Virus record (IMG/VR): IMGVR_UViG_3300017909_002551
Location: 1 to 57,394 of that record
Length of the DNA: 57,394 nucleotides
Direction: 5' to 3' (one strand)
Origin: a virus
This document shows positions 1-57,394 of the stretch, one piece after another. The notes under the pieces were generated by a model. It saw only the letters and a list, made by a program, of their open reading frames with translations, searched no databases and had not been told where the DNA came from. The translations under genes were made by a program, and so were the position numbers. How positions within the stretch are numbered: the first letter of the stretch is position 1; every line of letters begins with the position of its first letter.

Positions 1-141
1 ACCCTTCTTGTAGTGCGCATCATACTTGGCACCCATGGCCGTGTACGAACCGCTCACACCAGACTTCGACTTGACGATGCTCTGCATGGTCTTGTCTAGG
101 TTCGGGTCATAAGCCTCGTCTGGCGCTGTCCCAAGTCCAGG
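1..141. repeat. Closure overlap: identical to 57254-57394 (unit genome 57,253 bp)
   Basis: The window starts ACCCTTCTTGTAGTGCGCATCATACTTGG. The same string restarts at 57254 and runs to the last base. The repeat sits inside a continuous minus-strand reading frame. Confidence 0.9.
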
Positions 142-1029
142 TGATGTGGCTCGACTTTCCTCGTCGCTGTCTCCACCGTCGCTGTCTCCACCGTCGCTGT
201 CCTCTTCACCACTCGCTGTTCCTTGGCTTCCTGTATCATCGCCATCATCAGCTTCGTCTGCCTCCGATTGACCAGCTTGTGATTGTTCCGTTGCCTGTTG
301 ATTGCACTCAGTCTTATCAGCATCACCGTCTCCATCGCCTTTCCGTTGCTGTTCTTCCTGCTCGGCTTGCTCGCGGTCGTAGTCCAGACCCCATTCGCCA
401 AGCAGTTTTTCGGACAGCTTGAACATGTCGAGCGTCGTGCCCTTCTTGGTTCCCATTGCGTCCACCGCACCCTCGATTTTGGCTCGGATGTCAGCGGGCA
501 ATGTGTCTAGGCACTTCGTGATAGTCGGGTCGTCGTAGCCCATGCGTCTACGTCCTTCCCATGTGATAGCCACGGCACCGACCCGTGCAATGTCGCTGGC
601 AATCGACGGGTCTTCTGCATGGTGCTCGAGGTACATGTTGTTCGCCCATTGAGACGTAGCCTCGAGGTTGCGCTTGGAGCCAGGGTATTCCTGTGTGATT
701 TGACGCTCGATGCGAACGTCCTCCAAGCCATTAGCAATCGGCATAAAGTGTGCATACCGCTTGAGCATCTGCTTCCATGGCTTGCGCTTGGATAGCCTGA
801 AGTTTGTGTGCCGACCATGGCCTGCCTCGTGGTCTACGAAACCACGCACAACAGCCACCTCTTCTGCCGTGTAATCCACGTTAGTAGGGATGGACGGAAG
901 CATGACCCGCTTGCCATCAGTAGCGGCCATGTTGCCACCAATCTCGACCTGCAAGTCTTGCGACCGATAGAACGTCTTGGATGTTTTAATGACCTCGTGG
1001 GTCAGCATGTCACCTGATATATTTCTCAT
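1..1029 (-). CDS. cobT: CobT-like vWA protein, N-terminal part (gene split by linearisation; continues 57394->56345, about 645 aa in total)
   Basis: Hand translation from ATG at 1029 gives an open frame to base 1: MRNISGDMLTHEVIKTSKTFYRSQDLQVEIGG...VDHEAGHGRHTNF...acidic linker DSDGGDSDGGDSDEE...DPNLDKTMQSIVKS. It joins in frame to the listed ORF 56345..57340. The ORF track missed it because it runs off the window edge. Confidence 0.85.
   Translation of the reverse strand, partial: MRNISGDMLTHEVIKTSKTFYRSQDLQVEIGGNMAATDGKRVMLPSIPTNVDYTAEEVAVVRGFVDHEAGHGRHTNFRLSKRKPWKQMLKRYAHFMPIANGLEDVRIERQITQEYPGSKRNLEATSQWANNMYLEHHAEDPSIASDIARVGAVAITWEGRRRMGYDDPTITKCLDTLPADIRAKIEGAVDAMGTKKGTTLDMFKLSEKLLGEWGLDYDREQAEQEEQQRKGDGDGDADKTECNQQATEQSQAGQSEADEADDGDDTGSQGTASGEEDSDGGDSDGGDSDEESRATSPGLGTAPDEAYDPNLDKTMQSIVKSKSGVSGSYTAMGAKYDAHYKKG
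162..204. repeat. 15-bp tandem repeat (about 2.8 copies) in the acidic linker of cobT
   Basis: CGTCGCTGTCTCCAC at 162-176 and 177-191, degenerate third copy 192-204. Encodes DSDGG DSDGG DSDEE on the minus strand. Confidence 0.8.
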
Positions 1030-1031
1030 GA

Positions 1032-2765
1032 TTAGCCCTCCGACTTGGCTGTGAATACGCGCTCAGCTAGACCCTCGAGAACCTGTCGGTCATCGCTGTC
1101 TGCCGCATTGAGAATGGAATGTTGCAACGCCAGCTTGAGGAACGCAGACGTAGCACCGAACGACCGCTTGTATTCAACAGCCGCAAGCGCAAACGCCAGT
1201 GTGTCCCGAGGCGAGCATGCAAGGGTCACATCTGCCTGCTTGAATGCAACACGATGCTCCGTTGCGTATGCAGCAATCGAACGTGCGTCCTTCGCATCAA
1301 TCGCTGGCACCTTCTCCTGAATGAGTTGGGCTTCCTCGTCTTGGCTCATGTAGTCAACCTCGAGGTAAGGCTTGAACCTGTTAACGAATGCTGTACCCAG
1401 CGCTCGAGTACCCGAGTAGAGACCCGTCTCGTCACCCCGACCATTCGTGTTGGCCGTGGCAAACATGCGGAAGTGTGGGTGCGGTGCAATGGTGCGACCA
1501 CCATCCTCGAGAAGCATGAAGCCCTTGCCCTCAGTCAGACGCTGTAGAACAAAGCCCAAGTCAGGACGTGACGCATCAATCTCGTCGAGCAACAGCCCAC
1601 ATGGCTGTTGCATCGCCATGGGTATGATGCCCTCGACAAACTCAGTAATCGTGTGACCGTCACCGTCAGTGCGTAGCACCTCACGTCCAACCAACTCGCC
1701 ACGGGTTATGTCGCTATCGAGATTGAGACGGAAGAGCGGAAGCTGTAGACGTGCATACACCTGCTCGATAAGCGTGGTCTTGCCAGTCCCAGTGTGCCCC
1801 TTGAGCCATGGGATGCGGCCATGCGTGATAGCCAGCAACACTGGCACCAACGTCTCGCTGTCGAAAACATAGTCCTCGTCCTTCTCTGGGATGTGAGGGT
1901 GGACACCGTCCCATTCACCCACTGGCACAGGCATCTCGAACATCGTGACGTCCTTGCCAGTAATCCCGAACGCCTCATGCGCTGGCTTCATGGTCACTGT
2001 GCCAGATGGTATGGCACCGTCCGACTGCACAGACACGGGTGCCATGACCGATGTAGTGGGCATGCTAGACAGCTTTTCGCGCAACTCCTCGACTTCGCTA
2101 GTCAACGAACCCAAGTCAGTACGCATTGTTCCAATCTCGCTGACCGATGGCATGTCTGCGCTGGCCAACAGCGCGTCCAGTGCGTCAGTGACAGCACTCG
2201 ACACTGGTTGTTTCGCTGTCGGAGCCGATGTAGGTGAGCCCTTGGGGGTTGCGAATATCTCGATACCCCAAACCTTCTTGGCGTGGTTAAGCGCGATGTC
2301 GATGAACGTCTCGTTGGCTCTGCCATCTGCGTCATATGGGTTACAGCTATCCCAGTCTTCGTGTAGACCGAACACTCTGCCACTACCCCGAGTGGATGAA
2401 GCGCACACTGTTTGGTCTACGAGAGCGTGAGACCACAGCCCTGCAAGCTCAGTCAACCACCCTGGCGCGTTGTAGCTGTCAGAGTTAACGATATGAAGCG
2501 CATACATTTGCGTAACCAATGCCGTGGCATTACCAAAGCATGCCGCAATGCCAGAGGCAGATGGTCTCGTTAGCGAGATAGACTTGCTCCATGAGCCTTG
2601 CTCCCACAAACGCTCGACCCATTCACTGTTTTGCCAATTTTTAGAGGTGCCCTCGAGGCATAGGGTCAGTGCTTTACGCAATGCGCTACGCTTCTCGGAA
2701 TATTTGTCGCTTTGCAATCCTTCGATTGCCAGCACGTCTTTGATAGTTTCTTCCCAAGATTTCAT
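1032..2765 (-). CDS. cobS: CobS-like AAA+ (MoxR-type) ATPase with an N-terminal extension of about 260 aa
   Basis: Walker A GHTGTGKTT and Walker B LLLDEID. CobS-like context IPWLKGHTGTGKTTLIEQVYARLQLPLFRLNLDSDITRGELVGR and MFATANTNGRGDETGLYSGT. AGGAG RBS before the ATG at 2765. Stop is 3 nt from the cobT start. Confidence 0.85.
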   Translation of the reverse strand: MKSWEETIKDVLAIEGLQSDKYSEKRSALRKALTLCLEGTSKNWQNSEWVERLWEQGSWSKSISLTRPSASGIAACFGNATALVTQMYALHIVNSDSYNAPGWLTELAGLWSHALVDQTVCASSTRGSGRVFGLHEDWDSCNPYDADGRANETFIDIALNHAKKVWGIEIFATPKGSPTSAPTAKQPVSSAVTDALDALLASADMPSVSEIGTMRTDLGSLTSEVEELREKLSSMPTTSVMAPVSVQSDGAIPSGTVTMKPAHEAFGITGKDVTMFEMPVPVGEWDGVHPHIPEKDEDYVFDSETLVPVLLAITHGRIPWLKGHTGTGKTTLIEQVYARLQLPLFRLNLDSDITRGELVGREVLRTDGDGHTITEFVEGIIPMAMQQPCGLLLDEIDASRPDLGFVLQRLTEGKGFMLLEDGGRTIAPHPHFRMFATANTNGRGDETGLYSGTRALGTAFVNRFKPYLEVDYMSQDEEAQLIQEKVPAIDAKDARSIAAYATEHRVAFKQADVTLACSPRDTLAFALAAVEYKRSFGATSAFLKLALQHSILNAADSDDRQVLEGLAERVFTAKSEG

Positions 2766-2801
2766 TAGGTTCTCCTTGATGCTTGAGAGTTACAGTTTCC
2801 G

Positions 2802-2828
2802 TGATAGTGACACCTAACGATGTCAAAA
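2802..2828 (-). promoter_or_regulatory. 27-nt promoter/operator-like block, 24/27 identical to 43780-43806
   Basis: TGATAGTGACACCTAACGATGTCAAAA versus TGATAGTGACACCTAAAGGTGTCATAA. Contains imperfect palindrome TGACACC-TAAC-GATGTCA. On the minus strand it reads TTTTGA-16nt-TATCAC, 37 nt upstream of the cobS start. Confidence 0.5.
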
Positions 2829-2847
2829 GAGCACGGTTTGGAATGAG

Positions 2848-2865
2848 TGTCAACATTTCGTGACA
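2848..2865. promoter_or_regulatory. Inverted repeat TGTCA-N8-TGACA
   Basis: TGTCAacatttcgTGACA. The same half-sites and 8-nt spacing occur at 54316-54333. AGTGTCAACA (2846-2855) is also found at 43816-43825. Confidence 0.4.
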
Positions 2866-2882
2866 CCCAAAGTGAAACAGCC

Positions 2883-2900
2883 CGACACCTTTCGGTGCCG
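2883..2900. promoter_or_regulatory. Palindrome/hairpin CGACACC-TTTC-GGTGCCG
   Basis: Member of the ACACC-N4-GGTG family. On the minus-strand RNA it would be a 7-bp stem (one G-U pair) with a GAAA tetraloop. Confidence 0.35.
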
Positions 2901-2910
2901 AGCCGTTTCA

Positions 2911-2942
2911 AAAACCCCTGTTCCCCTTCGGGGAACCGCGCG
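2911..2942 (-). promoter_or_regulatory. Conserved hairpin element, copy 1 (7-bp stem 2920-2926/2930-2936, 3-nt loop)
   Basis: AAAACCCCTGTTCCCCTTCGGGGAACCGCGCG. A near-identical element lies at 5751-5781. It lies between the stop of 2951..3346 and the cobS start. Confidence 0.5.
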
Positions 2943-2950
2943 TATTGGGG

Positions 2951-3346
2951 CTATTTCACGCGCGTGACCACGCTGACTGTTTGCTCAGGGATACGTGCCC
3001 CTGACATGACAGCGGGATTAATGACAAACTGACGACCTTTGCAGGTCTTGGTCTTAATCAGCCTGTTGACCTCGGCGTGCATTGCCTGAGCCTTGTCCAT
3101 GAATACTTGCTGTTCGTGCAAGACCATTTGGCGCAGACGAATGCGGCGAGACATCTGGTTCAGCTTCCTGCCAATGCCCACGGCAAACGGTTGGCCGTTC
3201 ACCATGATGGTTCGTCGTACCGTCTGGCACCCATGAACGTCGGTGAGCAGGAATGTTTGTTGCCTACTCTTCCGACGCGCGGGTTCGGGTTGGGTGGTGT
3301 CGGCCTTGCGACCGAAGATGTTTGAAACCATGTCTGTGAACATCAT
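2951..3346 (-). CDS. Hypothetical protein (131 aa)
   Basis: ORF track. AAGGAAAGGA-type RBS upstream of the double ATG at 3346/3343. No motif recognised. Confidence 0.5.
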   Translation of the reverse strand: MMFTDMVSNIFGRKADTTQPEPARRKSRQQTFLLTDVHGCQTVRRTIMVNGQPFAVGIGRKLNQMSRRIRLRQMVLHEQQVFMDKAQAMHAEVNRLIKTKTCKGRQFVINPAVMSGARIPEQTVSVVTRVK

Positions 3347-3361
3347 GTATCCTTTCCTTCA

Positions 3362-3682
3362 CTAGACGTTGAGGTTGGCCAGTTCGTACTGGCCTGTTTG
3401 GATGCGCTTGCGGGTGGCCGCAGTCGCTTCACCCAAGAACCTGTTGCGATAGCGAGCCGTGGTGATGGAGTGGTTCCAGTAGTCACGGTCTAGGCGTATA
3501 GGTTGCTTGGGATAGTCCACGGGACGCACCGCAATGGTGGTTCCGTAGGACACAAATGCCGTAGACCCGTCGTCGTAGTAGTGGACGAACTGGTCTTTGG
3601 CGGGTTTGCCGGACGACGTGAGCATCGCTTCCCGTATGGGTTCGTGCTCACGCCCTGGCTTGTGGACGATGATGGTTGTCAT
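3362..3682 (-). CDS. Hypothetical protein (106 aa)
   Basis: ORF track. AGGAGG RBS. ATGA stop/start overlap with the upstream gene. Confidence 0.55.
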   Translation of the reverse strand: MTTIIVHKPGREHEPIREAMLTSSGKPAKDQFVHYYDDGSTAFVSYGTTIAVRPVDYPKQPIRLDRDYWNHSITTARYRNRFLGEATAATRKRIQTGQYELANLNV

Positions 3683-3888
3683 GGTTGGCCTCCTTTCTCA
3701 TCGTCTGGTTGAATACCGAGTGCTTCATGGACGTTAGCCATTGCTTTGCAGACTTCGTCCCATGCTCCATCGCCAAGCGAGAAGAAACTTCCAGTCCTAG
3801 CGCAGTGGAGTGCTTCCCATATCGTTTCTAGGTCACGCTCCATCGCAACCCTCTGTGTAAACGATTTCGTCCGATGGTATTTCGTCAA
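3679..3888 (-). CDS. Hypothetical protein (69 aa)
   Basis: ORF track. Translationally coupled (ATGA) to 3362..3682. Confidence 0.45.
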   Translation of the reverse strand: MTKYHRTKSFTQRVAMERDLETIWEALHCARTGSFFSLGDGAWDEVCKAMANVHEALGIQPDDEKGGQP

Positions 3889-4060
3889 GCGCTATGTCGT
3901 CGTCGAGTACCTCGACCTCTATTTCTGACGATGTCCAGTCGTGGTCGTGCCTGAGCGGTAGTTGTTTGCAAGCAATCCTGATTGCCTCCATAACATCGTC
4001 TGTGTCTGTCTCAACGTAGATTTCGGCGTTTACTCTCACCTTGTATGTTGTGGTCATCAT
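3833..4060 (-). CDS. Hypothetical acidic protein (75 aa; start trimmed to the MMTTTYK Met)
   Basis: GGAGG immediately upstream of ATGATG at 4060/4057. ATGA overlap with the stop of 4057..4341. Confidence 0.5.
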   Translation of the reverse strand: MMTTTYKVRVNAEIYVETDTDDVMEAIRIACKQLPLRHDHDWTSSEIEVEVLDDDIALDEIPSDEIVYTEGCDGA

Positions 4061-4341
4061 GACCTCCACTTTCTCGCGTATGGGTGACGCGTGCTGTATG
4101 AGCGGAAGAAGTTGCGAATACGCATGTTGTCCATCAGGGTGTTTGTTCTGAACAAAACGCGCCCGAAACGACTTTGGTTGTCGCGCCTTATCGCTTTGAC
4201 TGAGCGCCAATATGGGTTGTTGCGTAGGCTCAGCGTCAAAGACCCTGAGACACTGCGCTTGTATGCGATTGACCACTGTTCTTTGCCGTACAGCGGTCGG
4301 GTGTAGTTGAACACCCGCATATGCCTTGTGTAGTATTTCAT
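4057..4341 (-). CDS. Hypothetical basic protein (94 aa)
   Basis: ORF track. The start lies in the conserved junction GAGGAAAACCAGCAATGAAA. Confidence 0.5.
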   Translation of the reverse strand: MKYYTRHMRVFNYTRPLYGKEQWSIAYKRSVSGSLTLSLRNNPYWRSVKAIRRDNQSRFGRVLFRTNTLMDNMRIRNFFRSYSTRHPYARKWRS

Positions 4342-4355
4342 TGCTGGTTTTCCTC
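4336..4355. repeat. 20-nt gene-junction cassette, copy 1 (identical to 4545-4564)
   Basis: TTTCATTGCTGGTTTTCCTC. The minus strand reads GAGGAAAACCAGCAATGAAA, which is the C-terminal EENQQ-stop of one gene plus the RBS and ATG-AAA of the next. Confidence 0.85.
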
Positions 4356-4550
4356 TATCACTTTGTGTTTGTATCGAAGGTCTGCCTCATAGAACTCGTC
4401 AGGGTCAGAGGCGTCTGGTATCGTGCATATCTCTTCATGCGGGTGAATGTAGAGGACAGGTGTTCCGTCCTCGTGCGTTTGGGTTTTGTTGTTCTCGTCT
4501 TGAGCCGCATAAACGACTGCCCACTGAACCATGTGTGTGATGTGTTTCAT
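4338..4550 (-). CDS. Hypothetical protein (70 aa)
   Basis: ORF track. It both starts and ends in the repeated junction cassette. Confidence 0.5.
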   Translation of the reverse strand: MKHITHMVQWAVVYAAQDENNKTQTHEDGTPVLYIHPHEEICTIPDASDPDEFYEADLRYKHKVIEENQQ

Positions 4551-4564
4551 TGCTGGTTTTCCTC
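4545..4564. repeat. 20-nt gene-junction cassette, copy 2
   Basis: Identical to 4336-4355. Confidence 0.85.
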
Positions 4565-4693
4565 CCAGATTAGGTGTTTGTCTGAGAACTCACGCAGTCG
4601 GTCTACGACCTCTTCATGCGTGAACCCTCGGTTGATGGCGTTATCGCCAAAGGCAATCTCGAAGACTGCCTCGATGAACTCGTGGTCATCCAT
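4547..4693 (-). CDS. Hypothetical protein (48 aa; start trimmed to MDDHEF)
   Basis: GGAGGA RBS 6 nt upstream of the ATG at 4693. Ends EENQQ-stop in the junction cassette. Confidence 0.45.
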   Translation of the reverse strand: MDDHEFIEAVFEIAFGDNAINRGFTHEEVVDRLREFSDKHLIWEENQQ

Positions 4694-4856
4694 TGGTATC
4701 CTCCTCTCGTGTGGCATTGACCAATATCCACGCAAACTCGTGCAGCTTGCGTCGTCGTTCGTCTTCGGTGAGTTCACTGTCGGGAGGGTCGTCGACCAGC
4801 ACGTTAATGAACCCGACGATGTCCTTGAGCGTCATGCCCAGATACCTCAGCGTCAT
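4686..4856 (-). CDS. Hypothetical protein (56 aa; start set at the ATGA junction)
   Basis: The ATG at 4856 overlaps the TGA of 4853..5053. The longer GTG-initiated ORF in the track reads through the tandem duplication. Confidence 0.4.
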   Translation of the reverse strand: MTLRYLGMTLKDIVGFINVLVDDPPDSELTEDERRRKLHEFAWILVNATREEDTNG

Positions 4857-4870
4857 GCCCAGATACCCCC
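4829..4870. repeat. 21-bp tandem duplication (2 copies, 19/21 identical)
   Basis: GCGTCATGCCCAGATACCTCA followed by GCGTCATGCCCAGATACCCCC. Each copy carries a TCATG stop/start junction. Confidence 0.85.
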
Positions 4871-5053
4871 TTGCATCAAATCCCACACGTAAGCGCCGAC
4901 AATGCCAGCGACTACGTGCGTTGCGATTAGTGTTAGACCGACAAGCGTGGCAGACACGATGCGTTCACGTCTGGCCATGAGGTCGGCACGAGCGAGGACG
5001 TGCGTCATTGACGCATCGTCTCGCATGAGTTGGTCGATTGATGTTTGTCTCAT
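4853..5053 (-). CDS. Hypothetical small membrane protein (66 aa)
   Basis: AGGAG RBS. Hydrophobic stretch VSATLVGLTLIATHVVAGIVGAYVW. ATGA coupling at both ends. Confidence 0.45.
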   Translation of the reverse strand: MRQTSIDQLMRDDASMTHVLARADLMARRERIVSATLVGLTLIATHVVAGIVGAYVWDLMQGGIWA

Positions 5054-5184
5054 TGGTCGTCTCCTGTGATGAGGCGTGGTTGATTTGCCATGACGAATGC
5101 GAATATCTCCATCGTGTCAGCGTCAGTGGCTGGCACTTCGTCGAAGTCGTCGTCATACGGGTTTGTGTTGTTGTCGATTGCCAT
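5050..5184 (-). CDS. Hypothetical acidic mini-protein (44 aa)
   Basis: AGGAGGA RBS before the ATG at 5184 (MAIDNNTNPYDDDFDE...). The long upstream extension in the ORF track crosses a terminator. Confidence 0.4.
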   Translation of the reverse strand: MAIDNNTNPYDDDFDEVPATDADTMEIFAFVMANQPRLITGDDQ

Positions 5185-5262
5185 TGGAAATCCTCCTGTG
5201 ATGGCGTTGTTGGTCGTTCGTGATTGGCGTTCGTGTGTGTGCAACGACCAGTGAAAGCACAC

Positions 5263-5292
5263 AAAAAAAACCCCACACCCGAAGGTGTGGGG
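5263..5292 (-). terminator. Rho-independent terminator (minus strand)
   Basis: The minus strand reads CCCCACACC-TTCG-GGTGTGGGG followed by T8. It lies 20 nt after the stop of 5312..5677. Confidence 0.8.
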
Positions 5293-5311
5293 TTCTGATT
5301 GGCGCGCGCGA

Positions 5312-5677
5312 TTACTTGTTGCGATTGGCCAGCTCGGTTGTGAGCATCGCGACCATGCCCGCGAGGTCAGCATCGCTCATGGCCGAGACGCCTTGAGCGA
5401 CCGAAGCCTGAGGCTTCGCCTTAGGCTTCGCCTTGGGCTTGGACGCCTTCGGCGTCTTGGACGCCTCAAACGCGGCAACGTAGTCGGGCTTGCCTTCGGC
5501 AAGCTGCGCGATAAACGCCTGCGTGCGCTTGGCCTTGCCTGAGCCAGCCTTCGCCTTCGCGAGACGTTCTTTCAGAACGTCTACGGCCTCGGCGATGAGG
5601 TTCTCACGCGCGCCAGCGCTTGCGGTTTCGATGATGGTTTGGATGTCGCGCAAAGATGCGCCTGCGAAATTGCTCAT
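5312..5677 (-). CDS. Hypothetical Lys/Ala-rich protein (121 aa)
   Basis: AGGAG RBS before the ATG at 5677 (MSNFAGASLRD...). KPKAKPKAKP low-complexity stretch. Followed by a terminator. Confidence 0.6.
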   Translation of the reverse strand: MSNFAGASLRDIQTIIETASAGARENLIAEAVDVLKERLAKAKAGSGKAKRTQAFIAQLAEGKPDYVAAFEASKTPKASKPKAKPKAKPQASVAQGVSAMSDADLAGMVAMLTTELANRNK

Positions 5678-5750
5678 GGAAAATCTCCTTTGTGAGCGTG
5701 ACTGCGAGCGGGACTCCGCAAGCAGGGAGCAGGCAGACTGCTCCACTCCA

Positions 5751-5781
5751 TAAACCCCTTGTTCCCTTCGGGAACCGTGCG
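5751..5781 (-). promoter_or_regulatory. Conserved hairpin element, copy 2 (stem 5761-5766/5770-5775, loop TTC)
   Basis: TAAACCCCTTGTTCCCTTCGGGAACCGTGCG aligns with 2911-2942. It heads the leader of the leftward operon, 85-100 nt upstream of the ATG at 5677. Confidence 0.5.
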
Positions 5782-5788
5782 GACGACC
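5781..5788 (+). promoter_or_regulatory. GGACGACC motif copy (intergenic)
   Basis: Exact 8-mer at the left edge of the divergent intergenic region. Confidence 0.25.
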
Positions 5789-5913
5789 GCCCACGCGCGT
5801 GTGTGTAACGTACTGAAATGGTTACACTTGGCTCTCAGACCTTATCGTTCGCACGTGTGGTGAGCACGCGTGAGAAAATAGCCCGAAAATCACCCCTTGA
5901 AGGGGAGCGAAAC

Positions 5914-5934
5914 CCGCAGATTTCTGCGGTTTTT
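5914..5934 (+). terminator. Orphan terminator-like hairpin (plus strand) in the divergent intergenic region
   Basis: CCGCAG-ATTT-CTGCGG followed by T5. There is no plus-strand gene upstream of it. Confidence 0.4.
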
Positions 5935-5970
5935 GGCGGGGTTGTGTCATTTTTGTGCCGCGTATTGGCA

Positions 5971-5979
5971 GGGGGGGGG
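5971..5979. repeat. G9 homopolymer
   Basis: GGGGGGGGG about 90 nt upstream of the first virion-block gene. Confidence 0.9.
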
Positions 5980-6068
5980 CATACCCGCCGTCCGCCGCGC
6001 GGTCATGGTCTAATCAACGTCACCAGGGGGTCTCGAGTAGCGAGCAAATTTGAAAATGTTGGGAAACA

Positions 6069-6539
6069 ATGGCTAAAACAAAGTTCACAAACCGCGTAAG
6101 CGTGCAAACAGCGACAGGACAAGTCGCTTTATCACCAAATCAGGTGGCCAATCTGCGCGGACAGATAGCCAGAAAAATGGAAAATCACATAGTTCTGGCC
6201 GATGAAGTCATCAAAGGCCACATAGAGTGGACGCCTACGCAGGCACGGGTGTTTTCAAACCTACTTAATAAGGTAATCCCCGACCTTTCCGCCTCATTCC
6301 ACCAACACGAGCACAGTCACCGTGCTCTCAATGAAATGTCTCGCGAGGAGCTGGAGCGCATTGCCTCTGGGGTGGACGAGATTATTGATGCAGAACCTAT
6401 AGAGGAGCATAACGATGACGGAAAAGAACAAGGGCATAGTGAGCAATCCGATAGCGGAGGCAGTGCCGACCAAAATCTCGACAGCGGAGCTGGGCAAGGC
6501 AATGGGGCAACTCGACCTCAGTTCCGTGCCGAAACATAA
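6069..6539 (+). CDS. Possible small terminase subunit / DNA-binding protein (156 aa)
   Basis: First gene of the rightward block, two genes before terL. Acidic C-terminal tail. The assignment is positional only. Confidence 0.35.
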   Translation: MAKTKFTNRVSVQTATGQVALSPNQVANLRGQIARKMENHIVLADEVIKGHIEWTPTQARVFSNLLNKVIPDLSASFHQHEHSHRALNEMSREELERIASGVDEIIDAEPIEEHNDDGKEQGHSEQSDSGGSADQNLDSGAGQGNGATRPQFRAET

Positions 6540-6657
6540 ACACACGCAGGCGGTAATGGACCACTTCTTCCGTGTCATGGCAGAGAATGTCATGGACAAG
6601 AAGTTGGCAGACGAAATGCGAGGCTCACGCATTCTCCGTAAGGGCCTCGACACATGA
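6415..6657 (+). CDS. Hypothetical protein (80 aa), coupled to terL
   Basis: GAGGAG RBS before the ATG at 6415. ATGA overlap with the terL start at 6654. Overlaps the 3' 125 nt of 6069..6539 in another frame. Confidence 0.45.
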   Translation: MTEKNKGIVSNPIAEAVPTKISTAELGKAMGQLDLSSVPKHKHTQAVMDHFFRVMAENVMDKKLADEMRGSRILRKGLDT

Positions 6658-8282
6658 GTGTCTCCCGTTCGGCAGCGGCCAAACACCTACTCAAGCTGAA
6701 GGACGCAGAGACCAGCTTCGAGGGCTTTGTAAGAATTGTGGAGCCTACCTTCACCCTGGCCGACTTCCAGCTTGACCTCATCAGAAAGCTAGACAAGCTG
6801 GAGAAGGGGGAGCTTGTAGACGACCAGGGCCGTCCTGCGCGCAACCTTCTGGTCACAATGCCGCCTCGGCACGCCAAATCTACATTCTCAACTGTCCTAT
6901 TCCCCGCCTACTTCATGGCTCGGAACCCGACCAGATACATACTGTCATGCTCGTACAACGCCATGCTGGCATCTGACTTTGGTCGCCAGGTTCGCGACAA
7001 GGCAAGTGGCGTAGAAGTCCAGCAGGCTTTCCCAGACTTCAAGATGTCCAGCGACAGTAGGGCAGCCGATGTCTGGCGCACAGAAATGGGCGGCGCATAC
7101 TTTGGCGTGGGTATAGGCGGCACAACAACTGGCCGACCAGCCAACCTTCTCATCGTCGATGACCCAGTAAAATCCAGAGAGGACGCGGAGTCCGCTACCC
7201 AGCGAAATAAAATCTGGGACTTCTACACGGCAGCTCTATCCACTCGTCTACAGCCAGACGGCCAGGGGCAAGCACCTAGCCAAATCGTTATCCTCACACG
7301 CTGGCACCCCGACGACCTGGCTGGTCGCTTAATGCGGACGCAAGATTGGAAGGATGGTCTGTGGATGCACCTTGATTACCCAGCCATCAAAACGGTCGCG
7401 GGCAAAAAGGTGTCTCGCCGCAGCCTTCCCAAGGAACACCCCATGTATGTCGAGCCTGGTGAGCTGTCCAACCTGGCAAAAGGAAAACGCTACCACCAAG
7501 AGACCAAAGAGGTAGCTCTGTGGCCAGAGCGCTTTCCCCTAGACGAGTTGCGTAGACGTGAACGTCTCAACCCGCGCGACTTTGCATCCCTCTATCAGCA
7601 GCAGCCATACATTGAGGGTGGCAACATCCTGAAGTCAGAGTGGTGGAGCTACTACCCAGAAGACGTGAACCCCACAAACTTCCAGACGGTAATCATTGCG
7701 GCGGATACCGCCTTCAAAAAAACCGAGACGGCTGACTTCTCTGTAGCCATCGTTGCTGGGCTCACCCAGGAAGGCGACATATACATCGTAGACGTGCACC
7801 GTGGACGCTGGGACTACCCTGAGTTGCGCACCAAGCTCATCAATATCAACGCCACATGGCGCGGCAGAGGCTTGCGCGCCCTCTATGTTGAGGACAAGGC
7901 ATCTGGCCAGTCCATCATCCAAGACCTCCGCCGCGAGTCCGGCATTGCTGTCGTCCCCTACAAGGTAGTCAACGACAAGGTGTCTCGCATCAATGGCATC
8001 ACTCCACTCATTCAAGGTGGCAGGGTCTTCCTACCAGAGAAGGCAACGTGGCTAGACGAGTTCGTAGAGGAATGCGTCGCATTCCCAAGTGGCAAGCATG
8101 ATGACCAGGTCGATGCCCTCTCCATGGCTGTGGACGTTCTCTCACGACAATCAGTTACCCCTGAGCAAATATTCGGGTCCCTCGAGGCTGGCAACTCTCT
8201 GATGCAAGAAACCAATGCTAGGCGTGGCTCTATATCCGAGGCTCTTGGCAGAGATATTTTCAAGGGTTGGGGCGAGCTATAA
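6654..8282 (+). CDS. terL: Terminase large subunit
   Basis: ATPase motifs PPRHAKST (Walker A-like), LLIVDDP (Walker B) and LTRWHPDDL. RNaseH-like nuclease half VIIAADTAFKK...YVEDKASGQS...GKHDDQVDALS. Confidence 0.9.
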   Translation: MSVSRSAAAKHLLKLKDAETSFEGFVRIVEPTFTLADFQLDLIRKLDKLEKGELVDDQGRPARNLLVTMPPRHAKSTFSTVLFPAYFMARNPTRYILSCSYNAMLASDFGRQVRDKASGVEVQQAFPDFKMSSDSRAADVWRTEMGGAYFGVGIGGTTTGRPANLLIVDDPVKSREDAESATQRNKIWDFYTAALSTRLQPDGQGQAPSQIVILTRWHPDDLAGRLMRTQDWKDGLWMHLDYPAIKTVAGKKVSRRSLPKEHPMYVEPGELSNLAKGKRYHQETKEVALWPERFPLDELRRRERLNPRDFASLYQQQPYIEGGNILKSEWWSYYPEDVNPTNFQTVIIAADTAFKKTETADFSVAIVAGLTQEGDIYIVDVHRGRWDYPELRTKLININATWRGRGLRALYVEDKASGQSIIQDLRRESGIAVVPYKVVNDKVSRINGITPLIQGGRVFLPEKATWLDEFVEECVAFPSGKHDDQVDALSMAVDVLSRQSVTPEQIFGSLEAGNSLMQETNARRGSISEALGRDIFKGWGEL

Positions 8283-8290
8283 GGACGACC
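8283..8290 (+). promoter_or_regulatory. GGACGACC motif directly after the terL stop
   Basis: ATAAGGACGACC. The same 12-mer occurs at 31148-31159. Confidence 0.3.
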
Positions 8291-8320
8291 CCTCTATAAC
8301 AATAAGGCAAATTAGACGTC

Positions 8321-10234
8321 ATGGCTGAAGACACAAATTTATATGGCGCTGATTACGCTTTCTCTCCGACTGATGGACAGATTGTCGACCTATCTCGCCT
8401 CGCACAAAAACTTATCAATTACGAAGACATCTCCGACGACCTCACAGAGGACGAGGAGCGACGCATTGTGGACTACGTAAAGTCTTGCGTAGACATGTCC
8501 TACAACAAAATTCGTAAGAGGTATGACCATTGGCTAGAATCGGACCGCGCTCACGACGTTTACGTTCCGCCAGATGCTACGCAGTTTCGAGAAAAGGCGG
8601 TAATCGCAGACACCCGCGCAGTTGCGGACACCGTTCTGACATACTTGATGGCAGCGCTTGCGGGCCGCAACCCGATGTTTCAGCTCGAGGGGCTGAACAG
8701 GCAAAGCCGAAAAGTGTCATCAATCCTAGAGCGCGTTCTGCACAGCCAAATGCGCAGGACGGCTGGCGAAGCAAGGCTTGCACAGCTATTGCTCGACAGC
8801 ATTCGCTACGGGTTCGCCCCGACGAAAGTCGTTTGGGACTCGAAATCAAACCAAAACCAGATAGTAAACTTTGACCCACGCCGCGCATTTCCAGACCCAC
8901 GAGTTAGCTGGGGCGAGTGGGACAAGTGGCAGTACGTAGTTTTTACTGACTACGTCAGCTTCAACACACTTATGGGCACGGGTCTTTACCCCAAGCTCAA
9001 GAAACACCCGTCCCTCCGCCACCGCACCGCCCCTCCTCGGAATGCGTGGGCTGCCCACAGATGGCACAAAGAAGAGGGACGGGGCCTAAACATCGACCCA
9101 GCAGCACCAAACCAACGTGAGCGCATGGACCATGCCTACTTCACTCTCGGTGATGCTCGTGTAACAGACGAGTGCTGGGTACGTTTTGCTGGTTATGAAA
9201 TCGGCATCCCATCTATCGAGCAAATCTGGATGGTCGTTACCATCCTCGATGAGCACATTTGCATCCGTATGCAGCTCAACCCATACGGCCAGCAGTTCCC
9301 AGTGGTGGTCGGCGGTCTATATAACGACACCCACAAAACCTGGGGTCAGTCTCTTTACGACCTGATGCTGCCAATGCACGACATTGCAACCTGGCTGCTC
9401 CGTAGTCGTATTGACAACGTGCAGGCCGCGCTCAACAACCTTATCTTTGTTGACCCGACACAGGTCATGGTTCCCGACCTCATTGACCGCAATCCATGGG
9501 GCGTTGTTCGCACTATGCCTGGAAGCAAGCCTGGTGACGGTGTCTTTATTGCTCAAGTCCCCGATGTCACCAAAGGGCACTGGAATGACATACAGGCCAT
9601 GTCAGAACTCAAGCAGCGCGTCTCTTCAGCCAGTGACGCCCAGCAGGGTATGCCAACGCCTGATGTCCGCACCGCAACAGAGATTGCGCGTCTAACCCAA
9701 CTTGGCTCCCAGCGTCTTGGGGTGCTAAGTCGTGTCATCTCTGCAACCACCATCCGACCAATGGTGCGGATGATGACGTCCAATATACAGGACGCACTCG
9801 ACATGACGGGCTCCATAAAAATCGACCCTGACAAGATGCCAGGTCAGTTGGCCGACATGGTAGAGGATGGATACATCGACTACTCGGCGCGCGACCTGCA
9901 AGGGCAAATCGACTATCTGGTCATCGACGGCACGCTTCCTGTTGAGCCTACACGCAACGCAGAGACGTGGATGAACATGCTCCAGATGATGAGCCAGACA
10001 GGTCTCAACATGGAATACAAGATGGGCAAGATTGCAGAAGAAGCAATCCGTGCTCTCGGCATTTCTGACCTTGACCAGTTCCGCATCTCTGAAGAGGAGC
10101 GCGCGCAGGGTGCATCTCCAAGCCAGCAGATAGCTCTAATGGAAAAAATGCGCGGCGCATCAGTACAGCCGCAAGAAAACATTTCGCGTGAAGTCGAAAA
10201 AGGAAATCTCGTACCCATGAGGGAGGCGCAGTAA
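8321..10234 (+). CDS. Portal protein (637 aa)
   Basis: Size and position immediately after terL. No diagnostic motif recalled. Confidence 0.7.
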   Translation: MAEDTNLYGADYAFSPTDGQIVDLSRLAQKLINYEDISDDLTEDEERRIVDYVKSCVDMSYNKIRKRYDHWLESDRAHDVYVPPDATQFREKAVIADTRAVADTVLTYLMAALAGRNPMFQLEGLNRQSRKVSSILERVLHSQMRRTAGEARLAQLLLDSIRYGFAPTKVVWDSKSNQNQIVNFDPRRAFPDPRVSWGEWDKWQYVVFTDYVSFNTLMGTGLYPKLKKHPSLRHRTAPPRNAWAAHRWHKEEGRGLNIDPAAPNQRERMDHAYFTLGDARVTDECWVRFAGYEIGIPSIEQIWMVVTILDEHICIRMQLNPYGQQFPVVVGGLYNDTHKTWGQSLYDLMLPMHDIATWLLRSRIDNVQAALNNLIFVDPTQVMVPDLIDRNPWGVVRTMPGSKPGDGVFIAQVPDVTKGHWNDIQAMSELKQRVSSASDAQQGMPTPDVRTATEIARLTQLGSQRLGVLSRVISATTIRPMVRMMTSNIQDALDMTGSIKIDPDKMPGQLADMVEDGYIDYSARDLQGQIDYLVIDGTLPVEPTRNAETWMNMLQMMSQTGLNMEYKMGKIAEEAIRALGISDLDQFRISEEERAQGASPSQQIALMEKMRGASVQPQENISREVEKGNLVPMREAQ

Positions 10235-10440
10235 TGTCCACCGAAACTATCAATTCGCGGGCTAAGGCCATGGAGCCAGACCTTGAGACGGGTGTTGTCG
10301 ATTACGTGCACGCCGTCTTTGAGCAAGTAAACCGCAACCAGCAGGACTGGGGCGCACAAAACGCACAGCTCATTGCAAAACTACAGGCACGGGTTCGAGA
10401 CCTCGAGATTGAGGTAGAGAACCTGAAAGGAAGGCTCTAA
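10234..10440 (+). CDS. Small coiled-coil protein (68 aa)
   Basis: Overlapping stop/start with both neighbours (TAATG at each end). Heptad-like C-terminus LIAKLQARVRDLEIEVENLKGRL. Confidence 0.5.
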   Translation: MSTETINSRAKAMEPDLETGVVDYVHAVFEQVNRNQQDWGAQNAQLIAKLQARVRDLEIEVENLKGRL

Positions 10441-12461
10441 TGGCTATCACACGTCCCACAGGCGAGCAGCTACGTTTTGTGTCCGTCAATACTGGCGAGC
10501 ACGTTCTCGACACATACATGGAGAACGCAGAGATTGGCGGACGCCAACTCAGTGCGCTTCTTGGCGACATCTTCAAAAGCAGCGACGGCCTTTTTGACCC
10601 AACCATCTTTACATTCCAAGTCGACACAAACGACAACAACAAGCTCGAAGTCCGCGTTGGCACAGGCAACGCTTTTGTAGAAACTGGTGTAGAGATATTT
10701 AACGCGCGCGGCGCATACGCTACGTCTACAGCTTACAAGGCTCTCGACATCGTAACGCAAAATCAAGACACCTTTGTCTGCACAGCGGCGCACACATCAA
10801 GCAATGCGACGCCAGACCTGACCAAGTTCCAAAAGGTAATCAACGGCTCTTTGGTTGCTGACTATGCCAACAAAGTAGACGGTGCAATTACAGGCAGCGA
10901 ATACTCTGCAAAGGCATGGGCGATTGGTGGGGTCGGTGTTACTGACACAGCAAACGCAGGAGCGGCTAAGGAATGGGCGACCAAGACATCAGGCACGGTA
11001 GACGGCACAAACTTCTCAGCGAAATACTGGGCGACTTCAACAGACGTTACCACCGTCTCCAGCAACATCTCAGCGATACAGACGGTCTCCACAAACATAG
11101 CCAACGTAAACACAGTAAGCAGCATAAACGCTGACGTCACTTCTGTCGCTGGCATCTCGAGCAATGTCACTTCTGTTGCCAATGACGCCTCAGACATCGG
11201 AACTGTCTCAGCCAATATCAGCAATGTGAATACGGTTGCGGGCATCTCTGCAAACGTAACAGCGGTTGCTGGGGACGCGGCTGACATTGGGACGGTGGCT
11301 GCAAACCTTACTGGCACCGACACAATCGGTTCAGTCGCTGGGTCTATCGCAAACGTCAACACGGTAGCTGGCATTGACTCGAACATTACGGCTGTCGCCA
11401 ACAACAGTGCCAACATCAATACGGTTGCTGGTGCCAATGCAAACATCACAACCCTTGCTGGCATCAACAGTGACATCACCACTGTTTCTAGCAACAATGC
11501 CAACGTCACAAGCGTTGCTGGTGCCATCACCAACATCAACACGGTCGCAACAAATATTTCCGACGTAAACAACTTTGCTGACACATACTTTGTGAGCGCA
11601 ACAGCTCCGACAGGTGCGAATGTCGGAACTGGTGACTTGTGGTATGACACTGCAAACAATCAAATGAAGGTATACAACGGCAGTGCCTGGGTGACATCTG
11701 CCGCGTTTGCCTCTCTCACCTTGCAGGACTTGTCTAACGTAGCGGCGACTTCACCGTCAGCAAACCAAGTCCCAGTATTCAATGGCTCTGCATACACGCC
11801 AACAGACTTTAATTTGCAAGCCCTCACTGACGTAGGCGCAACAACAACCAACACAATTACAGTTGCGACCCCTACAGCATCTGGCCATGCCGCTACAAAA
11901 GGCTACGTAGACACAGAGGTTGCCAACCTTGTAGACAGCGCGCCTGCGTCATTGGACACCCTAAACGAGTTAGCCGCTGCCCTTAACGACGACAGCAACT
12001 TCGCCACAACTACAAACAACGCCATTGCTGCGAAGCTCCCTCTGGCTGGCGGCACGATGTCTGGAGACGTAGACTTTGACAACAACAAGGCTACTGACGT
12101 CACCCTGGAAAACTTCCAAGAGGTCATGGCCTCAAATACAAACGTCTCTGGCGCAGTCACCATTCCAGACGCAACCAACAATGTGAGCTACACGCTGACG
12201 GGTGACACAACAGTTACTTTGCCAGACACAGACGAGCTGCCGACAGGAACGGCCCGAACAGTAACCATATTCGTGAAGCAGGATGGCACAGGCAGCCACA
12301 CCTTCACATTTGCTGCGCCAGGTGGTTACTCCATCAAGTACAACAGCTCGTCTACGCAGCCAGCCGTAAACGCAGCCGCCAACAAAGAGACCATTTATAC
12401 GGCGCTGTTAGTTAAGGGCTCCACCACAATTTATGTATCACTATCTTTTTATGAGGCTTAG
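10440..12461 (+). CDS. Tail fibre protein with decapeptide repeat array
   Basis: Fibre-type motifs EYSAKAWA / FSAKYWA, GDLWYDTANNQMKVYNGSAW and LDTLNELAAALNDDSNFATT. About 18 copies of xxxN(I/V)xTVAG. Confidence 0.75.
   Translation: MAITRPTGEQLRFVSVNTGEHVLDTYMENAEIGGRQLSALLGDIFKSSDGLFDPTIFTFQVDTNDNNKLEVRVGTGNAFVETGVEIFNARGAYATSTAYKALDIVTQNQDTFVCTAAHTSSNATPDLTKFQKVINGSLVADYANKVDGAITGSEYSAKAWAIGGVGVTDTANAGAAKEWATKTSGTVDGTNFSAKYWATSTDVTTVSSNISAIQTVSTNIANVNTVSSINADVTSVAGISSNVTSVANDASDIGTVSANISNVNTVAGISANVTAVAGDAADIGTVAANLTGTDTIGSVAGSIANVNTVAGIDSNITAVANNSANINTVAGANANITTLAGINSDITTVSSNNANVTSVAGAITNINTVATNISDVNNFADTYFVSATAPTGANVGTGDLWYDTANNQMKVYNGSAWVTSAAFASLTLQDLSNVAATSPSANQVPVFNGSAYTPTDFNLQALTDVGATTTNTITVATPTASGHAATKGYVDTEVANLVDSAPASLDTLNELAAALNDDSNFATTTNNAIAAKLPLAGGTMSGDVDFDNNKATDVTLENFQEVMASNTNVSGAVTIPDATNNVSYTLTGDTTVTLPDTDELPTGTARTVTIFVKQDGTGSHTFTFAAPGGYSIKYNSSSTQPAVNAAANKETIYTALLVKGSTTIYVSLSFYEA
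11041..11580 (+). repeat. Coding 30-nt (decapeptide) repeat array inside the fibre gene
   Basis: NVNTVAGISANVTAVAGDAADIGTVAANL...SIANVNTVAGIDSNITAVANNSANINTVAGANANITTLAGINSDITTVSSNNANVTSVAG. Confidence 0.8.
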
Positions 12462-12463
12462 AG

Positions 12464-12790
12464 ATGACTGTTCGCTACGACCAAATTCATTTGTATGCGA
12501 AGCCAGGTCAGGCAGCCTGCGCCACAATCAGACAGTGGCTGGACGGCAACGGCATCGCATATACAAACCTAGACTACGCCGACCCAACAGAGACGTTGGC
12601 GGCACTATCCACATGGTTTCAAGATGAAGAGGGCAACGACATTGCTTTTGCTGACACTCCTGTTCTTGTTTATGACAGGTTGATGTGGGAGGCAGACGAC
12701 GGGTCTGATAGATATGCCCATCGTCACTACGTCACAGACGTCGAAGATTTACCAGACGATTTCACCACTCTTGCCGAACAGGTGTCCTAA
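12464..12790 (+). CDS. Glutaredoxin/NrdH-fold-like protein lacking the CxxC pair (108 aa)
   Basis: IHLYAKPGQAACATIRQWLDGNGIAYTNLDY...TPVLVYD resembles the Grx beta-alpha-beta layout and cis-Pro region, but only one Cys is present. TAATG overlap with the next gene. Confidence 0.35.
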   Translation: MTVRYDQIHLYAKPGQAACATIRQWLDGNGIAYTNLDYADPTETLAALSTWFQDEEGNDIAFADTPVLVYDRLMWEADDGSDRYAHRHYVTDVEDLPDDFTTLAEQVS

Positions 12791-14580
12791 TGCCGTTACT
12801 TGGGGTCTCATTAAGAGCAGACCCCCTGTTTCCTGGGGGTCAACAAACTTTTACATCGGACGGGACGTTCAATGTGCCTCCTGGCATATCGAAAGTTACT
12901 GTTCGCGCTAAAGGTTTGAACGGCACGGCAGGCTCACCAGGAAGCCCAGGGGCCGAAGGCAGTCAGGGTGCTGTTGGCAATCCAGGCAACCCAGGTACTA
13001 ACGGCGCTGGTGGAGCAGCCGGAGCGGCAGGCAATGACGGCAACCCTGGAAACCCAGGCAACAATGGTGCTGCGGGCAACGGCGGTTCAGCAGGCAACGC
13101 AGGAAACCCAGGAAACTCAGGCAATCCAGGTAACAATGGTGCTGCTGGTAGTGGTGGCGCGGGAGGCAATGCGGGCAACTCGGGTGCACCAGGAAACTCA
13201 GGCACCGCTGGTCGAGGCGGTGGTGGAGGCGGTGGAGGCCAAGGGGGTGGCTTTAAGGCGGCAGGTCCAGCGGGCAGTCCAGGAAACGCCGCCCCATCCG
13301 GCGGTAACGGTGGTGCAGGTGGCACTAGCAATTCTGCAACCGGAGTCCCTGGAAGTGCAGGTAATGTTGGAAATTTTGGTGCCAATGGAAACACGGGCGC
13401 TGGCGGCAACGGAGCAAACAGCGGCAGCGCTGGAAACCCAGGAAACCCTGGGGCAAGCGGCAGCGCAGGAACAGCAGGCAATCCTGGAACAGGAGCAACC
13501 TCTGGTAATCCTGGAGCCGCTGGCTCAGCAGGAACTGCGGGGAATGCAGGGACGGGAGCGGGGTCTGGTGGTGCTGGAAACCCAGGTGCCGCTGGAAGTG
13601 ATGGAACCACTGGGGCCCAGGGGGCCGCTGGCGCAGATGGCGCAACAGGAGCTAGTGGAACGCCAGGGGCTGACTCAGCCTTTGGAAGCTATTTTACCTT
13701 CTCAGGTGGCGCAGGTGGCGCTGGCGGAGCGGGCGGTTCTGGTGGTGTAGGTGGCCCTGGCGGAACTGGGGGTAACGCGGGGGCCGCTGGTAACGACGGA
13801 AACCCTGGCAATCCTGGGACCGACGGGGTCGCAGGCAATGGCGGAGCTGCTGGCAACAGTGGGAACCCAGGCAATGACGGTACTAACGGCGCTGGTGGCA
13901 ACGGTGGCGCAGCAGGTAACGCAGGTAACGCAGGTAACGCTGGCAACTCAGGAAACCCTGGAAACAACGGAAACGGCGGCAGTGGTGGTTCAGGAGGAAA
14001 CCGTGGCGGCGGCGGTAATGGCGGTGGAGGCGCTTCAGGCGGCGTGAATGGCGCTAATGGAAACATTGGTAGCCCAGACGGGAGTGCTGGCACAGGATTT
14101 GGCACTGGCGGCACTGGCGGCGATGGAGCCAGTTTTGGCATCGGCGGCACCGGAGGCCGTGGTGGTCGTGGCGGTAATGGTGGCGGCGGCTCAGGCGGTA
14201 ACGCAGGTGCAAACGGCAGCGATGGGAACCCTGGAAACAACGGTAGCGGCGCGGGTGCTGGAGGCGCAGGAAACGCAGGAAATCCTGGGGCCGCAGGAAA
14301 TAGCGGCAACGCAGGAACGGGGGCCACTGATGGCAACCCAGGCACGGCTGGTTCTGCGGGTAACGCTGGAACTTCTGGGTCAGGGGCTACGTCAGGAAAC
14401 CCTGGGAGCGCGGCTCCGTCAACATGGGCAGGAAAGTCAGGTTCGGCTGGTGGTGCAGGGGCTCCAGGCGGGACGACTGACTATGCAGACCAGGTTATAA
14501 GAATTACCCAAGCCCAGCAGGCGATTGCTCTTACAGTCGCCTCTGGCACTGAAATGACGATTACCTTCGAGCGACAATGA
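12790..14580 (+). CDS. Collagen-like Gly-X-Y / glycine-rich fibre protein (596 aa)
   Basis: More than 35 uninterrupted Gly-X-Y triplets from about residue 45 (GTAGSPGSPGAEGSQGAVGNPGNPGTNG...). Many GNP/GSP/GAP triplets, poly-Gly/RGG islands, and non-repetitive N- and C-terminal ends. Confidence 0.85.
   Translation: MPLLGVSLRADPLFPGGQQTFTSDGTFNVPPGISKVTVRAKGLNGTAGSPGSPGAEGSQGAVGNPGNPGTNGAGGAAGAAGNDGNPGNPGNNGAAGNGGSAGNAGNPGNSGNPGNNGAAGSGGAGGNAGNSGAPGNSGTAGRGGGGGGGGQGGGFKAAGPAGSPGNAAPSGGNGGAGGTSNSATGVPGSAGNVGNFGANGNTGAGGNGANSGSAGNPGNPGASGSAGTAGNPGTGATSGNPGAAGSAGTAGNAGTGAGSGGAGNPGAAGSDGTTGAQGAAGADGATGASGTPGADSAFGSYFTFSGGAGGAGGAGGSGGVGGPGGTGGNAGAAGNDGNPGNPGTDGVAGNGGAAGNSGNPGNDGTNGAGGNGGAAGNAGNAGNAGNSGNPGNNGNGGSGGSGGNRGGGGNGGGGASGGVNGANGNIGSPDGSAGTGFGTGGTGGDGASFGIGGTGGRGGRGGNGGGGSGGNAGANGSDGNPGNNGSGAGAGGAGNAGNPGAAGNSGNAGTGATDGNPGTAGSAGNAGTSGSGATSGNPGSAAPSTWAGKSGSAGGAGAPGGTTDYADQVIRITQAQQAIALTVASGTEMTITFERQ
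13912..13938. repeat. 9-bp perfect tandem repeat x3 in the collagen-like gene
   Basis: GCAGGTAAC x3, encoding (AGN)3. Confidence 0.85.
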
Positions 14581-15281
14581 TATTTGGAAACCCTAAAGTT
14601 ACTTTCACCACATACCCTGACCTTTATGGAATTATTCCAGAGCCCATACCTGCAAGGTCTGTTCTCCCTGATTGGTTTAAGAAACTCAAGTCATTCACCA
14701 GTGAAGACCTAGAGTCCCCAACTAAGTGGCCGACGCGTAGCATCAAGAGATGTCCCCCTGTATTAGACGCAATGGTTAGCGGTTGGCTTCTGCCAACACC
14801 CTCGGAGATTGAGGTTGTTATCAACGAGGATGGCAGCGGCGTAGAGTGGAAAACAGACCTAAACTACTCGGTTATTGAGCCCCACTCTGTAGACCAAATT
14901 AAAGGGCACCCGTCTCTCCCCAAGTTGCCCCTCAAAATAATGAATTACTGGCACATGAAGACACCGCCTGGTTGGTCTACGCTTTTTGTAAGCCCCTTTA
15001 ACAGACAAAACAAATACCACGAACCGATGGCTGGAGTTGTCGAAACAGACAAATACTTGGAGTTTGTCAACTTCCCCAGCTTCTTCAAGCCGACGGGGAC
15101 GACCTTCACTTTACCTCGAGGTTATCCTGTCGTTCAGGCCATACCCTTTAAGAGGGGCATGGGCAGGAAAGCTGATATACGAGCGATGACCCCCAAGGAG
15201 TCTGATGCCCTTGAGCTACTACGCAATAAGCGCACCAGCCGCCCAGGTATTTATCGCGAAACTATGTGGGAAAGAAAATGA
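14577..15281 (+). CDS. Conserved hypothetical protein, possibly cupin-fold (234 aa)
   Basis: ATGA overlap with the collagen-like gene. Motifs SIKRCPPVLDAMVSGWLLP, MNYWHMKTPPGWSTLFVSPFNR and AGVVETDKYLEFVNFP resemble a phage family I recall only vaguely. Confidence 0.35.
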   Translation: MIFGNPKVTFTTYPDLYGIIPEPIPARSVLPDWFKKLKSFTSEDLESPTKWPTRSIKRCPPVLDAMVSGWLLPTPSEIEVVINEDGSGVEWKTDLNYSVIEPHSVDQIKGHPSLPKLPLKIMNYWHMKTPPGWSTLFVSPFNRQNKYHEPMAGVVETDKYLEFVNFPSFFKPTGTTFTLPRGYPVVQAIPFKRGMGRKADIRAMTPKESDALELLRNKRTSRPGIYRETMWERK

Positions 15282-15532
15282 GTAGTGTCAATTACACAAT
15301 CGTAGCCTTTGATGATGTCACACTCGAGTATGTGGTTGCATTCAACGACGATAGAATCAATGTTCCTGCTGTTGTTGTTGACAACGCAGTAGACGCTACA
15401 AAGACAAAGGAAGCTATCGCATCCGCAATTAAAGTTCGTTTATCTGCCCGCTCCCCTCAGGCATCTCCATCGAATTATGTTGACCTTGTCGGCGCAAGCG
15501 CTGCGGTGGATACCTCTTCAGAAGAGGTTTAA
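15278..15532 (+). CDS. Hypothetical protein (84 aa)
   Basis: The ATG at 15278 overlaps the upstream TGA (ATGA). Confidence 0.5.
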   Translation: MSSVNYTIVAFDDVTLEYVVAFNDDRINVPAVVVDNAVDATKTKEAIASAIKVRLSARSPQASPSNYVDLVGASAAVDTSSEEV

Positions 15533-15537
15533 TTCAA

Positions 15538-16230
15538 ATGGCAGTTGATGAAATTACTGATGTCGAGACTCGTCCTGACGGGATTATTCTAACGAAGGTT
15601 GATTATCCCAGCCCCGAGACAATGGTTTGGACACGGGACAAACATCCTGTAGACATTAGTCGAGCACAATATCATCCAGAAACCACCAGTCTTATTAAAG
15701 ACGCCTCCCCTTGGTTTTTCTATACGCCCAGCCCTGACGCATCCGAAGACACACACCTACGCTTCAGCTACCCCATTTTACAGAATGGTGTTAGCGCAAA
15801 CGAAGTAGCGGAGCATTTTGTTTCAAGCGCAGATGTTTTTGACGCTGGCCTAGACCCCGAGACTGGCGTGTTTCAAATCTTGTTAGACTCTTCTGTGTGG
15901 TGGAGGCAAACAGAATGGACGCGAGTATCACCGCCATACTTTCCTCTTTGGTTGCGGCTAGACCAAGAAGTCTTGGTTTCTGGATTGCGACTAGCCTGCA
16001 CGGTGCCGAAAGATAACGACCTCTCTTGGCACCGTTTTGCCCTGCCTGTTTTTGCTGGCAGTTCGGCAGAGGTGCACAGGTCGGGCAATGACTGCTACCT
16101 CATCTCGCTTGAGAGTGACTTGGCCTGCGGAGATAGGACGCTCAGTAAATACAAACTCATCAAACTCTCATCTCCAAGTGTAACCGTCACCCCAACTGAG
16201 GACACAATCCTTTTGAAAGTCTATAGATGA
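15538..16230 (+). CDS. Hypothetical protein (230 aa)
   Basis: ORF track. ATGA coupling to the downstream oxygenase gene. Confidence 0.55.
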   Translation: MAVDEITDVETRPDGIILTKVDYPSPETMVWTRDKHPVDISRAQYHPETTSLIKDASPWFFYTPSPDASEDTHLRFSYPILQNGVSANEVAEHFVSSADVFDAGLDPETGVFQILLDSSVWWRQTEWTRVSPPYFPLWLRLDQEVLVSGLRLACTVPKDNDLSWHRFALPVFAGSSAEVHRSGNDCYLISLESDLACGDRTLSKYKLIKLSSPSVTVTPTEDTILLKVYR

Positions 16231-16769
16231 TACTCGACCCGCACTTCTGGATATTCCCGAGCATCATCGACAAAGAACTCTGCGACCTCATTATAAAACG
16301 GGGCAATGAGATGGAGACTGAGCCAGGTCAGGCTGGCGGGGAAGTTAAGTTAGACAAACGCAAATCTCATATTGCGTGGTTTGACCAAAACGACTGGGTC
16401 TCGGGGCTTTGTTACCACTACACAAACTTGGCTAACGAGCAGGCATGGGACTTTGATATCACTCACCCAGATGGCGTGCAGTTCACAAACTATGAGGTCG
16501 GTGAGTATTACGAGCCTCACACAGACACGCATCGGCTCGAAGATGGCATGCGCAAACTTAGCATTGTCATACAACTGAACTCACCAGACGACTATGAGGG
16601 CGGCGAGTTCACGTTTTTTGACGGAGACAAGCCCTGGTCTCCAGAAAATTTTGAACAACAGGGCTCAGTTCTCGTCTTCCCTAGCTTCCTGTTACACCAA
16701 GTAAAACCCGTCACCTCTGGCAAACGACACAGCATTGTTAGCTGGTTTGTTGGCCCTCAAATGAAGTAA
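16227..16769 (+). CDS. 2OG-Fe(II) oxygenase, prolyl 4-hydroxylase (P4Hc)-type (180 aa)
   Basis: YYEPHTDTH (HxD), RKLSIVIQLNSPDDYEGGEF, LLHQVKPV (distal His) and GKRHSIVSW (2OG-binding Arg). Confidence 0.8.
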   Translation: MILDPHFWIFPSIIDKELCDLIIKRGNEMETEPGQAGGEVKLDKRKSHIAWFDQNDWVSGLCYHYTNLANEQAWDFDITHPDGVQFTNYEVGEYYEPHTDTHRLEDGMRKLSIVIQLNSPDDYEGGEFTFFDGDKPWSPENFEQQGSVLVFPSFLLHQVKPVTSGKRHSIVSWFVGPQMK

Positions 16770-16771
16770 GG

Positions 16772-16779
16772 GGACGACC
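16772..16779 (+). promoter_or_regulatory. GGACGACC motif 2 nt after the oxygenase stop
   Basis: TAAGGGGACGACC. Confidence 0.3.
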
Positions 16780-16807
16780 GAGCCCAAAGTTTCGGTAAGT
16801 ATGCGCT

Positions 16808-17056
16808 ATGGACACAAAGTCACCAGAATTAAGGCAACTACTTGAGGAGGCCGCTGAGGCTGGGGCCAAGCGCGCTCTTGCTGACGTAGGGTTATCGGAT
16901 GACCACGCCATCTACGATGTCCACGAACTCCGCAACCTCCTCGATAGCTGGCGCGAAACCAAGACCGCTATCGGCCAAACATTCATCAAGGTATTAACAG
17001 TAACAATCCTCGCCTCCATTGCCGCCGCCATAGGCCTCAATATTTACTCAGACTAA
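16808..17056 (+). CDS. Hypothetical protein with C-terminal TM helix (82 aa)
   Basis: C-terminal FIKVLTVTILASIAAAIGLNIY. Confidence 0.5.
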   Translation: MDTKSPELRQLLEEAAEAGAKRALADVGLSDDHAIYDVHELRNLLDSWRETKTAIGQTFIKVLTVTILASIAAAIGLNIYSD

Positions 17057-17667
17057 TGAAAGAACTTATCAAGTCAGAGCTTCGTCTCTGGGCTGTAAAA
17101 ACTCTTGCCCCACCCAACCCGCACTTTAACGGTCTTCCGGCTTGCCCTTTCGCTGCGCAAGCCTTCGCCAGGGACCGTGTAGACGTTCGCGTAGGCTTCG
17201 GCTGGCAGATGGCTGGTGTCGAAGACACCGCTCTGCGTTATCCGAGAAACAAGGACGTTGTCATACACGCAGAGCTCAACCCCACCATGTCTCCGTCACG
17301 TCTACAACACGAGGTATGCCGCCTCAATGACGCGCTCAGCAAAAAAAATATCTGGTGCATTGGTTTCCATCCGGACGACCCAGAGCCAGAATTTGTGGAA
17401 GATGAAGATGGCTTTGAGAATATTGTCGACGAGCCATACGCAATGGTCTTTGTGCAAAGACTAACCGAACTGGACGACGCAAGCAGGGTTCTTGAGGCAC
17501 AAAGGTATTACACAAAGGTTGAGGTGGAGCTGAAGGTTGCCCTCTACCGTAGACGAAAAGCTAGAGAGGAATATGACAATGGCAATGGGACGCGGAAAAT
17601 CAAAGGCAGGACGCGGCAAGCGGAAAGCTCAAAAAGCATTCAAGCCAGTAATGGCAGGGAAAGCTAA
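17056..17667 (+). CDS. Hypothetical protein (203 aa)
   Basis: ORF track. Overlapping stop/start (TAATG) with the upstream gene. Basic C-terminal tail. Confidence 0.55.
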   Translation: MKELIKSELRLWAVKTLAPPNPHFNGLPACPFAAQAFARDRVDVRVGFGWQMAGVEDTALRYPRNKDVVIHAELNPTMSPSRLQHEVCRLNDALSKKNIWCIGFHPDDPEPEFVEDEDGFENIVDEPYAMVFVQRLTELDDASRVLEAQRYYTKVEVELKVALYRRRKAREEYDNGNGTRKIKGRTRQAESSKSIQASNGRES

Positions 17668-17697
17668 CGGCAAGAAGCGGAACCGTAGAGCATAGAG

Positions 17698-18093
17698 ATG
17701 GCTTTCTCGAGGACATTTCGTGATTACGAGGCAAGCAGGCTAAAGCGTGCAAACGCTGGCCCGTTTGCCCGTTTTCAAACACTGTTTGATAAATACAAGG
17801 GCGCTGGAGACGGACTACCAGAGATTGCTAAGCAACGTGCTGGTTTATCTGGTTCGGGCCGAGCTTTTAGCAGGGCAATGGGATTTCAACTCGAGAAGCC
17901 TGCCGATATGTCAAATAGCGAAGTTTCTAAAATGGCTAACGAGGCGCGCTCAAGAGCAGAGACTGACACGACATTCAATGACTCTATGAGTAAAGCGATT
18001 AACAACTACAACAGGGCGGCGCGTGTTCAGCGACAGCGCGACCAAGCTGCTTTGGCATCGTCACCTAACCGCCGCATTCGCAGGAGAACCTAA
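17698..18093 (+). CDS. Hypothetical protein (131 aa)
   Basis: ORF track. Its stop overlaps the start of the next gene. Confidence 0.5.
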   Translation: MAFSRTFRDYEASRLKRANAGPFARFQTLFDKYKGAGDGLPEIAKQRAGLSGSGRAFSRAMGFQLEKPADMSNSEVSKMANEARSRAETDTTFNDSMSKAINNYNRAARVQRQRDQAALASSPNRRIRRRT

Positions 18094-18545
18094 TGCCGAT
18101 GAGCAAGGCCGAGCAGAACCTGTACGGTTCCAATCTTATCGCTCCAGATGATGAGTTGAGCGCGCGCAGTTTTGCAGGCGGTTACGTCCCTGGCACAAAT
18201 TTCACCAACATGCCTGACGACGTCTACTACAATCGACCTAAGGCGCAGGGTCTATTTAGCGGGGACACCGCTGTCAGTAGAGCGGCAGACAATATGCTCA
18301 ATACGTTCAGCGCTGGCTTTGCTGGAGACAGAAGCCCTAACGCTGGGCCGACGACATCGCTAGATGCTCTTGCTGGTCTTCTTGGTTTCATACCAACCAT
18401 TCCTCTGTCTGTTCTCGACAACACTATGAAGACGTTTCAGCAAATCGAAATGGATAAAAATTTTTCCAAGCAGTATTTCAGCAATCAAGAAATCAGCGAC
18501 CAAATGAACAATCAAAGTAAATTTTCTGAAGGCTACAATAAGTAA
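18093..18545 (+). CDS. Hypothetical protein (150 aa)
   Basis: ORF track. Tightly packed in the virion block. Confidence 0.5.
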   Translation: MPMSKAEQNLYGSNLIAPDDELSARSFAGGYVPGTNFTNMPDDVYYNRPKAQGLFSGDTAVSRAADNMLNTFSAGFAGDRSPNAGPTTSLDALAGLLGFIPTIPLSVLDNTMKTFQQIEMDKNFSKQYFSNQEISDQMNNQSKFSEGYNK

Positions 18546-18863
18546 ATGTCACGTAAAGATAAGACGAACCTCAAGGGCGTCGAAACACTGAAGTCATCAC
18601 GCGGCTGGGCTTATGTCCGTGAGGTGATGGAAAAAGAAATCGTTAGTGCGGCAATGGGTATGGCAGATAACGCTGCTATGCCTGTTGAAGAGATGCACTT
18701 CCGACGTGGCTCAATCTGGGCCGCAAAGCAGCTACTCGAGTTGCCAGAAAAGCTAGAGCTTCATCTGGAATCTCTTATACGGCTCGATGAAGCAGAACTG
18801 GGTGACGCTACGGCCTCACCTGATATTTTAACCAAATCCCCGCCACGGCTGGGAGAGGAGTAA
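18546..18863 (+). CDS. Hypothetical protein (105 aa)
   Basis: ORF track. Starts 1 nt after the previous stop. Confidence 0.5.
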   Translation: MSRKDKTNLKGVETLKSSRGWAYVREVMEKEIVSAAMGMADNAAMPVEEMHFRRGSIWAAKQLLELPEKLELHLESLIRLDEAELGDATASPDILTKSPPRLGEE

Positions 18864-18866
18864 AAA

Positions 18867-19877
18867 ATGGCTGATGAACTGCCGCAGGAAGCGCAAAGCA
18901 ACCTCATTGACGCTCTAGCATCCAGGCAAATGGGTGTAGAGCCACAACAACCGCAAGCACCCGAACAAGCACCTGCTGAACCAGCAGAGGCACCAGAGAC
19001 CGCAGAAGAAAAGGCTGTGGACGAAGGTTCGCCAGAAACTGAAAGCGAAAAGATGAGTAAGGACGCTGTCCTTTACGAAATCGAAATGGAGGATGGCACC
19101 ACACAGATGCTGTCTCCAAACCAAATCGCTGGTCTCAAGTCTCGTTACGCGGCCCTTAACTACAAAAATGCTGAAATGAAACCCATTCACATGGTTGTAG
19201 AGGCCGCTATTAAAAATGGTCTTGCCAAAGACCCAACTGACGCCGCGCGTCAGCTAATTAATTTGATGAAGGCCGATGAGAAGAACCCACAAATGGGCGA
19301 CACTGATGGCAAAACAAACACGCAAGCAAGCGAAGAAATGTCTCGCGACAGCTACGCACAGTGGGAAGAAGACAATGCTGTTAGCCTCCCACCTGGCTAT
19401 CGTGAACAGGCTGATGTGATGAGACAGGTTCTTCAGCAAAATAATGAAATGCGTCAAATGATGGCAAGAATGCTTCAGCAAGGTGAGGCAGCGGCAGATG
19501 GTGCGGCTAAGCAAGCTATCGAAGCCCAAAACATGAAAGGGCAGGCCGCTCAGCAGATGATTAACAACAACCTTGACAAAGGTGCTGATAGGCTGGGTCT
19601 TACCGACGCGGATGCAGATGACTTCAAAATTTTTGCACAAGAGCGGGGCTATACGGAAGATGACTTTATCGACCCTGGGCTGACCTTAAAAGTCATGACG
19701 GACTTCAAAAATGCCATGGACAGCGAAGAGATGACAGCTCTACGCGACATTCATAAACGTCGCCAAGCGTTTACAGGAACACTGGCGCAAACGCCTCAGG
19801 CAGGGGGAGCGGTTGCTGAGCCAGCTCCTGAAGTTGACCCAACACTGGGACGCCTGACTGACCGCGCTATGGGTTAG
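18867..19877 (+). CDS. Probable scaffolding protein (336 aa)
   Basis: Acidic, Pro/Glu/Ala-rich N-terminus and Gln/Met-rich helical region. Located immediately upstream of the capsid gene and followed by a terminator. Confidence 0.55.
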   Translation: MADELPQEAQSNLIDALASRQMGVEPQQPQAPEQAPAEPAEAPETAEEKAVDEGSPETESEKMSKDAVLYEIEMEDGTTQMLSPNQIAGLKSRYAALNYKNAEMKPIHMVVEAAIKNGLAKDPTDAARQLINLMKADEKNPQMGDTDGKTNTQASEEMSRDSYAQWEEDNAVSLPPGYREQADVMRQVLQQNNEMRQMMARMLQQGEAAADGAAKQAIEAQNMKGQAAQQMINNNLDKGADRLGLTDADADDFKIFAQERGYTEDDFIDPGLTLKVMTDFKNAMDSEEMTALRDIHKRRQAFTGTLAQTPQAGGAVAEPAPEVDPTLGRLTDRAMG

Positions 19878-19906
19878 TCGGCATAAAATTTTTACAAGGG
19901 CGGGAC

Positions 19907-19938
19907 GACAAAAGTCCCGCCCTTTTTTTATTCTTTAA
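19907..19938 (+). terminator. Rho-independent terminator
   Basis: GGGCGGGAC-GACAAAA-GTCCCGCCC followed by T7. Confidence 0.85.
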
Positions 19939-20055
19939 TCACAGGCGCTACGGCCCCTGTTTTTTTGAGTGAAACGCTTTATGAGACGGTAATTCCTCAC
20001 GAGGCGGAGCAACTCACCATAACCAACGTAAACCTGCCATAGAAGGAGACTTATC

Positions 20056-21228
20056 ATGGCTATTCAAGGTGTGCGGGGCACTGGCGAGTTCTCATCGGAC
20101 TTCCGCCCCAAAAACTATCGGGAGCTGTTTACGCTTCTCGAACCAAACGGTAACGCACCGTTGAACGCTCTGTTGTCTTTCGGTTCCTCTGAAGGCACCG
20201 ACGACCCTGAGTACAAAAACTTCCGTGACGAATTGCCGGACCGGAAACTGACCGTGAACGGTGCTGTTGCTTCAACAAGCACCACAAGCATCACGCTCGA
20301 CGCTTCTGATGACAATAAATTTGCCGTTGCAGGCTCAATCATTGTCAACAGTGGTACAGGCGAAGTGATGCGCGTAACTGCTGACACTACAGGCACAACC
20401 CTTACGGTTGCCCGTAACATCGGCGGCACAACTCACCAAATCGCAGACAACGCTGAACTGTTCGTAGCTGGCTTTGCTGCTGCTGAAAACGACGACGTTG
20501 GCACCGCCATCACGTTCGACGCAACGGTAGCTTCCAACTACACGCAGATTTTCCGGACTGCCTTCGGTGTGTCAAACACATTGAAGTCAACCTATCTGCG
20601 GACTGGCGACAAAGAAGACGAAGCAATGACCAAAGCCCTCAAGCTGCACATGAGCGACATTGAACGCGCCATGTTCTTCGGCGTGAAGGCTGAGGACAAT
20701 GGTTCTTCTGCTGCACCTCGCCGCTACACTGGTGGTCTGACCACTACGCTGACGACCGTTATTGATTGCAATAGCGACATCGACGGCGACGGTTCAATGA
20801 GCGAAGCTCAGTTTGACGAAGAGCTCATCAAAACCGTGTTCAAATACGGCTCTAGCGAAAAGATTGCATTCTGTGGCTACAAAGTGGCTGCTCACCTGCA
20901 AGAGTTCGGTAAAGACCGTTGGCGTCCAGAAAGCGTCCAAGGCGCTTATGGCGTGAACCTGACTCGCTACAACACTTTTGCTGGCGACCTGATGGTTCAC
21001 CTGCACCCGCAGTTCCGTCAGATTCCTGGCATGGACAATGCCATGGTAATCGTTGACTTCCCGTACCTGAAGTATCGTCACCTCGATGGTCGCGACACTG
21101 CCCTGTACGAGAACCGTCAAGGCAACGGCGTGGACGGAGTCATTCACGAGTACCTGACCGAGTGTGGTCTGGAACTCTTGCAAGACAAGACTCACGTCTA
21201 CATTAAGAACTGGTCGACCAACACCTAA
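20056..21228 (+). CDS. Major capsid protein (390 aa)
   Basis: Strong RBS GAAGGAGA. Follows the scaffold gene. Flanked by terminators, consistent with high expression. Size is typical of HK97-fold capsid proteins. Confidence 0.75.
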   Translation: MAIQGVRGTGEFSSDFRPKNYRELFTLLEPNGNAPLNALLSFGSSEGTDDPEYKNFRDELPDRKLTVNGAVASTSTTSITLDASDDNKFAVAGSIIVNSGTGEVMRVTADTTGTTLTVARNIGGTTHQIADNAELFVAGFAAAENDDVGTAITFDATVASNYTQIFRTAFGVSNTLKSTYLRTGDKEDEAMTKALKLHMSDIERAMFFGVKAEDNGSSAAPRRYTGGLTTTLTTVIDCNSDIDGDGSMSEAQFDEELIKTVFKYGSSEKIAFCGYKVAAHLQEFGKDRWRPESVQGAYGVNLTRYNTFAGDLMVHLHPQFRQIPGMDNAMVIVDFPYLKYRHLDGRDTALYENRQGNGVDGVIHEYLTECGLELLQDKTHVYIKNWSTNT

Positions 21229-21231
21229 GTC

Positions 21232-21239
21232 GGACGACC
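21232..21239 (+). promoter_or_regulatory. GGACGACC motif 3 nt after the capsid stop
   Basis: TAAGTCGGACGACC. Confidence 0.3.
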
Positions 21240-21263
21240 CGTCTTAGTGACGGCTGTAATTTA

Positions 21264-21295
21264 GGGGTGGTAGCAGAAGCTACCACCCCTTTTTT
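21264..21295 (+). terminator. Rho-independent terminator
   Basis: GGGGTGGTAGC-AGAA-GCTACCACCCC followed by T6. Confidence 0.9.
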
Positions 21296-21308
21296 ATGGA
21301 GGCATTTA

Positions 21309-21569
21309 ATGTCAGAGACTAAAGAAAAAAAGGCCGCACCCAAAAAAGCCGCCGCTACTACGAAAAAAACAGCAGAGCCTAAGCAACCCACGGTTGTTGT
21401 GTTCATATCTGCTGAGCACGAGCCAGTCCAATTTCATATTCGTGACCGCTACGCACACCGTCGAGAAGACGGACGTTTGCGCTGGCGGTTTTCTCCAGAA
21501 GAGGCGGAGCTAGTTCGCCGTCACCACTACGTCCAGATGGGGCGCGTAATAGAGGTAGATAATGACTGA
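21309..21569 (+). CDS. Hypothetical basic protein (86 aa; start trimmed past the terminator)
   Basis: GGAGG RBS before the ATG at 21309 (MSETKEKKAAPKKAAATTKK...). Confidence 0.5.
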   Translation: MSETKEKKAAPKKAAATTKKTAEPKQPTVVVFISAEHEPVQFHIRDRYAHRREDGRLRWRFSPEEAELVRRHHYVQMGRVIEVDND

Positions 21570-22026
21570 GACAAGCAACACCAATCCGCACGTAACGGAC
21601 AACTTCGCTCCTCTAGAGACGATGACACTCCAAGCTGTGCGTCGGTTTGGTGACTTTGCTCCAGGCACTCTCTCTGGTGATGCGGCCCTCATGTTTATTG
21701 AATTTGCCAACATGATTGTCGATGAGGTTCGCATGCACCCCTATTGGGATGGGACAGAGCTCGACTACTACGAGCACATGTCTGAAACTCGCCCCGTACC
21801 AGACACAATCATGATTGCTGGCCTGCTATTCCATTACTCAACACAGCAGGCATCTGACAAGGCTGAAAGTTATGGGGCTCAATTTATCCGCATGATTAAC
21901 CAGGAACTGTGGCGTCGGCTTAACGGCAATACAAAAATACAGATGCGCGTCACAGACAATGGGACAAACCCCAGAAATTACACAGGTAAGTCTACGGATA
22001 AAAACAACGGAACTGTGAAGTACTAA
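21562..22026 (+). CDS. Hypothetical virion protein, possibly head-tail adaptor (154 aa)
   Basis: Position only. Confidence 0.3.
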   Translation: MTETSNTNPHVTDNFAPLETMTLQAVRRFGDFAPGTLSGDAALMFIEFANMIVDEVRMHPYWDGTELDYYEHMSETRPVPDTIMIAGLLFHYSTQQASDKAESYGAQFIRMINQELWRRLNGNTKIQMRVTDNGTNPRNYTGKSTDKNNGTVKY

Positions 22027-23519
22027 TGGTAAGCACTACAAAAAGTCCTACTGGCGTTTCTCTTCGGAGTGTCGCCTACGATAACTTTCAAGGTCTGGAT
22101 GTGTCGCGCGATGTGACCTCCCTGGATACTGGAAAAAACCAACACCTATCAACGTCTACAGATTGTTTTTGCGATTGGCGCGGCCAGATTGTTCGTGACC
22201 CTGGAGCCAATTTCATCAGTGGCGAACATCCGATTGTAGAAGTTGCCTTCTACTCCACCGATAACGTCGTGTATGCAGAGCAAGATGGCTCTGGCGTCAA
22301 CTTGGTGAGTGAAGATGGTCACAAAAAAACAGGGGCTTTTCCTAGCGGCTCCCTCGTATCAACCTCTGTCTTTAACCGATATGTTCATTTTTTCAGTCGT
22401 GGCGAGGCTCCGATTTACTACGACGGACTGAAGTACAAAAACAATGGTAGTCCAGACCTGGACAAACTAAGACCTTCTTTTGCTACGTCTGTAGCGCGGC
22501 GTCTTTGCGTGGCAGGTGTCCCTGGTCGGGAGACGCAAATCTTTTTGTCTCGAGTGGACAACGATGAGATTTTCCCAGGTGACGAACCAATCGACAGTGT
22601 CAGCGTTTTGCGAGCTGGGATTATCGACGTTGCTAACCAACTGGGCACATCGGAACAGATAACAGGTCTATCCAAGTTTGAGCAGTCCAGAATGGCTGTG
22701 TTCACAAACGACCGCGTCCTAGTCTATTTGATTGACCCCAACATTGACCTGTGGGCACTCGATGACAAGGCCAGTGTCAATGTCGGCTGTGTGAGCCACA
22801 GGACAATCCAGCGAGCTGGCACAGACATCTTGTTCTGTTCGCGCTCTGGGGTGCATAGCCTTCGCCGCTCAGCGGAGAATGGCATCACGATTGAGGGCAC
22901 CTCCCTCTCAGAGAAGATTGACATTGAGTACCGCAAGCTGATTGCCACTGTTGAGGACGTGTCTCTTATCACGTCTGCTTATGACCCAGACATGGGGCAG
23001 TATCACATCTTCTTCCCCCAGCCTGGTGGCGTGATAAGCAAGCGGCTGACCATGACAGTCAATCCGCGCATGGACCCCAAATGGTCTACGGGCGAGTTTC
23101 TCAATGCGCGCTGCGGGGCTTTCCTGGCTGGAAGGCTCGTCTACGGAACGTCAGGTGGTATTTATGACGTCAAGAAAATCGAAGATGAAGCAGAAGTCCA
23201 CCCCGACATGGTGTTCACAACTCCAGTTCTTTGGCATGGCAGCTTCTCGGAAACCAAAGATGTCCACTCGATTGTTGTTCAAGCAGACGGCGAGGGTGAC
23301 GCAACACTAGAGGTTATCGACGATACGGGACGAATAATAGGAAGTATGACATTCCAGATAAGTGACAGTGAGGACGACAACTATTTCCCCGATGTTCCAT
23401 TATCACGGCAGTACGAGAGAAAACTCGAGATGCGTTATCGGGGTGCCCAATACCGCATGACAGTAAAAGGAAAGGGGCTCTGTCGAATTATCGGCTTGGG
23501 CATAATTTTGAGGAAGTAA
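22026..23519 (+). CDS. Hypothetical tail structural protein (497 aa)
   Basis: Position between the capsid and fibre genes. No motif recognised. Confidence 0.35.
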   Translation: MVSTTKSPTGVSLRSVAYDNFQGLDVSRDVTSLDTGKNQHLSTSTDCFCDWRGQIVRDPGANFISGEHPIVEVAFYSTDNVVYAEQDGSGVNLVSEDGHKKTGAFPSGSLVSTSVFNRYVHFFSRGEAPIYYDGLKYKNNGSPDLDKLRPSFATSVARRLCVAGVPGRETQIFLSRVDNDEIFPGDEPIDSVSVLRAGIIDVANQLGTSEQITGLSKFEQSRMAVFTNDRVLVYLIDPNIDLWALDDKASVNVGCVSHRTIQRAGTDILFCSRSGVHSLRRSAENGITIEGTSLSEKIDIEYRKLIATVEDVSLITSAYDPDMGQYHIFFPQPGGVISKRLTMTVNPRMDPKWSTGEFLNARCGAFLAGRLVYGTSGGIYDVKKIEDEAEVHPDMVFTTPVLWHGSFSETKDVHSIVVQADGEGDATLEVIDDTGRIIGSMTFQISDSEDDNYFPDVPLSRQYERKLEMRYRGAQYRMTVKGKGLCRIIGLGIILRK

Positions 23520-23520
23520 A

Positions 23521-25068
23521 ATGGCGCGACTTCGACAACAAAACCCACAGAATTATGTTGCATCTGGCAACATTAATGCTGAGTTCGAGAACCTCATTAG
23601 GTATCTCAATTCTGCGGAGCTTGGAGAGAAGACTCTAGGCGAGCTGCTTGAAACTCTGTTCGACGAAGACGGTATCTGGAAGGGGCCCATTGAGCTACGC
23701 AATGACTCATCTGCTGGCCTTCAGTATCGCGTTGGTACATACACCGATGAGAGTACAGGCTGGAAAAACCTTGCCACACTGGAGTCACTTCGCGGTGCTG
23801 CTGGTAGTGTTGTGGGTGAATTGGGTGCGCCAATCCTTTTCTCACGGCAAGACACGGTGGCCACGGCAGCCCAAACAGTTGTTTCCTACGCCCACGATAG
23901 TGCTGACGAGCTCCTGGTCTACGTAGACGGTGTTCTTAAACGGTCAGGTTCCAGTTATGACTATCAAACTGATGCCTCAGCGAATACCGTCACCTTCAAC
24001 TCTGGCTTGTCCGCTGGTGAAACAGTAACAATCTACAAAATTCGCACGTCATCAATTACTGGGTTTACTCGGTCTGATACGGTTACTACCGCATCGCAAA
24101 CCGTCTTCCCGTTTGTTCATGAAGAAGACACAGTTTTGCAAGTCTACAAAAACGGTATCTTGCAGCGCTCTGGTGGGTCAAATGACTATGTGACTAATGC
24201 TGCGTCAGACACCGTGACGTTTACAAGCTCTGTACCGTCTGGGAATACCGTGACTATCATCACGGTAGAGAACACGTCTACAAACGTAGTCACTGGACTG
24301 ATGACGGAAGCAAACTTCACGGACACGGCCACAGGAAAAATCACCTTTGCAAATATGCAATTTGCAGACGGTGACATTCCGCAAGCAAAAGTTAGCGGTC
24401 TTGTGTCCCACATTTCTACAGCAGCCAAACTAACTGTTTCCTCAAGCACCCCTTCTAATCCTGCAAGCGGTGACTTGTGGATGGATACAAGTCAGACGCC
24501 CAACGTCCTCAAGTTCTATACTGGGACGCAGTGGCTCGAAACAGCCCCAGAAAGCTCCTTGCCAACTTTTGCTGCCGCTAATGCAGGTCAGTTTGTAAAG
24601 GTAAACGCCACAGGCACAGCCCTGTCCTATGCAGACATTGACCTGACTTCTGTTGTACCCGTGACACAGAAAGGCGCAGCAAACGGCGTTGCAGAGCTAG
24701 ATAGCTCTGGCCGATTGCCAGCAGCACAGCTCCCAACCATCCTTGCTTCTGACAGTATTTATCAAAGCAAGACTGGTGCGGTTAGCAATGCCGACTACAC
24801 AATCAAAAGGATTTACCGCCAGAAAATACAAATCGACGCAATCAGTCTTCAGTGTTCTTCTGGTTCTGCCACGTGGCAGCTTTTGGTAAATGGTGTCGCT
24901 GTGGGTTCCACCCAAAGCGTTACATCGTCAGGTCTCGAGACTGTTCTCTCTACTCCGCAAGAAATTGATGCTACTTCGACCTCTAAGTCGATTGGTTATC
25001 AAATCACAAGCGCTAGTAGCTTGAATGACCTCGAGGTCACTTTGGCTATTAGCATTCTGTCTTCCTAA
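23521..25068 (+). CDS. Tail fibre/spike protein 2 (515 aa)
   Basis: Two tandem repeats of about 70 aa (TVATAAQTVVSYAHDSADELLVYVDGVLKRSGSSYDY...TVTFNSGLSAGETVTIY and TVTTASQTVFPFVHEEDTVLQVYKNGILQRSGGSNDY...TVTFTSSVPSGNTVTII). Fibre motif GDLWMDTSQTPNVLKFYTGTQW. Confidence 0.65.
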   Translation: MARLRQQNPQNYVASGNINAEFENLIRYLNSAELGEKTLGELLETLFDEDGIWKGPIELRNDSSAGLQYRVGTYTDESTGWKNLATLESLRGAAGSVVGELGAPILFSRQDTVATAAQTVVSYAHDSADELLVYVDGVLKRSGSSYDYQTDASANTVTFNSGLSAGETVTIYKIRTSSITGFTRSDTVTTASQTVFPFVHEEDTVLQVYKNGILQRSGGSNDYVTNAASDTVTFTSSVPSGNTVTIITVENTSTNVVTGLMTEANFTDTATGKITFANMQFADGDIPQAKVSGLVSHISTAAKLTVSSSTPSNPASGDLWMDTSQTPNVLKFYTGTQWLETAPESSLPTFAAANAGQFVKVNATGTALSYADIDLTSVVPVTQKGAANGVAELDSSGRLPAAQLPTILASDSIYQSKTGAVSNADYTIKRIYRQKIQIDAISLQCSSGSATWQLLVNGVAVGSTQSVTSSGLETVLSTPQEIDATSTSKSIGYQITSASSLNDLEVTLAISILSS

Positions 25069-25502
25069 TGCGTTACGTAATTGTCCACGAAGGACAAGAC
25101 ACATTAGCAAGAATATGCTCAGCCAAGTGCAAATGCCCTCCGTTCTCGGAGCCGAACTCATCTCTCGGCATCTGGGACAGCAAAGAGGGAAAGCTGGTTG
25201 GTGGAGTGACCTATTCAGACTTCACTGGCCGAGATTTGTGGGCATCCATTTGGTTGGATGACAAAGCTGCCCTGACAAGGGGCATTTTAAGGGAACTGTT
25301 TTCGTATCCCTTTGAGACATGTGGAGTGGTCAGGCTTTCGACAAACGCCAGGAAGGGCAACAGGAAGTCGGTGAAATTAACTAAGCGTCTTGGCTTTTCC
25401 GTGGAAGGAACCCTGAGACGCTTCTTTGGAGACGAAGACGATGACTCAGCAATCGTCTTCGGAATGCTGAAAGAAGAGTGTAGGTGGATTAAAAATGGGT
25501 AA
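25068..25502 (+). CDS. GNAT-family N-acetyltransferase (144 aa)
   Basis: RimJ/RimL-like C-terminal half: NARKGNRKSVKLTKRLGFSVEGTLRRFFG...IVFGMLKEE. Its start overlaps the fibre stop (TAATG). Confidence 0.7.
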   Translation: MRYVIVHEGQDTLARICSAKCKCPPFSEPNSSLGIWDSKEGKLVGGVTYSDFTGRDLWASIWLDDKAALTRGILRELFSYPFETCGVVRLSTNARKGNRKSVKLTKRLGFSVEGTLRRFFGDEDDDSAIVFGMLKEECRWIKNG

Positions 25503-27732
25503 GAAATCAGGACCTCCGGCTCCCCCGCCGCCCCCAGATTACACACCACAGCGTCAGGCTGCGGTTAACGTAGAGAACGCGCGACGCGGACGCGTAGCTC
25601 GGGGATACAATCAAGCGATTGACTCTTTCAACAAACAATTCAGTGGTTACGGAGGCACGCTCGCAGGTTTAGAAGACACTGTCAGCGGCCTTAAACTAGG
25701 TGATGACCTCACAGGTCTGGACGATATCTCAAACCAATTACGCAGTCTCGACAGGAACTTCCAATCTTTTTCAGAGGGGGACGTGTCTTTTCTACAGCCG
25801 TATGATGTAGAAAAGACCGCTGCCGAAAACGAGGCGCGTTATAACCGCGACTTGGCTGCATACAAGGAAAGGAACAAGGACGCTATTGCGAGGTACGAAG
25901 CCCAGCGTAAACCAGGTGTAGCAGGTGTGTATTACACTGGGATAAGAAACAAGGCAGCAAAAAGACCTGGTAATAACTTGCCATTGCCAAAATATTCTGG
26001 GGAATACTCTACGGGGTTTGTCGACCCAGCCACGGGTCGGCGTGTTGAGGCTGCGCCGAATGCTTTAGATTACGGTGGTCAGGATTTTGGAAGATTTGAT
26101 GGAGGAAACGTCCAATACGGTGCGTATGGCCTCCCTGTTGACCCAGGCTTCCAGGCTGCGGGTACGTCTTATGGAGGCGCTGTCGCCTATGACATGCCGA
26201 CCCTCAATAAATTAAACACTGGCAGAGCTGACAGCTACATGCGTCAGGTAGACGATATTGAAGACTTAATTGCGTCACTCCGCAGCGAAGAAGCAGCAGA
26301 GCAAGCTCGTGTCAGTGACTTCTTTGATGACTACATTTCTCAGGCCAACCAACGTGATATTGACGTAGAGTTCGCAGACATCAATGACGACTTCCAAAAA
26401 TATCAACGAGAACTAGCTCAGGCTCGCTCTCAAGTGGGAGACTTCGATAGCGTTCTGGATTTTTCTGATAATAGACAACGGGCATTGGCAGAGCTGGATG
26501 AGTTGGAGGCTATACTCTCTGGCCGCATATCAGCCAAGGATGCTGAACAAGCAAGGGTGGATGCTGCCCGAGCTGGCGCGCGCTCAGAGATTGATGAGCT
26601 GACGGCGGCGCTCAACGCCATGGGTATCGCAGACGCCGACTCTGAAACTATTGATGCCTTGCTTGGCAGGTTAGAGGCTGAGCGTAGCGGGCTTCGAGGT
26701 TTTGAAAGTGACCTAGACTTTGATTTCTCAAATGAGCTTGCCGATATTTACGGGCTTGACGAAGACATATATGCCCTGGGTCAGGAGCGCGCCGCCGAGC
26801 AGGCGCGCATAGACTCACTGGGTCGTAGCTTCGCTAACAGGTCTGACTCTCTTGGTCGCATAGCCGACCGTCAGGGTATCTATAACCTGGCAGAAATTGA
26901 AGACTTACAAGACGCCCTTGCCGCGCTTGAGTCAGAAATCGGCGGCACAACTTCTGAACTCGCAACAGATTTCTCGGGAGCCACTACTGGCATAGAAGGG
27001 GCGCGAGGAACACTTGAGCAGCTTCTTGCTGAAAGAGAGGGGCAGCTAGGGGCTCAAAGAGAATTGGTGGCAGAGTTGTTGTCTGGACGCCAAGATGACC
27101 CGACAACCCCTGACATAGACGAGTCAGTGATGGGCGTTCAGGATATTGCCCTTTCGGACGAAGCTGGACTTCTCGGAAGACGTGCAGACTTTGAAAGAGA
27201 GCTTGAAAACCTGGGTCGGTTCCAAGGCGGAACAGATGCTAACGTAGCTGCAATCCAAGACGCTATTGGTGCTGTAGACGCTCGCCTCAGAGAGTTGGGT
27301 GCTGAGCGCGGTGGAATTGAGGGCGAAGCCTTGGCATCCCTCCAGGACATCCGAAACAGAGAGTTCTTCACTCCTGCTGACGTAGACGCCGCCCGTCAAG
27401 AAGTGGAGCAGATACGTCAGCGTGCTGAGACATTTGGAGCTCAGCAGGCAGCAGACGAACTAGCGGCCCTAGAGCAGATTTTAGGCAGAGAGAGTAACCG
27501 TCTTGCTGAGGACGCTGCTGAAGTTGCATTCCGTGAAGGACAGGGTATGGCAGAGGTTGAGGCTCTGCTTGACCAATTCGGAAACCTGCGTTTCCCAAGC
27601 GTCGGTGATGCACAAGACGTTATGACCGAAGAACAACTCGCAGCATTCCTTGCAAATCAAAGCGAGGAAGACGAGCTCTTAAACATGCTTAATCAGACTG
27701 CGTTTGCACAGAACCTGGCAACGGGAGTCTAA
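25495..27732 (+). CDS. Internal virion/ejection protein, coiled-coil rich (745 aa)
   Basis: Poly-Pro N-terminus PPAPPPPPDY. Long Glu/Ala/Arg/Leu helical repeats. Position just upstream of the giant gene. Confidence 0.45.
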   Translation: MGKKSGPPAPPPPPDYTPQRQAAVNVENARRGRVARGYNQAIDSFNKQFSGYGGTLAGLEDTVSGLKLGDDLTGLDDISNQLRSLDRNFQSFSEGDVSFLQPYDVEKTAAENEARYNRDLAAYKERNKDAIARYEAQRKPGVAGVYYTGIRNKAAKRPGNNLPLPKYSGEYSTGFVDPATGRRVEAAPNALDYGGQDFGRFDGGNVQYGAYGLPVDPGFQAAGTSYGGAVAYDMPTLNKLNTGRADSYMRQVDDIEDLIASLRSEEAAEQARVSDFFDDYISQANQRDIDVEFADINDDFQKYQRELAQARSQVGDFDSVLDFSDNRQRALAELDELEAILSGRISAKDAEQARVDAARAGARSEIDELTAALNAMGIADADSETIDALLGRLEAERSGLRGFESDLDFDFSNELADIYGLDEDIYALGQERAAEQARIDSLGRSFANRSDSLGRIADRQGIYNLAEIEDLQDALAALESEIGGTTSELATDFSGATTGIEGARGTLEQLLAEREGQLGAQRELVAELLSGRQDDPTTPDIDESVMGVQDIALSDEAGLLGRRADFERELENLGRFQGGTDANVAAIQDAIGAVDARLRELGAERGGIEGEALASLQDIRNREFFTPADVDAARQEVEQIRQRAETFGAQQAADELAALEQILGRESNRLAEDAAEVAFREGQGMAEVEALLDQFGNLRFPSVGDAQDVMTEEQLAAFLANQSEEDELLNMLNQTAFAQNLATGV

Positions 27733-27735
27733 CCC

Positions 27736-29247
27736 ATGGTAGCTTTTTCAACAGCATTCAGCGCAGCGTCCTCACTATCTAATGTGATAGGCGGCAAAAG
27801 AGCTAGTAGACAAGCGGAGAAAATGGAGCGCTACCAGGCTGCTGTGGCTGAGCAGGCTCGCAGAGATAACAACGCCAACAACGCGGCTATGGCTCAGCTC
27901 GGTGCTTACAACATGGGTCTTGTAGAAGACCAAAATGACTACTTTAGAGAACTCCAACGTCAACAGAATATTGCAGAGCAAGAGCGTCAACGATACCTGA
28001 GAGGAATGGACGCCAGAAGCGAAGACCGTCTCCTAGACCAGATTAACAGAACTGTTGACCGTCAAGAATTAACTGACGACCTAGAGCTTGAGCGCCGTCA
28101 ATTTGAGTTGGAAAGAATTGCAAGAGACGACAGGCTGACAGAGCAAGAGCGAAGATTTGCACTCGCAGAACTCGAACGGGAAAGAGACAGGGCTCGCCGT
28201 CAACGCCGTCAAGAGCAAGCTCGAATTGACCGAGGCGACCGAACTGTAGCAGACGAATATGAACTACGTCGTAGGCTTCTCGATGAAGACAGAATTACTA
28301 GGTCTGCTGAACGTCAGTTTGAGATTGACCGCCAGAACCAAGCAATCGCACAGGCCGTGGAGACACGCAATCGTATGCGCGATGTGCTGGATGACTACGG
28401 TCGGATTACAGCACCAGAGTTGATTGGCGGAGATGAGATAGCGCGCCGTGCTGACCGCTACTATGACCAGTATAGCCAAGAGGTAGACCAAGCCCTCGAC
28501 AGAAACCTGTCTTCGCTAGAGGCCGACCTTATTAGAAAAGGCATGGAAGGCGGTGGCTCGAGTAATGCGCAACGTGCAGAGATACTTGCGCGGATTGCTC
28601 CTCAGTTTGCGAGAGCCCGTGCCGATGCGAATACTCAGGCTGGACGTGAGGTAGCAACAGAAAATCAAATCTTGCAAGATAGGTTCAAAAACTTGCGGGA
28701 GGCTATTGGTGTCAACCTTGACGCTGAGCAACAAGTCGGAACAACTGCGCTCGACATGCAGGCACGCCTAAGCAACCCAAGTACATCAGCCGTCTTGAAC
28801 CGTGATATAGGAAGTGCTTACAATCCTTACACATCTCGCGGCCCTCAGACTTCTATGACTGGCGTTACAGGGCCTATTTCAATAGGTTCACAAGTGCGTG
28901 ACATAGGCAGTCTGTCTTCTGGTTACGGCAGCCAGTTGAGCATGCCAACACTGGGCATGACAGGAACTGACGCACGCGGTTACGCGGCGTCACCGACCCT
29001 TAATACTCCCAACTACACAAACTTCTTTGATGCGTCAAATACTGGCGCGCGCCAAAACCTCACGGATGCTGCGTCTTCTGCTAACCAAGCGTATAACCGA
29101 GCCGCAGACGCATTTAGAGCTAGAGGCAGCGCAAGGGCTGACTTCATAGGGCAGGCAGGAACTCTGTTGGACGACGTATTTAACCTGGGGGCGTATAGCG
29201 ATGACGCTGGCACTCGTTCAAAATACCGACCAACTAAGGAGGATTAG
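27736..29247 (+). CDS. Internal virion/ejection protein, Arg/Glu coiled coil (503 aa)
   Basis: ERQRYLRGMDARSEDRLLDQ...ELERERDRARRQRRQEQARIDRGD. Confidence 0.45.
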   Translation: MVAFSTAFSAASSLSNVIGGKRASRQAEKMERYQAAVAEQARRDNNANNAAMAQLGAYNMGLVEDQNDYFRELQRQQNIAEQERQRYLRGMDARSEDRLLDQINRTVDRQELTDDLELERRQFELERIARDDRLTEQERRFALAELERERDRARRQRRQEQARIDRGDRTVADEYELRRRLLDEDRITRSAERQFEIDRQNQAIAQAVETRNRMRDVLDDYGRITAPELIGGDEIARRADRYYDQYSQEVDQALDRNLSSLEADLIRKGMEGGGSSNAQRAEILARIAPQFARARADANTQAGREVATENQILQDRFKNLREAIGVNLDAEQQVGTTALDMQARLSNPSTSAVLNRDIGSAYNPYTSRGPQTSMTGVTGPISIGSQVRDIGSLSSGYGSQLSMPTLGMTGTDARGYAASPTLNTPNYTNFFDASNTGARQNLTDAASSANQAYNRAADAFRARGSARADFIGQAGTLLDDVFNLGAYSDDAGTRSKYRPTKED

Positions 29248-29249
29248 TA

Positions 29250-31151
29250 ATGGCATTTGGTGGATACGACTACGAAGGGTTTAGAGACCGCACAGACGAA
29301 ATGGAAACCAAGCGTCTGGATGTGGCGAAAGCCTTTGAAGAGTTTAAGAAGAACAACCCATACGCCACAGCATCAGAGCTGCAATCGGCCATCAACCAGA
29401 TAGCTGGGCCGAACCCTTATCTGCGTGCTGGCGGAGGGACACGCCAGACTGTAGACGAACTCGCCAAAAGAAACAGGCAGGCTTACCTGGAAGAACAGAG
29501 AAATAAGCTGAGCGAAGACATGGACTTTTTTGAAAGGCAGAAAAAGGAAGCCAAAGAAAAGCTCTTCTCAGCGTATTATGACACAGGTGATTTTGAAACT
29601 GCCAAGAACAGGGTTCTGAGTAATCTTGGTGCAGGCGGAACAGGAACTGAGTATGAGCAGTTAACGCTTCCACGGCTCGAGGACTACGTAACAGGTTTAG
29701 ACAAATCCGTAGAAAACCAGTTTGTGAAGCGCATCTTTGACGAAAACCAGGATGCCATGAATGACACTATTGCCAATTATGGAAGCTATGATGACTTCGT
29801 TTTCAATCTTCCAAACCAAAATGTCGCCAATTCACCCGCTCTAAAAAACGCCTTCAACCTAAGAAAAGGAAAACATGATTCAGATGCTGAGGCCCAGGTG
29901 ATGCAAAAAGTTATGGAAATTGCGTCAGACCCAACTAAGGCAAACCTTTACCGTAGCGGCGCTTTGAGTTTTTTTGACACACAGTTTGGTCCCTACTTCA
30001 AGGCCAACCCGCAGGCATTAACTGCTGCAAACGAAATGCTGCAAACCGCTCAGCAGACAATTCACGCAACTCAAATGGGACAGCTAAATATAGCGGCCAA
30101 GGAATACGCAGAAAAGTACTCTGATGGCATGCAGGGAATCATGCAAAACGTGATTGGAAGTTTGACGGATTATCCTGACGGTGTTCAGCAAGCTCTTCGC
30201 CAAATAAACGTGGAGTTCCGCCCGCAAGGTTCTAGCTCTATGAGTGGTATTGTTGCAGCCGTTGAGGCACTAAAAGATGAAGACGATATTAAGGCAGAAG
30301 ATGCGAAGCAAAAAATAATCTCTGCGTCTGGTGGCGCTCTTGTGTCCAAAGCAGAATTTGAGGGTGCGATAGCTGACAGCTACATATCATCAACTGGTAG
30401 ACCAAAGAAACTAACAACCATTACGGCATACTCAAAAGAGCTGTTTGACCCCGAAAGCGGAGACATACCAAGGCGCGTCAAGGAGTCAGCAGACCGTGTC
30501 AATGACGTGGCCAAACCAACCGAAGACTATCTCGACGGCAAGTTGGGTAAATTCCAAGCTAGGTTTGGGCCCCAGGCATACGCTTCGCATATTGCAGACA
30601 TTGATATTGAAATTGCTCGCATTCAAAGCAACATAAATGACATCGACCAAGCAATAGCATACGGCCAAAATCAGACAAATTTCTTGGGTACATTCGGCGA
30701 AGACTTTAACACGCAAGCGGTCAGTGAAAACAACGCATCTGGTCAAGAGGCCAAACGGGTTCTTGCGGCTCAGTTGGTACAACTTCAGGAAGCTAAGAAT
30801 CAGGTTCAAAGCTCTCTGGCTCTCGCCGAACGCCGAGTTCAAGGTAATTTAACAAACAGAGACATAAGCGGCGCAGAGGTTCAACGTCTCGCTCAGGAGT
30901 TTTTAAGAATGGGCGGAACCCTAGATATGCTGACAGGTCAAGCGCCAGCAAGTCAGCAGCTCAGTCCCGCTTTAAGGTCTCCATACGCGTTCCAGCAAGC
31001 AGGGCCAGACCGAGCATCAGTACTCAGAGAAATTTTGAAACAGTCTGGGATTCAGACAAACCAACAAAGAGATATGCGTGGCAATCCTATAGGCAATCCA
31101 CAACTAGAGCAGAACAGGCTCATCCAACGCCTTATAGACGCTCTTCAATAA
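29250..31151 (+). CDS. Internal virion/ejection protein (633 aa)
   Basis: Position and helical composition only. Confidence 0.45.
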   Translation: MAFGGYDYEGFRDRTDEMETKRLDVAKAFEEFKKNNPYATASELQSAINQIAGPNPYLRAGGGTRQTVDELAKRNRQAYLEEQRNKLSEDMDFFERQKKEAKEKLFSAYYDTGDFETAKNRVLSNLGAGGTGTEYEQLTLPRLEDYVTGLDKSVENQFVKRIFDENQDAMNDTIANYGSYDDFVFNLPNQNVANSPALKNAFNLRKGKHDSDAEAQVMQKVMEIASDPTKANLYRSGALSFFDTQFGPYFKANPQALTAANEMLQTAQQTIHATQMGQLNIAAKEYAEKYSDGMQGIMQNVIGSLTDYPDGVQQALRQINVEFRPQGSSSMSGIVAAVEALKDEDDIKAEDAKQKIISASGGALVSKAEFEGAIADSYISSTGRPKKLTTITAYSKELFDPESGDIPRRVKESADRVNDVAKPTEDYLDGKLGKFQARFGPQAYASHIADIDIEIARIQSNINDIDQAIAYGQNQTNFLGTFGEDFNTQAVSENNASGQEAKRVLAAQLVQLQEAKNQVQSSLALAERRVQGNLTNRDISGAEVQRLAQEFLRMGGTLDMLTGQAPASQQLSPALRSPYAFQQAGPDRASVLREILKQSGIQTNQQRDMRGNPIGNPQLEQNRLIQRLIDALQ

Positions 31152-31159
31152 GGACGACC
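31152..31159 (+). promoter_or_regulatory. GGACGACC motif directly after the stop
   Basis: ATAAGGACGACC, the same 12-mer as at 8279-8290. Confidence 0.3.
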
Positions 31160-31167
31160 ACACAAGA

Positions 31168-31219
31168 GGTTCTCCAGTAGTTTGATGGGAATACCCACTA
31201 AACCGGAAACTGGAGAACC
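31168..31219 (+). promoter_or_regulatory. 11-bp perfect inverted repeat occluding the RBS of the giant gene
   Basis: GGTTCTCCAGT (31168-31178) pairs with ACTGGAGAACC (31209-31219), loop 30 nt. The GGAG at 31212-31215 is the only SD-like element, 7 nt before the GTG at 31223. Confidence 0.55.
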
Positions 31220-31222
31220 GAC

Positions 31223-34200
31223 GTGGCACAAAAGTTTGACAACAACTTTAACACTGACCTATTTAGCTTTGATGAGGATGTATCAAACGTATCATCCTAC
31301 GACTCTAGCACTCTAAGCACCGCAACCGGACTAGACGCATTTCGCGACCCGCGATTTATCGCTGAGCTGCGCGAGTACTACGCCAACAAGGGCGATTACT
31401 TCAACAACGATGCCGACCTGATTGACGCCTTTTATTCCGACCAGACATGGGGGGCTATGAACACTGGTTCGCTGGCGAAAGATATCGGCGAAGCATACAC
31501 CTCCAGCGATAGGCAAGTAACCCTCATGCGCCGCATGAAGGAAGTCTATGATAGCACCCCCAATTTCTACGAAGAGGGTGGGCGCGGAGCTGCTGGACTT
31601 GGGCAGAATATTCTTGCCGCCGCAATGGACCCCCTTAACTTAGTTGGTTTTGGTGCTGGTGGTGCCGCTGCAAAAACAGCATTAAGAGCTGGAGCATCCA
31701 CAGGCAACGTGTTGGGTGCGGCGGCGAAAGCTGGTGCAAAAGCTGAGGCTCTTGCTGGTGGTATCACCGAAGGTGCTTTCAACACTCTTGAGCAAGTGCG
31801 CGACAAGCAAATTGGCTTACAGGATGAATTTAGCTTTGGTCGGCTTGCAGGCGCGACGGCCCTTGGTACTGCTGCGGGTGGTGCTCTTGGCGCTGGTTTT
31901 GGTGCCCTTGGCGCTGGATTTCAAGCAGGCACGAGAGGCATGGACATCCCTGGGTCATTCACTATTGGCAGAGAGAACGCAAGGCTGAAAGCACTGGATT
32001 ACTCCGACGAAGACATAGCAATGATGCCTCAGGAGTATGTCAAAAAGGTTCTTAAAACTGACTTGAGCCGTGCGGAAAATGTTGATTTTCAACAGATGGA
32101 CGCCCAGGCTCAGGCTGAAGCAACTGGTGCAGGGCAAGAGGGCGCAACGGGTCAAGCCGACGGGGATGCTGCCCAGACACAAGCGCAAGAAATAGAGGAC
32201 GCCAACCGCACTGGTATAGACGTAGGACGTACAATCAATATAGAGGCGATTGACAGGGAGCTTGCGAGGTTGGCAGACGACTTGCGCGAAAACCTTGAAA
32301 ACCCCACCGTTCGACAGGAAATCAACGACCAGATTAATGCCTTTGAAGAAATGCGCCAACTTGGTCAGCGCATGAACAACCACCGCAGCGAAATAGCTGA
32401 GGGCTTGGAGTCAAACGACACGGCCAAAATTAACAGGGCGAAGGCGCGTCTCACAGAGCTTAACAACCTGCGAGCACTGTATGACCAAGCGATTGAGAAC
32501 AATGACCCTGGCATCATTGCCCGTATCAAGAAAGCGGAAGCTGAGTACGCCGCCAAGAAGGCTAAGGAAGAGGAGGCTGCTGCAAAAGCTGCCACCGCAG
32601 ATGCTGCAAAGGCAGCCCCCGCAGCGGAAGCTCCTGCGGCAGACGCAGACGCTCAAAAGCCAGCAAGCCTAGACGACTTCCAGTTCACTGGCGACAAGAC
32701 AAAAGCGAAGGCTGAGGCTGCTGGGCTCACAGCAGAGGACTTTGCTAACGAAAGCCCGTCTGGGCGAAATGGCAAATTTAACGCCAAAGATATACGCAGG
32801 ATTGCAAAGGCAAAAGGCACTGAACCAGGCGCTACACCTGCGGAGGCTGAGGCTGCGCTTCCCGAGGAAGCCGAGGCAGTACCTGCGGATATTATTTACC
32901 GTAGTGAAAACCAGCGCAAAAGTATGACAAAGATGCTGGACGATGCTGGTATGGACGAGGATGACCTACGAGCATTGATTGCTAACGGTCAGCTCAAGGT
33001 TCGCGAAGACGGCGTCACTCTAACAACGGAAGCGACCAAACAGCTACGCACCCTTACGAAAGACGCTCGAGACAAAAACATCTCAGACGAAAAACTGTTT
33101 GGACAAGCTATAGATGCGCTCGAGCCCATCCGCGAAAGACTGGGCGAAGAAAAGTTTATGGCAATTCTTCAGCATGAGCCTCGTGTCATCCGTGAGATTT
33201 TGCGTAAGTCTGACCCCAAGGGTGCTGACGCCCTAATGGATGCAGTTGAAAGAGTGCTAGCAGAAGACGGACTTCAGTCATCTGTGAGACTTACAAAGAC
33301 TCAGAGACGTCGCTCCAAAATCATCAAAGACAATCTGATTGCAAACAACCCAGGCATGTCGGATGACGTGGCTCAAGCTATTGCTGACGGCAGGGCACTA
33401 GCCGAGTCATTCCAACCGAAGCCAGCCGCAAAGAGTGAAATGACTGGGACGCTTGGAGACGCGCCAGTTGAGACAACCGCTGGCAGAACAAATCGCGGTC
33501 GCCTTCAAAGTTTCTTACGCGGAAATACGCCGATTGGAGATGGGCGCACAGTTATTGGTCGAGCCCCCATGGTTATTCGTGGCACAGAAGGTGAAAGCCA
33601 GAGAGCTGGGGTTATTTACGGCGCAGACCAGGCAGTTGCTTTTGCAGAAAAAGAAATACTGAAGGACTTTGTAGACCCAGATGGTGTAACACGCTCTCGC
33701 CTGGAACAAGACTTGTCGCCAGTTAGGTACGTCTCCACGGGTGGCGAGGAAATATTTGGTGGCGCAGCAACAACCAAATCGCTTCCAAACAATCGCAAGC
33801 AAATCCAACGAGAAAAAGCTCAAAAGGGTAAGCCGTACTTCTACGACCCCGTAACCAAGAAGTTCTATAGGGACGAGGCTTTGATGCGCTACATGCGTGG
33901 CGAAGCCGAGAAAGCTCCTGGCAAAGACGTCAATATTGACGAACCATCAATGCCTGAGCGCCAGCGCTTAGCTGAGATTGCGAGCAGCTTTGTAGACGAA
34001 CACCAAGATATAGACCGCTTGATTGCGGAGTTAACAAATGTTGATACCGTCCGCGTTGCTCGAGAGGCAAAGGGCAATGTCCCAGATGTGCCGAACATTG
34101 ACGCTGACGGCAAAATACTGGCGCTCCGACCGAAAGACCCAGAAAAACCCATACGAGTCATCTCTCAGAAGCAGCTTCAATCTGGTGCTGACATAAACAC

Positions 34201-37200
34201 TCTGTTAGGCAAGTCAGACATAAATGACTTTGAGGTGGGTTATGTAGACGGCAGCTCAACATACGGGACTAAGTTGGCCGAAAGCTCATTTGAGCCGTTT
34301 ACTCCAGGCGCCAATGCGCCAACCCGCGCGTTTATCAGTTCCTACGAGGCATCAAAAATCCCTGTTGAGATTGATGAGGGAGACTTGTCCGCCATCCTTA
34401 CAATGGCAGAGACGGTGCCATTGGGTGAGAGAGGCCAAAATCCTTTCAAAATCTTAGAGAAGCTAAAGCAAGGCGACCTTAACAAGCAAAAGGTAGACGA
34501 GATATTGCGCGCAACTGAGATGTACATTGGATGGCCACTCAGCAGGAAGCAAACAAACGTAATTGATTTTGTCCGTGCCTTACATGAGTTCCGAAACAAG
34601 TACGTTCCTGAGGAGATTCGCCTTCCTACTGAGGCGCTCAAAGAGAGCCAGAAACAATTAAAAATACATACAGTAAACTTCACTGCGTCCGAAAAAAGGG
34701 AGGCGCGTCGACTATTAGAGGTCTTGTCTGGTGCGGGCAAAGGTTCACCCAAGTTTGCAGACACAACCATCCTTTCTGGCTTTGGAACTGCAAACGGAGA
34801 GTATTCTATCACAGGCAATACGATAAAGCTCGCCTCGGAAATGGTGAACACTGAGCATCCACGTTTGCAAACCTTGCTTCACGAAATGGCGCATTGGGCA
34901 TACGCAAATGTGCTGTCCAACGAAGACCGTCTTTTGTTCTGGGACGGAATGCAAAAATACTGGGACAATAAGGGAACACTCTATGATGATGTATTGAATA
35001 TGAATGTTCCTGATAAGGCTCTTTCTACGGCGATAGGCATAAGAAAAAAAATCCGCACCCCTCAGGAGTTCTTCGCTGACCAGTTTATGATTTGGGCAAC
35101 GCAAGAAAGGCTGGCCCCAAAGTTTCGTGACGTGGCTTACTATGAGGGAATGAGTCAGTTTGTTAGCCCTCAGTGGTGGTCGACTATAGCTCGCTACTTG
35201 CGCAACATCGTTGACCAGATGCTAGACCCCAATAAGGTTGACCAAGACCTAGTTCCTCTGTTCTCCAAAATCATGCCCGACCCAGAGCGCGCAATCGCAG
35301 CTCAAGAAGGTGTTGTCGCCCCAACCTCTGAAGGCGGCGCTGCGCTGATGCGGCGCATGGTAGACTACCAGCTAACTATGGATGACCTGCAAGAAGCACT
35401 GGATATTGAAAGTCCAGAGGGCATCATCAATCATGCCCTTTACCTCGCTGACAGGCTCAAAGGCCAATCTGGTGGTACGCAAACTAGACCGTTTCGACTG
35501 ATGGCAAGCACGAATGGTTTAGCTCGCACTTTATCTAAGCGTATTTATGAAGCCGCAGAAATTCCCAAAGATGTTGTGGATTCAGGTGATATGGACGCCT
35601 TCCTCAGAACCGACGAGTTTATCTCGAGCATGGAGCGACGAGCAGAAAGAGTAGTAAGGGCGCTGGACGGGATAACAGACGGCGAGACAGAAGGTCAGGC
35701 TATGTCAGCCTTTGAGATTATAGACACTATAATTTCACAGGGACGAAAAAAATATAATAGCCTGAAAGCAGAAGAGACCAACATTCTCTCAGACTTGTCT
35801 CTTGCGCCTCGTAAAAAAGAGCACCCATACCGCAAAAAACAAAGGTTTATTGGTGCAAACGCAAAGCGTCGCCGCAAGGCCGATAAGAAGAAGGCCAGGT
35901 CAGAAGCGCAAGCGGTACAGCAAGTCAACGAAATTGACGTAACTGAGACTGCTACAGTTGAAATAGAAGCCACGTTTTCTCCGCGTACAGCTCCGACCGA
36001 CAAGCTGCAAAAAGTTTTTGAAGAAAACAAAAACGACTACGGCAGACACATCGGAATGGAATTGCTCCGCCGTACTCGCGCTGAAGTTCAAGACCCGAGC
36101 TTGGTACAGATTGAAGTCACAGACCCAATGGTCTCAGAGGCAATGAACCGAGAGGTTACTTTCACGGTTGGCGTAGACAAAGACAGCGTCACCCCCTCTG
36201 GTCCCTTTGCTTTGCGTGAGGCGCAAAACGCTCTGTCGCAGCGCGTACCAGTAATATCTCACGGCATGAAGACAATGTATGCCCGCATCAATATGCTTTC
36301 TGGAGCAGAGCAGGGAGAGACTACAGTTGGTCTCCTTAACGCAATAGGCGGCAACTATGAGTCTGCCAGAGTCCCCGAAATTTTCATGGGTGACTACAAC
36401 TCGGATGCCTTCAAGAGTGCTAGAAGTCGTTTGCGTAACATGGCTGTTGCCATGGAGGGCGGAGATGATTCAGTAGTCGACAACTTAATTGACTTCCTAA
36501 TTGGTTCAGAAATGCTGGTCATAAAGGACGAAGTTGCAGCATCTATGGGTGTTGAGACGGCAGAACAGGTGGTCAATATTCTGAAATCAAGCATGCGGAA
36601 GAACCCAGCAGACTTAGATTTTGGAGATGCGGCAGATGTTCTGGTTGAGCAGGTCTCTGAGAATATCGCCTACATAACCAATGGCCTCATGCCAAACGGC
36701 CTCAAAGAAAAATTCCCCATGATTGACCGCTATGGTGATGTTTTCACACCACCCGAAGCGTCCTTCTCCAGCCTTCCTGGCCGCTCCGATACCATCAGGG
36801 CTCGCATGTCTACGCCAATGGCGTCTGAATTTGCCATGGATAGTTTTGCTTCTTCATCACCAGGACGCAAAAATGCAATCCTAAACTTCGTGGGTAACGG
36901 AGTTGGTGGTGGCGACACCCCAGTTCCTTACTTTGGTAGTCGAGTTAGTGGTGGTGTCGTCTCCCCTGTAAAGACAGGTTTTGGACGGGCGAAGCGCGTA
37001 TTCCTGAGTGCCAACGACGCTGACGAAAGGGCAAATCTGACAGCAGAGCAAGTATCTGAGGCTATGGCAGGGCAACCAAGTGAAGCAACCGAGGATGTGC
37101 TAAATCTTCTTGAAAGCCGTGCTAGATACCAAGAGCTCTCCGCAAAAATGCGAGACCGCGCCGAACAAGGAAACTCAGATGTGTTCTCAGCCGAAGCAGA

Positions 37201-40200
37201 AATGGCTGAGTACCAAATTTCTGAAATAGACAGGGAGCTGGACAAGATATTTCCTGACCAAGGGTCAGCAGAACCTGTGTATGTCAAAGCAGATAATGTT
37301 GTTAAATTTGATGACGGCGCGACATACAACGTCCAAGAAAGCAGCCTGATTAATGCCATAGTAAACGACCTTATGAATCGGGATGTTGGTATTAGTCAGG
37401 AAGCCCTGAGTAAATCAGCTCAGTCAGCTCCTCTCGAAATGAATGGAACCGAGACTTACGCGTGGCTCAAATCATTAGTAGACCCAAGCGGAAAACGTCC
37501 GTCTCTGGCTGAGCGTGAGATACGGATGACGCTCAACAACATAGGTGTGGACGGTGCGACAGAGACTGTCGAAGGAAAGACCGCACTGGTTGTCTTCCAC
37601 AATGAAAACGTGCGGCCAGTTGATGATAACTACTTTGATGAAACATCAATAGACACAGAGATTGGGTTCGCATCAATGCCTGCCGTTCGTGCAGTCAACA
37701 CCGCATTCACGTCTACAGCATTTGAAGGTCTAACTCTTGGCCCGCAGCACGCTACATCTCTTGGTGTGGCGCTCGACCAAGCTGGAATGCCACCGTCGGC
37801 AACAAGTGGAATGGTCAAAATGACCAAGGGCAAAATACCTGATGCCCGAGAAGCTGGCGCTGTGCAGCGTCTTTGGAACAAGGGGTTCCTTGAGAACTCA
37901 GAACGTCTACGCAGAGAGGGGTTACACTGGTTTGCCGACTGGATATCGCCAGCCCGAGACTCTGGTACTGGGCACTTCGAGCGGATTAACGGCAAGACAG
38001 GGTCAATCCTTGTGCCCCTGTTCAAGCAGTTGCGCTCTCTAAAGGACAGCCCTGGAACACTAAACTCCTGGCTGCGCTCCCAAACGCAGTACACGTTTAT
38101 GCCAGAAAATTTCCGCGCTAAACAACCTGGGTCTCACAAAAAAATCGTGAACGCCTTGCGTAGACCAACAGGCAACCGCTTTGAGCAGAGCATGGATGCA
38201 GCCGAACTAGCTGCATACAAAAACATACGGGGTATCTTTGACCGTCTGCACGGTGAGATGAAAGCCCAGGGCATCATGATTGGGACAGTAAATAACTACT
38301 TCCCACAAGTGTGGAATGTAGAGAAGATACGTCAGAACGAAGATGCTTTCATGCAGTCTATGGCCAACTACTTCAAGCGTGAGGCCGAAGACCGCAACGT
38401 CTCCATCAATGACAATGAGGCCAAAGAAGCGGCTCGTCGAGTTATGGGCAACCTTATAGACGATGACGGCGTCTACACACCGCCGCCAACAGGCGGCAGC
38501 CGCGACGTGACTGGCGACCACATCGACTATCAGCGTCTTATCCGGCTGGACAAATTCGTTGAAGAGCTGGATGACGTTGGCCAATACCTTGAGGATGACC
38601 TTGAGGCCATCATGTCAAAGTATGTTGATGGCGCTGTCCGACGCATCGACTTCTCCGAGAAGTTCGGCCAGCAGTCTCATGGTTTCCACGATTACATGCT
38701 AGTTATCGAAGACTCTGGTGACATGACTGACTCGATTGCTCACCTACTCTCTACTGTGAAGGTGTCTAAGCGTGAGCTTCGTTCTTTCGAGAGCAACAGC
38801 AATGATGTCGTAGATGTTGGTAGCCTCGAGCGCATCACCCCCATGCCATTTGACGACAAAGTCATGGCAGTGTCAGCCGCGCGAGAAGCCATACAGCGTG
38901 CAGAAGAGGGGCCCAGTGCAATCAAAGACTATTTGATGTCCCTGGACACAAGCAATAACGACATCGACAGGGCGGTTTATGAAAAGCGCGTTGATGCCAT
39001 CACTGGCGCAATCATGGACAGGCAGGCTCTGGGAGCCCGCCCGCATGCAGACGTAGTAAAAGCCGCCAATGGCACGATGCGAGCAATCATGCGTAAGCCT
39101 GTAGATGCTTCTAGTCCGTTCTTCCAGGGCGCTCACGCGTTTTCCAAGAACATGCGTAACTTTAACTCGGTCACTTTGCTGGGCTTTACCACGCTGACAT
39201 CCTTGGGCGACCCTGCGTTGACCGCCATTCGTACTGGTAGCCTCAAGGCTTGGTCTCAGGGTATGGCTAAATACGCCTCAGACCCACACTACAGGGACTT
39301 CATTAGGTCTTCTGGGGTTGCCATCGAGAACATTGTGCACGAACGCATGACTGGCTTGTATGGGACAACGGCGTCTAAAAACACTGTTGCATTTTTTAAT
39401 GGCACGATGCTGACACCGTGGACAAACACTCAGCGAGAGATGGCTGGGGCTGTTGGTTATGAGTGGTTCAAGTCTGAGTTCAACAGAGCTATTACAAACT
39501 TCAACCCCAACGCTCCATTAGGTCAGCAAAACAGAACCTTCAAAGCAGCATATCGCGTGTTGCGGCGCTACGGTCTGGACGACCTTCTTGCACAGAACCG
39601 TCGTATCGACAATGTCAGTGACTTTAACGACATGCCCGAGCTTCGTTCTGCCATTAACAAATTTGCTAACGAGACGATATTTACGCCAAACCCAGACCAG
39701 CTTCCTTTGTGGAGCCAAACTCCTGTCGGCGCGATGATAGCCCAGCTCAAGTCTTATCCGCTCATGCTTCAACGACTGGTCGCTGACAGCATCAAGCAGG
39801 CCACGACCGTTGACCCTGTGACAGGCGGTGGACGTAGATTTGGTCCGCTACTCATGCTGGCTTCAGTAGCTCCGGCTGCTGGTGCAGGAACGCTGGCCGT
39901 TAAGGACGTTGTACAGAGGCGTGGCGAGGACGGAGACAACCTTCGTGAGCGCTCAGCACAGGACATGGCGGAGCGTCTTGGGTTCGACCCAGGTCTTCAC
40001 GGAGACGTAGACGCATTTCTTGGTTGGTATCTGGAAGGCTTTGTGATGCTCGGGGGCTTGGGTCTCTTGGCAGATATGATGTATCAGACTGCCGAGCAGG
40101 TTGACCAAGGCGGGGCTTACGGAGCCATGAGAACAGCGGGTGTTGTTGGCGGACCGTGGGTCGGAACACTATGGGCTGGATATGATGTTGTGTCTGGTGG

Positions 40201-40402
40201 ATGGGACGCCGCAATGAGAGGCGACGAAAACGGAACAGGCAAAGAAAGAGCTGCTGTCCGTGCTCTAGCTCAGCGCGTCCCTGTTGCTGGTGGCATCCGA
40301 ACATTGAGAGAAGGTGTGGTCGACGAGGTAGCAGGCGAGCCTACAAAACCAGGCAAAAAGTCGAGCTCTTGGTCGTCAAACTGGACTACTAAGTGGGATT
40401 AG
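31223..40402 (+). CDS. Giant (3,059 aa) virion/ejection polyvalent protein with zincin-like HExxH motif
   Basis: Uninterrupted 9.18-kb frame. Gly/Ala-rich hydrophobic segments near the N-terminus (GAAGLGQNILAAAMDPLNLVGFGAGGAAAKTAL...) and the C-terminus (GLGLLADMMY...VVGGPWVGTLWAGYDVVSGGW). Ala/Glu/Lys low-complexity region. LQTLLHEMAHWAY followed by PQEFFADQF. Last gene of the virion block. Confidence 0.75.
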   Translation: MAQKFDNNFNTDLFSFDEDVSNVSSYDSSTLSTATGLDAFRDPRFIAELREYYANKGDYFNNDADLIDAFYSDQTWGAMNTGSLAKDIGEAYTSSDRQVTLMRRMKEVYDSTPNFYEEGGRGAAGLGQNILAAAMDPLNLVGFGAGGAAAKTALRAGASTGNVLGAAAKAGAKAEALAGGITEGAFNTLEQVRDKQIGLQDEFSFGRLAGATALGTAAGGALGAGFGALGAGFQAGTRGMDIPGSFTIGRENARLKALDYSDEDIAMMPQEYVKKVLKTDLSRAENVDFQQMDAQAQAEATGAGQEGATGQADGDAAQTQAQEIEDANRTGIDVGRTINIEAIDRELARLADDLRENLENPTVRQEINDQINAFEEMRQLGQRMNNHRSEIAEGLESNDTAKINRAKARLTELNNLRALYDQAIENNDPGIIARIKKAEAEYAAKKAKEEEAAAKAATADAAKAAPAAEAPAADADAQKPASLDDFQFTGDKTKAKAEAAGLTAEDFANESPSGRNGKFNAKDIRRIAKAKGTEPGATPAEAEAALPEEAEAVPADIIYRSENQRKSMTKMLDDAGMDEDDLRALIANGQLKVREDGVTLTTEATKQLRTLTKDARDKNISDEKLFGQAIDALEPIRERLGEEKFMAILQHEPRVIREILRKSDPKGADALMDAVERVLAEDGLQSSVRLTKTQRRRSKIIKDNLIANNPGMSDDVAQAIADGRALAESFQPKPAAKSEMTGTLGDAPVETTAGRTNRGRLQSFLRGNTPIGDGRTVIGRAPMVIRGTEGESQRAGVIYGADQAVAFAEKEILKDFVDPDGVTRSRLEQDLSPVRYVSTGGEEIFGGAATTKSLPNNRKQIQREKAQKGKPYFYDPVTKKFYRDEALMRYMRGEAEKAPGKDVNIDEPSMPERQRLAEIASSFVDEHQDIDRLIAELTNVDTVRVAREAKGNVPDVPNIDADGKILALRPKDPEKPIRVISQKQLQSGADINTLLGKSDINDFEVGYVDGSSTYGTKLAESSFEPFTPGANAPTRAFISSYEASKIPVEIDEGDLSAILTMAETVPLGERGQNPFKILEKLKQGDLNKQKVDEILRATEMYIGWPLSRKQTNVIDFVRALHEFRNKYVPEEIRLPTEALKESQKQLKIHTVNFTASEKREARRLLEVLSGAGKGSPKFADTTILSGFGTANGEYSITGNTIKLASEMVNTEHPRLQTLLHEMAHWAYANVLSNEDRLLFWDGMQKYWDNKGTLYDDVLNMNVPDKALSTAIGIRKKIRTPQEFFADQFMIWATQERLAPKFRDVAYYEGMSQFVSPQWWSTIARYLRNIVDQMLDPNKVDQDLVPLFSKIMPDPERAIAAQEGVVAPTSEGGAALMRRMVDYQLTMDDLQEALDIESPEGIINHALYLADRLKGQSGGTQTRPFRLMASTNGLARTLSKRIYEAAEIPKDVVDSGDMDAFLRTDEFISSMERRAERVVRALDGITDGETEGQAMSAFEIIDTIISQGRKKYNSLKAEETNILSDLSLAPRKKEHPYRKKQRFIGANAKRRRKADKKKARSEAQAVQQVNEIDVTETATVEIEATFSPRTAPTDKLQKVFEENKNDYGRHIGMELLRRTRAEVQDPSLVQIEVTDPMVSEAMNREVTFTVGVDKDSVTPSGPFALREAQNALSQRVPVISHGMKTMYARINMLSGAEQGETTVGLLNAIGGNYESARVPEIFMGDYNSDAFKSARSRLRNMAVAMEGGDDSVVDNLIDFLIGSEMLVIKDEVAASMGVETAEQVVNILKSSMRKNPADLDFGDAADVLVEQVSENIAYITNGLMPNGLKEKFPMIDRYGDVFTPPEASFSSLPGRSDTIRARMSTPMASEFAMDSFASSSPGRKNAILNFVGNGVGGGDTPVPYFGSRVSGGVVSPVKTGFGRAKRVFLSANDADERANLTAEQVSEAMAGQPSEATEDVLNLLESRARYQELSAKMRDRAEQGNSDVFSAEAEMAEYQISEIDRELDKIFPDQGSAEPVYVKADNVVKFDDGATYNVQESSLINAIVNDLMNRDVGISQEALSKSAQSAPLEMNGTETYAWLKSLVDPSGKRPSLAEREIRMTLNNIGVDGATETVEGKTALVVFHNENVRPVDDNYFDETSIDTEIGFASMPAVRAVNTAFTSTAFEGLTLGPQHATSLGVALDQAGMPPSATSGMVKMTKGKIPDAREAGAVQRLWNKGFLENSERLRREGLHWFADWISPARDSGTGHFERINGKTGSILVPLFKQLRSLKDSPGTLNSWLRSQTQYTFMPENFRAKQPGSHKKIVNALRRPTGNRFEQSMDAAELAAYKNIRGIFDRLHGEMKAQGIMIGTVNNYFPQVWNVEKIRQNEDAFMQSMANYFKREAEDRNVSINDNEAKEAARRVMGNLIDDDGVYTPPPTGGSRDVTGDHIDYQRLIRLDKFVEELDDVGQYLEDDLEAIMSKYVDGAVRRIDFSEKFGQQSHGFHDYMLVIEDSGDMTDSIAHLLSTVKVSKRELRSFESNSNDVVDVGSLERITPMPFDDKVMAVSAAREAIQRAEEGPSAIKDYLMSLDTSNNDIDRAVYEKRVDAITGAIMDRQALGARPHADVVKAANGTMRAIMRKPVDASSPFFQGAHAFSKNMRNFNSVTLLGFTTLTSLGDPALTAIRTGSLKAWSQGMAKYASDPHYRDFIRSSGVAIENIVHERMTGLYGTTASKNTVAFFNGTMLTPWTNTQREMAGAVGYEWFKSEFNRAITNFNPNAPLGQQNRTFKAAYRVLRRYGLDDLLAQNRRIDNVSDFNDMPELRSAINKFANETIFTPNPDQLPLWSQTPVGAMIAQLKSYPLMLQRLVADSIKQATTVDPVTGGGRRFGPLLMLASVAPAAGAGTLAVKDVVQRRGEDGDNLRERSAQDMAERLGFDPGLHGDVDAFLGWYLEGFVMLGGLGLLADMMYQTAEQVDQGGAYGAMRTAGVVGGPWVGTLWAGYDVVSGGWDAAMRGDENGTGKERAAVRALAQRVPVAGGIRTLREGVVDEVAGEPTKPGKKSSSWSSNWTTKWD

Positions 40403-40553
40403 TCTTTTTCTGAATAAGGATGGAGCCATCCTCCTTTTTAATAAAGACCAAGGTATCTCCGTCTTTCCAGTCTAAGTCGTCAAGAAGGTCGCTTAGGTCA
40501 AGGAAAATACCGTCGGGGGTTTCCCTGACGTCTGCATGCCAAATCCTAATCAT
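40389..40553 (-). CDS. AbrB/SpoVT(MazE)-like small protein (54 aa), not in the ORF track
   Basis: Hand translation: MIRIWHADVRETPDGIFLDLSDLLDDLDWKDGDTLVFIKKEDGSILIQKKTNPT. The ATG overlaps the upstream TGA (ATGA). Its 3' end overlaps the giant gene by 14 nt, convergently. Confidence 0.4.
   Translation of the reverse strand: MIRIWHADVRETPDGIFLDLSDLLDDLDWKDGDTLVFIKKEDGSILIQKKTNPT
40417..40439 (+). terminator. Possible terminator after the giant gene
   Basis: AGGATG-GAGC-CATCCT then CC and T5. It lies inside the small convergent ORF. Confidence 0.35.
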
Positions 40554-40804
40554 TTGGTTAAGGCTTTATCTAGCGCACCCACATAGCCAGCTATGTCAAC
40601 AAGGCTGTCCTTGTGCATAGGGGTCTCAACGGTGCGAGCAACCTTGAGCAATATCATCATCATGGCAACGTCTTGAACCTCTATTGAGAACCCCAAGTAA
40701 GAAGTCCACATCTCAGCGATACGTTTCAGATTTTCTCGGGGATGACCGTATTTTTCGCCACGCTCATCAATAACTCTAATTGCCTCTTGCAGTATATCAG
40801 TCAT
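40550..40804 (-). CDS. Conserved helical phage protein (84 aa), possibly nucleotide-pyrophosphohydrolase-like
   Basis: Start trimmed to MTDILQEAIRVIDERGEKYGHPRENLKRIAEMW...VAMMMILLKVAR...HKDSLVDIAGY (GGAG RBS). The pattern resembles a DUF family I recall from phages. Confidence 0.4.
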   Translation of the reverse strand: MTDILQEAIRVIDERGEKYGHPRENLKRIAEMWTSYLGFSIEVQDVAMMMILLKVARTVETPMHKDSLVDIAGYVGALDKALTK

Positions 40805-41072
40805 AGCCGTACTCCAGTTCTGCTTTGAGACGTTCTTTTTCAGTCTCAAGTTCCTGTCTCTCAATGCGGACTTCTGTCAGCCGCTCTCTTGTGTGACGGC
40901 GTTTGTCGACCACCTTGATAAGCGCGTCCCCACCGTTCCGCTGTTTGTTTAGCTGGGTGATGCGCTCATTCATGCTCTCGACTTGGTGAGCCAGCTCGAT
41001 TTCTTCGCACTGAACTTCGCCAAGAGAGCCCAGAATTTCGTCCAGCCTCACGAGTTTTTCCATTCTCGTCAT
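40797..41072 (-). CDS. Coiled-coil protein (91 aa)
   Basis: ORF track. Overlapping coupling with both neighbours. Confidence 0.5.
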   Translation of the reverse strand: MTRMEKLVRLDEILGSLGEVQCEEIELAHQVESMNERITQLNKQRNGGDALIKVVDKRRHTRERLTEVRIERQELETEKERLKAELEYGYD

Positions 41073-41896
41073 AGTGCTTTCTCCATTTCGATACGTTCCC
41101 AGTCGTCACATGGGTCCGTACATAGTTTCTTGTGGAGCATGCACTTCCATCCCCCGTCTTCATGCGCACGTGCATGGGTGCACGTGCGGCACAAGCGGGG
41201 TATGTCAGCGTCCTGCTCGTTAGTCCAACACAGGGCTTCTCTGTCACACCAGGTACATGGAAATTTTCCACGCTCTTTACGTAGACGTACTGCGCTACCC
41301 GAAAGAACTCTATTCACCTTGTCGACGATAAACGCGTAATCAAGCTCGTCATACTCAACAACTTCACACGCATATTGAGAGTTGTTTTTGTTGTATGCGA
41401 TGAACAGGCATTCTTTGAGATTTCCACTCATGCCCATCATCATTTGCATCTGGTCGTAGTACGTCTTGTTGGCGGATTTTATGCCCTTCTTGACAAACTC
41501 GTTGTGCTTCTTGTCATTCATACTCTTGATTTCAAGAAGTGAAAGTCTGCCAAGGTTTAGGTCAATCATACCATCAGCGTGGGCTTTGACATGACCACCT
41601 ATATCTTTCCACTCGAATTGTTTGCCAGTGAAGTCATCCTTCTCCATCACGTGATAGCCAGCTTTTTTGAGATGTTTGACCACCAAGTCTTCAATGACGT
41701 GACCAAGCTGGAATATGCGGAGAACATTGGGCGGAAATGGCTTCTTCGGATAACCGCGAAGACCCATCTGCAAGTAGCCCTCACACTCATTGCCAATCAT
41801 ACTGGCACCGAGGTAAGCGCGCTGTTCTTTATCGTCCTTCTCAGACGCGTCAATTTTTTCGACTATTTCGTCCATGATGAAAATGGGGAGAAGCAT
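41069..41896 (-). CDS. PD-(D/E)XK exonuclease (YqaJ/Cas4-like) with Cys-rich C-terminus
   Basis: HADGMIDLN...LLEIKSMNDKKH (D...ExK). C-terminal cysteines CTWCDREALCW...CRTCTH...WKC...CTDPC. Confidence 0.7.
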   Translation of the reverse strand: MLLPIFIMDEIVEKIDASEKDDKEQRAYLGASMIGNECEGYLQMGLRGYPKKPFPPNVLRIFQLGHVIEDLVVKHLKKAGYHVMEKDDFTGKQFEWKDIGGHVKAHADGMIDLNLGRLSLLEIKSMNDKKHNEFVKKGIKSANKTYYDQMQMMMGMSGNLKECLFIAYNKNNSQYACEVVEYDELDYAFIVDKVNRVLSGSAVRLRKERGKFPCTWCDREALCWTNEQDADIPRLCRTCTHARAHEDGGWKCMLHKKLCTDPCDDWERIEMEKAL

Positions 41897-41954
41897 TAGC
41901 GTTATGGCAACTATTGCTTCTCCCCTACCTCTCTAAGCCAAAGGGATAAAAGTC

Positions 41955-42488
41955 CTAGAAAGGTATTGCATCGTCGAGTCCGCCAGTTTTGACGGTGGGA
42001 GTCCCTGACGATGATTTTTCTACACTCATTTGTGGGGTAGGCTCTGTCTCGCCCAACTCAACCTTGCCATCGAGCGCAAAGTAAGCGCCATTGTTTCGCG
42101 GCTGACCACCACCAGGACGGACATTCCCTTCACTGTCACGCCAGCTCTCGCCCTGTTCCACACGGACGCCAACCTTTAAGCCAACCAAAGACTTGATGTC
42201 ACCAGGCTGGTCTGGAGATGGATGCCCGCCAAACGTCAATAGGCTTTTAAGTCTTGCAAGCCCAATCTCTGTAGCCTTCTGGTTGGGATTGTGAACATTG
42301 ATGCGGTCAAGCACATACTGGCCATTGTCAGCCTCCAGCTTGACTTCGATATATTTACCGTTGCCCGCCTTGGTGGTCTTGATTTCCGCGCTTGAGATTT
42401 TTACTTCATGATTTCCTGGTCGTAGCGTGGCTCGACCGCCATCGGTCTCCACATTACCAAGGTCAAGTTTATCGAAACTCCAACTCAT
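41955..42488 (-). CDS. ssb: Single-stranded DNA-binding protein (DUF669-type)
   Basis: N-terminus MSWSFDKLDLGNVE...LRPGNHEVKISSAEIKTTKAGNGKYIEVKLE. Acidic tail ending GGLDDAIPF, like the SSB DDDIPF tail. Confidence 0.65.
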   Translation of the reverse strand: MSWSFDKLDLGNVETDGGRATLRPGNHEVKISSAEIKTTKAGNGKYIEVKLEADNGQYVLDRINVHNPNQKATEIGLARLKSLLTFGGHPSPDQPGDIKSLVGLKVGVRVEQGESWRDSEGNVRPGGGQPRNNGAYFALDGKVELGETEPTPQMSVEKSSSGTPTVKTGGLDDAIPF

Positions 42489-42497
42489 TATATGCTC

Positions 42498-43265
42498 CTA
42501 CTCTGCCGCTTTGAGTTTGCTGTCGTCGCTGTTGATACGCTTCAACAGCTCCACTACGTTGCCGCACTTCTCAACGGGCTTGAGGCGACCACGGGGGTCA
42601 CGCGTCTTGCCGTGCCAGCCACGAACTTCGTCCGTGATGATTTGTCGAGAGACGGTTACTGCTCCACTGCTTTCGTCAGTAGAGCGAAGACCACAGAAGA
42701 CGTGGTCAAAGAGTGCAGGTAGCTTCTTGGCTACCTTGGTTTGTGTCACCATCGGCCAGTATTCGATGGCGTCATTATCATTTTTTTCTTCCTTGGCGAG
42801 GCATGTAACTAAGATTTCGTAAGGAAGGTCACGAATAAACTTCAAAGCACCAATCATCTGACGCTCATAGTCTTGCCACTTACGCATGTCAGTCGGGTTA
42901 TCGAAGTCTTTTTCAACGTCAGACATGCACCTGTCAGACATCTCTGTCAGACTGTCTATGGCAATCCACTTGTAACCCTGCTTTTTGAACTCTTCAGAGC
43001 GAACCATCTGAACAATATCGCGAAAGCAATACTGTTCGTCTGTAAGCTCTGGATGATGCTTTCTGTCCCAGCCATGAAACTCGACGTAGTCGATGTCCAC
43101 ATCGGACAGAGAGGCGAGACCACTCTCACCAGATATGATTAGCCCTTTGCCATACTCTTCGGCATAGAACCTGCACTGGTAGGTTTTACCCCACCCGTGG
43201 TGGCCGTAGACCAGCGTCTTGTGATGCTGGGCTCCAGCAGAGGATGTTGAATTAAACATTCCCAT
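42498..43265 (-). CDS. Sak4-like RecA-fold ATPase (AAA_24-type)
   Basis: Walker A GHHGWGKT and Walker B WIAIDSLTE. Sits in the typical Sak4-SSB-exonuclease arrangement. Confidence 0.65.
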   Translation of the reverse strand: MGMFNSTSSAGAQHHKTLVYGHHGWGKTYQCRFYAEEYGKGLIISGESGLASLSDVDIDYVEFHGWDRKHHPELTDEQYCFRDIVQMVRSEEFKKQGYKWIAIDSLTEMSDRCMSDVEKDFDNPTDMRKWQDYERQMIGALKFIRDLPYEILVTCLAKEEKNDNDAIEYWPMVTQTKVAKKLPALFDHVFCGLRSTDESSGAVTVSRQIITDEVRGWHGKTRDPRGRLKPVEKCGNVVELLKRINSDDSKLKAAE

Positions 43266-43759
43266 TACGAACTCCTGTTAATATTTACTGCGGATTTTTG
43301 GGGGATGACGTTCAGGGCAGGGCGTAGCTCGTTCTGCTCGGCAGAGCTGAGCCTTTCCCACGTCCGTCGGTCTACGCTCAGACTTGTCTTCACGTGGTTC
43401 GGCAGGTTATTTGATTGAGCAAAAATTTCTGCCAGCTTTGCTGTATCCCAGCGGAACTGAGTACGGCGTTTCACTTTGACATCGAAGCCATATCCGCTCA
43501 TGACGATGTCAGAGTCTTCATTTTGTGCAACTCGCGTAGCGAGGTGACGCAGTTCATTGTCTGCGGCTTCCGATAGAGACTTCGCCTCTTCCAGTTTCTC
43601 GCGCGCCTTCACTGCTCGCTCTACAGTTTCTTCAAATTCTTCAGACTCAATCACCCAAACATTGCCATTCCTTTCCGCGTGCCAGGTTTTTACGGGCACG
43701 CCACTGATGGACGCAGTTTTGAATGTCGAGGTAGAAGTAGTCTTCTTACGTAACTTCAT
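43265..43759 (-). CDS. Hypothetical coiled-coil protein, first gene of the recombination operon (164 aa)
   Basis: Start set at the third ATG (MKLRKK), which has GAGGA upstream. The start is uncertain. Confidence 0.45.
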   Translation of the reverse strand: MKLRKKTTSTSTFKTASISGVPVKTWHAERNGNVWVIESEEFEETVERAVKAREKLEEAKSLSEAADNELRHLATRVAQNEDSDIVMSGYGFDVKVKRRTQFRWDTAKLAEIFAQSNNLPNHVKTSLSVDRRTWERLSSAEQNELRPALNVIPQKSAVNINRSS

Positions 43760-43778
43760 AGTCATCCTCATAATTAGC

Positions 43779-43807
43779 TTGATAGTGACACCTAAAGGTG
43801 TCATAAT
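43779..43807 (+). promoter_or_regulatory. sigma70-like rightward promoter TTGATA-17-CATAAT
   Basis: -35 at 43779-43784 and -10 at 43802-43807. The perfect palindrome lies in the spacer. It is 40 nt upstream of the Cro-like ATG. Confidence 0.5.
43786..43803. promoter_or_regulatory. Perfect palindromic operator TGACACC-TAAA-GGTGTCA
   Basis: 7-bp arms with a 4-nt spacer, in the divergent control region between 43759 (-) and 43847 (+). Confidence 0.6.
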
Positions 43808-43846
43808 TTCCATACAGTGTCAACAAACAATAACCAAAGGTGTGTA

Positions 43847-44086
43847 ATGTTATTCGACATCGCAAGGCTTATTGAAGACTGCGGCGGTGCCTCAGCTCTT
43901 GCCAAAAAGCTGGGTGTAGCTCGCACCACCCCATATCGCTGGGCACAACAGGGAATGGTTAGTAGCCGCATGCTCGTGCGGATTAAAGAAATCGAGCCGA
44001 ACGTAAATATTGATGATTACATAGTGCAGGGAGACACATATGAACTCGGACACAACTCTGAACGCCGCGCTGGAGTATCTGGATGA
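43847..44086 (+). CDS. Cro/YdaS-like HTH regulator (79 aa)
   Basis: MLFDIARLIEDCGGASALAKKLGVARTTPYRWAQQGMVSS. Start trimmed from the GTG at 43817 to the ATG at 43847. Confidence 0.65.
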   Translation: MLFDIARLIEDCGGASALAKKLGVARTTPYRWAQQGMVSSRMLVRIKEIEPNVNIDDYIVQGDTYELGHNSERRAGVSG

Positions 44087-45959
44087 AGGGTTATCGGTCA
44101 TACCGATACACGCAGAAACGAAGCGTCCCGCTATCAAGTGGCGCGATTACCAAAGTCGGTTGCCGACCGAAGAAGAAGTTACCAACTGGTTCACAACGTG
44201 GCCCGAAGCGAACATCGCTGTCGTCACTGGAGAAGTATCAGGCGTCGTCATTGTTGACTGCGATAATGATGCTGCGTTCAATGCGGCGCTTAGCTGCGGA
44301 ATGCGCTCGCCCATCGTCGTATCGACCAAGAGAGGTTGCCACCTTTGGTTCAAGCATCCTCGCGATGGGAAGAGACGGGGCCCGAGAGCTGGGAATAATT
44401 CCACTGGTACGGACTGGCCAAGAACGTCGGGCTTGGACTTCCGAGGTGACGGTAGCTACGCGCTTCTACCGCCTAGTAAGGGCTATAGATGGAAAGTCCC
44501 AGGAGACCTAGACCGATACGATGACATGCCAGTTTGGAAAGACTGGTCGGGCGCAAGCCTGCTTCCTAAAACCATTTCTGAATTTGTCTTTGAAGACCTC
44601 AACCTGTCTGACATTCGCTTTGACCCATCCACTCTACTTACAGAATGGGAGCGCACTGAGGCTTTTATAAAGGCCAATGATTTTCCGCATGGTAAAATAC
44701 CTTCTGGTCAAGGTAACGCAAGGAATGACAGGGTCATGCGTTACGCCAGCGAAAGTGTGTTGACTGGCGCTTTCGGCCCCGACCTAAGGGTGCGGTGCCG
44801 CGCGTTTATGGACCACTTCTTTGTCGACCATCTCGCGGATAAAGAGTTTGAAGACACACTTGCCAGCGTGGAGCGTATGGAGAGGTCGAACCACCCAGAG
44901 CGCTTCGACCCCAACACTGGGGAGTACATATACAAGAGGCCAGACATTGAAGTCTTTGAGGGTGAACGGCGGGAGCGCAAGCTGATTACTGTCGGTGACA
45001 GTGATGACCTAATCGAGTCTGGTAAAAATCGGCAGTACTTCGTAGAGCCTTGGTTGCGACCTCAGACAATCATACAAATCCATGGGTACTCAGGCTCGGG
45101 CAAGACCATGTTCTTGCAACACGCCCTGTATTCCATGTGTGCTGGCCAGCGGAGCTTCGGCCCGTTTGAAATATATAAGCCCGCTAAGGTTTTGTATTTT
45201 GATTTTGAGCTATCACAAGGAGACCTCGGTCGTCGTCTGTCTGACCTTCGTAATATGTACGGCGACGCAGAAGACCGCTTCTCGGTATGGACACCGTGGT
45301 TAGAAGACAAGGAAATTAACATGCGCTCACCAGAGGGTCTGCGTGAGATGCAGGGCTGGGTAGAATACTTCCGGCCAGACGTGGTTGTTTTCGATACGAT
45401 ACGCACAGCCTGGTCTGGCATGTCGGAGAATAGCGCCGAAGAGTGGGCCGACATCAACCGTCTGGCGCTTCGTCTACGCAACGCTGGAATGTCTGTCATA
45501 ATGCTGCACCACTCAAACAAGCCAGGTGACGATGGTCTTGGGCGCGAGGCTGGGTCTACCAACCAGCTTACAGTTCTGGAAACCCAGATACGCATCGCCC
45601 AGATATACCGAGATGAAGAGACTGCGAAACAAAAGGCGGGCATGTGGGACGGTAACTATGACCGTTCACCAATGGACTTGCTACAACGCAAGCTGGACGA
45701 CGACTGGTATGTGTCCATGGCGATGGAAGTCAGGTACGGAAAGGTTCGCGAATGGACTGACGTCCATGACCCAATACAATTCATCGGCTGGGCTCAGCAC
45801 AAAGTAAGTGGCGAGAAGAAATTGGTCAGTAGCTTTAGTACAAAACGCCGAGCGAAAGAGCTCGCCCTCACTGGAAAGCAACCCATCGAGATAGCTCAGG
45901 AGCTTGTAAAGCCTCTCGATGTTGTTAACTCGTGGCTCGGGATAGGCGAAGATGTATGA
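44040..45959 (+). CDS. Bifunctional primase-polymerase (PrimPol) / RecA-fold helicase (639 aa)
   Basis: The N-terminus LSVIPIHAETKRPAIKWRDYQ...IAVVTGEVSGVVIVDCDND is PrimPol-like. The C-terminal half has Walker A GYSGSGKT and Walker B VVVFDTIR, of the RepA/DnaB-like (AAA_25) type. Confidence 0.8.
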   Translation: MNSDTTLNAALEYLDEGLSVIPIHAETKRPAIKWRDYQSRLPTEEEVTNWFTTWPEANIAVVTGEVSGVVIVDCDNDAAFNAALSCGMRSPIVVSTKRGCHLWFKHPRDGKRRGPRAGNNSTGTDWPRTSGLDFRGDGSYALLPPSKGYRWKVPGDLDRYDDMPVWKDWSGASLLPKTISEFVFEDLNLSDIRFDPSTLLTEWERTEAFIKANDFPHGKIPSGQGNARNDRVMRYASESVLTGAFGPDLRVRCRAFMDHFFVDHLADKEFEDTLASVERMERSNHPERFDPNTGEYIYKRPDIEVFEGERRERKLITVGDSDDLIESGKNRQYFVEPWLRPQTIIQIHGYSGSGKTMFLQHALYSMCAGQRSFGPFEIYKPAKVLYFDFELSQGDLGRRLSDLRNMYGDAEDRFSVWTPWLEDKEINMRSPEGLREMQGWVEYFRPDVVVFDTIRTAWSGMSENSAEEWADINRLALRLRNAGMSVIMLHHSNKPGDDGLGREAGSTNQLTVLETQIRIAQIYRDEETAKQKAGMWDGNYDRSPMDLLQRKLDDDWYVSMAMEVRYGKVREWTDVHDPIQFIGWAQHKVSGEKKLVSSFSTKRRAKELALTGKQPIEIAQELVKPLDVVNSWLGIGEDV

Positions 45960-46470
45960 GATAATAGACAACGCTTACTCTGCTCGTGACAGAGATGACA
46001 TGTTTGAGTTTGTGCGTAATAGCAAATACAGAATTGGGTGGGCTGACAGAAATTTTAATGACGTAAACGGGCAGCGTCGAATTATGTATAGCCCCTTTAC
46101 GTTAGACGAAGTTGAAGACATGGGGGTTTTGCGCTTGCACAACAGCCCACGTATTGACGAGCTCGTTCGGGGGAGAACCCCAACTCAGAACATCATCAAT
46201 CTGGCCGAACCCTCAAACGTCTTTTGCCCCCATACTCACGGAGACCTAGACACTCTGTTGTATTATTGCAACACGCGATGGGCACCTGAGTGGGCTGGAG
46301 AAACAATCATATATTCTGAGCATGATTACGAAGCTGAACATGCTGTGTCCTTCAAGCCTGGTCGAGTGCTGTGGCTAAACGCAGGCGTCATGCACAGTGT
46401 GCGTCCCCCAAGTCAGGCGGCTCCTGATTACAGGTTTACGTTTGCTGCGTTCTTTTCGACGCAGGACTAG
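45952..46470 (+). CDS. 2OG-Fe(II) oxygenase-like protein (172 aa)
   Basis: CPHTHGDLDTLLYYCN (HxD), GETIIY, GRVLWLNAGVMHSVRPP (distal His) and RFTFAAFF (Arg). Confidence 0.55.
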   Translation: MYEIIDNAYSARDRDDMFEFVRNSKYRIGWADRNFNDVNGQRRIMYSPFTLDEVEDMGVLRLHNSPRIDELVRGRTPTQNIINLAEPSNVFCPHTHGDLDTLLYYCNTRWAPEWAGETIIYSEHDYEAEHAVSFKPGRVLWLNAGVMHSVRPPSQAAPDYRFTFAAFFSTQD

Positions 46471-46543
46471 GCTGTTATCAAGGCAGAGCAGATAACCGAC
46501 CAACACAGAAAACTTCCAACGTACACGGATATCGCCAGCCAGT

Positions 46544-46720
46544 TTACTGTCTGCGTGGACCTATGTAGGTCACTTTTGCGTCGGGAAAGTGCTCTCTTAG
46601 CTTTTCGACTGCTGATTTTAAGTCGGGTTCTTGTTCGGCCCACTTGCGGGCCAACTCGTTCCATTCTTCGGTTGAGTATTTGCATCGTTCATTCACGTCC
46701 ATTGGCGGTAACTTGCTCAT
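46544..46720 (-). CDS. Hypothetical protein (58 aa)
   Basis: The ATG at 46720 overlaps the TGA of the RuvC-like gene (ATGA). Confidence 0.4.
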   Translation of the reverse strand: MSKLPPMDVNERCKYSTEEWNELARKWAEQEPDLKSAVEKLREHFPDAKVTYIGPRRQ

Positions 46721-47166
46721 GCGTGAGCCTCTGCATAGGCACATAGGAGCATCGCATCAGCGTGGTTGTCGTCTTGTGGTTCGAGCCCCCAAAGGGCGTT
46801 GGCGGCGTCTACCATCTCTTGTTTAGTTGCTTTGCCAGAACCTGTCGCCCACTTCTTCAAAGTTGGGACTGCGACATTTTCAAAAGGTATGACGTGCTCA
46901 AAAGCTATGGCTCTTGCCTGCCAATGGAGACCCAGAAGTATCATGCGAGCGGCTCCAAGAAGGCGGTTGGGAGGCAACTCGCAGACGATTTTGTCTGTTG
47001 GGCACTGCTGTAAAAGCTCACGAAGCTCGTAATTAAAACGATGCCCCATCAAGCCCCAGTCTTTTTGCTTGTTACGGAGGTCAATCACACCGCCATTCCC
47101 ATTTGAGTGGGCCCACCCAGTTTTGGAGGCAAGGTCTAGCGCCAGGAATTGCGTCTGTGACGACAT
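46717..47166 (-). CDS. ruvC: RuvC-like Holliday junction resolvase (149 aa)
   Basis: FLALDLASKTGWA (first catalytic Asp), VCELPP and QDDNHADAMLLCAY (C-terminal acidic/His motif). Confidence 0.65.
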   Translation of the reverse strand: MSSQTQFLALDLASKTGWAHSNGNGGVIDLRNKQKDWGLMGHRFNYELRELLQQCPTDKIVCELPPNRLLGAARMILLGLHWQARAIAFEHVIPFENVAVPTLKKWATGSGKATKQEMVDAANALWGLEPQDDNHADAMLLCAYAEAHA

Positions 47167-47283
47167 TAGAGATTAAAACTTTCATTAAAAAGTAATGCGA
47201 CCTGGGCGGAGCCCAAAGGTCGCTCATTAATTAATTTCAATAACTCAACGTCACAGACGTTAAGTATCATATTCGTGAGCTTA

Positions 47284-47310
47284 TGTCAACTTTGCACACC
47301 GAAAGGTGTT
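47284..47310. promoter_or_regulatory. TGTCAAC plus CACACC-GAAA-GGTGTT palindrome
   Basis: Same half-site family as 43786-43803 and 2808-2900. Located in the divergent region upstream of the 47371 gene. Confidence 0.4.
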
Positions 47311-47370
47311 GCATGTGTCGCCAAATCGCGACATCCTGCCTTCATTGAACAACTAAAGAGGAGGTTGGCC

Positions 47371-47667
47371 TTGCCAAAAGTCGTCCAAGTCACGGACGAC
47401 AATATGGATTGGCTCCGAGAAAACCACACTAATGTGACCCTTACTGAAGCCGCAGACCGCATCGGTGTCTGTGTCGATACCCTTAAAAGAATACTCGTTC
47501 GCGAAGAACTCCGTGAGTTTGAAGGTGCTAAGTATGTTGTCGCCCGCAAAGAAACTGTAGAGACGTGGACTCGCGCCTGCATGGACTGCGGGTGCACAGA
47601 AGAGCGCCCAAAGAACTGGTACTACTGCAAGAAATGCAGGGCATCTCGCGGGTACGACGACGAATGA
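47371..47667 (+). CDS. HTH plus zinc-ribbon DNA-binding protein (about 98 aa; start uncertain)
   Basis: GAGGAGG 6 nt before the TTG at 47371 (alternative ATG at 47404). LTEAADRIGVCVDTLKRIL is HTH-like. CMDCGC...YYCKKC is a four-Cys motif. Confidence 0.5.
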   Translation: MPKVVQVTDDNMDWLRENHTNVTLTEAADRIGVCVDTLKRILVREELREFEGAKYVVARKETVETWTRACMDCGCTEERPKNWYYCKKCRASRGYDDE

Positions 47668-48023
47668 GTAGTCGAAAGGGCAACGATTACGAGACAGAGC
47701 TCTCTAAATTTCTCTCGGCAACCTTAGGTATAGACGTTAGCCGCACGCCGTTGAGCGGCGGCGGCTTCTCAGATGTTCAGATGGCCGACCTCATTGGCAC
47801 GCCGGACATCTGGGTAGAGGCCAAGAGGACGCAGAGGGCCGACGTCTACAGAGCTATGCAGCAGGCGGAGGAAGGCATCGCTGCCAGGAGCTGCCCAGAT
47901 GCAGCAGTCGTAATAACCAGAAAGAACAACGTCCCCACAAAAAACTCCCTTGTCGTCATGAGACTGGACGACTGGGTCGACCTCTACCGCGCATACTTAA
48001 CACTGACAGGAGTAATTAAATGA
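47664..48023 (+). CDS. Hjc-like PD-(D/E)XK nuclease / resolvase (119 aa)
   Basis: KGNDYETELSKFL...SRTPLSGGG...ADLIG...IWVEAKRT (D...ExK). ATGA coupling to the upstream gene. Confidence 0.5.
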   Translation: MSSRKGNDYETELSKFLSATLGIDVSRTPLSGGGFSDVQMADLIGTPDIWVEAKRTQRADVYRAMQQAEEGIAARSCPDAAVVITRKNNVPTKNSLVVMRLDDWVDLYRAYLTLTGVIK

Positions 48024-48274
48024 AAATCAATAATAGTTTTGAGACGCTCGAGGACATGCTGTCCGAGCTAAACAACGTCTCAGAGTCTGGCGGCATCGTC
48101 GAGAACGTCGTCCTCCTGGCTCGTGTCATTGATGACAACATGGAAGAGGAAGAGCGCCTGTTCCTTGGTTGGTCTCCAGATATTTTTGATGACCCGACCC
48201 GTGTCCTTGGCCACATCGAGCTCGTCAAGGCTCGCCTGTTCGACCTGATGTCTATTCGCCGCGAAGCCAACTAA
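48020..48274 (+). CDS. Hypothetical acidic protein (84 aa)
   Basis: ORF track. ATGA overlap with the upstream gene. Confidence 0.5.
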   Translation: MKINNSFETLEDMLSELNNVSESGGIVENVVLLARVIDDNMEEEERLFLGWSPDIFDDPTRVLGHIELVKARLFDLMSIRREAN

Positions 48275-48287
48275 GAAAGTCTATTCG

Positions 48288-48836
48288 TTGTCAGACGTGC
48301 GTTACTGTAAAGGTTGTCAGACGGAGCGGCCTCTGAGCGAGTTCAGAAAGCGCGGCGCGTCTGCGGGCAAAAGAGAAGGCCAACCCTACGGCAAGTGTTT
48401 CGACTGCACGCGCGTACAGGCTTACTCCGACAGGTTCAACACCGAAGACCCTGGGCCCTACCTGGTTCAGCTCACTGGCGTCCGTAGACGTAATCAAAAG
48501 CACATGTTTACGATTGACTCGGCCTACGTTGTGAACCTCTGGTTCAAACAAAAAGGTCTGTGTGCTCTCAGCGGACGAAAGATGACACACATCAGAGGTA
48601 ACGGTCGTGTAAAAACCAACGCGTCTCTCGACCGCATAGACAGCAAAAGACCCTATGAGCCTGGTAATGTGCAACTCGTCTGCGCAGTCACCAACTTTAT
48701 GAAACACGATATGACCGTCAAGGAAATGAAGGACTGGTGTGCCGCAGTACTGGCCTATCAGGACGACCAAAAGCGCTTCAGCATCTACTCTGTCTTTAAC
48801 AGATGGAGACAGAGATGGCAGCGAAAAGACGCGTAA
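48288..48836 (+). CDS. HNH-family (His-Me finger-like) endonuclease with N-terminal zinc ribbon (182 aa)
   Basis: YCKGCQ...GKCFDCTR, then ASLDRIDSKRPYEPGNVQLVCAVTNFMKHD. The usual first His is replaced by Arg. The start codon is non-ATG and uncertain. Confidence 0.45.
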   Translation: MSDVRYCKGCQTERPLSEFRKRGASAGKREGQPYGKCFDCTRVQAYSDRFNTEDPGPYLVQLTGVRRRNQKHMFTIDSAYVVNLWFKQKGLCALSGRKMTHIRGNGRVKTNASLDRIDSKRPYEPGNVQLVCAVTNFMKHDMTVKEMKDWCAAVLAYQDDQKRFSIYSVFNRWRQRWQRKDA

Positions 48837-49072
48837 CCAAGGTATGTAAAAACAGAGCCCTCAATAAACCCTTCCGCACACCAAAAGGACCCAAGAAGTC
48901 TGCGGTCTGCGTGAAAGACGGTAACTCTGTAAAGGTCGTTCGTTTTGGCGACAAGAACATGACAATCAAGAAGAACATCCCCGCAAGACGTAAGTCTTTT
49001 CGCGCGCGCCATAACTGCGCCAACCCTGGCCCTAAAACTAAAGCGAGGTATTGGTCATGCAAGGCTTGGTAA
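48815..49072 (+). CDS. Small basic conserved protein (85 aa)
   Basis: MAAKRRVTKV...KPFRTPKGPKKSAVCVKDGNSVKVVRFGDKNMTIKKNIPARRKSFRARHNCANPGPKTKARYWSCKAW. GGAGA RBS. Confidence 0.55.
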   Translation: MAAKRRVTKVCKNRALNKPFRTPKGPKKSAVCVKDGNSVKVVRFGDKNMTIKKNIPARRKSFRARHNCANPGPKTKARYWSCKAW

Positions 49073-49243
49073 TTTGTTTCGCTTGCTCGGAGAAACCCTG
49101 CAATAGGGAGACTTGTCCGTGCAAGTGCCACAAGGAGAAGGGCGATGACCCCAAGAATTAAGTCCGTGCGCCCGCTTGGGCGGCGCACTCGTACAGGGAA
49201 CATGAAACACAAGCCGTGTCCATGCACTGCAAAGCGAGGAAGC

Positions 49244-49417
49244 AATGGCCGCAAGTCGTAAGAAAAAATCTAAGTCCAAGAAGGACGCCTGTTACCACAA
49301 GGTCAAGTCAAGATATCGAGCATTCCCGAGCGCTTACGCGAGCGGCGCCTTGGTTAAGTGTAGACGTGTTGGAGCAAAAAATTGGGGCAACTCATCCAAG
49401 AAACGAAAGAAAGCCTA
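49244..49417 (+). CDS. Small basic conserved protein (57 aa), not in the ORF track
   Basis: Hand translation: MAASRKKKSKSKKDACYHKVKSRYRAFPSAYASGALVKCRRVGAKNWGNSSKKRKKA. GAGGAA RBS. Confidence 0.5.
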
Positions 49418-50137
49418 GACAAGGCCCTCGAGCTGGCTAACGAGCAGTTACCCAGCATACTCATGTCTGTTGGTCTTCTCTGCTCGGCGGTGGTCTTGTA
49501 TGAGCTATTCATCAAGCAGAACTGGGCTTTGTTGCTGTGGTACTTCTTTGGAACCATTCTAATGATGGTGTTGGCTTCGGCCTTCTACCATAGATACGTC
49601 TGCCACAAGACGTGGGAATGCCCCGAGTGGTTGCGCGTACCATTCATCCTAGTCTCTGGTGGTCTCGGGCTGGCCCCCGTTATTCAGTGGTGCGCCATAC
49701 ATCGTCAGCACCACGCCAACCCAGACGTTGCGGGCGACGCTCACGGCCCACAGTTCTCCATCTGGCACAACCTATCAGTCAGCTTCATACCTCCCAAGCT
49801 CATGTATGTAAGGGATTTGCTCAAGGACAGGCTGTATCAAGCCCAGTACAAATACTATTTACCTTTGTCTTTTGCGACGGCGGCAGCCTTTACGGCTGCC
49901 TTCGGTTTCGCTGAGTGGTGCTTCGTCTACGTCACCATGGTCGCCCACCAGGTAGCCAGCGTCTACACCGGACACCTGAAGTGGTTTCCAAAAAACCACC
50001 TCATCGCTGCAATATATTCTCCTGAAGTCTACCACTCGGAGCACCACCGGAACGCGCAGAACGCACGCCTTGGTCTCGTTGACATCCCGTTCTTTCTTCT
50101 CATCCAGTGGTTCCCGCACAAGGGGGGACGTGCCTGA
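49382..50137 (+). CDS. Membrane fatty-acid desaturase (Delta9 / DesC-like), compact 251 aa
   Basis: Three His boxes: HRYVCH, HRQHHANPD and HSEHHRN. Hydrophobic helices lie before box 1 and between boxes 2 and 3. TTG start with GGAG RBS (alternative ATG at 49463). Confidence 0.75.
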   Translation: MGQLIQETKESLDKALELANEQLPSILMSVGLLCSAVVLYELFIKQNWALLLWYFFGTILMMVLASAFYHRYVCHKTWECPEWLRVPFILVSGGLGLAPVIQWCAIHRQHHANPDVAGDAHGPQFSIWHNLSVSFIPPKLMYVRDLLKDRLYQAQYKYYLPLSFATAAAFTAAFGFAEWCFVYVTMVAHQVASVYTGHLKWFPKNHLIAAIYSPEVYHSEHHRNAQNARLGLVDIPFFLLIQWFPHKGGRA

Positions 50138-50580
50138 TGGACCCGCTTACCACAGCAGTCGGTGCCTTCGCCGCCATCAAGGCGGGTGTCAAGGCTGGCC
50201 GTGACATACAGGACTTGGCTGGTGAAGTCGGCAAGTTGTGGAGCGGCATCGACGAAGTAAAAAACAATTACCAAAAGGCCAAGAACAGCCCCTTCAGAAC
50301 AGTGGAAGAGGAGGCCATGGACGAATTTGTGGCGAAAAAACGTGCGGAAGACCTAGAGCACAACCTCCGTGAAATTGTTATCGCAACACGTGGGCACTCT
50401 GGCTGGCAGGAACTCATACGTTTGCGCGCCGACATCATGAAGAGGCGGAAGCAGGCAAAGATAGACGCCGCAAAAAAGAGAGACGAACTAATCGAGGCCG
50501 CTCTGTGGACGCTACTTGTAGTCGTGTTGCTGGCAGCTTTCGGGTTGTTTGGAGCGATAGCTTGGAAGGAAATGAAGTGA
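50137..50580 (+). CDS. Hypothetical protein with C-terminal TM anchor (147 aa)
   Basis: The ATG overlaps the desaturase TGA. C-terminus ALWTLLVVVLLAAFGLFGAIAW. Confidence 0.5.
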   Translation: MDPLTTAVGAFAAIKAGVKAGRDIQDLAGEVGKLWSGIDEVKNNYQKAKNSPFRTVEEEAMDEFVAKKRAEDLEHNLREIVIATRGHSGWQELIRLRADIMKRRKQAKIDAAKKRDELIEAALWTLLVVVLLAAFGLFGAIAWKEMK

Positions 50581-50804
50581 TGTCGGGACGACGAAAGACC
50601 AAGAAATCAAATAGTTTGAGAAAGTGGTTCGCACAAAACAACGGCAAAGGCTGGATAGACTGCAAAACTGGCAAGCCGTGCGGACGCAAAAAGGGTGAGA
50701 AACGTAAGGGTTATCCAGCATGTCGCCCAACAAAAGCACAGTGCACTTCTGCGGCGAGGAAGAAGACGGGGCCGAAGAGGATAAGCTGGAAGAGTGGAAG
50801 GTAG
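50580..50804 (+). CDS. Small basic Cys-containing protein (74 aa)
   Basis: MSGRRKTKKSNSLRKWFAQNNGKGWIDCKTGKPCGRKKGEKRKGYPACRPTKAQC... The ATG overlaps the upstream TGA. Confidence 0.5.
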   Translation: MSGRRKTKKSNSLRKWFAQNNGKGWIDCKTGKPCGRKKGEKRKGYPACRPTKAQCTSAARKKTGPKRISWKSGR

Positions 50805-50808
50805 AATC

Positions 50809-51195
50809 ATGTGGGGAACTATCGCGTCTAGCGTTTCATCCATTGCCTCTCAAGTACTCAAGAACCGCCAAATCAAGGCAGAAGCTAAGGCGAGAGTACA
50901 AGTGGCTAAAGTCGAGGCCGAAATTGCGCAAATCGAAAATGCGGCGAAGAATGTTGCCGACTACGATTTACAGGCGCTCAAGGAGACGCGCTATTCGTGG
51001 AAAGACGAGGTAGCCCTATGTGTCGTGCTCGCACCCTTCATAGGCAGTTTCCTGCCTTGGACGCAAGAATACGTCGCAATCGGGTGGCAACATCTGACAA
51101 CACACGCGCCTGATTGGTACGGTTGGATTTTTTGCGGGGCCGTGGCTGGAAGTATGGGAATCCGCTGGGCAGTGACTGGCTTCAAAAAAAAATGA
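50809..51195 (+). CDS. Holin-like membrane protein (128 aa)
   Basis: Amphipathic N-terminus followed by hydrophobic segments VALCVVLAPFIGSFLPW and WYGWIFCGAVAGSMGIRW. Lies upstream of the endolysin. It resembles the 3-TM GTA-type holin family as I recall it. Confidence 0.45.
   Translation: MWGTIASSVSSIASQVLKNRQIKAEAKARVQVAKVEAEIAQIENAAKNVADYDLQALKETRYSWKDEVALCVVLAPFIGSFLPWTQEYVAIGWQHLTTHAPDWYGWIFCGAVAGSMGIRWAVTGFKKK
51184..51192. repeat. A9 homopolymer at the holin-like / ArfA-like junction
   Basis: TTCAAAAAAAAATGACC encodes KKK-stop and contains the A of the next ATG. Confidence 0.9.
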
Positions 51196-51320
51196 CCAAG
51201 AGGCGGGAGCCAAACCCATACGCAAGGATGCTGGTCTCCCCCCTGTTCAGGATGGTGAAACGCCCGAGCGCCAAGACGTACAAGCGCAAGCCAAAACATC
51301 AGAAAGCAAACGACCAATGA
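51192..51320 (+). CDS. arfA: ArfA-like (alternative ribosome-rescue factor A-like) mini-protein (42 aa)
   Basis: MTKRREPNPYARMLVSPLFRMVKRPSAKTYKRKPKHQKANDQ, compared with E. coli ArfA as I recall it (...[28 protein letters not shown]...). ATGA coupling at both ends. Confidence 0.5.
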   Translation: MTKRREPNPYARMLVSPLFRMVKRPSAKTYKRKPKHQKANDQ

Positions 51321-51700
51321 CACTAGACGACCTCAAGTATTTCACACGTGACGAGTTACGTTGCTCGCATACAGGAGACGAAGGCATGGACGTTCAGTTC
51401 ATGCAGTTCATCGAGGAGCTTCGGGAGGAGCTGGGCTTCCCATTCCGAGTTACGTCTGCATACCGTAGTCCCGAGCACCCAATCGAAAAAAAGAAGTCTC
51501 GTCCAGGCACGCACACCACTGGCCATGCCATAGACATCAACGTCTACGGCGACCAGGCAGTCGCCCTGGTTCGACTCGCCCTGGCAAAAGGCATCCAGCG
51601 TGTAGGTGTTGCACAAAAGGGGCCAACGTCCTCACGCTTCATCCACCTGGATGACGCACAGGAAGACCACTTCCCCAAACCATTTATCTGGAGTTACTAG
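51317..51700 (+). CDS. Endolysin, zinc peptidase M15 (VanY / D-Ala-D-Ala carboxypeptidase-like)
   Basis: FRVTSAYRSPEHP...GTHTTGHAIDINV...RFIHLDD (His/Asp/His metal ligands). Confidence 0.8.
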   Translation: MTLDDLKYFTRDELRCSHTGDEGMDVQFMQFIEELREELGFPFRVTSAYRSPEHPIEKKKSRPGTHTTGHAIDINVYGDQAVALVRLALAKGIQRVGVAQKGPTSSRFIHLDDAQEDHFPKPFIWSY

Positions 51701-52474
51701 GTGGCACACAATGGCAAGGCAGGTGGTCAGCAAATACAGCCCAAAGACGAAGGTGAAAAGAAGAAGGAAGAAGCGTGGACTTCACTTGCGGAAGAAGCAC
51801 GGACCTCGGCATCACCTGAGGGTGAACCGTCAATCCTCTCGATTCCGTGCCTGACCCCAGAGCAGGCGCAGGCCGAGGCTGACACAGTCAAAGCCCTTAA
51901 AAATATTTGGATACCCCGTGGTGAAGGCACCTTCTATACGATAGGTGCTTCAACCTACAATGACCTCATAATTTCTGAGGGTCATGCCACGTACTACCAA
52001 GTCGCCGAAAAGGTAAACCCCATAATAGAAGACGCATTCGGCCCCTTGATGGGCCTCATGCGAGCAGTGATAGGCAAGGTCTACCAACGTGAATGTATAG
52101 ACCTGCCGTTCGCTGGCCTCATGGGCTTCCACATCTTCAATAGTTCTGGTGACGAGAGGAGAGAAGAGGGCTCTAACATCCATACAGACGAACCATTCCA
52201 GCGCCTGTTGTGGACGGAGCCCTTCCATGACCCGTTCAGTTTTACGTTGCCACTCGAGTTACCTGACGGGGACGGGGGACTAGATTATTGGGTGAAGGGT
52301 GAGCCGTATAGACGTTACCTTCCATACGAGATAGGCCACTTGTATCTCCACTCTGGCCGCTTCCCGCACAGGATAGCCGCGCCCACGTGGCCATCGGACG
52401 AAAAGCCCCGCATCACTTTGCAGGGACACGGGGCAATTCTCCAAGACACTAATCGTGTGGCAGTCTATTTCTGA
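51701..52474 (+). CDS. 2OG-Fe(II) oxygenase-like protein (257 aa; GTG start uncertain)
   Basis: SNIHTDEPF (HxD), GGLDYW, LHSGRFPHRI (distal His) and RITLQGHG (Arg). Confidence 0.5.
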   Translation: MAHNGKAGGQQIQPKDEGEKKKEEAWTSLAEEARTSASPEGEPSILSIPCLTPEQAQAEADTVKALKNIWIPRGEGTFYTIGASTYNDLIISEGHATYYQVAEKVNPIIEDAFGPLMGLMRAVIGKVYQRECIDLPFAGLMGFHIFNSSGDERREEGSNIHTDEPFQRLLWTEPFHDPFSFTLPLELPDGDGGLDYWVKGEPYRRYLPYEIGHLYLHSGRFPHRIAAPTWPSDEKPRITLQGHGAILQDTNRVAVYF

Positions 52475-52809
52475 TGAAACTCTGCACAGTCCGTTCGACT
52501 TTTCTGCATGGAGACAAGGGTCTCACGCAGTTCAGCCAGTTCATCAATAGCCCACGCGTCTAGTGCATCACGGTTCTTGTGAACACGACAGTCCAATACC
52601 GCAATTAAGGTGTCGTAAATGTCCTCAAAATGAGGCGTAGTGGGACGCTCTGGTGGCACAACGGCCTCATGAGCGCTGGTTAAATACATCGTAAATGTAC
52701 TGAATGTTGTCTTAAGGTGTCGCTTGATATCTTTAGTAAACGCCCAAGCCCTTAGCAGGGGAGCGCCTTCGACCACTCGGCCACCTCTCCAATTACGATT
52801 CATAGTCAA
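52465..52809 (-). CDS. Hypothetical protein downstream of the integrase (114 aa)
   Basis: ORF track. 10-nt convergent overlap with 51701..52474. Confidence 0.45.
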   Translation of the reverse strand: MTMNRNWRGGRVVEGAPLLRAWAFTKDIKRHLKTTFSTFTMYLTSAHEAVVPPERPTTPHFEDIYDTLIAVLDCRVHKNRDALDAWAIDELAELRETLVSMQKSRTDCAEFHQK

Positions 52810-52856
52810 TCTATGCCTTTCTACAAAGTGTTTTTTAGGGTGTGTGTGACCACACT

Positions 52857-53864
52857 TTACATAACCAACGCGTTAACCGCGTCCTGTTTGACGTGACTTG
52901 GCGGCACCATATACCGCATCACCATCGTCAGACTGGTGTGCCCAAGTAAGTCTGCGACCGTCCTTGGATTTGTCCCACGCTCCAGCAAGCGTGTTGCAAA
53001 CGTGCGTCTGCAATCATGTGGACGAAAGTTTTTAACCCCAACGCTCTCGGCAAACTTGATGACTGCTTTACCTGCCGCCCGCTGGTCTCGCCATTTTGGA
53101 AACACCCATTCTTCGGGGTCGGGTACTGGGGGTTTCCCTGTCGCTTCACGGTAAGCCAGCCCATTTTTAATCAACACTCCCACAAGCGGCACGACCCTGC
53201 TGTCTTCCTTGCCGCCCTTGCGTTTACGAGTGCGCAAAACAACGTAGGGCTCCTGCTCGGTGAAGTGCACGTCCTTAAATTTGAGCGCGATTGCTTCTCC
53301 AATCCTGGCACCAGTAAGCAACAGGAATTGTGTCAGCCCCCACGCGTGTTTATTCTCTTTCGAGTAGCCTCTCGTCAGCGCCCAGTACTCGTCCTCATTC
53401 AGCACACGTAGCCTTGGCTCACCGTCTGATGGGCGCTCAATATCTGGCACCTCGTCTATCCAGCCACGTTTGCGAGCGTGACGGATGACTGGCATAAAGG
53501 CATTAACTTCACGCCGCACAGTTGGACCAGTGACCGCATCAAGACGCTCGTCCAGCCAGTCCTCAAGAAAATTCTGGTTTATCTGGTCAACCGTCATGCC
53601 ATCCCACTCGTCCATAAACTTGGACAAGTATCGTATGGTCGTATTAGACGTGAAGTCACGTCTCTTCAAATAGCTTTCGACAGCATCTGAAAATGACTTC
53701 TGGGTCGTGCTTGACCGACGACCCGTGACCATCTCGTGCTCCATCTGGATGCGAATATGATTTGCGATTTCCTTGTCCGAGGTCTTGGTCGTCTTGCGAA
53801 CACGCTTTCCGTTGACCTGACCGACGACGTAGTAGGTATCGCCCCTCAGCTTAAGACTTAGCAT
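52857..53864 (-). CDS. int: Tyrosine integrase
   Basis: TGARIGEAIALKFKDV (Arg I), HDCRRTFATRLL (HxxR) and LLGHTSLTMVMRYMV (His and catalytic Tyr). SAM-like N-terminal domain. Confidence 0.9.
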   Translation of the reverse strand: MLSLKLRGDTYYVVGQVNGKRVRKTTKTSDKEIANHIRIQMEHEMVTGRRSSTTQKSFSDAVESYLKRRDFTSNTTIRYLSKFMDEWDGMTVDQINQNFLEDWLDERLDAVTGPTVRREVNAFMPVIRHARKRGWIDEVPDIERPSDGEPRLRVLNEDEYWALTRGYSKENKHAWGLTQFLLLTGARIGEAIALKFKDVHFTEQEPYVVLRTRKRKGGKEDSRVVPLVGVLIKNGLAYREATGKPPVPDPEEWVFPKWRDQRAAGKAVIKFAESVGVKNFRPHDCRRTFATRLLERGTNPRTVADLLGHTSLTMVMRYMVPPSHVKQDAVNALVM

Positions 53865-53866
53865 AA

Positions 53867-54295
53867 TTACTCCCTGTACAATTTACGGTTTGGGTCAGAG
53901 CGCAGAGAACCTCCTAAGTACTCCTCAGCCCAGTTCTTTGGGAGACCGCCAGCCATGGCCTTGTATTGGTCGCTGGTGACTGCCTCGATTTCGGTGAAGG
54001 CACACATAACAATCTGTGAACGTGTAGACACACCATACTTCTTGGCTATGCCCCGTACATGTACCTTCGCCGTGTTCTCAGAAACCCCCAACCGTTTGGC
54101 AATCTCTGCATTGCTCTTGCCCTTCATCAGCATCTGCAATGACACGTGTTGCTTAGGTGTGAGTTTCGCGAGAATAATCTCACTTGCGTGGATTTGTTGT
54201 GATGGACTTCCCATTGTCAGCCTGTCCATCTGGCGCTCGAGGGACTCAATACGCCCCTCCAGCTTGGCTACCCTTTCGCTTGTAACTTTCTCCAT
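53867..54295 (-). CDS. LuxR/GerE-type HTH transcriptional regulator (142 aa)
   Basis: LTPKQHVSLQMLMKGKSNAEIAKRLGVSENTAKVHVRGIAKKYGVSTRSQ. N-terminal coiled coil. The stop is 3 nt from the int start. Confidence 0.8.
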   Translation of the reverse strand: MEKVTSERVAKLEGRIESLERQMDRLTMGSPSQQIHASEIILAKLTPKQHVSLQMLMKGKSNAEIAKRLGVSENTAKVHVRGIAKKYGVSTRSQIVMCAFTEIEAVTSDQYKAMAGGLPKNWAEEYLGGSLRSDPNRKLYRE

Positions 54296-54315
54296 AATTC
54301 TCTCTTTCTATAACA

Positions 54316-54333
54316 TGTCACGAAATAATGACA
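54316..54333. promoter_or_regulatory. Inverted repeat TGTCA-N8-TGACA in the leader of the LuxR-int operon
   Basis: TGTCAcgaaataaTGACA, the same architecture as 2848-2865. Confidence 0.45.
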
Positions 54334-54341
54334 ACGGGGGA

Positions 54342-54370
54342 ATCATGTAGGGGAACGCCTGTGATGTCAA
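54342..54370 (-). promoter_or_regulatory. sigma70-like promoter TTGACA-17-CATGAT for the LuxR-int operon
   Basis: On the minus strand, TTGACA at 54370-54365 and CATGAT at 54347-54342. Confidence 0.45.
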
Positions 54371-54383
54371 TAGTTATTAAAAG

Positions 54384-54842
54384 TTACCACCAACTTGGCA
54401 CTTCCGACCTGTCCCAGCGCGCGAAAGAGGATTTCTCGCCTAAATAATACGCGCGATATGCGTCGACAGGGTCGTCGCATTTGTACTCGTCAGGCATTGC
54501 TTGGGCGAACGGGGTCATGCCGCTGGCGCTCATATCATCAAGCCCCTTGGTGCAACCTTTGATGACCTCGAATGACTTGTGCGTCTTGTCAAAGCGCTTC
54601 TCGTACTCGAGACCTAGCCCGATGCCGAGACACCAAGTCCACATGAAGTTGTCTCGAGACGTTGCGACCCACTGGGTGCAGGGGTGCTTCTCGTAAGCGC
54701 GCTTGTATTGCGCATCCAATCCGTGAATGTGACGTGCAGTACACAACATTTGTGCGGTCTCGAGCACCATCTTGGGTACGTGTTTGTCACAGTGGTAACG
54801 CGCCGCGACCATGGGGTCGCGGTCGAGTACAAAAATATTCAT
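54384..54842 (-). CDS. Conserved hypothetical protein (152 aa)
   Basis: MNIFVLDRDPMVAARYHCDKHVPKMVLETAQMLCTA... looks like a widely conserved viral family whose name I cannot recall. Confidence 0.5.
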   Translation of the reverse strand: MNIFVLDRDPMVAARYHCDKHVPKMVLETAQMLCTARHIHGLDAQYKRAYEKHPCTQWVATSRDNFMWTWCLGIGLGLEYEKRFDKTHKSFEVIKGCTKGLDDMSASGMTPFAQAMPDEYKCDDPVDAYRAYYLGEKSSFARWDRSEVPSWW

Positions 54843-54847
54843 GTCAA

Positions 54848-55234
54848 TTATCCCTTAAAAAAATCATCACACGCCTTAGAGACGGTGCGTCCTACGTAGC
54901 GGCCAGGAACCAAAATATCCTGGCTTGTGTGCCAACTCTCAACGACGAGCAGGTTGCCCACGTCTATGTCTTCTTCTGGCAAGGTATTGTGGCTGGCGAC
55001 AAGGATGCAGGCTTGTCGACCACCCGATGCCAAAGCCCAAGACAGCCCCTTCAACATACGCATCTGGCCTTCGGGGACTTGCGCCCCGTCAACCTTCAAC
55101 TCGCCGAACACAAACTGACGTGCGTCCTTATCATACGCGAAGTCGATGTCCGTGGGCGTGAACCCATCAATCAGCAGATTGCGAAAGTCTTTTGCTTGTC
55201 TCAATCGGCTCGGCGTGTGTATCACTTGGCTCAT
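54848..55234 (-). CDS. Hypothetical protein, possible small PD-(D/E)XK fold (128 aa; start uncertain)
   Basis: TDIDFAYDKDARQFVFGELK resembles D...ExK. Overlaps the 3' end of the upstream gene by 68 nt. Confidence 0.35.
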   Translation of the reverse strand: MSQVIHTPSRLRQAKDFRNLLIDGFTPTDIDFAYDKDARQFVFGELKVDGAQVPEGQMRMLKGLSWALASGGRQACILVASHNTLPEEDIDVGNLLVVESWHTSQDILVPGRYVGRTVSKACDDFFKG

Positions 55235-55526
55235 TACACAAAAACCTTTCACTCGGGTGCAGTAGTCCGTTGTACATTCCAACAAACTTTTCAATCATCA
55301 ACGCATCATCAGTCGTAGCCATGCCTGTGCGAACACGCTCAACTAACTCTTTGGTGCGCGCCGCCCACCACTTGCGTTGGTAGTCTATGTCTACGGTCTT
55401 GGTCGGAAATCCCGCAGCTTTCGCTCGGCTCTCAGGAAACAGCATCTCGTTGTGCGTGTAGTAGTACGTCACGTCGTCACCCTCTGGCTTTTCGACGACC
55501 AGTTTCCAGCTATGTTTATCAGTCAT
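55167..55526 (-). CDS. Hypothetical protein (119 aa)
   Basis: ORF track. Start trimmed to MTDKHSW, 8-nt overlap with the upstream stop. Confidence 0.45.
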   Translation of the reverse strand: MTDKHSWKLVVEKPEGDDVTYYYTHNEMLFPESRAKAAGFPTKTVDIDYQRKWWAARTKELVERVRTGMATTDDALMIEKFVGMYNGLLHPSERFLCNEPSDTHAEPIETSKRLSQSAD

Positions 55527-55773
55527 CAGGCGTATCTCCACTAAACTGCATGTCAGGTGTGAATTGGATTACGGTCTCGTCTCCCACTGGCTGTTGGTTT
55601 ACGTGCAACCGCATCCCAATTCCGCCCTGGTGCTGACGTAGACGAACGGCCATCTGGTCTGTGCCAATCCAAACCGTCCGCCAGTTCATGCGATACTCGT
55701 TGCCCGTGATATGCGTAAGAGGTTCAATGTCCTCGCGCACCCACGGGGCTTCATCAATCGGGTTGTCAGTCAT
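55519..55773 (-). CDS. Hypothetical protein (84 aa)
   Basis: ORF track. Overlaps both neighbours by 8 nt. Confidence 0.45.
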   Translation of the reverse strand: MTDNPIDEAPWVREDIEPLTHITGNEYRMNWRTVWIGTDQMAVRLRQHQGGIGMRLHVNQQPVGDETVIQFTPDMQFSGDTPDD

Positions 55774-56188
55774 TGTCTGGTAACTCCTTTGCTAACTCGC
55801 CCTTCAAAAAATTACGTTGAAATTCCACGACGCTGAACGTGCGACAGTCCACGCCATGCTTGTCCCACACGACCCACTTGCGATTAACAAATGCGGTGCC
55901 TTTTCCGTGGCAATGCAACTCGCCCTCGTATTTCTCACCACGCTCAAACTGCACACCTCTCTCAATGTCAGTCGTGCGGGTGCACGTCACCCAACCGTGA
56001 TAAAGACGCTCGTGGGAATCGAACGTCTTGTTCACTGGCAGTAGCTTTTGCATTCCGCGTATGGCGATGAGCGCCTCGGCGCATAGGTCACGCCAAGACG
56101 GTTGCCAGCCATCTTCCGTCGAGTATTGTGTTATCTCACCCTCTTCGACCGCCTCTTGCAGTCGACTTATAAGGTCCTCGATTTCCAT
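55766..56188 (-). CDS. Hypothetical protein (140 aa)
   Basis: GAGGAG RBS upstream of the ATG at 56188. Confidence 0.5.
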   Translation of the reverse strand: MEIEDLISRLQEAVEEGEITQYSTEDGWQPSWRDLCAEALIAIRGMQKLLPVNKTFDSHERLYHGWVTCTRTTDIERGVQFERGEKYEGELHCHGKGTAFVNRKWVVWDKHGVDCRTFSVVEFQRNFLKGELAKELPDND

Positions 56189-56358
56189 TTCTTGCTCCTC
56201 TCAAGTTCCCAAATAACTTTCTTCACTCGTGCCATGTCCTTCGCTGGCACACGTCTCTGCTTCACTTCCCATCCGACTTCCCACCAGAAACCCCACGGCC
56301 ACTTGCGAGGTGTCAGTGCGAACCAATGCGTAAGTACTCTGCACTTACGCGACTTCAC
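56167..56358 (-). CDS. Doubtful Trp-rich small ORF (63 aa)
   Basis: Fills the gap between cobT and the next gene but overlaps both. No RBS seen. Confidence 0.2.
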   Translation of the reverse strand: MKSRKCRVLTHWFALTPRKWPWGFWWEVGWEVKQRRVPAKDMARVKKVIWELERSKKWKSRTL

Positions 56359-57394
56359 GAGCGTCAGCCTTGAAGCGCTTGCCTAGAAGCATCTGTGCGA
56401 CCTTCTTCATCGTCTCACCAGCAAGCTGGTCGATGTCATGCACAGACACATTGTTCGAGTAATATTCGCTGACGTCGTCCATGATGCCGAACCCAACCAA
56501 GTCAATTCCGGCAATGCCCTCAAGGGTCTTGCAGACAGCTTGTAGACGCTTCTCTTCAGCCCAGTTTGATGTGCCGACAGGCTCACCATCCGAGAACACC
56601 ATTATGATTTTGCGTTTCTCGGGACGTGGCATCACGTAGTTCTGGTATATGTACATGAGAGCGTCACCATCCGTGTTGGCAGAGCCAGCCCTCACGGCAG
56701 TCGAATACTTGGCGATGTCATTGCGAGCCTGACGCAGTGGCGTGTCGTAGTCCTTCAACAGGAAGGTGCTAAGCGCATTGCCACGACCGCGACCGTCAAA
56801 GCCATAGCAGTCGTTTTTGTATATCCGACGCTTGTTGTGATACTCGTGGGCATACGTGTTGAACATGGTCACGCTGAATTGAATGTCGACCTTCTCAAAC
56901 ACCTCGCACATTGCAATCGCCGCTTGGACACACAACTCAGCGGGCTTGCCTTTCATCGAGGCCGAACCATCGAGCACCATCATCACGCTGGTGTCTAAGT
57001 CAGGTGTGTCCTGCCGCTTGCGATAAATGTTTGGAGAGCCAGCCATGCCACGAACGAGAGCACGACCATCAAGCTGGCCTTCCTCGTAGCCACCTCGCCA
57101 TGTACGCTCCTGTGTCGACACAAGCGCGCGCTCGACGTTACGACGTATCTTGTTGAGGCGTGAGCCGATAGACTTGCGAATGAAATCGTACTCTTCAGAG
57201 GGTGCGACCATCTTGGTCAGTTCGTCCCACCACTCTTCGGCGATGTTGCCGCAACCCTTCTTGTAGTGCGCATCATACTTGGCACCCATGGCCGTGTACG
57301 AACCGCTCACACCAGACTTCGACTTGACGATGCTCTGCATGGTCTTGTCTAGGTTCGGGTCATAAGCCTCGTCTGGCGCTGTCCCAAGTCCAGG
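56345..57394 (-). CDS. cobT: CobT-like vWA protein, C-terminal part (continues from 142..1029 across the circular junction)
   Basis: vWA MIDAS VMMVLDGSASMKG. The frame stays open from 57340 to the window end and is continuous with the hand-translated N-terminal part. Confidence 0.85.
   Translation of the reverse strand, partial: PGLGTAPDEAYDPNLDKTMQSIVKSKSGVSGSYTAMGAKYDAHYKKGCGNIAEEWWDELTKMVAPSEEYDFIRKSIGSRLNKIRRNVERALVSTQERTWRGGYEEGQLDGRALVRGMAGSPNIYRKRQDTPDLDTSVMMVLDGSASMKGKPAELCVQAAIAMCEVFEKVDIQFSVTMFNTYAHEYHNKRRIYKNDCYGFDGRGRGNALSTFLLKDYDTPLRQARNDIAKYSTAVRAGSANTDGDALMYIYQNYVMPRPEKRKIIMVFSDGEPVGTSNWAEEKRLQAVCKTLEGIAGIDLVGFGIMDDVSEYYSNNVSVHDIDQLAGETMKKVAQMLLGKRFKADAREVA
57254..57394. repeat. 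Closure overlap: identical to 1-141
   Basis: Direct comparison of both ends. Confidence 0.9.

Follow-up and report, generated by a model that had tools for sequence, protein, structure and literature searches.

Does a phage encode, beside a collagen-like fibre protein, the enzyme that hydroxylates it? The question was raised by an earlier note on a viral DNA of 57,394 nucleotides (IMG/VR record IMGVR_UViG_3300017909_002551, analysed at full length and called the window here), in which a Gly-X-Y repeat gene and a 2OG-Fe(II) oxygenase gene were read as a candidate collagen hydroxylation module. The genome is that of a CRP-810-type temperate marine podovirus. The module is located in the late operon, flanked by the proximal fibre gene and by the scaffold and capsid genes (Table 1), and no strong terminator-like site was found from the portal gene to position 19896. 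Open reading frames and junctions were as first described: p108 is joined to the 596-aa frame at 12790 by TAATG, and ATGA stop/start overlaps occur at 14577, 15278 and 16227. A further TAATG junction lies at 17054. Judged from the sequence, the genes of the block appear to be translationally coupled.

Table 1. Features of the module and its surroundings (positions in the window).
Feature	Position	Strand	Basis
Proximal tail-fibre protein, 673 aa, directly 5′ of the module	10440..12461	+	PHROG tail-fibre families
p108, small, possible thioredoxin/glutaredoxin-like fold, no CxxC	12464..12790	+	Sub-threshold matches
Gly-rich collagen-like protein, 596 aa	12790..14580	+	Pfam Collagen, triplet count, orthologue alignment
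First uninterrupted Gly-X-Y run, 38 triplets, aa 42-155, poly-Gly stretch at its end	12913..13254	+	
Second uninterrupted Gly-X-Y run, 36 triplets, aa 307-414, GAG/GGX repeats at its start	13708..14031	+	
DUF6065 protein, 234 aa, dUTPase-like beta fold	14577..15281	+	PF19541, phrog_7084, AF2 and Foldseek
p88, 84 aa from the ATG at 15278, clade-specific	15278..15532	+	ORF list, relatives
p230, clade-restricted; stop overlaps the oxygenase start	15538..16230	+	
P4H-family (PKHD-type) 2OG-Fe(II) oxygenase, 180 aa	16227..16769	+	PF13640, phrog_61, AF2/Foldseek
p82 and p203 (phrog_28122), last two genes of the block absent from CRP-810	16808..17667	+	

The proximal fibre protein matches, among the tail-fibre families, phrog_21412 (3.5e-31). 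It is 76-84% identical in relatives, and its N-terminal ~420 aa show 41-45% identity with the 1252-aa fibre of CRP-810. Downstream of it, p108, the collagen-like protein, the DUF6065 protein, p88, p230 and the oxygenase form a syntenic block in about 10 uncultured relatives. Gene order persists there as protein identities fall to 28-84%, and in one relative (L116) the block is kept though the oxygenase is just 49% identical. The linkage of collagen-like and oxygenase genes held in all of the ~10 uncultured relatives recovered, but not in the closest isolate, Roseobacter phage CRP-810, from which the whole block is absent. By eye, p82 has a hydrophobic stretch at its C-terminus.

The 596-aa protein contains 221 Gly (37%) and keeps a strict triplet period over about 520 aa, besides having conserved N-terminal (~41 aa) and C-terminal (~35 aa) segments. 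More than 35 uninterrupted triplets had been announced, and two runs exceed that number (38 and 36 triplets), with some 10 shorter ones; the protein scores 43.3 bits against Pfam Collagen PF01391, above the cut-off of 27.2. Pro was said to be almost always in Y, and within the runs 26 Pro indeed fall in Y and a single one in X. Of the 164 Y positions only 26 are Pro, fewer than are Gly or Ala, and the “dozens” of NPG motifs came down to 19 when counted. Collagen P4Hs act on X-Pro-Gly. In bacterial collagen-like proteins, X normally holds Pro and Y holds Thr (PMC8968730). Orthologues have 12-31 Pro in Y versus 1-4 in X, and Pro counts across the collagen-like proteins range between 14 and 31. 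Conservation is 90% in the Gly columns, 41-55% in the non-Gly core and 71-94% at the termini; Pro columns are kept in 47% of orthologue residues, no better than other non-Gly positions. A homologue search with this protein gave 3 matches. Its N-terminal segment is homologous to that of a Gly-rich protein from an unrelated contig, L084 (E 9.5e-8), in which Gly-X-Y runs are short only. The 596-aa protein is probably a distal fibre or receptor-binding part.

Its fold may nevertheless be other than a collagen triple helix. We consider it possible, on a tentative footing, that the protein is an expanded Gly-rich receptor-binding domain of stacked polyglycine-II/PPII strands, in which the conserved beta segments at the two termini would pack against each other, with parallels in S16 gp38, cyanophage Pam3 gp24 and the snow-flea antifreeze protein. 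Gly often fills X and Y as well (GGG, GAG, GNG), GGX repeats and poly-Gly stretches are present, and there are just 6% Pro and about 5% charged residues, a composition that would give poor triple-helix stability. Highly conserved termini next to drifting X/Y positions, and the short runs of the L084 homologue, point the same way. In the snow-flea protein, too, Gly-X-Y runs are long and Pro precedes Gly. In Pam3 gp24, a 39%-Gly domain, GGGGxGG motifs form a polyglycine-II lattice (PMC9608196). Fibres encoded 5′ of DUF6065/2OG genes in T4-like contigs end in a domain of the Gly_rich_2 type (PF21722, 23.6 bits for a cut-off of 24.3), the family of the S16 and Pam3 domains, which resemble our protein in Gly content (~37-39%), poly-Gly motifs and distal fibre-module location. 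Those domains, however, are only ~125-150 aa long, and known polyglycine-II lattices are made of short Gly motifs with loops between them, whereas here Gly recurs every third residue over 114 and 108 residues, a register kept across orthologues and recognised by the Collagen profile. PF21722 itself gave no match to the 596-aa protein at E≤0.1. This alternative concerns the fold and is compatible with any substrate of the oxygenase.

The 180-aa protein matches PF13640 (65.3 bits, 1e-17) and phrog_61 (2e-40). Its 2OG-Fe(II) signature is complete, as had been claimed: H98-x-D100 (codons 16518-16520 and 16524-16526), H157 (16695-16697) and R167 (16725-16727), the first three being invariant and R167 nearly invariant among 47 homologues. 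Profile searches, and Foldseek searches with the AF2 model (pLDDT 95.3), retrieved almost exclusively prolyl hydroxylases and the uncharacterised PKHD-type YbiX/PiuC group (PPHD, algal P4H, PBCV-1 P4H, B. anthracis P4H, PHD2, PiuC), rather than the nucleic-acid or small-molecule dioxygenases that would have spoken against the module; outside that set, only weak tail matches such as the ectoine hydroxylase EctD were seen. By sequence and model, the product is a predicted P4H-family 2OG-Fe(II) oxygenase with prolyl-hydroxylase fold and active site. The literature has annotated the 2OG-Fe(II) oxygenases of CRP-810-type phages as acting in DNA/RNA repair or nucleic-acid modification, a reading to which the nucleotide-hydrolase-like (dUTPase) fold of the partner DUF6065 lends some colour. 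It is already disfavoured, and we regard it as very improbable: no AlkB, TET or JBP-type entries were among the PDB matches listed, Pfam Oxygenase-NA reached just E 0.042, and the gene lies in a structural operon, not in a replication module.

The best structural match is PPHD of Pseudomonas putida (PDB 4J25/4IW3; E 5e-11, TMq 0.74, 24% identity), a small bacterial enzyme with Arg at the 2OG site. Unlike the phage enzyme it is chromosomal, without fibre context, and its substrate is the host translation factor EF-Tu, not a structural protein. The phage residue binding the 2OG C5 group is likewise Arg (R167), of the PKHD/PHD type. The best sequence matches are PKHD-type YbiX/PiuC/Sbal_3634 proteins (PDB 3DKQ, 9GHL; 3e-17 and 5e-14), which share the motif H-x-V-x-P-V-x-x-G-x-R, and homologues are labelled PKHD-type by JGI and NCBIfam. 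That match is limited to the C-terminal half, NCBIfam scores for the phage protein are all below cut-off (63.6 versus 143), and those enzymes are cellular and iron-regulated, with no established substrate. Also a top structural neighbour (PDB 5C5T; E 4e-10, TMq 0.71; full-length profile match 6e-10) is vCPH of Paramecium bursaria Chlorella virus 1 (PBCV-1), like ours a small, single-domain, virus-encoded P4H-family oxygenase, which acts on Pro-rich repeats. It comes, however, from a giant eukaryotic virus, is only ~20% identical, and is expected to have the Lys that binds 2OG C5 in collagen-type P4Hs; we know of no DUF6065 partner for it. B. anthracis P4H (PDB 3ITQ/5HV0; full-length profile match 7e-12) is a prokaryotic family member from an organism with collagen-like proteins (BclA). 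BclA repeats are GPT, with Pro in X, and to our knowledge their hydroxylation in vivo is not established. This enzyme differs in having Lys at the position aligned with R167, and its gene is not in an operon with the putative substrate. In vitro, it hydroxylates (Pro-Pro-Gly)n, favouring Pro in Y (PMC8968730). Finally, PHROG 61 oxygenases of marine cyanophages and pelagiphages belong to the same family (35-41% identity to Synechococcus phage copies), often with several copies per genome. The present gene differs from them in lying in a podovirus, within a conserved block that includes a long Gly-X-Y protein; the literature searched did not link PHROG 61 oxygenases to fibres.

The gene following the collagen-like one had been suggested to encode a cupin. 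This was rejected: the product matches DUF6065 (PF19541, 28.4 bits, cut-off 26.6; phrog_7084, 7.5e-48), and its model (pLDDT 91.7) matches dUTPases (Foldseek E 4e-5, TMt 0.75; hhalign against a dUTPase alignment, P 1.2e-3 over motifs II-IV). In two Rhodospirillales genomes a cellular DUF6065 homologue is the last gene of an ABC-importer operon, a hint of small-molecule chemistry. For p108, described as a glutaredoxin fold lacking CxxC, the second half stood (Q-A-A-C occupies the expected place), while the fold is backed by sub-threshold matches (E 0.004-1), nearly all of them Trx-fold: Uxx-star glutaredoxin-like 0.004, Spx/ArsC 0.005, ArsC-related 3gkx 0.04, NrdH/Grx/Trx 0.3-1. The protein is conserved within the clade (38-84% identity). 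p230 had no match in Pfam, PHROG, NCBIfam or PDB, and just 13 representative clusters among 1.84 billion proteins.

Beyond the clade, the recurrent neighbour of the oxygenase is DUF6065. Their genes overlap or abut in 10 of 15 viral DUF6065 clusters, in T4-like and other lineages, with no long Gly-X-Y gene nearby, which means that the enzyme needs no collagen repeat; in two further clusters, those of the present clade, they lie less than 1 kb apart. In L104, three DUF6065 genes, each abutting a 2OG gene, and four 2OG genes in all lie close together. These pairings raise the possibility, which we judge somewhat unlikely, that oxygenase and DUF6065 are a mobile accessory cassette of two genes that acts on a host protein or small molecule and merely occupies the variable slot after the fibre genes. 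Accessory genes are known to accumulate 3′ of fibre genes, so that proximity to fibres may be passive. The match to an EF-Tu hydroxylase, the Arg shared with PKHD-type proteins, the importer operons, the absence of the block from CRP-810 and the spread of the family in marine phages (368 phage records) all fit such a cassette. Host-takeover enzymes, on the other hand, are expected more often among early genes, whereas this oxygenase is consistently found in late structural operons directly 3′ of fibre genes in several unrelated phage types. Most of ten homologues sampled from other phage lineages sit immediately 3′ of tail-fibre genes: Collagen+Peptidase_S74 fibres (L109), a 208-triplet collagen-like protein (L111), Peptidase_S74 fibres (L119, L121) or a Gly_rich_2-type fibre (L064). 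In L084, the Gly-rich homologue lies between two 2OG genes and a DUF6065 gene. Collagen-type glycosyltransferases and collagen-like fibres also recur as neighbours, one homologue overlapping a GT25 and PLOD-type glycosyltransferase gene and another lying beside GT1/GT2 and methyltransferase genes, next to collagen fibres. Retention of the full block, collagen-like gene included, at deep divergence in the clade likewise argues against a cassette indifferent to the fibre.

What became, then, of the proposed hydroxylation module? It is supported in part: two of the refuting conditions named in the earlier note, a different class of dioxygenase and a linkage lost in relatives, were checked, and neither the P4H-family enzyme nor the clade synteny came out against it. 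Several findings weaken the stronger claim, that the enzyme is a dedicated collagen prolyl hydroxylase: the lack of the block in CRP-810, a recurrent partner that is DUF6065 and not a Gly-X-Y gene, neighbouring collagen-like fibres elsewhere with Pro only in X (L109) or almost none (L111), Pro columns that drift like other non-Gly positions, Arg instead of Lys at the 2OG site, a Gly-rich protein that could be a polyglycine-II lattice, and the wrong cupin call. Collagen hydroxylation by the phage oxygenase is plausible on sequence and model but unproven, since its steadiest partner across phages is the uncharacterised DUF6065.

Our best explanation, put forward tentatively, is that the region is an accessory fibre module that includes protein hydroxylation of the fibre; our confidence in fibre-associated hydroxylation overall is moderate to low. 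We infer that the oxygenase, with or alongside DUF6065, would act on newly made, unfolded fibre protein in the host cytoplasm, before chain assembly. The X-Pro-Gly prolines would be the best candidate targets, and their hydroxylation may tune the stability or the surface chemistry of the fibre.

Evidence of two kinds bears on a possible virion-modification role for the 180-aa 2OG-Fe(II) oxygenase: its predicted enzyme class and its genomic company. The window represents nearly the whole genome of a temperate podovirus-like phage (57.4 kb), and its features are collected in the table together with those of the contigs and loci compared (L numbers). The nearest isolate is Roseobacter phage CRP-810 (57,692 bp), with identities of 79% for the portal, 76% for the capsid and 62% for the terminase. 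Prim-Pol/helicase and integrase genes are also encoded downstream, and the tyrosine integrase together with a LuxR/GerE-type regulator indicates a temperate lifestyle. A CobT-like VWA protein is encoded at one end of the window and an AAA_5 ATPase at the other; circular permutation of the genome would place the two genes side by side. The 3059-aa protein, for which no Pfam match was found at E ≤ 0.001, is probably, at a guess, the counterpart of the CRP-810 'internal virion protein D'.

Features of the window and of the compared sequences
Sequence	Feature	Coordinates	Strand
Window	Large terminase	6654-8282	
Window	Portal, SU10-type	8321-10234	
Window	Tail fibre	10440-12461	
Window	p108, small protein	12464-12790	
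Window	Collagen-like protein, 596 aa	12790-14580	
Window	DUF6065 protein	14577-15281	
Window	p88	15278-15532	
Window	p230	15538-16230	
Window	2OG-Fe(II) oxygenase, 180 aa	16227-16769	
Window	Scaffold-like protein	18867-19877	
Window	Major capsid protein	20056-21228	
Window	3059-aa giant protein, virion-type	31223-40402	+
Window	Second 2OG-Fe(II) oxygenase, 172 aa	45952-46470	+
Window	Tyrosine integrase, LuxR/GerE-type regulator, CobT-like VWA protein, AAA_5 ATPase (joint entry)	52857-54295, 56345-57340, 1032-2765	-
L109	697-aa Collagen+Peptidase_S74 fibre, 57 triplets, directly upstream of the oxygenase homologue	3891-5984	
L109	Second collagen fibre, located 3 kb downstream with intervening GT1/GT2 and methyltransferase genes	9930-12561	
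L111	1138-aa protein, runs of 103 and 105 triplets, two genes upstream	186-3602	
L119, L121	Peptidase_S74 fibres		
L114	Collar-domain fibre		
L064 (T4-like DUF6065 lineage)	~420-aa fibre with a Gly_rich_2-type domain at its end, followed by a ~150-aa ORF		
66.8-kb JGI contig (P0107; short copy L113)	Oxygenase homologue, 39% identical, overlapping the start of a 620-aa Glyco_transf_25 (GT25) + PLOD-type glycosyltransferase		
L084	Homologue of the window Gly-rich protein (E 9.5e-8 with the N-terminal HMM), two 2OG genes on one side and a DUF6065 gene on the other		
L116 (deeper relative)	Region where public gene calls split the collagen-like gene	3818-5293	
L104	Cluster of DUF6065-like and 2OG oxygenase genes	1-6700	
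L094 (Marivibrio halodurans), L099 (Hwanghaeella sp.)	Chromosomal operon closed by DUF6065	~1500-6700	
L088 (Halophage HF1)	DUF6065	4902-5786	
MG065691.1 (Campylobacter phage A11a)	Dut-identical protein	127132-127587	

The oxygenase scored 65.3 bits against PF13640 (cut-off 27) and also matched PHROG 61; 368 phage records matched its family. The complete 2OG-Fe(II) signature described in the earlier note was borne out in 47 homologues, H98, D100 and H157 being invariant and R167 conserved in at least 90%. The AF2 model (pLDDT 95.3) adopts a double-stranded beta-helix fold like that of solved prolyl hydroxylases. With this model, Foldseek returned PPHD as the best match (E 5e-11), with algal P4H, PBCV-1 vCPH, PiuC and PHD2 within about one order of magnitude; the top 50 were nearly all PPHD, Cr-P4H, vCPH, PiuC/3DKQ and PHD2, plus one unnamed 2OG oxygenase (TMq 0.62-0.76). 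Against the PDB, the family profile matched PKHD-type Sbal_3634 (3e-17) and PiuC (5e-14) over the C-terminal half only, and over their full length the P4H enzymes of B. anthracis, Chlamydomonas and PBCV-1, Pseudomonas PPHD and a Dictyostelium prolyl hydroxylase. The match to P3H1 was partial, and those to HIF prolyl hydroxylase and EctD were weak. These profile and structural matches place the predicted enzyme in the protein prolyl-hydroxylase class, within which the searches do not separate the collagen type from the PHD/PKHD type.

Arg167 stands at the position binding the 2OG C5-carboxylate, 10 residues past the distal His, and the Lys typical of collagen-type P4H is not found there. Human C-P4H has Lys (K493) at this position. 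The collagen-type P4H of B. anthracis also has Lys in the column aligned to R167, whereas PKHD enzymes have Arg, like the phage oxygenase. Among NCBIfam models the oxygenase is nearest to those of YbiX type (YbiX/PiuC, PRK05467), yet below their cut-offs; the best, NF003974, gave 63.6 bits against a cut-off of 143, in the C-terminal half only. For the earlier note, an enzyme that modelled as a nucleic-acid or small-molecule dioxygenase would have refuted the idea. No AlkB, TET or JBP-type entry occurred among the matches listed, and both the sequence profile and the structure search speak against that identity. A 'DNA repair' label has been published for the 2OG oxygenases of CRP-810-type phages (PMC11288001), which is supported by neither sequence nor structure.

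The window also encodes a second, unrelated 2OG-Fe(II) oxygenase, whose start overlaps the stop of the Prim-Pol/helicase gene. BLAST found no similarity between it and the first. Its matches to PF13640 (2.3e-5, just under the cut-off) and to the NCBIfam FlmC-family 2OG oxygenase (1.6e-12) stayed under threshold, and two phage records only matched it, CRP-810 not being one of them.

The late-operon block carrying the first oxygenase is translationally coupled and conserved in the clade. The reading frames and couplings previously claimed were found as described, with TAATG at 12788 and ATGA at 14577, 15278 and 16227, and one more TAATG was seen at 17054. No strong terminator-like hairpin was found between the portal gene and position 19896, which makes co-transcription of the whole late block plausible. 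At the DNA level, no match to the block was returned from 50,697 phage records. CRP-810 lacks the stretch from p108 to p203, having OmpA-like, lysozyme and other genes there instead, and no Gly-X-Y run of more than 2 triplets was found in it. In 10 IMG/VR loci whose capsids are 89-95% identical, the order (p108, collagen-like, DUF6065, p88, p230, 2OG, p82, p203) was the same wherever the contig was long enough, with module proteins 28-84% identical. The set is retained in L116, a deeper relative (oxygenase 49% and DUF6065 55% identical), in which the collagen-like ORF of ~594 aa has Pro 3 times in X and 25 times in Y. The adjacency of collagen-like and oxygenase genes, whose absence from relatives would have counted against the idea in the earlier note, thus holds within the clade. 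In the public gene calls for L116, the real Gly-X-Y frame of the collagen-like gene is missed, and three spurious ORFs in alternate frames (110, 140 and 229 aa, with much E, T, Q and A) stand in its place. Automatic annotations may under-count collagen-like phage genes.

Three proteins of the block, p108, p88 and p230, are confined to this phage clade. Neither p88 nor p230 showed a relative outside the clade or a known family. For p230, no Pfam, PHROG, NCBIfam or PDB relative was found, a 13-member profile included, and its best matches were non-significant Ig-like ones (E 0.16-0.6). Sub-threshold matches only (E 0.004-1) were obtained for p108, nearly all to thioredoxin-fold proteins, with Q-A-A-C in place of CxxC.

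The 596-aa protein (37% Gly) passed the Pfam Collagen model PF01391 with 43.3 bits against 27.2. Uninterrupted Gly-X-Y runs of more than 35 triplets had been reported, and two were found, of 38 (aa 42-155) and 36 triplets (aa 307-414), besides ~10 shorter ones. Pro had been said to lie almost always in Y: it does so 26 times, against once in X, but it occupies just 26 of the 164 Y positions, and the "dozens" of NPG amount to 19. The protein contains 6% Pro, ~5% charged residues with few Lys or Arg, abundant Asn and Ser, Gly commonly in X and Y, GGX runs, and poly-Gly at aa 143-154 and around 404-413. Judged from sequence, Gly in X and Y, the poly-Gly and GGX stretches, the low Pro content and the few charges are predicted to be poor for a stable triple helix. 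This composition recalls the polyglycine-II lattices that make up some fibre-tip domains, for example that of Pam3 gp24, with its 39% Gly and GGGGxGG motifs (PMC9608196). That the 596-aa protein folds as such a lattice is a possibility we entertain at somewhat less than even confidence; PF21722 (Gly_rich_2) gave no match at E ≤ 0.1. The question of this fold is separate from that of the oxygenase substrate.

In an alignment of seven orthologues, Gly columns were 90% conserved with the register kept, and the termini were 71-94% identical, against just 41-55% for non-Gly core positions. Residues at Pro columns were kept in 47% of cases, no better than other residues, and were replaced mainly by Ala and Ser, the number of Y-Pro varying from 14 to 31. 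The bias of Pro for Y over X was strong and constant. Collagen-like proteins of prokaryotes tend to have Pro in X and Thr in Y instead (PMC8968730), which makes the bias unusual. A 21-residue spacing of Pro was the top lag in 4 of the 7 orthologues only, and weak (≤0.22); DNA tandem repeats in the gene were short and degenerate. A tblastn search of phages with the protein found nothing, probably because of low-complexity masking, and a homologue search, swamped by Gly-X-Y words, gave at least 3 usable matches.

Outside the block, the oxygenase family is recurrently placed directly after fibre genes. Ten homologues were located on long contigs, and most of them lie immediately downstream of tail-fibre genes (see table). 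The L064 fibre, upstream of DUF6065, scored 23.6 with PF21722 (cut-off 24.3). On the 66.8-kb contig a 1327-aa protein is encoded upstream, and the glycosyltransferase comes after the oxygenase, their genes overlapping in the same way; GT25/PLOD-type enzymes glycosylate hydroxylysine in animal collagen. The two L109 fibres are of GPT/GFT type, carry Peptidase_S74 chaperone domains and have Pro in X alone, and the L111 protein has almost no Pro (S, F or D in X; T, I or Q in Y), so that Y-position prolyl hydroxylation is not a general rule. The Y-Pro collagen partner is kept in the clade; elsewhere, homologues adjoin non-collagen fibres, or collagen-like ones with Pro in X or none. The neighbouring fibre genes favour a fibre-related protein modification, and we infer the fibre protein as the putative substrate. 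We tentatively regard the locus as a fibre-associated hydroxylation module, a reading that we would put below an even chance. Its more specific form, in which hydroxylation of Y-Pro stabilises a triple helix, appears to us rather unlikely.

The DUF6065 protein, which matches PF19541 and phrog_7084, had been suggested to be a cupin. Its model (pLDDT 91.7) retrieved only dUTPases at the top of a Foldseek search of the PDB (E 4e-5, TMt 0.75), and, from BFVD, uncharacterised phage proteins first and dUTPases next. No cupin was present among the top 50 structural matches listed, just one His is invariant, and the cupin fold was rejected. Invariant positions in the protein include K57, C59, H103, Q107 and D158. 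The hhalign comparison with a dUTPase alignment was weak (P 1.2e-3, probability 20%), with motifs II-IV aligned in order (GvVDTDkY with GvIDSDY, VQAIPF with IAQlI); inspection by eye showed no motif V, the Gly-rich one at the C-terminus. A sequence-profile search against the PDB gave no match. On the strength of the model, DUF6065 is predicted to have a dUTPase-like beta fold. A protein 100% identical to the E. coli Dut sequence used as query is encoded in the record of Campylobacter phage A11a, and may be E. coli sequence in a phage record.

In phages that are not related to one another, this dUTPase-fold protein is found together with the oxygenase. At 60% identity, the DUF6065 genes of 59 loci were grouped into 25 clusters, among them 15 viral and nine cellular ones. 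In 10 of the 15 viral clusters, DUF6065 has a strong 2OG gene directly adjacent or overlapping, and the present clade and L116 make two further clusters, with a 2OG gene ~0.9 kb from DUF6065; none was found near DUF6065 in the nine cellular ones. The pair was seen in a lineage of T4-like marine myophages, in reversed order on a 160-kb contig, and just ahead of gp13/gp14 on a 141-kb T4-like contig, while L104 groups three DUF6065-like genes, each abutting a 2OG gene, with four 2OG oxygenase genes in all. On none of these contigs was a long Gly-X-Y gene found. Outside the clade, the oxygenase most similar to that of the window (47% identity) is likewise linked to DUF6065. From these counts, DUF6065, not the collagen repeat, is the steadiest partner of the oxygenase. 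A mobile DUF6065/2OG cassette acting on another substrate would fit such a distribution; we rank it only slightly behind the fibre-associated module, likewise below an even chance.

Cellular DUF6065 closes an ABC-importer operon (SBP_bac_8 binding protein, ABC ATPase, two permeases) in the two Rhodospirillales chromosomes L094 and L099, with no 2OG oxygenase near, which hints at small-molecule chemistry for the family. In Halophage HF1, it is a solitary gene, flanked by ribonucleotide reductase on one side and virion protein genes on the other. Among haloarchaeal tailed viruses (Hafunaviridae), 49 records contain homologues (~38% identical), which unexpectedly connects marine phages with viruses of archaea. 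None of the HF1, cellular and ABC-importer contexts explains the DUF6065/2OG pairing of phages.

Collagen together with P4H is known in giant viruses, and P4H in B. anthracis. P4H-type oxygenases are also well known in marine phages, where they are unexplained. We found no paper linking these phage oxygenases to fibres or to DUF6065, and the literature on DUF6065, on phage collagen with prolyl hydroxylase and on the PiuC substrate held nothing decisive. More speculatively, DUF6065 and the P4H-type oxygenase could form an undescribed two-enzyme fibre-maturation system, widespread in marine phages, which we judge improbable. In such a system, fibre proteins of Gly-rich or collagen-like type would first be hydroxylated by the oxygenase; DUF6065, possibly nucleotide-binding, would then act on the modified site in a second step that depends on a nucleotide, for example by transferring a sugar or another group to it. 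If true, the 'orphan' 2OG-Fe(II) oxygenases that abound in ocean phages would at last have a function.

Few unexplained 'auxiliary' genes are as common in marine phages as those for P4H-type 2OG-Fe(II) oxygenases, which are usually dismissed as related to DNA repair or nitrogen stress. The locus and its relatives offer a testable alternative, namely that enzymes encoded after fibre genes may modify virion fibres. Hydroxyproline on a tailed-phage fibre, if found, would extend collagen-type chemistry from eukaryotes and giant viruses to phages, and would add an enzymatic layer to the determination of host range. For DUF6065, the assignment of a fold and of a fixed enzymatic partner shows clearly how its function could be found. 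The main value of the locus is that the function of an abundant phage gene family becomes testable.

Follow-up and report, generated by a model that had tools for sequence, protein, structure and literature searches.

The product of the giant gene analysed here is probably an ejection protein housed inside the virion of a CRP-810-type marine phage; it is similar to T7 gp16 and carries polyvalent-type cargo. As judged from motifs and profiles, this cargo comprises some 1,900 residues set between gp16-like ends and retains one intact zincin site (Z1), the motifs of a second zincin domain (Z2) and of an ART domain having been lost. The window, that is, the whole stretch of viral DNA that was analysed (57,394 nucleotides), bears an exact repeat of 141 bp at both termini and is therefore a complete genome of 57.4 kb. 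It is that of a CRP-810-type marine phage, short-tailed and temperate, and codes for a large terminase subunit, a portal, an SU10-type capsid protein and tail fibres. The features discussed below are as follows.

25495..31151, plus strand: trio of genes before the giant gene (745, 503 and 633 aa), whose position alone makes their products candidate ejection partners
31223..40402, plus strand: giant gene, 3,059 aa, stop included; a single ORF kept in relatives
31310..31942, plus strand: N module, aa 30-240; SDxTW...LPNFxEGGRGA...DPxNLxGFG motif, then Gly/Ala-rich segments
31844..31933, plus strand: glycine-zipper segment, aa 208-237, LAGATALGTAAGGALGAGFGALGAGFQAGT / GALGAGFGALGAGF; 30 uncharged residues with GxxxG
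32090..32902, plus strand: low-complexity spacer, aa ~290-560; acidic, then Ala/Glu/Lys-rich (composition per 100 aa)
32903..34039, plus strand: region of aa ~561-939, conserved in closer relatives only (BLASTP ranges)
34040..35482, plus strand: Z1 module, aa 940-1420; predicted zincin-like metallopeptidase of polyvalent type with flanking helices (AF2, Foldseek)
34880..34894, plus strand: HEMAH, aa 1220-1224; proposed two zinc-binding His and catalytic Glu
35063..35086, plus strand: QEFFADQF, aa 1281-1288; proposed third zinc ligand E1282, in the next helix
35720..36022, plus strand: basic linker, aa ~1500-1600, RKKEHPYRKKQRF...KRRRKADKKKAR; net charge +9
36020..36817, plus strand: middle region part 1, aa 1600-1865; Z2 zincin remnant, HExxH and AEEWF lost here
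36815..37612, plus strand: middle region part 2, aa 1865-2130; PARP-like/ART-PolyVal remnant (family HMM E 2.6e-54)
37610..40399, plus strand: C module, aa 2130-3059; best-conserved part (41% mean column identity), mostly helical
38114..38464, plus strand: gp16-like core, aa 2298-2414, LxxxER...YFPQVWN (phrog_342 E 1.8e-10)
39734..39775, plus strand: AQLKSYPLMLQRL motif, aa 2838-2851; counterpart of T7 gp16 MQFKSFTIKSL (1105-1115)
39839..39901, plus strand: hydrophobic helix 1, aa 2873-2893, FGPLLMLASVAPAAGAGTLAV; candidate membrane segment, mean hydropathy 1.58, uncharged
40007..40087, plus strand: hydrophobic helix 2, aa 2929-2955, FLGWYLEGFVMLGGLGLLADMMYQTAE; candidate membrane segment, mean hydropathy 1.5
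40417..40432, plus strand: terminator-like hairpin with a T-run to 40442, just 3' of the stop codon; a consensus match only

Whole-protein sequence searches of Pfam and the PDB returned nothing useful. Thirty-one homologues were found, each a single ORF of 2,793-4,459 aa on a contig of ~50-60 kb; the first-round family set comprised 32 sequences, and the motif alignments 14, 18 and 25. Alignment of a segment of the window with full-length homologues smeared the segment ends, and cut-out modules were used instead. The profile of Z1, the zincin core, reached 432 protein clusters among 1.84 billion representatives, and the best 150 matches to this profile, which were examined, all belong to the same giant-protein family. 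A further 141 representatives include 113 of at least 2,500 aa, and in these the C module is always present and the N module nearly so (103/113). Overall identity among more than 140 of these sequences is only 20-30%.

Similarity to T7 gp16 at the C-terminal and, tentatively, the N-terminal end

T7 gp16 (internal virion protein D; PHROG 342) is the part of the podophage DNA ejectosome that sits in the inner membrane. Profile comparisons show the C-terminal 900 residues of the giant protein to be homologous, at the sequence level, to gp16-family proteins and other podophage "virion structural proteins". The query matches phrog_342 with an E value of 1.8e-10 and the best relative with 5.7e-16, T7 gp16 itself matching this family over its full length. 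Collinear motif matches to T7 gp16 residues 321-409, 598-673 and 1101-1155 were obtained with hmmsearch, and hhalign of the family alignment against the gp16 alignment gave a probability of 60.5% (E 8.4e-5). The profile similarity, around gp16 residues ~550-680, is accompanied by the shared motifs Y-x-P-x-V-W/Y and Q-F/L-K-S-F/Y, and in both proteins Gly/Ala-rich hydrophobic segments come after the shared motifs. At a significant level the gp16 similarity takes in about 120-200 of the 3,059 residues, and the profile match itself is local, over about 70-130 residues. Within the AQLKSYPLMLQRL motif Q2841, K2843, M2848 and R2851 are invariant, as are Q1107, F1108, K1109 and F1111 in the gp16 alignment, and helix 2 has the invariant residues W2935, G2944 and G2947.

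The C module also matches PHROGs 684, 6958, 30152 "virion structural protein", 16310 and 342. When the whole protein was searched phrog_342 was the sole family returned, and with the C-terminal segment five other families; we took both as local matches. Remote tblastn matches of the C module fall on structural proteins of the podophages KPP25/phiR18, TL-2011b and HTVC103P/104P. The AF2 model of the module has a pLDDT of 62.7, with low confidence over the hydrophobic helices, and Foldseek against the PDB gave nothing below E 0.17, no phage protein and no T7 gp16 entry; a PDB profile search with the C module gave nothing significant.

The N module is kept in 32/32 family members and is common to the 1,393-aa gp52 of Pelagibacter phage HTVC033P (hmmsearch E 2.8e-36). 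More tentatively, the N-terminal 240-residue motif may also be homologous to the T7 gp16 family, the match being a weak one to phrog_342 positions 310-409 (E 3.4e-4) and, with hmmsearch, to gp16 residues 321-409; comparison of the N module with the gp16 alignment by hhalign did not support it. A homologue search with the N-module profile yielded only three short ORFs, from frameshift-rich long-read contigs, probably because the word index was swamped by Gly/Ala-rich words. In the glycine zipper G223, G227 and G232 are invariant in the family alignment. The initial annotation had described hydrophobic Gly/Ala segments at both ends and an Ala/Glu/Lys low-complexity spacer, and both descriptions hold: the segments are found at aa 208-237, 2873-2893 and 2929-2955, and spacer residues 401-500 include 33 Ala, 13 Lys and 9 Glu. 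Conservation of the spacer is absent between distant family members, and for aa ~561-939 neither Pfam nor PHROG gave a match.

The giant protein differs from T7 gp16 in three respects. It is 2.3 times the size of the largest gp16 homologue listed (609-1,337 aa; PMC8954989), ~1,900 residues of enzyme-type cargo stand between its gp16-like parts, and it is without a lytic transglycosylase domain, neither Pfam nor PHROG giving an SLT/lysozyme match in the query. The transglycosylase domain of gp16 is phage-specific and P22-like homologues are without one; the membrane-spanning elements are kept in gp16 homologues, and ejection proteins are mosaic (PMC8954989).

The zincin-like site and the decayed domains of the cargo

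The stretch LQTLLHEMAHWAY contains H1220, E1221 and H1224, and E1282 of PQEFFADQF lies 58 residues past H1224. In the alignments of 14, 18 and 25 sequences H1220, E1221, H1224, W1225, E1282 and A1285 are invariant; the third-ligand motif takes the form PQEFFA(N/D)QF in the family, and HExxHW occurs in 32/32 first-round homologues and 111/113 of the further giant representatives. In a protein of such length a lone HExxH by chance would not be rare, but the family-wide invariance of the motif residues counts against chance. The AF2 model of Z1 (pLDDT 73.9, pTM 0.67) places HEMAH in a predicted helix at model residues 275-290 and E1282 in another at 341-356, with just two short strands (254-256 and 261-263) upstream of the HEMAH helix. 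We propose that H1220, H1224 and E1282 form a putative metal site, their proximity in space being assumed.

Searched against BFVD with Foldseek, Z1 matched "large polyvalent protein associated domain-containing" proteins (E 1.2e-13, 3.8e-9 and 1.7e-6). Together with the invariance and the AF2 helices, these matches uphold the initial reading of HExxH...E as the zincin-type pattern of polyvalent proteins. Of the solved zincin structures none was matched significantly: against the PDB the best E was 0.16, with lethal factor at 0.37-1.9, and PDB profile searches with Z1 were empty or gave E near 1. In Pfam, SprT-like (E 4.7e-4, 20.4 bits vs 25.6), Tox-MPTase3 (E 0.0025) and MPTase-PolyVal (E 0.044, in 1/25 sequences) all stayed below the cut-off. 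Lethal factor and PPEP-1 are the sole solved proteins that recur in both fold and profile searches. Like these M34 zincins (anthrax lethal factor and Clostridioides difficile PPEP-1/Zmp1), Z1 has an HExxH and, 40-60 residues on, an EFFAE-type Glu helix, with QEFFADQF aligned to the YPxEFFAESF ligand helix of PPEP-1/Zmp1 (E about 1), but all matches to them are non-significant (E 0.4-2) and TM-scores are below 0.2. Weak as they are, the matches to lethal factor, PPEP-1 and the zincin region of N4 gp50 converge on a zincin.

The second zincin is recognized through relatives: the Z1 profile matches the Z2 of nine of them (E 1e-8 to 6e-3), and 15/32 relatives have an HExxH at the Z2 site, which is missing in P0001-P0005. 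As for the ART domain, Pfam ART-PolyVal is matched in 7/9 relatives (E 3e-7 to 0.09) and PARP in one, the query region giving no Pfam match. Here PYFGS replaces YHGT and GFGRAKRVF replaces YGPGIYF, so that the query lacks both the His (YHGT) and the Tyr (GxGxY) of the catalytic H-Y-E triad; P0006 and P0016 are among the relatives that keep YHGT/GxGxY. From these motifs Z2 and ART look apparently intact in many relatives and decayed in this genome. The ~2,500 residues outside the HExxH region, which had been reported as matching nothing recognizable, are accordingly not all so: they include the gp16-like N motif, the decayed Z2 and ART, and a gp16-like module of 900 aa. With one intact catalytic motif set in this genome, the "several activities" attributed to the protein fit its relatives and not this protein; its description as an ejected channel or effector gains indirect backing, at the sequence level, from the likeness of the C module to gp16 and other podophage virion proteins and from the position at the operon end.

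In this context, delivery might proceed as follows. A few copies would reside inside the capsid and, at infection, would pass unfolded through portal and tail, accompanied by the products of the three upstream genes. The C module would then refold and its two hydrophobic helices enter the inner membrane, where the N-terminal glycine zipper could possibly insert too; together these membrane parts would help to form a DNA conduit, as proposed for gp16, and the cargo would thus reach the cell. The Z1 protease would most likely cut its own giant polypeptide at module borders, or else host proteins. Self-cleavage by Z1 is a guess by analogy with what has been written about other polyvalent proteins. 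In its fullest form, which we put forward tentatively and hold to be rather unlikely as a whole, the protein would be a gp16-type ejectosome subunit with an effector cassette, in which Z1 cuts the N/cargo/C borders, the channel forms and the cargo is freed into the cytoplasm.

In an alternative scenario, to which we give a similarly low weight, architecture and delivery would be the same and Z1 would act as an effector cutting host proteins (e.g., of defence or the envelope) and not its own chain. Such a role is among those considered possible for the metallopeptidases of polyvalent proteins (Iyer et al., PMC5512222), Z1 is strictly conserved even where Z2 and ART have decayed, and its nearest, if weak, solved relatives are a toxin, lethal factor, and a secreted protease, PPEP-1. 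Nevertheless, this similarity is non-significant, there is no known substrate or target, and N4 gp50 and ArdC-type proteins bear such domains without a shown effector role (PMC5512222).

The loss of motifs from two of the three enzyme domains here, with length nonetheless kept, could also be taken to mean that the cargo is decayed, inert filler in a structural core or ejectosome subunit (e.g., one setting length or volume), the metal of HExxH...E being structural and non-catalytic. The long, low-complexity spacers would agree with this, as would the fact that the C and N modules are the best-conserved parts. However, E1221 (the general base), the ligands, W1225 and the EFFA helix are invariant in more than 140 sequences, which at 20-30% identity is hard to explain without catalysis, and we judge inert filler to be improbable.

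Genome position and integrity of the frame

The giant gene occupies positions 31223-40402 of the plus strand as a single unbroken frame of 3,059 codons, with a GTG start, a GGAG 9 nt 5' of it and zero internal stops. At this composition a stop-free run of 3,059 codons has a chance of ~10^-47. The N-terminus, MAQKFD..., can be aligned from about residue 5 with relatives starting MAQDDFD.... The gene makes up 16.0% of the genome, in agreement with the initial annotation of one 9.18-kb frame, 3,059 aa and ~16% of the genome. It is the final gene of the rightward virion operon, with tail-fibre genes preceding it; that it closes the virion block was likewise borne out, with the terminator-like hairpin just past it and convergent minus-strand genes starting at 40389. 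A nucleotide search of the 20 kb around the giant gene against GenBank phages gave no match. The three upstream genes keep their size and order in CRP-810, L002 and L003. Their products are large hydrophilic proteins with a high content of Ala, Glu, Gln and Arg; we found no family match for them and no similarity to T7 gp14/gp15 or N4 gp51/gp52. That this trio consists of coiled coils, as previously suggested, could not be confirmed: a heptad count found 1-4% of sequence windows coiled-coil-like, a measure too crude to exclude it.

A place behind tail-fibre genes, along with weak PHROG tape-measure matches (E 5e-4 and 7.5e-4, one member each), might instead suggest an external tail or tape-measure-like protein, not an internal capsid protein. 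Yet the capsid is of podophage type, no tail-tube, sheath, chaperone or tape-measure genes were seen in the genome, and the matches to gp16 and podophage virion proteins are stronger; we consider an external tail protein very improbable and have rejected the tape-measure interpretation on the basis of the capsid type and these stronger matches.

Lastly, a fusion of several genes by assembly or sequencing errors, which the annotation of the homologous CRP-810 region as three CDS and the short fragments on some metagenomic contigs could evoke and which the initial annotation had named as a reason to discard its claim, was checked and has virtually no likelihood left: frame integrity and the conserved giant ORFs, more than 140 and independent, from different samples and assemblers, effectively refute it, the fragmented contigs are long-read "pilon" assemblies with every structural gene shattered, and artefacts make stops and frameshifts and do not erase them across 9 kb.

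Relation to known systems and significance

The closest isolate is Roseobacter phage CRP-810 (OR671924), with a matching gene order (PMC11288001). Its gp36/gp35/gp34 are the true orthologue of the giant protein, with 31% identity over 73% of the query and equal position and neighbours. The CRP-810 version is annotated as three CDS, each in a frame of its own; one break comes behind the N module and the other where the C module begins, the latter falling on a 29-nt tandem duplication. Of the three, gp36 alone is named ("internal virion protein D"). The borders at which we propose that Z1 might cut are those where the CRP-810 gene stands in three pieces. The paper describing CRP-810 is silent on the giant gene; CRP-810-type phages, reported in 2024, form a globally distributed family whose hosts are marine Roseobacter, SAR11 and others (PMC11288001).

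As in T7, where gp16 holds this place, the giant gene comes last among the large genes of the internal-protein block. A second point of comparison is N4 gp50, a virion RNA polymerase of 3,500 aa that is ejected with two partner proteins (PMC5512222, PMC13434306). Both are giant proteins of short-tailed phages, gp50 being packed in the capsid and ejected, as is proposed for the present protein, and both have a zincin-like HExxH...(N/Q)EF-x-A domain. In a single comparison the Z1 profile matched gp50 just downstream of the N4 HExxH, at NEFMAWG (E 0.0017). In contrast to gp50, no RNA polymerase domain was detected in the giant protein by Pfam or PHROG, the family HMMs match gp50 at the zincin region and at no other module, and the present phage is temperate and of another family. 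An N4-like virion RNA polymerase was considered and rejected, there being no RNA polymerase match.

Among injected polyvalent proteins no domain is commoner than the HExxH-plus-Glu metallopeptidase (Iyer et al. 2017, PMC5512222); it has been tied to lethal factor and is found fused with ART domains (PMC5512222). The giant protein resembles the polyvalent proteins that phages and conjugative elements encode (Pfam MPTase-PolyVal, PF18818; ART-PolyVal, PF18760) in its unrelated enzyme domains, with one or two zincins plus ART, and in adjoining virion genes. Unlike other polyvalent proteins, it carries its cargo within a gp16-like frame, and in this genome ART and the second protease are decayed.

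No new principle is involved, since giant ejected proteins (N4 gp50) and polyvalent zincin/ART proteins are already known. Nevertheless, a gene filling one-sixth of CRP-810-type genomes had been left unannotated, and its probable identity as a gp16-like protein with polyvalent cargo offers a working annotation for several hundred metagenomic giant proteins. Proteins of the gp16-like ejection type would now reach well past 1,337 aa and span a wider set of domains than was known. The cargo also provides a natural series, from two zincins and ART motifs, through one intact zincin, to the possibly split three-gene version of the isolate. If self-processing by Z1 were true, it would constitute a built-in effector-delivery system in temperate marine phages whose family is abundant worldwide, and the cargo of many relatives, with its apparently intact PARP-like ART, would be released too.

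Genomic setting of the giant gene

The window begins and ends with an exact 141-bp direct repeat (1-141 and 57254-57394). Whether this is a terminal repeat or an overlap left by assembling a circle, it indicates that the window is a complete genome. Its genes encode the large terminase subunit, portal, major capsid protein and tail fibres (one with collagen repeats), as well as a Cas4-type exonuclease, a single-stranded-DNA-binding protein, a Sak4-like annealing protein, a primase-polymerase and a tyrosine integrase. A temperate lifestyle, already reported for CRP-810-type phages, is probable for this one too. The features that matter here are the following.

Features of the window
12790-14580, +, 596-aa collagen triple-helix repeat protein (Pfam Collagen, E 3e-11), probably a tail fibre
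25068-25502, +, GNAT-family acetyltransferase, inside the virion block between the tail genes and three large proteins
31223-40402, +, giant gene
40417-40432, terminator-like hairpin after the giant gene
52857-53864, -, tyrosine integrase (Pfam Phage_integrase, E 9e-24)

The giant gene runs as one uninterrupted open frame through 3,059 codons, starting at GTG with GGAG 9 nt upstream, and makes up 16.0% of the genome. Given the trinucleotide composition of the window, the probability of such a stop-free run is about 10^-47. It is the last gene of the rightward virion operon, and the genes beyond the hairpin lie on the minus strand, convergent with it. No lysis cassette was found after it (40402-41070), the operon stopping at the hairpin; in contrast, a holin, lysozyme or peptidase M15 gene directly follows in Roseobacter phage CRP-810 and in two metagenomic relatives. 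In the latter two, the order capsid (Pfam SU10_MCP), several structural genes, three large proteins and giant gene is kept, followed by small lysis-type genes and a minus-strand replication block. The coiled-coil nature attributed by the initial annotation to the three upstream proteins (25495-31151, +) was not confirmed.

Two side observations concern the accessory genes. The acetyltransferase is conserved in position in CRP-810 (gp40), and the long-read contig L007 likewise has an upstream gene of this kind. Additionally, an AAA_5 (MoxR/CobS-like) ATPase and a CobT-type VWA protein, frequent auxiliary genes of marine phages, are encoded at opposite genome ends (1032-2765 and 56345-57340, both minus strand) and become neighbours if the genome is circularised.

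A nucleotide search with 20 kb around the gene found no match among GenBank phages. At the protein level CRP-810 is the sole full relative (31% identity, shared gene order). Together with 251 uncultured genomes it has been proposed as a new, globally distributed family, in a study where only ORF36 is named, as 'internal virion protein D', and a giant gene is not discussed (Wu et al. 2024, PMC11288001).

Integrity of the frame and its modules

A first search recovered 31 homologues, 2,793-4,459 aa long, from contigs no longer than 60 kb. An exhaustive HMMER search with the zincin core against 1.84 billion representatives matched 432 proteins at E≤1e-3, a number that falls to 260 at E≤1e-10 and to 127 at E≤1e-30. 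The search brought in 141 new sequences, of which 113 reach 2,500 aa or more (median 3,310, maximum 4,110); the C module is present in all 113, the N module in 103 and HExxHW in 111. The recurrence of giant frames in the 31 homologues and these 113 further sequences leads us to reject a fusion of several genes. The short 'split' versions trace to long-read assemblies whose entire structural block is shattered; since all large structural genes of contigs L006 and L007 (*_pilon) are broken into small ORFs, their short 'N-module-only' proteins are artefacts.

In CRP-810 the orthologue is annotated as three CDS in frames 1, 2 and 3 (gp36/gp35/gp34). The breaks (15935-15981 and 21920-21990, reverse complement) fall after the N module and at the C module start, that is, at the borders between N module, cargo (the residues between the two ends) and C module. 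The gp35/gp34 break is the site of a 29-nt tandem duplication, ATGTCTATGCTCCGTGGCCGCAAGCTCGA in two copies (MSMLRGRKLD twice). Either sequencing has introduced the split artificially or the gene has truly undergone fission in a viable isolate; the position of the breaks hints at modular independence but may also reflect sequencing error.

BLASTP and module HMMs delimit four modules common to the whole family, with variable spacers between them.

Layout of the giant protein
aa 30-240, N module, LPNFxEGGRGA...DPxNLxGFG, then Gly/Ala-rich segments
aa 940-1420, Z1, zincin-like module with HEMAH and QEFFADQF
aa ~1500-1600, basic linker, net charge +9
aa 1600-2130, middle region; family consensus with a second HExxH...AEEWF domain and a YHGT...YGPGIYF(A)...GYDG...VVF(D/E) domain
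aa 2130-3059, C module, the best conserved part (41% mean column identity), with two hydrophobic helices

The elements described in the initial annotation were all located: a glycine zipper (aa 208-237, 30 uncharged residues), two hydrophobic segments (aa 2873-2893 and 2929-2955), an Ala/Lys/Glu-rich stretch around aa 400-500, and HExxH with a downstream Glu motif (HEMAH, aa 1220-1224; QEFFADQF, aa 1281-1288).

Similarity of the two ends to T7 gp16

The whole protein matches PHROG 342 ('internal virion protein with endolysin domain') at aa 2298-2414 (E 1.8e-10), a family that T7 gp16, internal virion protein D, matches end to end. Members of the C-module alignment match PHROGs 6958, 684, 30152 ('virion structural protein'), 16310 and 342 (best E 5.7e-16). 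Furthermore, three stretches of the family HMMs align collinearly with T7 gp16.

Alignments of family HMMs with T7 gp16
N module 119-193, gp16 321-409, EGGRGA..DPxN versus EAGLGA..DPLS, then Gly zipper
C module 168-238, gp16 598-673, LTPxER...YxPQVW versus LTPSER...YVPHVY
C module 695-745, gp16 1101-1155, FQLKSFP versus MQFKSFT, then Gly/Ala hydrophobic segment

In a profile-profile comparison with seven diverse gp16 proteins, the middle match scored 60.5% probability (E 8.4e-5), while the N module received no support; since the sole basis of the N module link is a PHROG E value of 3.4e-4, we regard it as tentative. Weak tblastn matches to the C module occur in structural proteins of podophages KPP25/phiR18, TL-2011b, HTVC103P/104P and others. 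In the prediction, the C module consists almost entirely of helices, with a single beta-hairpin (pLDDT 62.7); this model matched no solved structure.

A PHROG scan of the whole protein (31223-40399) returned phrog_342 alone, and one of the C-terminal 930 aa (37610-40399) five other families without it, probably because of how HMMER filters, or corrects for bias, when the query is very long. Scanning long proteins in pieces is thus worthwhile.

The N module is shared with the last structural protein of Pelagibacter phage HTVC033P (gp52, 8728-12909, 1,393 aa; E 2.8e-36), whose remainder is unrelated. This suggests a portable N-terminal unit used by the last internal proteins of different marine podophages. 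The gp52 gene, too, directly precedes lysis genes.

Homologues of gp16 are mosaic proteins of 609-1,337 aa in which membrane-spanning elements are always present and the transglycosylase domain is optional (Swanson et al., PMC8954989). The giant protein fits this picture except for its size and inserted cargo.

The cargo and its probable role

Six Z1 residues are invariant in every alignment (H1220, E1221, H1224, W1225, E1282 and A1285). The AF2 model (pLDDT 73.9, pTM 0.67) places HExxH on a helix (model residues 275-290) preceded by two short strands, and the invariant Glu on a later helix (model residues 341-356). This model has no significant match among solved structures, where anthrax lethal factor is the only recurring family (E 0.37-1.9); a PDB profile search with the 200-residue core retrieved PPEP-1/Zmp1 alone, at the ligand helix YPxEFFAESF (E about 1). 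Both belong to family M34. Z1 did not reach formal membership of a curated zincin family, those in Pfam appearing only below threshold (SprT-like, Tox-MPTase3, Peptidase_Mx, DUF6782, M91, MPTase-PolyVal). The search of predicted viral structures linked the model to three 'large polyvalent protein associated domain-containing' proteins (E 1.2e-13, 3.8e-9 and 1.7e-6). Additionally, in the N4 virion RNA polymerase the core profile finds a match (NEFMAWG) shortly after the only HExxH of that protein, with E 0.0017 as the value for a single comparison. The polyvalent-protein metallopeptidase is defined by HExxH on one helix and Glu on the next, occurs in one to five copies per protein with frequent ART fusions, and has been suggested to act in self-processing or attack on host proteins; HHpred connected its N4 representative with lethal factor (Iyer et al. 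2017, PMC5512222). Z1 is very probably a divergent clade of this peptidase, and is predicted to work like it.

In nine relatives the Z1 profile also matches the second HExxH domain (Z2; E 1e-8 to 6e-3), which is therefore a paralogue of Z1. Pfam ART-PolyVal recognises the YHGT-type domain in 7 of the 9 relatives tested (best E 3e-7, with one just over the gathering score), and Pfam PARP does so in one. Homology of both domains is still recognisable in the window and its four nearest relatives; the Z2 HExxH, the His of YHGT (PYFGS in the window) and GxGxY are all lost there. Across the first 32 sequences, Z1 is intact in every one, and the Z2 HExxH persists in 15, YHGT in 9 and GxGxY in 22.

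Architecture, conservation, genomic position and homology to gp16-type and polyvalent-type proteins are established for the giant protein, and on balance we think it fairly probable that it is a gp16-type ejection protein with polyvalent cargo. It would be packaged in the capsid and ejected together with the three upstream proteins, its candidate partners; its hydrophobic helices would insert in the membrane, the cargo would be delivered, and Z1 may cleave either the giant protein itself or proteins of the host. Both giant ejected proteins and polyvalent proteins that combine zincin with ART domains have been described before, and the initial annotation named the right class. What is new is the assignment of a large marine family to this class, the sequence-based link of its C module to gp16, and the gradient of decay across its cargo.

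Follow-up and report, generated by a model that had tools for sequence, protein, structure and literature searches.

The gene at 49382..50137 of the phage DNA analysed here (the window, the whole stretch of 57,394 nt) probably encodes a functional membrane desaturase. Its sequence profiles and structure models place the product among the O2-dependent di-iron enzymes acting on acyl chains, in the SCD/DesC or 'first' Delta-9-type branch, and the gene would be an auxiliary metabolic gene (AMG) of a temperate phage of the CRP-810 type, a group that infects marine Alphaproteobacteria. A preliminary description made from the letters of the DNA had proposed a phage-encoded Delta-9, DesC-like membrane desaturase. 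This core proposal is supported by the profile links, by a family-profile match to SCD1 with an E value of 1.4e-36, and by structural matches that were significant for SCD1 only. The novelty that the description had implied was not upheld; phages are already known to carry desaturase genes (PMC5776448, PMC7300359, PMC11480375), and the gene therefore adds a divergent member to a known phenomenon. What is new is its clade, of which no member was found in deposited phages or in 185,579 reference genomes.

The gene and its phage genome

The gene, its motifs and its neighbours towards the lysis genes are located in the window as follows.

49371..49374, + strand: ribosome-binding site GGAG, 8 nt 5' of the TTG (sequence reading)
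49382..50137, + strand: putative desaturase gene, 251 aa plus stop, TTG start (homologs, dN/dS)
49448..49603, + strand: predicted first transmembrane hairpin, residues 23-74, helices 23-44 and 48-74 (AlphaFold models, hydropathy)
49589..49606, + strand: His box 1, HRYVCH (H70, H75), both His present in 60/60 relatives
49700..49750, + strand: His box 2 with its extension, HRQHHANPDVAGDAHGP (H107, H110, H111, D115, D119, H121), SCD1 counterpart HRAHHKFSETHADPH
49856..49972, + strand: predicted second transmembrane hairpin, residues 159-197, helices 159-174 and 176-197 (AlphaFold models)
49973..49975, + strand: H198, the invariant His ending TM4 and ninth metal ligand, aligned with the His of SCD1 'NSAAH'
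50033..50047, + strand: His box 3, HSEHH (H218, H221, H222) in SPEVYHSEHH, family consensus GEGYHNNHH
50081..50083, + strand: D234, invariant Asp 3' of box 3 (60-sequence alignment)
50137..51195, + strand: small genes between the desaturase gene and the endolysin gene (context only)
51317..51700, + strand: Peptidase_M15_3 endolysin, with no other endolysin recognised in the window (context only)

The 251-aa ORF is a real gene under purifying selection within a complete phage genome. Its position, strand and length agreed exactly with those given in the preliminary description. A 57-aa gene (49245-49418) lies directly upstream and overlaps the desaturase start by 37 nt, and the N-terminal residues of the 251-aa protein are conserved in the homologs P0001, P0002, P0004 and P0005. 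A collection of 5.8 billion proteins yielded 12 homologs at 51-96% identity, IMG/VR contained 16 loci of the desaturase gene, and an exhaustive search with the A2 profile returned 2,768 relatives at E<=1e-3 with full-length alignments. The closest copy gave a dN/dS ratio of 0.135 at a dS of 0.10, and copies further removed, for which dS is near saturation, gave 0.14-0.16; L011-L013, with 11 codons only, were left out of these comparisons. The residues H70, H75, H107, H110, H111, H198, H218, H221, H222, D119 and D234 were invariant in an alignment of 60 sequences with a mean column identity of 28%. These nine His and two Asp are kept in all intact copies, which span 51-96% identity, and in the distant relatives too.

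With a terminal repeat of 142 nt, the window represents the entire genome of a temperate phage of the CRP-810 type. Its MCP is 76% identical to that of the Roseobacter phage CRP-810, and its hallmark genes comprise terminase, portal, major head protein, primase, resolvases and integrase. The location on the lysis side, as described earlier, was confirmed together with the phage context, the M15 endolysin lying 1.2 kb downstream of the desaturase gene. The small genes in between include those of a 147-aa protein (phrog_32327) with a hydrophobic segment in its C-terminal part and of a 133-aa membrane protein (phrog_2524); a holin or spanin may possibly be among them. Ten related viral contigs (L001-L010) carry the desaturase gene in synteny, and it is also present in a second, unrelated phage group. 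A neighbouring gene of 466 aa from this second group had no match in deposited phages. A partial tRNA, which had no Rfam score, was confirmed by its similarity to annotated E. coli tRNA-Ser genes.

The gene lies in a bona fide phage genome, is conserved in related phages and has cellular homologs, as is expected of a phage auxiliary metabolic gene. The 50,697 deposited phage genomes gave no match to it by near-DNA search or by tblastn, and scanning the 185,579 reference species genomes with the clade alignment gave no relative and no prophage copy. The scan of 46.5-53 kb for promoters and terminators was uninformative, since the counts were no higher than in shuffled controls. CRP-810 has another gene, gp19, in the same genomic slot. 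Its product was considered as a cyclopropane-fatty-acid synthase and rejected, the CMAS match being sub-threshold (22.4 bits vs 27) and the other matches being generic methyltransferases.

Family assignment and predicted structure

The assignment to a family could not be made from the single protein alone. Even with the limit relaxed to E<=10, Pfam gave no PF00487 match for the window protein, NCBIfam and PHROGs gave weak partial matches only, and the sequence search against PDB reached an E value of 0.057, for SCD1. The assignment therefore rests on profiles built from the homologs. The check by an FA_desaturase profile search that the preliminary description had proposed thus failed with the single protein, and the link was recovered with these profiles. 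PF00487 was reached by only 2 of the 11 clade members (best 6.9e-8) and by 48 of the 60 sampled relatives from the A2 profile (best 9e-25). Comparison of the clade with chromosomal compact PF00487 desaturases by hhalign gave a probability of 99.5% and an E value of 1.2e-22. The E value against SCD1 improved from that of the single protein to 0.0016 for the clade profile and to the value given above for the family profile, whose match to human SCD1 spans nearly the full length; the same family profile reached 2.3e-7 against AlkB. The sole NCBIfam model matched by the relatives (53 of 60) was NF049918, the DesA family. This is an equivalog model with a curated cut-off of 400 bits, which none of the 60 relatives approached, and the window protein scored 25.6 bits over residues 46-126 only. 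No ketolase or PEDS1-type family was matched in Pfam or NCBIfam.

The three His boxes follow the order HX3-4H, HX2-3HH, HX2-3HH and are invariant in 60/60 relatives, and the ones named in the preliminary description were located at residues 70-75 (HRYVCH), 107-111 (HRQHH, followed by ANPD) and 218-222 (HSEHH). Box 1 is of the HX4H type. The extended box 2, HRxHHxxxDxxxDPH, is represented by HRQHHANPDVAGDAH, which aligned to the SCD1 segment listed above, and the nine-His ligand set including the His at the end of TM4 aligned with the SCD1 ligand motifs. The hydrophobic helices said to flank the boxes were likewise predicted, two before box 1 and two between boxes 2 and 3.

The structure predictions pointed in the same direction. 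Two AlphaFold models with pLDDT of 78.7 and 94.8, together with hydropathy, gave a topology of four helices paired into two hairpins, outside which the His boxes lie. For both models the top four Foldseek matches were SCD1, with E values of about 2e-5 to 6e-5 and TM of 0.62-0.69. The model with pLDDT 94.8 matched SCD1 with TM 0.68 and had no other significant structural match; AlkB and the Scs7p hydroxylase remained at E>1 for both models. Hydroxylases or ketolases as best structural matches, which the preliminary description had named as evidence against a desaturase, were thus not observed, since the only significant matches were to SCD1. The best viral structural match was an 'OLE1 fatty-acid desaturase' of an uncultured phage.

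The size of the 251-aa protein is ordinary. It had been described as much shorter than cellular enzymes and as a possible minimal catalytic core, an idea that was ruled out by the ORF lengths of 80 chromosomal relatives. These are typically 243-310 aa, and ORFs of such length are common on Mb-scale chromosomes of Bdellovibrionales, Rhodobacterales, Micavibrio and Acidobacteriota. The desaturase of the cultured pelagiphage Mosig has 216 aa.

Clade-specific residues and alternative readings

Near the metal site the clade of the window protein differs from the family consensus, so a changed chemistry or specificity is possible. The Asn of NxxxH, four residues before the TM4 His, is replaced by Val in the window protein (V194) and by Val or Leu across the clade; in SCD1 this Asn is a second-sphere residue holding a water at Fe2. 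The residues before box 3 are SPE in the clade as against GEG in the family consensus, and those after box 2 are DAH (Pro to Ala) in part of the clade as against DPH in the family. The residues H189-Q190 and H129 are conserved only in the window clade. The loss of the Asn was down-weighted as a sign of new chemistry, as 18 of the 60 family members are without it. Of these 18, 12 are among the 54 relatives outside the clade, and the Asn is therefore not strictly defining and its loss not a clade-specific signal.

It is rather unlikely, on this evidence, that the same fold and metal site carry out a different reaction or use a different substrate instead of acting as a Delta-9 acyl-lipid desaturase. 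Such an enzyme may have another regiospecificity, a hydroxylase-type outcome or a non-standard lipid as substrate, for example ornithine or aminolipids, long-chain acyl-homoserine lactones or isoprenoid chains. The altered surroundings of the ligand set agree with this reading, as do the scores of the window protein under the Pfam and NCBIfam thresholds, and in FAD2-type enzymes small sequence changes switch between the desaturase and hydroxylase outcome. A C-terminal match to FA_hydroxylase (PF04116) also points that way, but it is weak and sub-threshold, with 14.9 bits vs a cut-off of 31. SCD1 was, however, by far the best match by sequence (1.4e-36 vs 2.3e-7 for AlkB) and by structure, the Scs7p hydroxylase and AlkB were not significant by fold, and the ketolase and hydroxylase models of NCBIfam were matched by none of the 60 relatives. 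The HX4H type of box 1 and the HRxHH...D..D.H extension of box 2 are, moreover, typical of Delta-9 enzymes.

The same departures could mark a phage-specific, re-tuned branch of the Delta-9 family, in which the altered surroundings lead to another position, substrate or outcome and which has spread to at least two unrelated marine phage lineages. This reading was judged quite improbable. The Alphaproteobacteria hosts normally make unsaturated fatty acids via the anaerobic FabA/FabB route, and if the reading were true, their temperate phages would gain an O2-dependent remodelling of existing lipids.

A catalytically inert membrane protein, kept for instance for membrane perturbation, lysis timing or superinfection exclusion, is very unlikely. 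The gene does stand among small membrane proteins directly upstream of the endolysin, no phage-encoded electron donor was found among the scanned ORFs, and residues 15-61 gave a weak Phage_holin_5_2 match. This match, at 13.8 bits vs a cut-off of 29.2, is far under threshold and covers just a hydrophobic helix. The invariance of all nine metal-binding His and of two Asp would be unexpected if iron were no longer bound, and the dN/dS of about 0.14 also argues for a working enzyme over an inert protein.

The gene is almost certainly neither a random ORF nor a bacterial host gene brought in by a mis-binned or chimeric contig. Only its unusual TTG start and its overlap of 37 nt with the preceding gene speak for such an origin, which is refuted by the closed genome with its terminal repeat and full set of hallmark genes, the synteny in related viral contigs, the GC and GC3 matching those of the neighbouring phage genes, the purifying selection and the lack of a close relative in the reference genomes.

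Proposed function and comparison with known systems

As an acyl-chain desaturase, the enzyme would insert into the host inner membrane and draw two electrons for each turnover from a carrier of the host; in bacterial and cyanobacterial desaturases the electron carrier is of the ferredoxin or flavodoxin type. No fused cytochrome b5 domain was found in the window protein by Pfam, and no electron-donor domain among about 30 window ORFs scanned, which include part of the small ORFs. The screen for CxxC motifs as a mark of donors gave only HNH and zinc-finger-like proteins and spurious frames. O2 would be activated at the di-iron site and two hydrogens removed from a saturated C16 or C18 chain, most likely at C9. 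Most likely the chain would already be bound as an ester in a membrane glycerolipid, as is the case for DesC and the Pseudomonas DesA. Both the Delta-9 position and the acyl-lipid substrate are inferred for the window enzyme. Desaturation of this kind would make the membrane more unsaturated and more fluid with no need for new fatty-acid synthesis. The gene sits in the rightward replication-to-lysis block and points away from the integrase/LuxR block; expression is therefore probable during lytic growth and not from the prophage.

The nearest structural reference is mammalian SCD1 (PDB 4ZYO, 4YMK, 6WF2), in which a nine-His di-iron centre receives electrons via cytochrome b5 (PMC10359943). SCD1 has the four-helix, two-hairpin membrane fold that is predicted for the window protein, the same nine-His ligand order (HX4H, HX2HH, TM4 His, HX2HH) and the same extension 3' of box 2. 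The identity is only 17-19%, and the window protein is about 50-70 residues shorter, its N- and C-terminal cytosolic parts being trimmed. It has Val where 'NSAAH' of SCD1 has Asn, the eukaryotic cytochrome b5 and b5-reductase partners are absent in the bacterial host, and its substrate is probably lipid-bound acyl chains, whereas SCD1 acts on acyl-CoA. AlkB, Scs7p/FA_hydroxylase, the CrtW ketolase and CarF/PEDS1 are likewise His-box di-iron membrane enzymes.

Among phage enzymes, the cyanophage vFADs have been shown to complement yeast ole1 and to make Delta-9 C16:1 (Roitman et al. 2017, PMC5776448). The vFAD-I and vFAD-II proteins and cyanobacterial DesC are likewise of the Delta-9/DesC type with three His boxes (PMC5776448), and both the vFADs and the window gene are marine-phage AMGs with the same proposed role of tuning host membrane fluidity. 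The vFADs belong to lytic T4-like cyanomyophages, are near to host DesC and have shown Delta-9 activity on C16, whereas the window gene, compared here by description and not by alignment, comes from a temperate phage of the CRP-810 type, whose hosts are heterotrophic Alphaproteobacteria. Unlike the vFADs, the window protein has no close cellular counterpart, the retrieved cellular relatives being about 26-37% identical in partial alignments. Viral FADs were also found in Arctic sea-ice and cryopeg brine viruses (Zhong et al. 2020, PMC7300359). These too come from marine viruses infecting heterotrophs, have the SCD1 fold (4ZYO) by modelling and were given the same role in fluidity under cold and salt; they are compared by description and differ in environment and viral lineage (PMC7300359). 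A desaturase was further reported on a pelagiphage-like scaffold (PMC11480375).

The compact homolog Mosig_00080 (QOI69044.1, 216 aa, 'putative FA_desaturase domain protein') of Pelagibacter phage Mosig EXVC030M, a cultured 141-kb Kyanoviridae phage of a marine alphaproteobacterium, is 27% identical to the window protein over 204 residues (BLASTP E 3e-12) with all boxes aligned. It keeps the canonical box 3, GEGYHKNHH, which the window protein does not, and its gene stands two genes away from those for a peroxiredoxin and an NADPH-dependent FMN reductase, while the window has no such neighbour. The compact chromosomal desaturases (Bdellovibrionales, Rhodobacterales, Micavibrio, Acidobacteriota and others) share the size class and the motif order but carry the canonical DPHSP and GEGWHNNHH, from which the window protein differs. 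The match to NF049918, which represents the Pseudomonas phospholipid Delta-9 desaturase type, is limited to the N-terminal third of the window protein.

The finding leaves the known desaturase mechanism unchanged. Phage desaturases are an accepted AMG class, with functional proof for the cyanophage enzymes only, and with the present gene the class comes to include temperate phages of the CRP-810 type, which infect marine Alphaproteobacteria and have a global distribution. The paper defining the CRP-810 family lists nine AMGs and no desaturase among them, probably because standard Pfam annotation misses the clade. Surveys of AMGs in viromes miss part of the viral genes for lipid remodelling when they depend on Pfam thresholds. 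CRP-810 itself is without the desaturase gene and so provides a natural gene-free relative for comparison, and the window gene is a concrete candidate for asking whether marine phages of heterotrophs alter the membrane unsaturation of their hosts during infection.

Family assignment and predicted active site

The 251-aa protein of the window was compared with curated family models both alone and through its homologs. Taken alone, it gave no match to FA_desaturase in Pfam, reached 25.6 bits for the DesA family of NCBIfam against a cut-off of 400 (residues 46-126 only), and retrieved SCD1 at E 0.057 in a PDB sequence search. The profile search proposed in the preliminary description was thus negative for the single protein, which falls below curated thresholds, and positive through homolog profiles, which make the link to desaturases solid. 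A2, a profile of the close clade of the window protein, was searched exhaustively against 1.84 billion representatives and gave 2,768 proteins at E<=1e-3 (172 at E<=1e-10), mostly of 230-260 aa and with alignments near full length. PF00487 (FA_desaturase) was matched by 48 of 60 relatives sampled from this wider family (best 9e-25). DesA-family desaturase was the sole NCBIfam model matched by 53, ketolase or hydroxylase models of NCBIfam were matched by none, and 44 matched phrog_35201, an unannotated homologous family of PHROGs. The motifs of the sampled relatives are textbook Delta-9 (HRxHHxxSDTxxDPHSP, GEGWHNNHH). The 60-sequence profile matched SCD1 of human (1.4e-36) and of mouse (5.7e-35) over its positions 11-232; AlkB reached just 2.3e-7. 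As this profile consists mostly of canonical members, the clade's own link was tested separately. A2 matched SCD1 at E 0.0016, and hhalign aligned A2 with chromosomal compact desaturases at 99.5% probability (E 1.2e-22, 186 columns). BLASTP matched the window protein to the FA_desaturase-domain protein of Pelagibacter phage Mosig (27% identity, E 3e-12).

The AlphaFold models had pLDDT values of 78.7 with a shallow and 94.8 with a deep alignment. For both, SCD1 structures were the only significant PDB matches (E 2e-5 to 1.7e-4, TM 0.60-0.69), while AlkB and the hydroxylase Scs7p gave E>1 by fold. A best match to a hydroxylase or ketolase, named beforehand as the outcome contrary to a desaturase, was absent. 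Among predicted viral structures the best match was the 'OLE1 fatty-acid desaturase' (233 aa) encoded by an uncultured phage. The predicted fold is in accordance with the profile, hhalign and BLASTP results, and the core of the earlier reading, a phage-encoded desaturase, was right. The histidine boxes also lie as described, HRYVCH (70-75), HRQHH then ANPD (107-115) and HSEHH (218-222), flanked by hydrophobic helix pairs at 23-44 with 48-74 and 159-174 with 176-197 (hydropathy, AlphaFold models).

The alignment of the 60 relatives, with a mean column identity of 28%, revealed eleven invariant residues: H70, H75, H107, H110, H111, H198, H218, H221, H222, D119 and D234. In the alignment the nine histidines fall on the ligand motifs of SCD1 (HRLWSH, HRAHH, the NSAAH His and HNYHH); SCD1 holds its two irons with nine histidines, five of them at Fe1 and the other four at Fe2 (PMC10359943). 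The clade departs from the family consensus near this ligand set, with Val/Leu in place of Asn four residues before H198, SPE in place of GEG ahead of box 3, DAH replacing DPH in part of the clade, and a clade-specific H189-Q190 pair. These departures explain why Pfam misses the window protein. They also leave room for altered specificity. The same fold with a different specificity or chemistry is an unlikely alternative that still deserves weight. The Asn before the TM4 His is, however, missing in 18 of the 60 members, 12 of them outside the clade, and its loss alone is therefore not diagnostic.

Reality and size of the gene

The preliminary description had placed the open reading frame exactly:

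49382-50137, + strand, desaturase ORF, 251 codons plus stop

The start codon is TTG with GGAG 8 nt upstream, and the ORF begins within an upstream 57-aa gene, whose end it overlaps by 37 nt. The first canonical start further along the frame is an ATG, codon 28. TTG is favoured as the true start, since residues about 13-27 are conserved in homologs and the N-termini are identical in four of them. Twelve homologs, all metagenomic, were found in a 5.8-billion-protein collection (51-96% identity), and 16 loci in IMG/VR carry the gene; close relatives were absent from 185,579 species-representative genomes and from deposited phages. The dN/dS ratio was 0.135 against the closest copy (dS 0.10), and 0.14-0.16 against copies about 63% identical, where dS is near saturation. 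All candidate metal ligands are kept in every intact copy, and an inert membrane protein is improbable. The ORF is a real gene; that it is an artefact is hardly conceivable. The copy in the related 48-kb viral contig L001 (10016-10719) is interrupted by one frameshift at about residue 137, after which the C-terminal half carries on in the adjacent frame at 76% identity. This contig comes from a pilon-polished assembly, and the frameshift looks like an indel error of the assembly or a pseudogene of very recent origin rather than decay.

The claim that the protein is much shorter than cellular enzymes was not borne out by ORF lengths, as chromosomal relatives of like size are common. For P0050, a typical compact relative, 622 homologs were found, mostly of 245-270 aa with PF00487, several of them on contigs of 0.3-3.0 Mb. 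A genome scan gave 270 relatives in Bdellovibrionales, Rhodobacterales (e.g. Yoonia sp. 72), Micavibrio, Oligoflexales, Acidobacteriota and others, and the ORFs at 80 retained chromosomal loci were mostly 243-310 aa (median about 290). The homolog of phage Mosig has 216 aa. Compared with SCD1, the compact proteins have cytosolic regions that are incomplete at both the N- and the C-terminus. Compactness is a trait of the family and no viral reduction.

Phage genome and gene neighbourhood

Positions 1-142 are repeated exactly at 57253-57394, and this direct terminal repeat indicates a complete, terminally redundant, circularly permuted genome of about 57.25 kb (GC 51.9%). Genes are present for a large terminase, portal, major head protein, tail fibre, Prim-Pol primase, RuvC-like and PD-(D/E)XK resolvases, HNH endonuclease, M15 endolysin, tyrosine integrase and LuxR-type regulator, besides the following features:

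1032-2765, 511-1020 and 56324-57379, - strand, CobS-like and CobT-like cobaltochelatase genes (by homology)
31223-40402, + strand, single ORF of a predicted 3,059-aa virion protein
48803-49072, 49245-49418 and 50505-50804, + strand, three small, very basic Lys/Arg/Cys-rich proteins around the desaturase
52750-52791, - strand, 5' part of a tRNA-Ser (42 bp), between the 257-aa gene and the integrase (52857-53864, -)

Among cultured phages, Roseobacter phage CRP-810 is closest (MCP 76%, TerL 62%, primase 54%), and it is similar in genome size (57.7 kb) and gene order. The CobS/CobT pair, whose CobT match is divided between both window ends, is an AMG pair typical of CRP-810-type phages, and 'internal virion protein D' is the largest orthogroup in the CRP-810 paper. 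That paper places a desaturase carrier (L010, IMGVR_UViG_3300017724_000003) in Subgroup VI as a complete genome, with a roseobacter as its weakly predicted host, and reports prophages of the family in SAR11, Poseidonocella and Sphingomonadaceae; the host is thus most likely a marine alphaproteobacterium. The tRNA-Ser fragment is 100% identical over 42 bp to Rhizobium phages RHph_TM3_3_3 and RHph_I1_23, and its region shows 91% identity across 44 nt to tRNA-Ser genes annotated in E. coli. ARAGORN found no full tRNA and Rfam no match there. The fragment probably forms the core of attP; for CRP-810, the CRP-810 paper gives a tRNA-Thr gene as the integration site. Homologs of the CRP-810 GH108 endolysin and holin (gp31/gp32) were not found in the whole window, and the M15 peptidase (51317-51700) did not match the D-Ala-D-Ala carboxypeptidase-family gp18 at E<=1e-3; the lysis module has thus been swapped within the CRP-810-type family. 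Downstream of the primase, a 172-aa protein (45952-46470, +) scored just below threshold for 2OG-Fe(II) oxygenase (25.7 bits, cut-off 27).

In ten related contigs the order primase, RuvC, PD-(D/E)XK, HNH, small basic proteins, desaturase, small membrane proteins, M15 endolysin, 257-aa protein, integrase is kept. The 257-aa protein (51701-52474, +), of unknown function and conserved directly after the endolysin in every syntenic relative, had no Pfam match and matched phrog_24927 weakly. Two of the three basic proteins were scanned, and they matched two families of unknown function, phrog_7595 and phrog_727. CRP-810 is without the desaturase and has a 2OG-Fe(II) oxygenase and a SAM methyltransferase near the corresponding position, indicating a variable accessory slot. 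The methyltransferase there (gp19, L101 11408-12196, -) is of class I and scored below threshold for CMAS, cyclopropane synthase (22.4 bits, cut-off 27).

A second group of carriers (L011-L020, viral contigs of 28-149 kb) has desaturases 51-55% identical, in a background of ribonucleotide reductase and cytidyltransferase genes without CRP-810-type neighbours. Its only common feature with the window is the small basic-protein domain, which is phrog_7595-like, lies ~3.3 kb upstream of the desaturase in L011-L013 and L015-L020, and is fused there to an HNH-like N-terminus. A 466-aa neighbour of the desaturase in this group had no match in deposited phages. The presence of the gene in an unrelated phage group argues that the clade moved horizontally between phage lineages.

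Proposed activity and known phage desaturases

The predicted fold, ligand set, sequence constraint and phage context are established by the results above, and the mechanism is inferred. The protein is probably a membrane-bound di-iron acyl-chain desaturase fed with host electrons, most likely Delta-9 on glycerolipid acyl chains. It would insert into the host inner membrane, and a host carrier of the ferredoxin/flavodoxin type would supply it with two electrons for each turnover. In SCD1 electrons are delivered via cytochrome b5 (PMC10359943); Pfam revealed no fused b5 in the window protein, and no electron-donor domain occurred among roughly 30 window ORFs scanned. O2 would be activated at the di-iron centre and a cis double bond put in; its most likely site is C9 in a C16/C18 chain that a glycerolipid already carries as an ester. 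Lipids already present would thereby change in unsaturation without new fatty-acid synthesis, which would suit an infected cell. The gene lies in a rightward block (47275-52474) with the resolvases and endolysin, facing away from the integrase/LuxR block, so lytic-phase expression is expected from its arrangement. The promoter/terminator scan was uninformative on timing.

The original observation was confirmed, and its reading was wrong on size and on implied novelty, as phage desaturases are already established. The cyanomyophage vFAD-I/II are DesC-like and made Delta-9 C16:1 in yeast ole1 (PMC5776448), twelve vFADs from Arctic sea-ice and cryopeg viruses were modelled on 4ZYO (PMC7300359), a desaturase lies on a pelagiphage-like scaffold (PMC11480375), and cultured phage Mosig has an annotated one. 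In Mosig (L102 7318-10329) an Asp/Arg hydroxylase-domain gene adjoins the desaturase gene, and an NADPH-dependent FMN reductase and a peroxiredoxin lie two genes downstream. This pair, which the window lacks, could be a phage-encoded redox partner set.

The CRP-810 paper gives nine AMGs for the family, including a cyclopropane-fatty-acyl-phospholipid synthase in other subgroups; a desaturase was not among the nine in a non-exhaustive check. Enzymes acting on the acyl chains of lipids may have entered the CRP-810-type family repeatedly. The window gene is a divergent, new example of the established phage desaturases and no new phenomenon; its news value is that a desaturase is now placed in the CRP-810-type family, in a gene that threshold-based annotation misses.

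What the first reader, a model, noticed from the sequence alone, without database searches (positions are those of the whole stretch)
51192..51320. ArfA-like ribosome-rescue mini-protein wedged between the holin-like gene and the endolysin
The 42-aa product is MTKRREPNPYARMLVSPLFRMVKRPSAKTYKRKPKHQKANDQ. It shares the core of bacterial ArfA as I recall it: ...[27 protein letters not shown]. The shared elements are PLFR, then a basic stretch, then (S/T)Y-x-RK-x-KH.

ArfA recruits RF2 to ribosomes stalled on non-stop mRNAs. A phage copy could keep translation running when host mRNA is degraded, or when tmRNA is overwhelmed late in infection.

It is translationally coupled (ATGA) on both sides. 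Only a longer, out-of-context version appears in the ORF track.
Basis: partly seen in the sequence, partly recalled or inferred. Interest (0 to 1): 0.6.

Follow-up and report, generated by a model that had tools for sequence, protein, structure and literature searches.

The report
Divergent ArfA-like phage mini-gene
A marine phage carries a real 42-codon gene, a distant member of a common phage family related to the bacterial ribosome-rescue peptide ArfA, inserted between its two lysis genes; such genes are already known in phages, and whether this worn copy frees stalled ribosomes is untested.

Summary
The ORF (51192-51320) is real, with ATGA overlaps on both sides. It misses Pfam ArfA and NCBIfam. 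A profile of independently collected ArfA-like proteins finds it (16.1 bits; 0/5000 shuffles; best of 1348 window segments). It belongs to the branch lacking the KGKGS loop (DUF7230-type, 22.6 bits), at that branch's low end. Kept: N14, P23-L24-F25-R26, Y39, R41-K42, K44-H45. Lost or altered: G35-K36-G37, the N-terminal minidomain, the RF2-binding strand, and arfA's non-stop control. The phage is CRP-810-type. The holin/endolysin junction is a variable slot: empty in four relatives, filled by an unrelated basic peptide in one, identical in a 94% relative (two changes, both silent). Neither the ORF nor the endolysin has a Shine-Dalgarno, so any insert there must keep the coupling; the position says little about function. 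Phage ArfA annotations are published (RXM g10, HTVC027P gp30), and this scan noted ArfA-like/DUF7230 phage peptides on other DNA many times. Odds: homology about 0.9, ribosome-channel binding about 0.55, true RF2-dependent rescue about 0.3. New member of a known kind; interest low.

The parts
51192..51320 (+). 42-aa basic ORF (13 K/R, 2 D/E, no Cys, no hydrophobic segment); DUF7230-type, loop-minus relative of ArfA
   Evidence: two silent changes only in L020
50809..51195 (+). Upstream holin-like membrane protein gene (128 aa, phrog_2524; relatives annotated DUF3154 or holin); has an SD; ends in three Lys codons
51317..51700 (+). Downstream Peptidase M15 endolysin (127 aa); no SD, start overlaps the stop of the mini-gene
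   Evidence: PF08291 E 9.7e-14, phrog_894 endolysin E 1.6e-28, SD test
51192..51195 (+). ATGA overlap holin-like stop / mini-gene start
51317..51320 (+). ATGA overlap mini-gene stop / endolysin start; with the first overlap it forms a 6-bp AATGAC repeat (51191-51196, 51316-51321) around the insert
51184..51192 (+). A9 run (only run of 9 or more A or T in the genome) encoding the holin-like C-terminal lysines; a one-base slip would fuse holin-like and mini-gene frames
   Evidence: slippage itself not tested

Best explanation
It is a dispensable, horizontally acquired mini-gene of the large ArfA/DUF7230 family of phage peptides, inserted into the lysis cassette of a CRP-810-type temperate marine phage. 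SHOWN: open frame, remote homology, loop-minus subtype, variable slot, no SD, own stop codon, no terminator. INFERRED: ribosomes finishing the holin-like gene restart at the ATGA overlap, make the peptide and restart again on the endolysin, so the peptide is made whenever the lysis cassette is, with no non-stop control. INFERRED from ArfA structures: the basic tail (Y30, R32-K33, K35-H36, equal to E. coli Y39, R41-K42, K44-H45) enters the empty mRNA channel of a 30S subunit stalled on truncated mRNA. P17-L18-F19 (P23-L24-F25) sits at the decoding centre and offers the hydrophobic patch that docks host RF2, which would release the stalled chain and return ribosomes to phage late translation. 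Odds by step: translated 0.9; homologous 0.9; binds the mRNA channel 0.55; activates RF2 and rescues 0.3.
For: Profile match above shuffles and above composition-matched basic ORFs. Loop-minus profile 22.6 bits, equal to E. coli ArfA's 22.8 on the same profile. ESM Atlas best cluster is DUF7230 (0.92, 205 shared features, recognition score low) and an ArfA cluster scores 0.90. PHROG 20887 E 0.14. Residues that structures place at the decoding centre, at RF2 W319 and in the KH pocket are kept (L19 as Met, P23, L24, F25, K44-H45; PMC5378476, PMC8012679). The family has at least 7408 clusters and occurs in phages of Alphaproteobacteria, the likely host class. The 94%-identical relative has two changes in the ORF, both silent, against 21 replacement codons in the holin-like gene. 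GC3 is 0.76 against 0.54-0.61 in neighbours, consistent with acquisition.
Against: No hit to curated PF03889, PF23876 or NCBIfam, and no relative by single-sequence search in 5.8 billion or 1.84 billion proteins. KGKGS loop absent. The strand equivalent to E. coli 28-30 reads V-K-R, where 52 representatives have [RQK]-[VI]-[VIE] (frequency of the query residue 0, 0.04, 0). The score is at the bottom of the branch's leave-one-out range (21-60 bits). The N-terminal minidomain is missing and Ala18 is Arg (family Lys). No loop-minus member has been assayed in any paper found. The gene is absent from four close relatives and from complete relatives G021, G047 and G049, and an unrelated basic peptide fills the same slot in L004.
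Confidence: 0.45

Rival explanations
1. Passenger or decaying copy: an ArfA-family mini-gene landed in a coupled junction and is kept mainly because an open frame with ATGA at both ends is needed to pass ribosomes on to the SD-less endolysin. The peptide acts at most as one more basic nucleic-acid-binding peptide, like the five others in this island.
For: No SD at 51192 or 51317. The slot is empty or holds an unrelated 37-aa basic ORF, also ATGA-coupled at both ends. Atypical residues in the RF2 strand. No close homologue beyond one near-identical phage. Five other K/R-rich short ORFs lie in the same island.
Against: The residues kept are the functionally relevant ones (N, P-L-F-R, Y, R-K, K-H). 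Both changes in L020 are silent (only two events, weak). The other basic ORFs score below 5 bits on the profile, so this one is not generic.
Confidence: 0.3
2. Ribosome binder without release: the peptide plugs the empty mRNA channel but cannot open RF2 (like ArfA A18T). It would park stalled ribosomes or compete with tmRNA-SmpB, shielding truncated phage products from tagging or damping host translation before lysis.
For: The channel-binding tail and P-L-F are kept while the RF2-activating N-terminal minidomain is absent. ArfA A18T binds and recruits RF2 without activating it (PMC8012679). The gene is expressed with the lysis genes and lacks non-stop control.
Against: Almost all phage and SAR11-type family members lack that minidomain too, so its absence is a family trait. 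BrfA and ArfT rescue with different N-termini. No direct evidence of inhibition.
Confidence: 0.15
3. Lysis accessory: the peptide modulates the holin-like protein, either free or as a basic C-terminal extension made by a one-base slip on the A9 run.
For: Position between the lysis genes. The A9 run is unique in the genome. Both insert-bearing junction types (window/L020 and L004) have an uninterrupted A9, and a -1 shift would fuse the frames.
Against: No transmembrane segment, signal or lipobox Cys, so it is not spanin-like (max 15-residue hydropathy 0.45). Relatives have the same lysis pair without it. Family members elsewhere lie next to terminase, primase or rIIA genes, not lysis genes. The A-run is explained by Lys codons plus the ATGA overlap.
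Confidence: 0.08

Closest known systems
DUF7230 (Pfam PF23876) / loop-minus ArfA-like phage peptides, e.g. Acinetobacter phage Acj61 gp3, Pseudoalteromonas phage J2-1 ATN93434 (annotated ArfA), Sinorhizobium phage phiM9 gp037
   Same: Length about 40 aa, N-P start of the core, P-x-F, exactly ten residues between Phe and Tyr, Y-x-R-K and basic tail; aligns without gaps; 22.6 bits on a 12-member profile
   Different: Below the Pfam cut-off (no hmmscan hit); lacks the two aliphatic strand residues and the Lys before the K-K pair; sits in a lysis cassette. The family has no experimentally shown function.
E. coli ArfA (YhdL, PF03889; PDB 5MDV/5MGP series)
   Same: N14, L20, P23-L24-F25-R26, K34, Y39, R41-K42, K44-H45 kept; basic tail; 11/33 identities, pairwise E 8e-4
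   Different: No G35-K36-G37, no N-terminal minidomain, Ala18 is Arg, strand 28-30 changed, own stop codon with no hairpin or hydrophobic tail, hence no trans-translation control
Published phage ArfA annotations: Citromicrobium phage RXM g10 (PMC8953757), pelagiphage HTVC027P gp30 (PMC12753301), Brevundimonas phage Bambus
   Same: Phage-borne, short, lacks the E. coli N-terminus, host in Alphaproteobacteria; gp30 is transcribed early and late in infection
   Different: Those keep the KG[KR]GS loop and hit PF03889 or are annotated as ArfA; none was assayed in the passages read
BrfA (Bacillus) and ArfT (Francisella)
   Same: Small rescue factors with a basic tail; BrfA shares the KH motif; ArfT is 40 aa
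   Different: Described as separate families with distinct N-termini; similarity to them was not tested here

Membership tests
ArfA (PF03889) | Score at or above the curated Pfam cut-off (25.5 bits) | tested here: not met
   No hit at E up to 10; control E. coli ArfA 90.6 bits
ArfA (PF03889) | Detectable homology to ArfA-like proteins | tested here: met
   16.1 bits, 0/5000 shuffles; hhalign 91.6%; against loop-plus members alone only 10.7 bits, 1/3000 shuffles
ArfA (PF03889) | KGKGS loop in the mRNA channel (PMC6299226) | tested here: not met
   Three-residue gap at G35-K36-G37
ArfA (PF03889) | Pro23 and hydrophobic patch Leu19/Leu24/Phe25 that contacts RF2 Trp319 (PMC5378476) | tested here: met
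   P17, M13, L18, F19
ArfA (PF03889) | Beta-strand 25-30 added to the RF2 sheet | tested here: inconclusive
   Reads F-R-M-V-K-R; side chains atypical for the family, but the contact is by backbone and a one-residue shift would restore one Val
ArfA (PF03889) | N-terminal minidomain with Ile11/Ala18 that activates RF2 | tested here: not met
   Only 7 residues precede the Asn14 equivalent; position 18 is Arg (Lys in 40 of 52 family representatives)
ArfA (PF03889) | Basic tail past residue 40 with the Lys-His motif | tested here: met
   R32-K33, K35-H36, K38
ArfA (PF03889) | Expression from a non-stop mRNA (internal terminator or RNase III hairpin) | tested here: not met
   No terminator-like site in or after the ORF; folding z = +0.54; own TGA overlaps the endolysin start
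ArfA (PF03889) | RF2-dependent peptide release; complements ssrA/arfA lethality | not testable with these tools
   Needs experiment
DUF7230 (PF23876) | Score at or above the curated cut-off (27 bits) | tested here: not met
   No hit
DUF7230 (PF23876) | Loop-minus spacing and similarity to members | tested here: met
   22.6 bits on a loop-minus profile that includes PF23876-labelled proteins, 0/3000 shuffles; ESM Atlas top cluster DUF7230 0.92
Spanin / antiholin | Lipobox Cys, signal or transmembrane segment | tested here: not met
   No Cys; max hydropathy 0.45; soluble antiholins are not excluded by this

The most novel reading that the evidence does not exclude
Loop-minus (DUF7230-type) phage peptides, this one included, are a minimal class of ribosome mRNA-channel factors. 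They either rescue non-stop ribosomes without ArfA's KGKGS loop and N-terminal switch, or plug the channel and compete with tmRNA. Here the factor is hard-wired into the lysis cassette so that it is made without non-stop control at the end of infection.
Probability: 0.3. Interest if true: 0.6.

Novelty: new member of a known kind. Interest (0 to 1): 0.27.

Why it matters
Phage ArfA-like genes are common, usually unannotated, and no test of one was found in the papers searched. If a copy this stripped down rescues ribosomes, it defines the minimal residues needed for stop-codon-free release by RF2. It would also give marine Alphaproteobacteria phages a translation-quality-control tool and assign a function to DUF7230. 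As a single locus it adds little: the family is large, the idea is published as annotation, and this copy is a poorly conserved outlier, a weaker test case than a typical member. The slot also shows how mini-genes can enter a translationally coupled lysis cassette without breaking it.

Tried and rejected
Single-sequence searches found no relative: word-indexed search, phmmer over 1.84 billion representatives, PDB sequences, tblastn of phage records (chance hits only). Family searches of the own genome with PF23876, PF03889 and phrog_20887 were empty.

Relatives could not be drawn for a virus record.

Complex prediction of the peptide (alignment A3) with E. coli RF2 105-365 as a stand-in gave 'no answer' (score 0.00). 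It is not counted for or against. A Ruegeria RF2 reference was not held.

Rejected readings: the 68-aa TTG-started ORF (no SD, frame open by by-product), non-stop regulation, a nearby tRNA or tmRNA (none in the genome), and spanin. A prophage search in bacterial genomes gave one 8-kb contig in a MAG, which does not identify the host. No structure was predicted for the free peptide, since ArfA is ordered only on the ribosome.

Full report
Observation. The frame 51192-51320 on the plus strand encodes the 42 residues reported. It starts in an ATGA overlap with the stop of a 128-aa membrane protein gene (50809-51195) and ends in an ATGA overlap with a 127-aa gene (51317-51700). The downstream gene is a Peptidase M15 endolysin (PF08291 E 9.7e-14; phrog_894). 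The upstream gene is phrog_2524, with relatives annotated DUF3154 or holin, so 'holin-like' is fair. The 68-aa version from TTG 51114 has no SD pairing, and the same frame is open in a relative without the peptide.

The genome. The window is a complete 57,394-bp phage with direct terminal repeats. Its primase is 54% identical over 99% to Roseobacter phage CRP-810, and the gene order (cobS, cobT, LuxR, integrase, resolvase, primase) matches. CRP-810-type phages are temperate and infect marine Alphaproteobacteria: Roseobacter, SAR11 and Sphingomonadaceae (PMC11288001). The host of this member is not established. The ORF lies in the variable island between resolvase and integrase, which holds five other short K/R-rich ORFs that recur in close relatives.

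Is it ArfA-like? Curated models miss it, as do single-sequence searches. Weak leads were phrog_20887 at E 0.14 and the ESM Atlas, whose best cluster is DUF7230 (0.92), with an ArfA cluster at 0.90. I collected ArfA-like proteins without using the query, starting from E. coli ArfA and pelagiphage HTVC027P gp30, and built profile A1. The peptide scores 16.1 bits (E 4e-7). None of 5000 shuffles reaches that, and it is the best of 1348 six-frame segments of the window by 10 bits; hhalign gives 91.6%. A composition-matched control of 199 short basic ORFs from related loci peaks at 4.4 bits. Homology is therefore well supported. A profile search returned at least 7408 protein clusters, so the family is large.

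Which branch? Among 52 non-redundant representatives, 38 have the KGKGS loop and 12 lack three residues there; PF23876-labelled proteins fall among the latter. The peptide aligns to the loop-minus group without gaps and scores 22.6 bits (0/3000 shuffles), against 10.7 on the loop-plus profile. Loop-minus members score 21-60 bits in leave-one-out tests, so it is an outlier at the low end. The sample is small and biased to pelagiphage-type proteins.

Residue-level comparison with E. coli ArfA (roles from PMC5378476 and PMC8012679). Kept: Asn14; Pro23, which lies against the decoding nucleotides A1492/A1493; Leu24 and Phe25, with Leu19 as Met, the patch that contacts RF2 Trp319; Arg26, Lys34, Tyr39, Arg41, Lys42; and the Lys44-His45 pair shared with BrfA. 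Lost: Gly35-Lys36-Gly37 of the channel loop (PMC6299226, which also says no single tail residue is essential) and the N-terminal minidomain, with Ala18 replaced by Arg; most phage members share this second loss. Peculiar to this copy: positions 28-30 read Val-Lys-Arg where the family has a basic or Gln residue followed by two aliphatic ones. That strand binds RF2 through its backbone, so the change need not be fatal. The regulatory design of arfA is absent: there is a stop codon, no terminator and no stable fold (z +0.54).

Conservation and context. Six distinct relatives carry the same holin-like plus M15 pair. In L001, L002 and L003 (86-88% holin identity) the two genes overlap directly by ATGA. 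In L021 they are 8 nt apart. In L004 the junction holds an unrelated 37-aa basic ORF, again ATGA-coupled at both ends, which belongs to other uncharacterised clusters. Only L020 (94% DNA identity; also L073, L074) has this ORF, with two changes, both silent. That fits purifying selection but is only two events. Complete relatives G021, G047 and G049 have no family member by profile search, and CRP-810 gave none either (no positive control in that call). Three more distant phages have a loop-minus member inside the primase region. Neither 51192 nor 51317 has an SD (-1.5 and -0.4 kcal/mol against -5.8 to -10.8 for neighbours). So the endolysin depends on coupling, and any insert here must be a double-overlapped open frame. 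This explains the neat wedging without a role in lysis. GC3 of 0.76 against 0.54-0.61 in neighbours suggests a foreign origin (42 codons only).

Mechanism. Most likely the peptide is made by re-initiation whenever the lysis cassette is translated. It would bind the empty mRNA channel of ribosomes stalled on truncated messages and help host RF2 release the chain, as ArfA does but without its feedback control. Homology and coupling rest on results here; binding (about 0.55) and release (about 0.3) are inferred. Rivals: a passenger kept as a coupling relay (0.3), a channel plug that cannot activate RF2 (0.15), or a lysis accessory, possibly through slippage on the A9 run (0.08).

Prior art and novelty. 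Phage ArfA is already annotated in GenBank (J2-1, RXM, Bambus). It is discussed for RXM g10 (PMC8953757) and HTVC027P gp30, which is transcribed early and late (PMC12753301). I found no paper naming DUF7230 and no assay of a phage copy. This scan has noted ArfA-like or DUF7230 peptides in at least ten other genomes, none described in a lysis cassette. I do not file it as ArfA, since several defining features were tested and not met. It is a divergent new member of the ArfA/DUF7230 phage peptide family. Interest 0.27.

Noticed in passing
window 48803-49072, 49145-49261, 49245-49418, 50580-50804, 51711-51854 (+): Five other short K/R-rich ORFs in the same island, each recurring in several close relatives (L076, L077, L079, L085); phrog_7595, phrog_727 domain and DUF5872-like hits. 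None is ArfA-like. Function unknown.
   Followed up: partly
L004:2887-3000 (+), also L022 and L076: An unrelated 37-aa Lys-rich ORF fills the same holin/endolysin slot with ATGA overlaps at both ends; ESM Atlas clusters of unnamed proteins at 0.95-0.96, no Pfam or PHROG hit.
   Followed up: partly
window 51184-51195; L001-L003 about 2890-2902; L021:2480-2503: The holin-like gene ends in A9 (window, L020, L004) or in the classic A-AAA-AAG slippery heptamer (L001-L003, L021). In every case the next gene is in the -1 frame, even in L021 where the genes are 8 nt apart with no stop in between. A -1 shift would fuse holin-like to endolysin or to the insert. It may be a by-product of Lys codons and ATGA overlaps.
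   Followed up: partly
L069-L071 (reverse strand about 1501-1830 in L069/L070, plus strand in L071): A loop-minus ArfA-like segment starts a 108-109-aa frame that overlaps the primase/helicase gene in another frame in three 42-kb-class marine phages.
   Followed up: no
L056, L058, L059, L060, L062, L092, L093, L094, L096: ArfA-like ORFs are unannotated in many GenBank phage records (CRP-212, CRP-9, CRP-13, RsoM2USA, Cr30, pf16, Atu_ph07, LG08, phage 133); in Salmonella phage Arash (L067) one is annotated 'ribosomal protein L2'.
   Followed up: partly
L054:3769-3945 (-), HTVC027P gp30 and P0004-P0123: Pelagiphage-type ArfA-like proteins carry an extra conserved N-terminal segment with a WDGRSRP motif in place of the E. 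coli minidomain.
   Followed up: no
window 48020-52474 versus L075: In CRP-810 itself the annotated holin and GH108 endolysin lie elsewhere in the genome (20338-21268), whereas this phage has its holin-like/M15 pair in the resolvase-integrase island.
   Followed up: no
window 49382-50137 (+), 45952-46470 (+), 51701-52474 (+): Desaturase-like membrane protein (NCBIfam DesA E 6e-6) and 2OG-Fe(II) oxygenase-like genes (for 45952; 51701 by motif only) near the finding.
   Followed up: no
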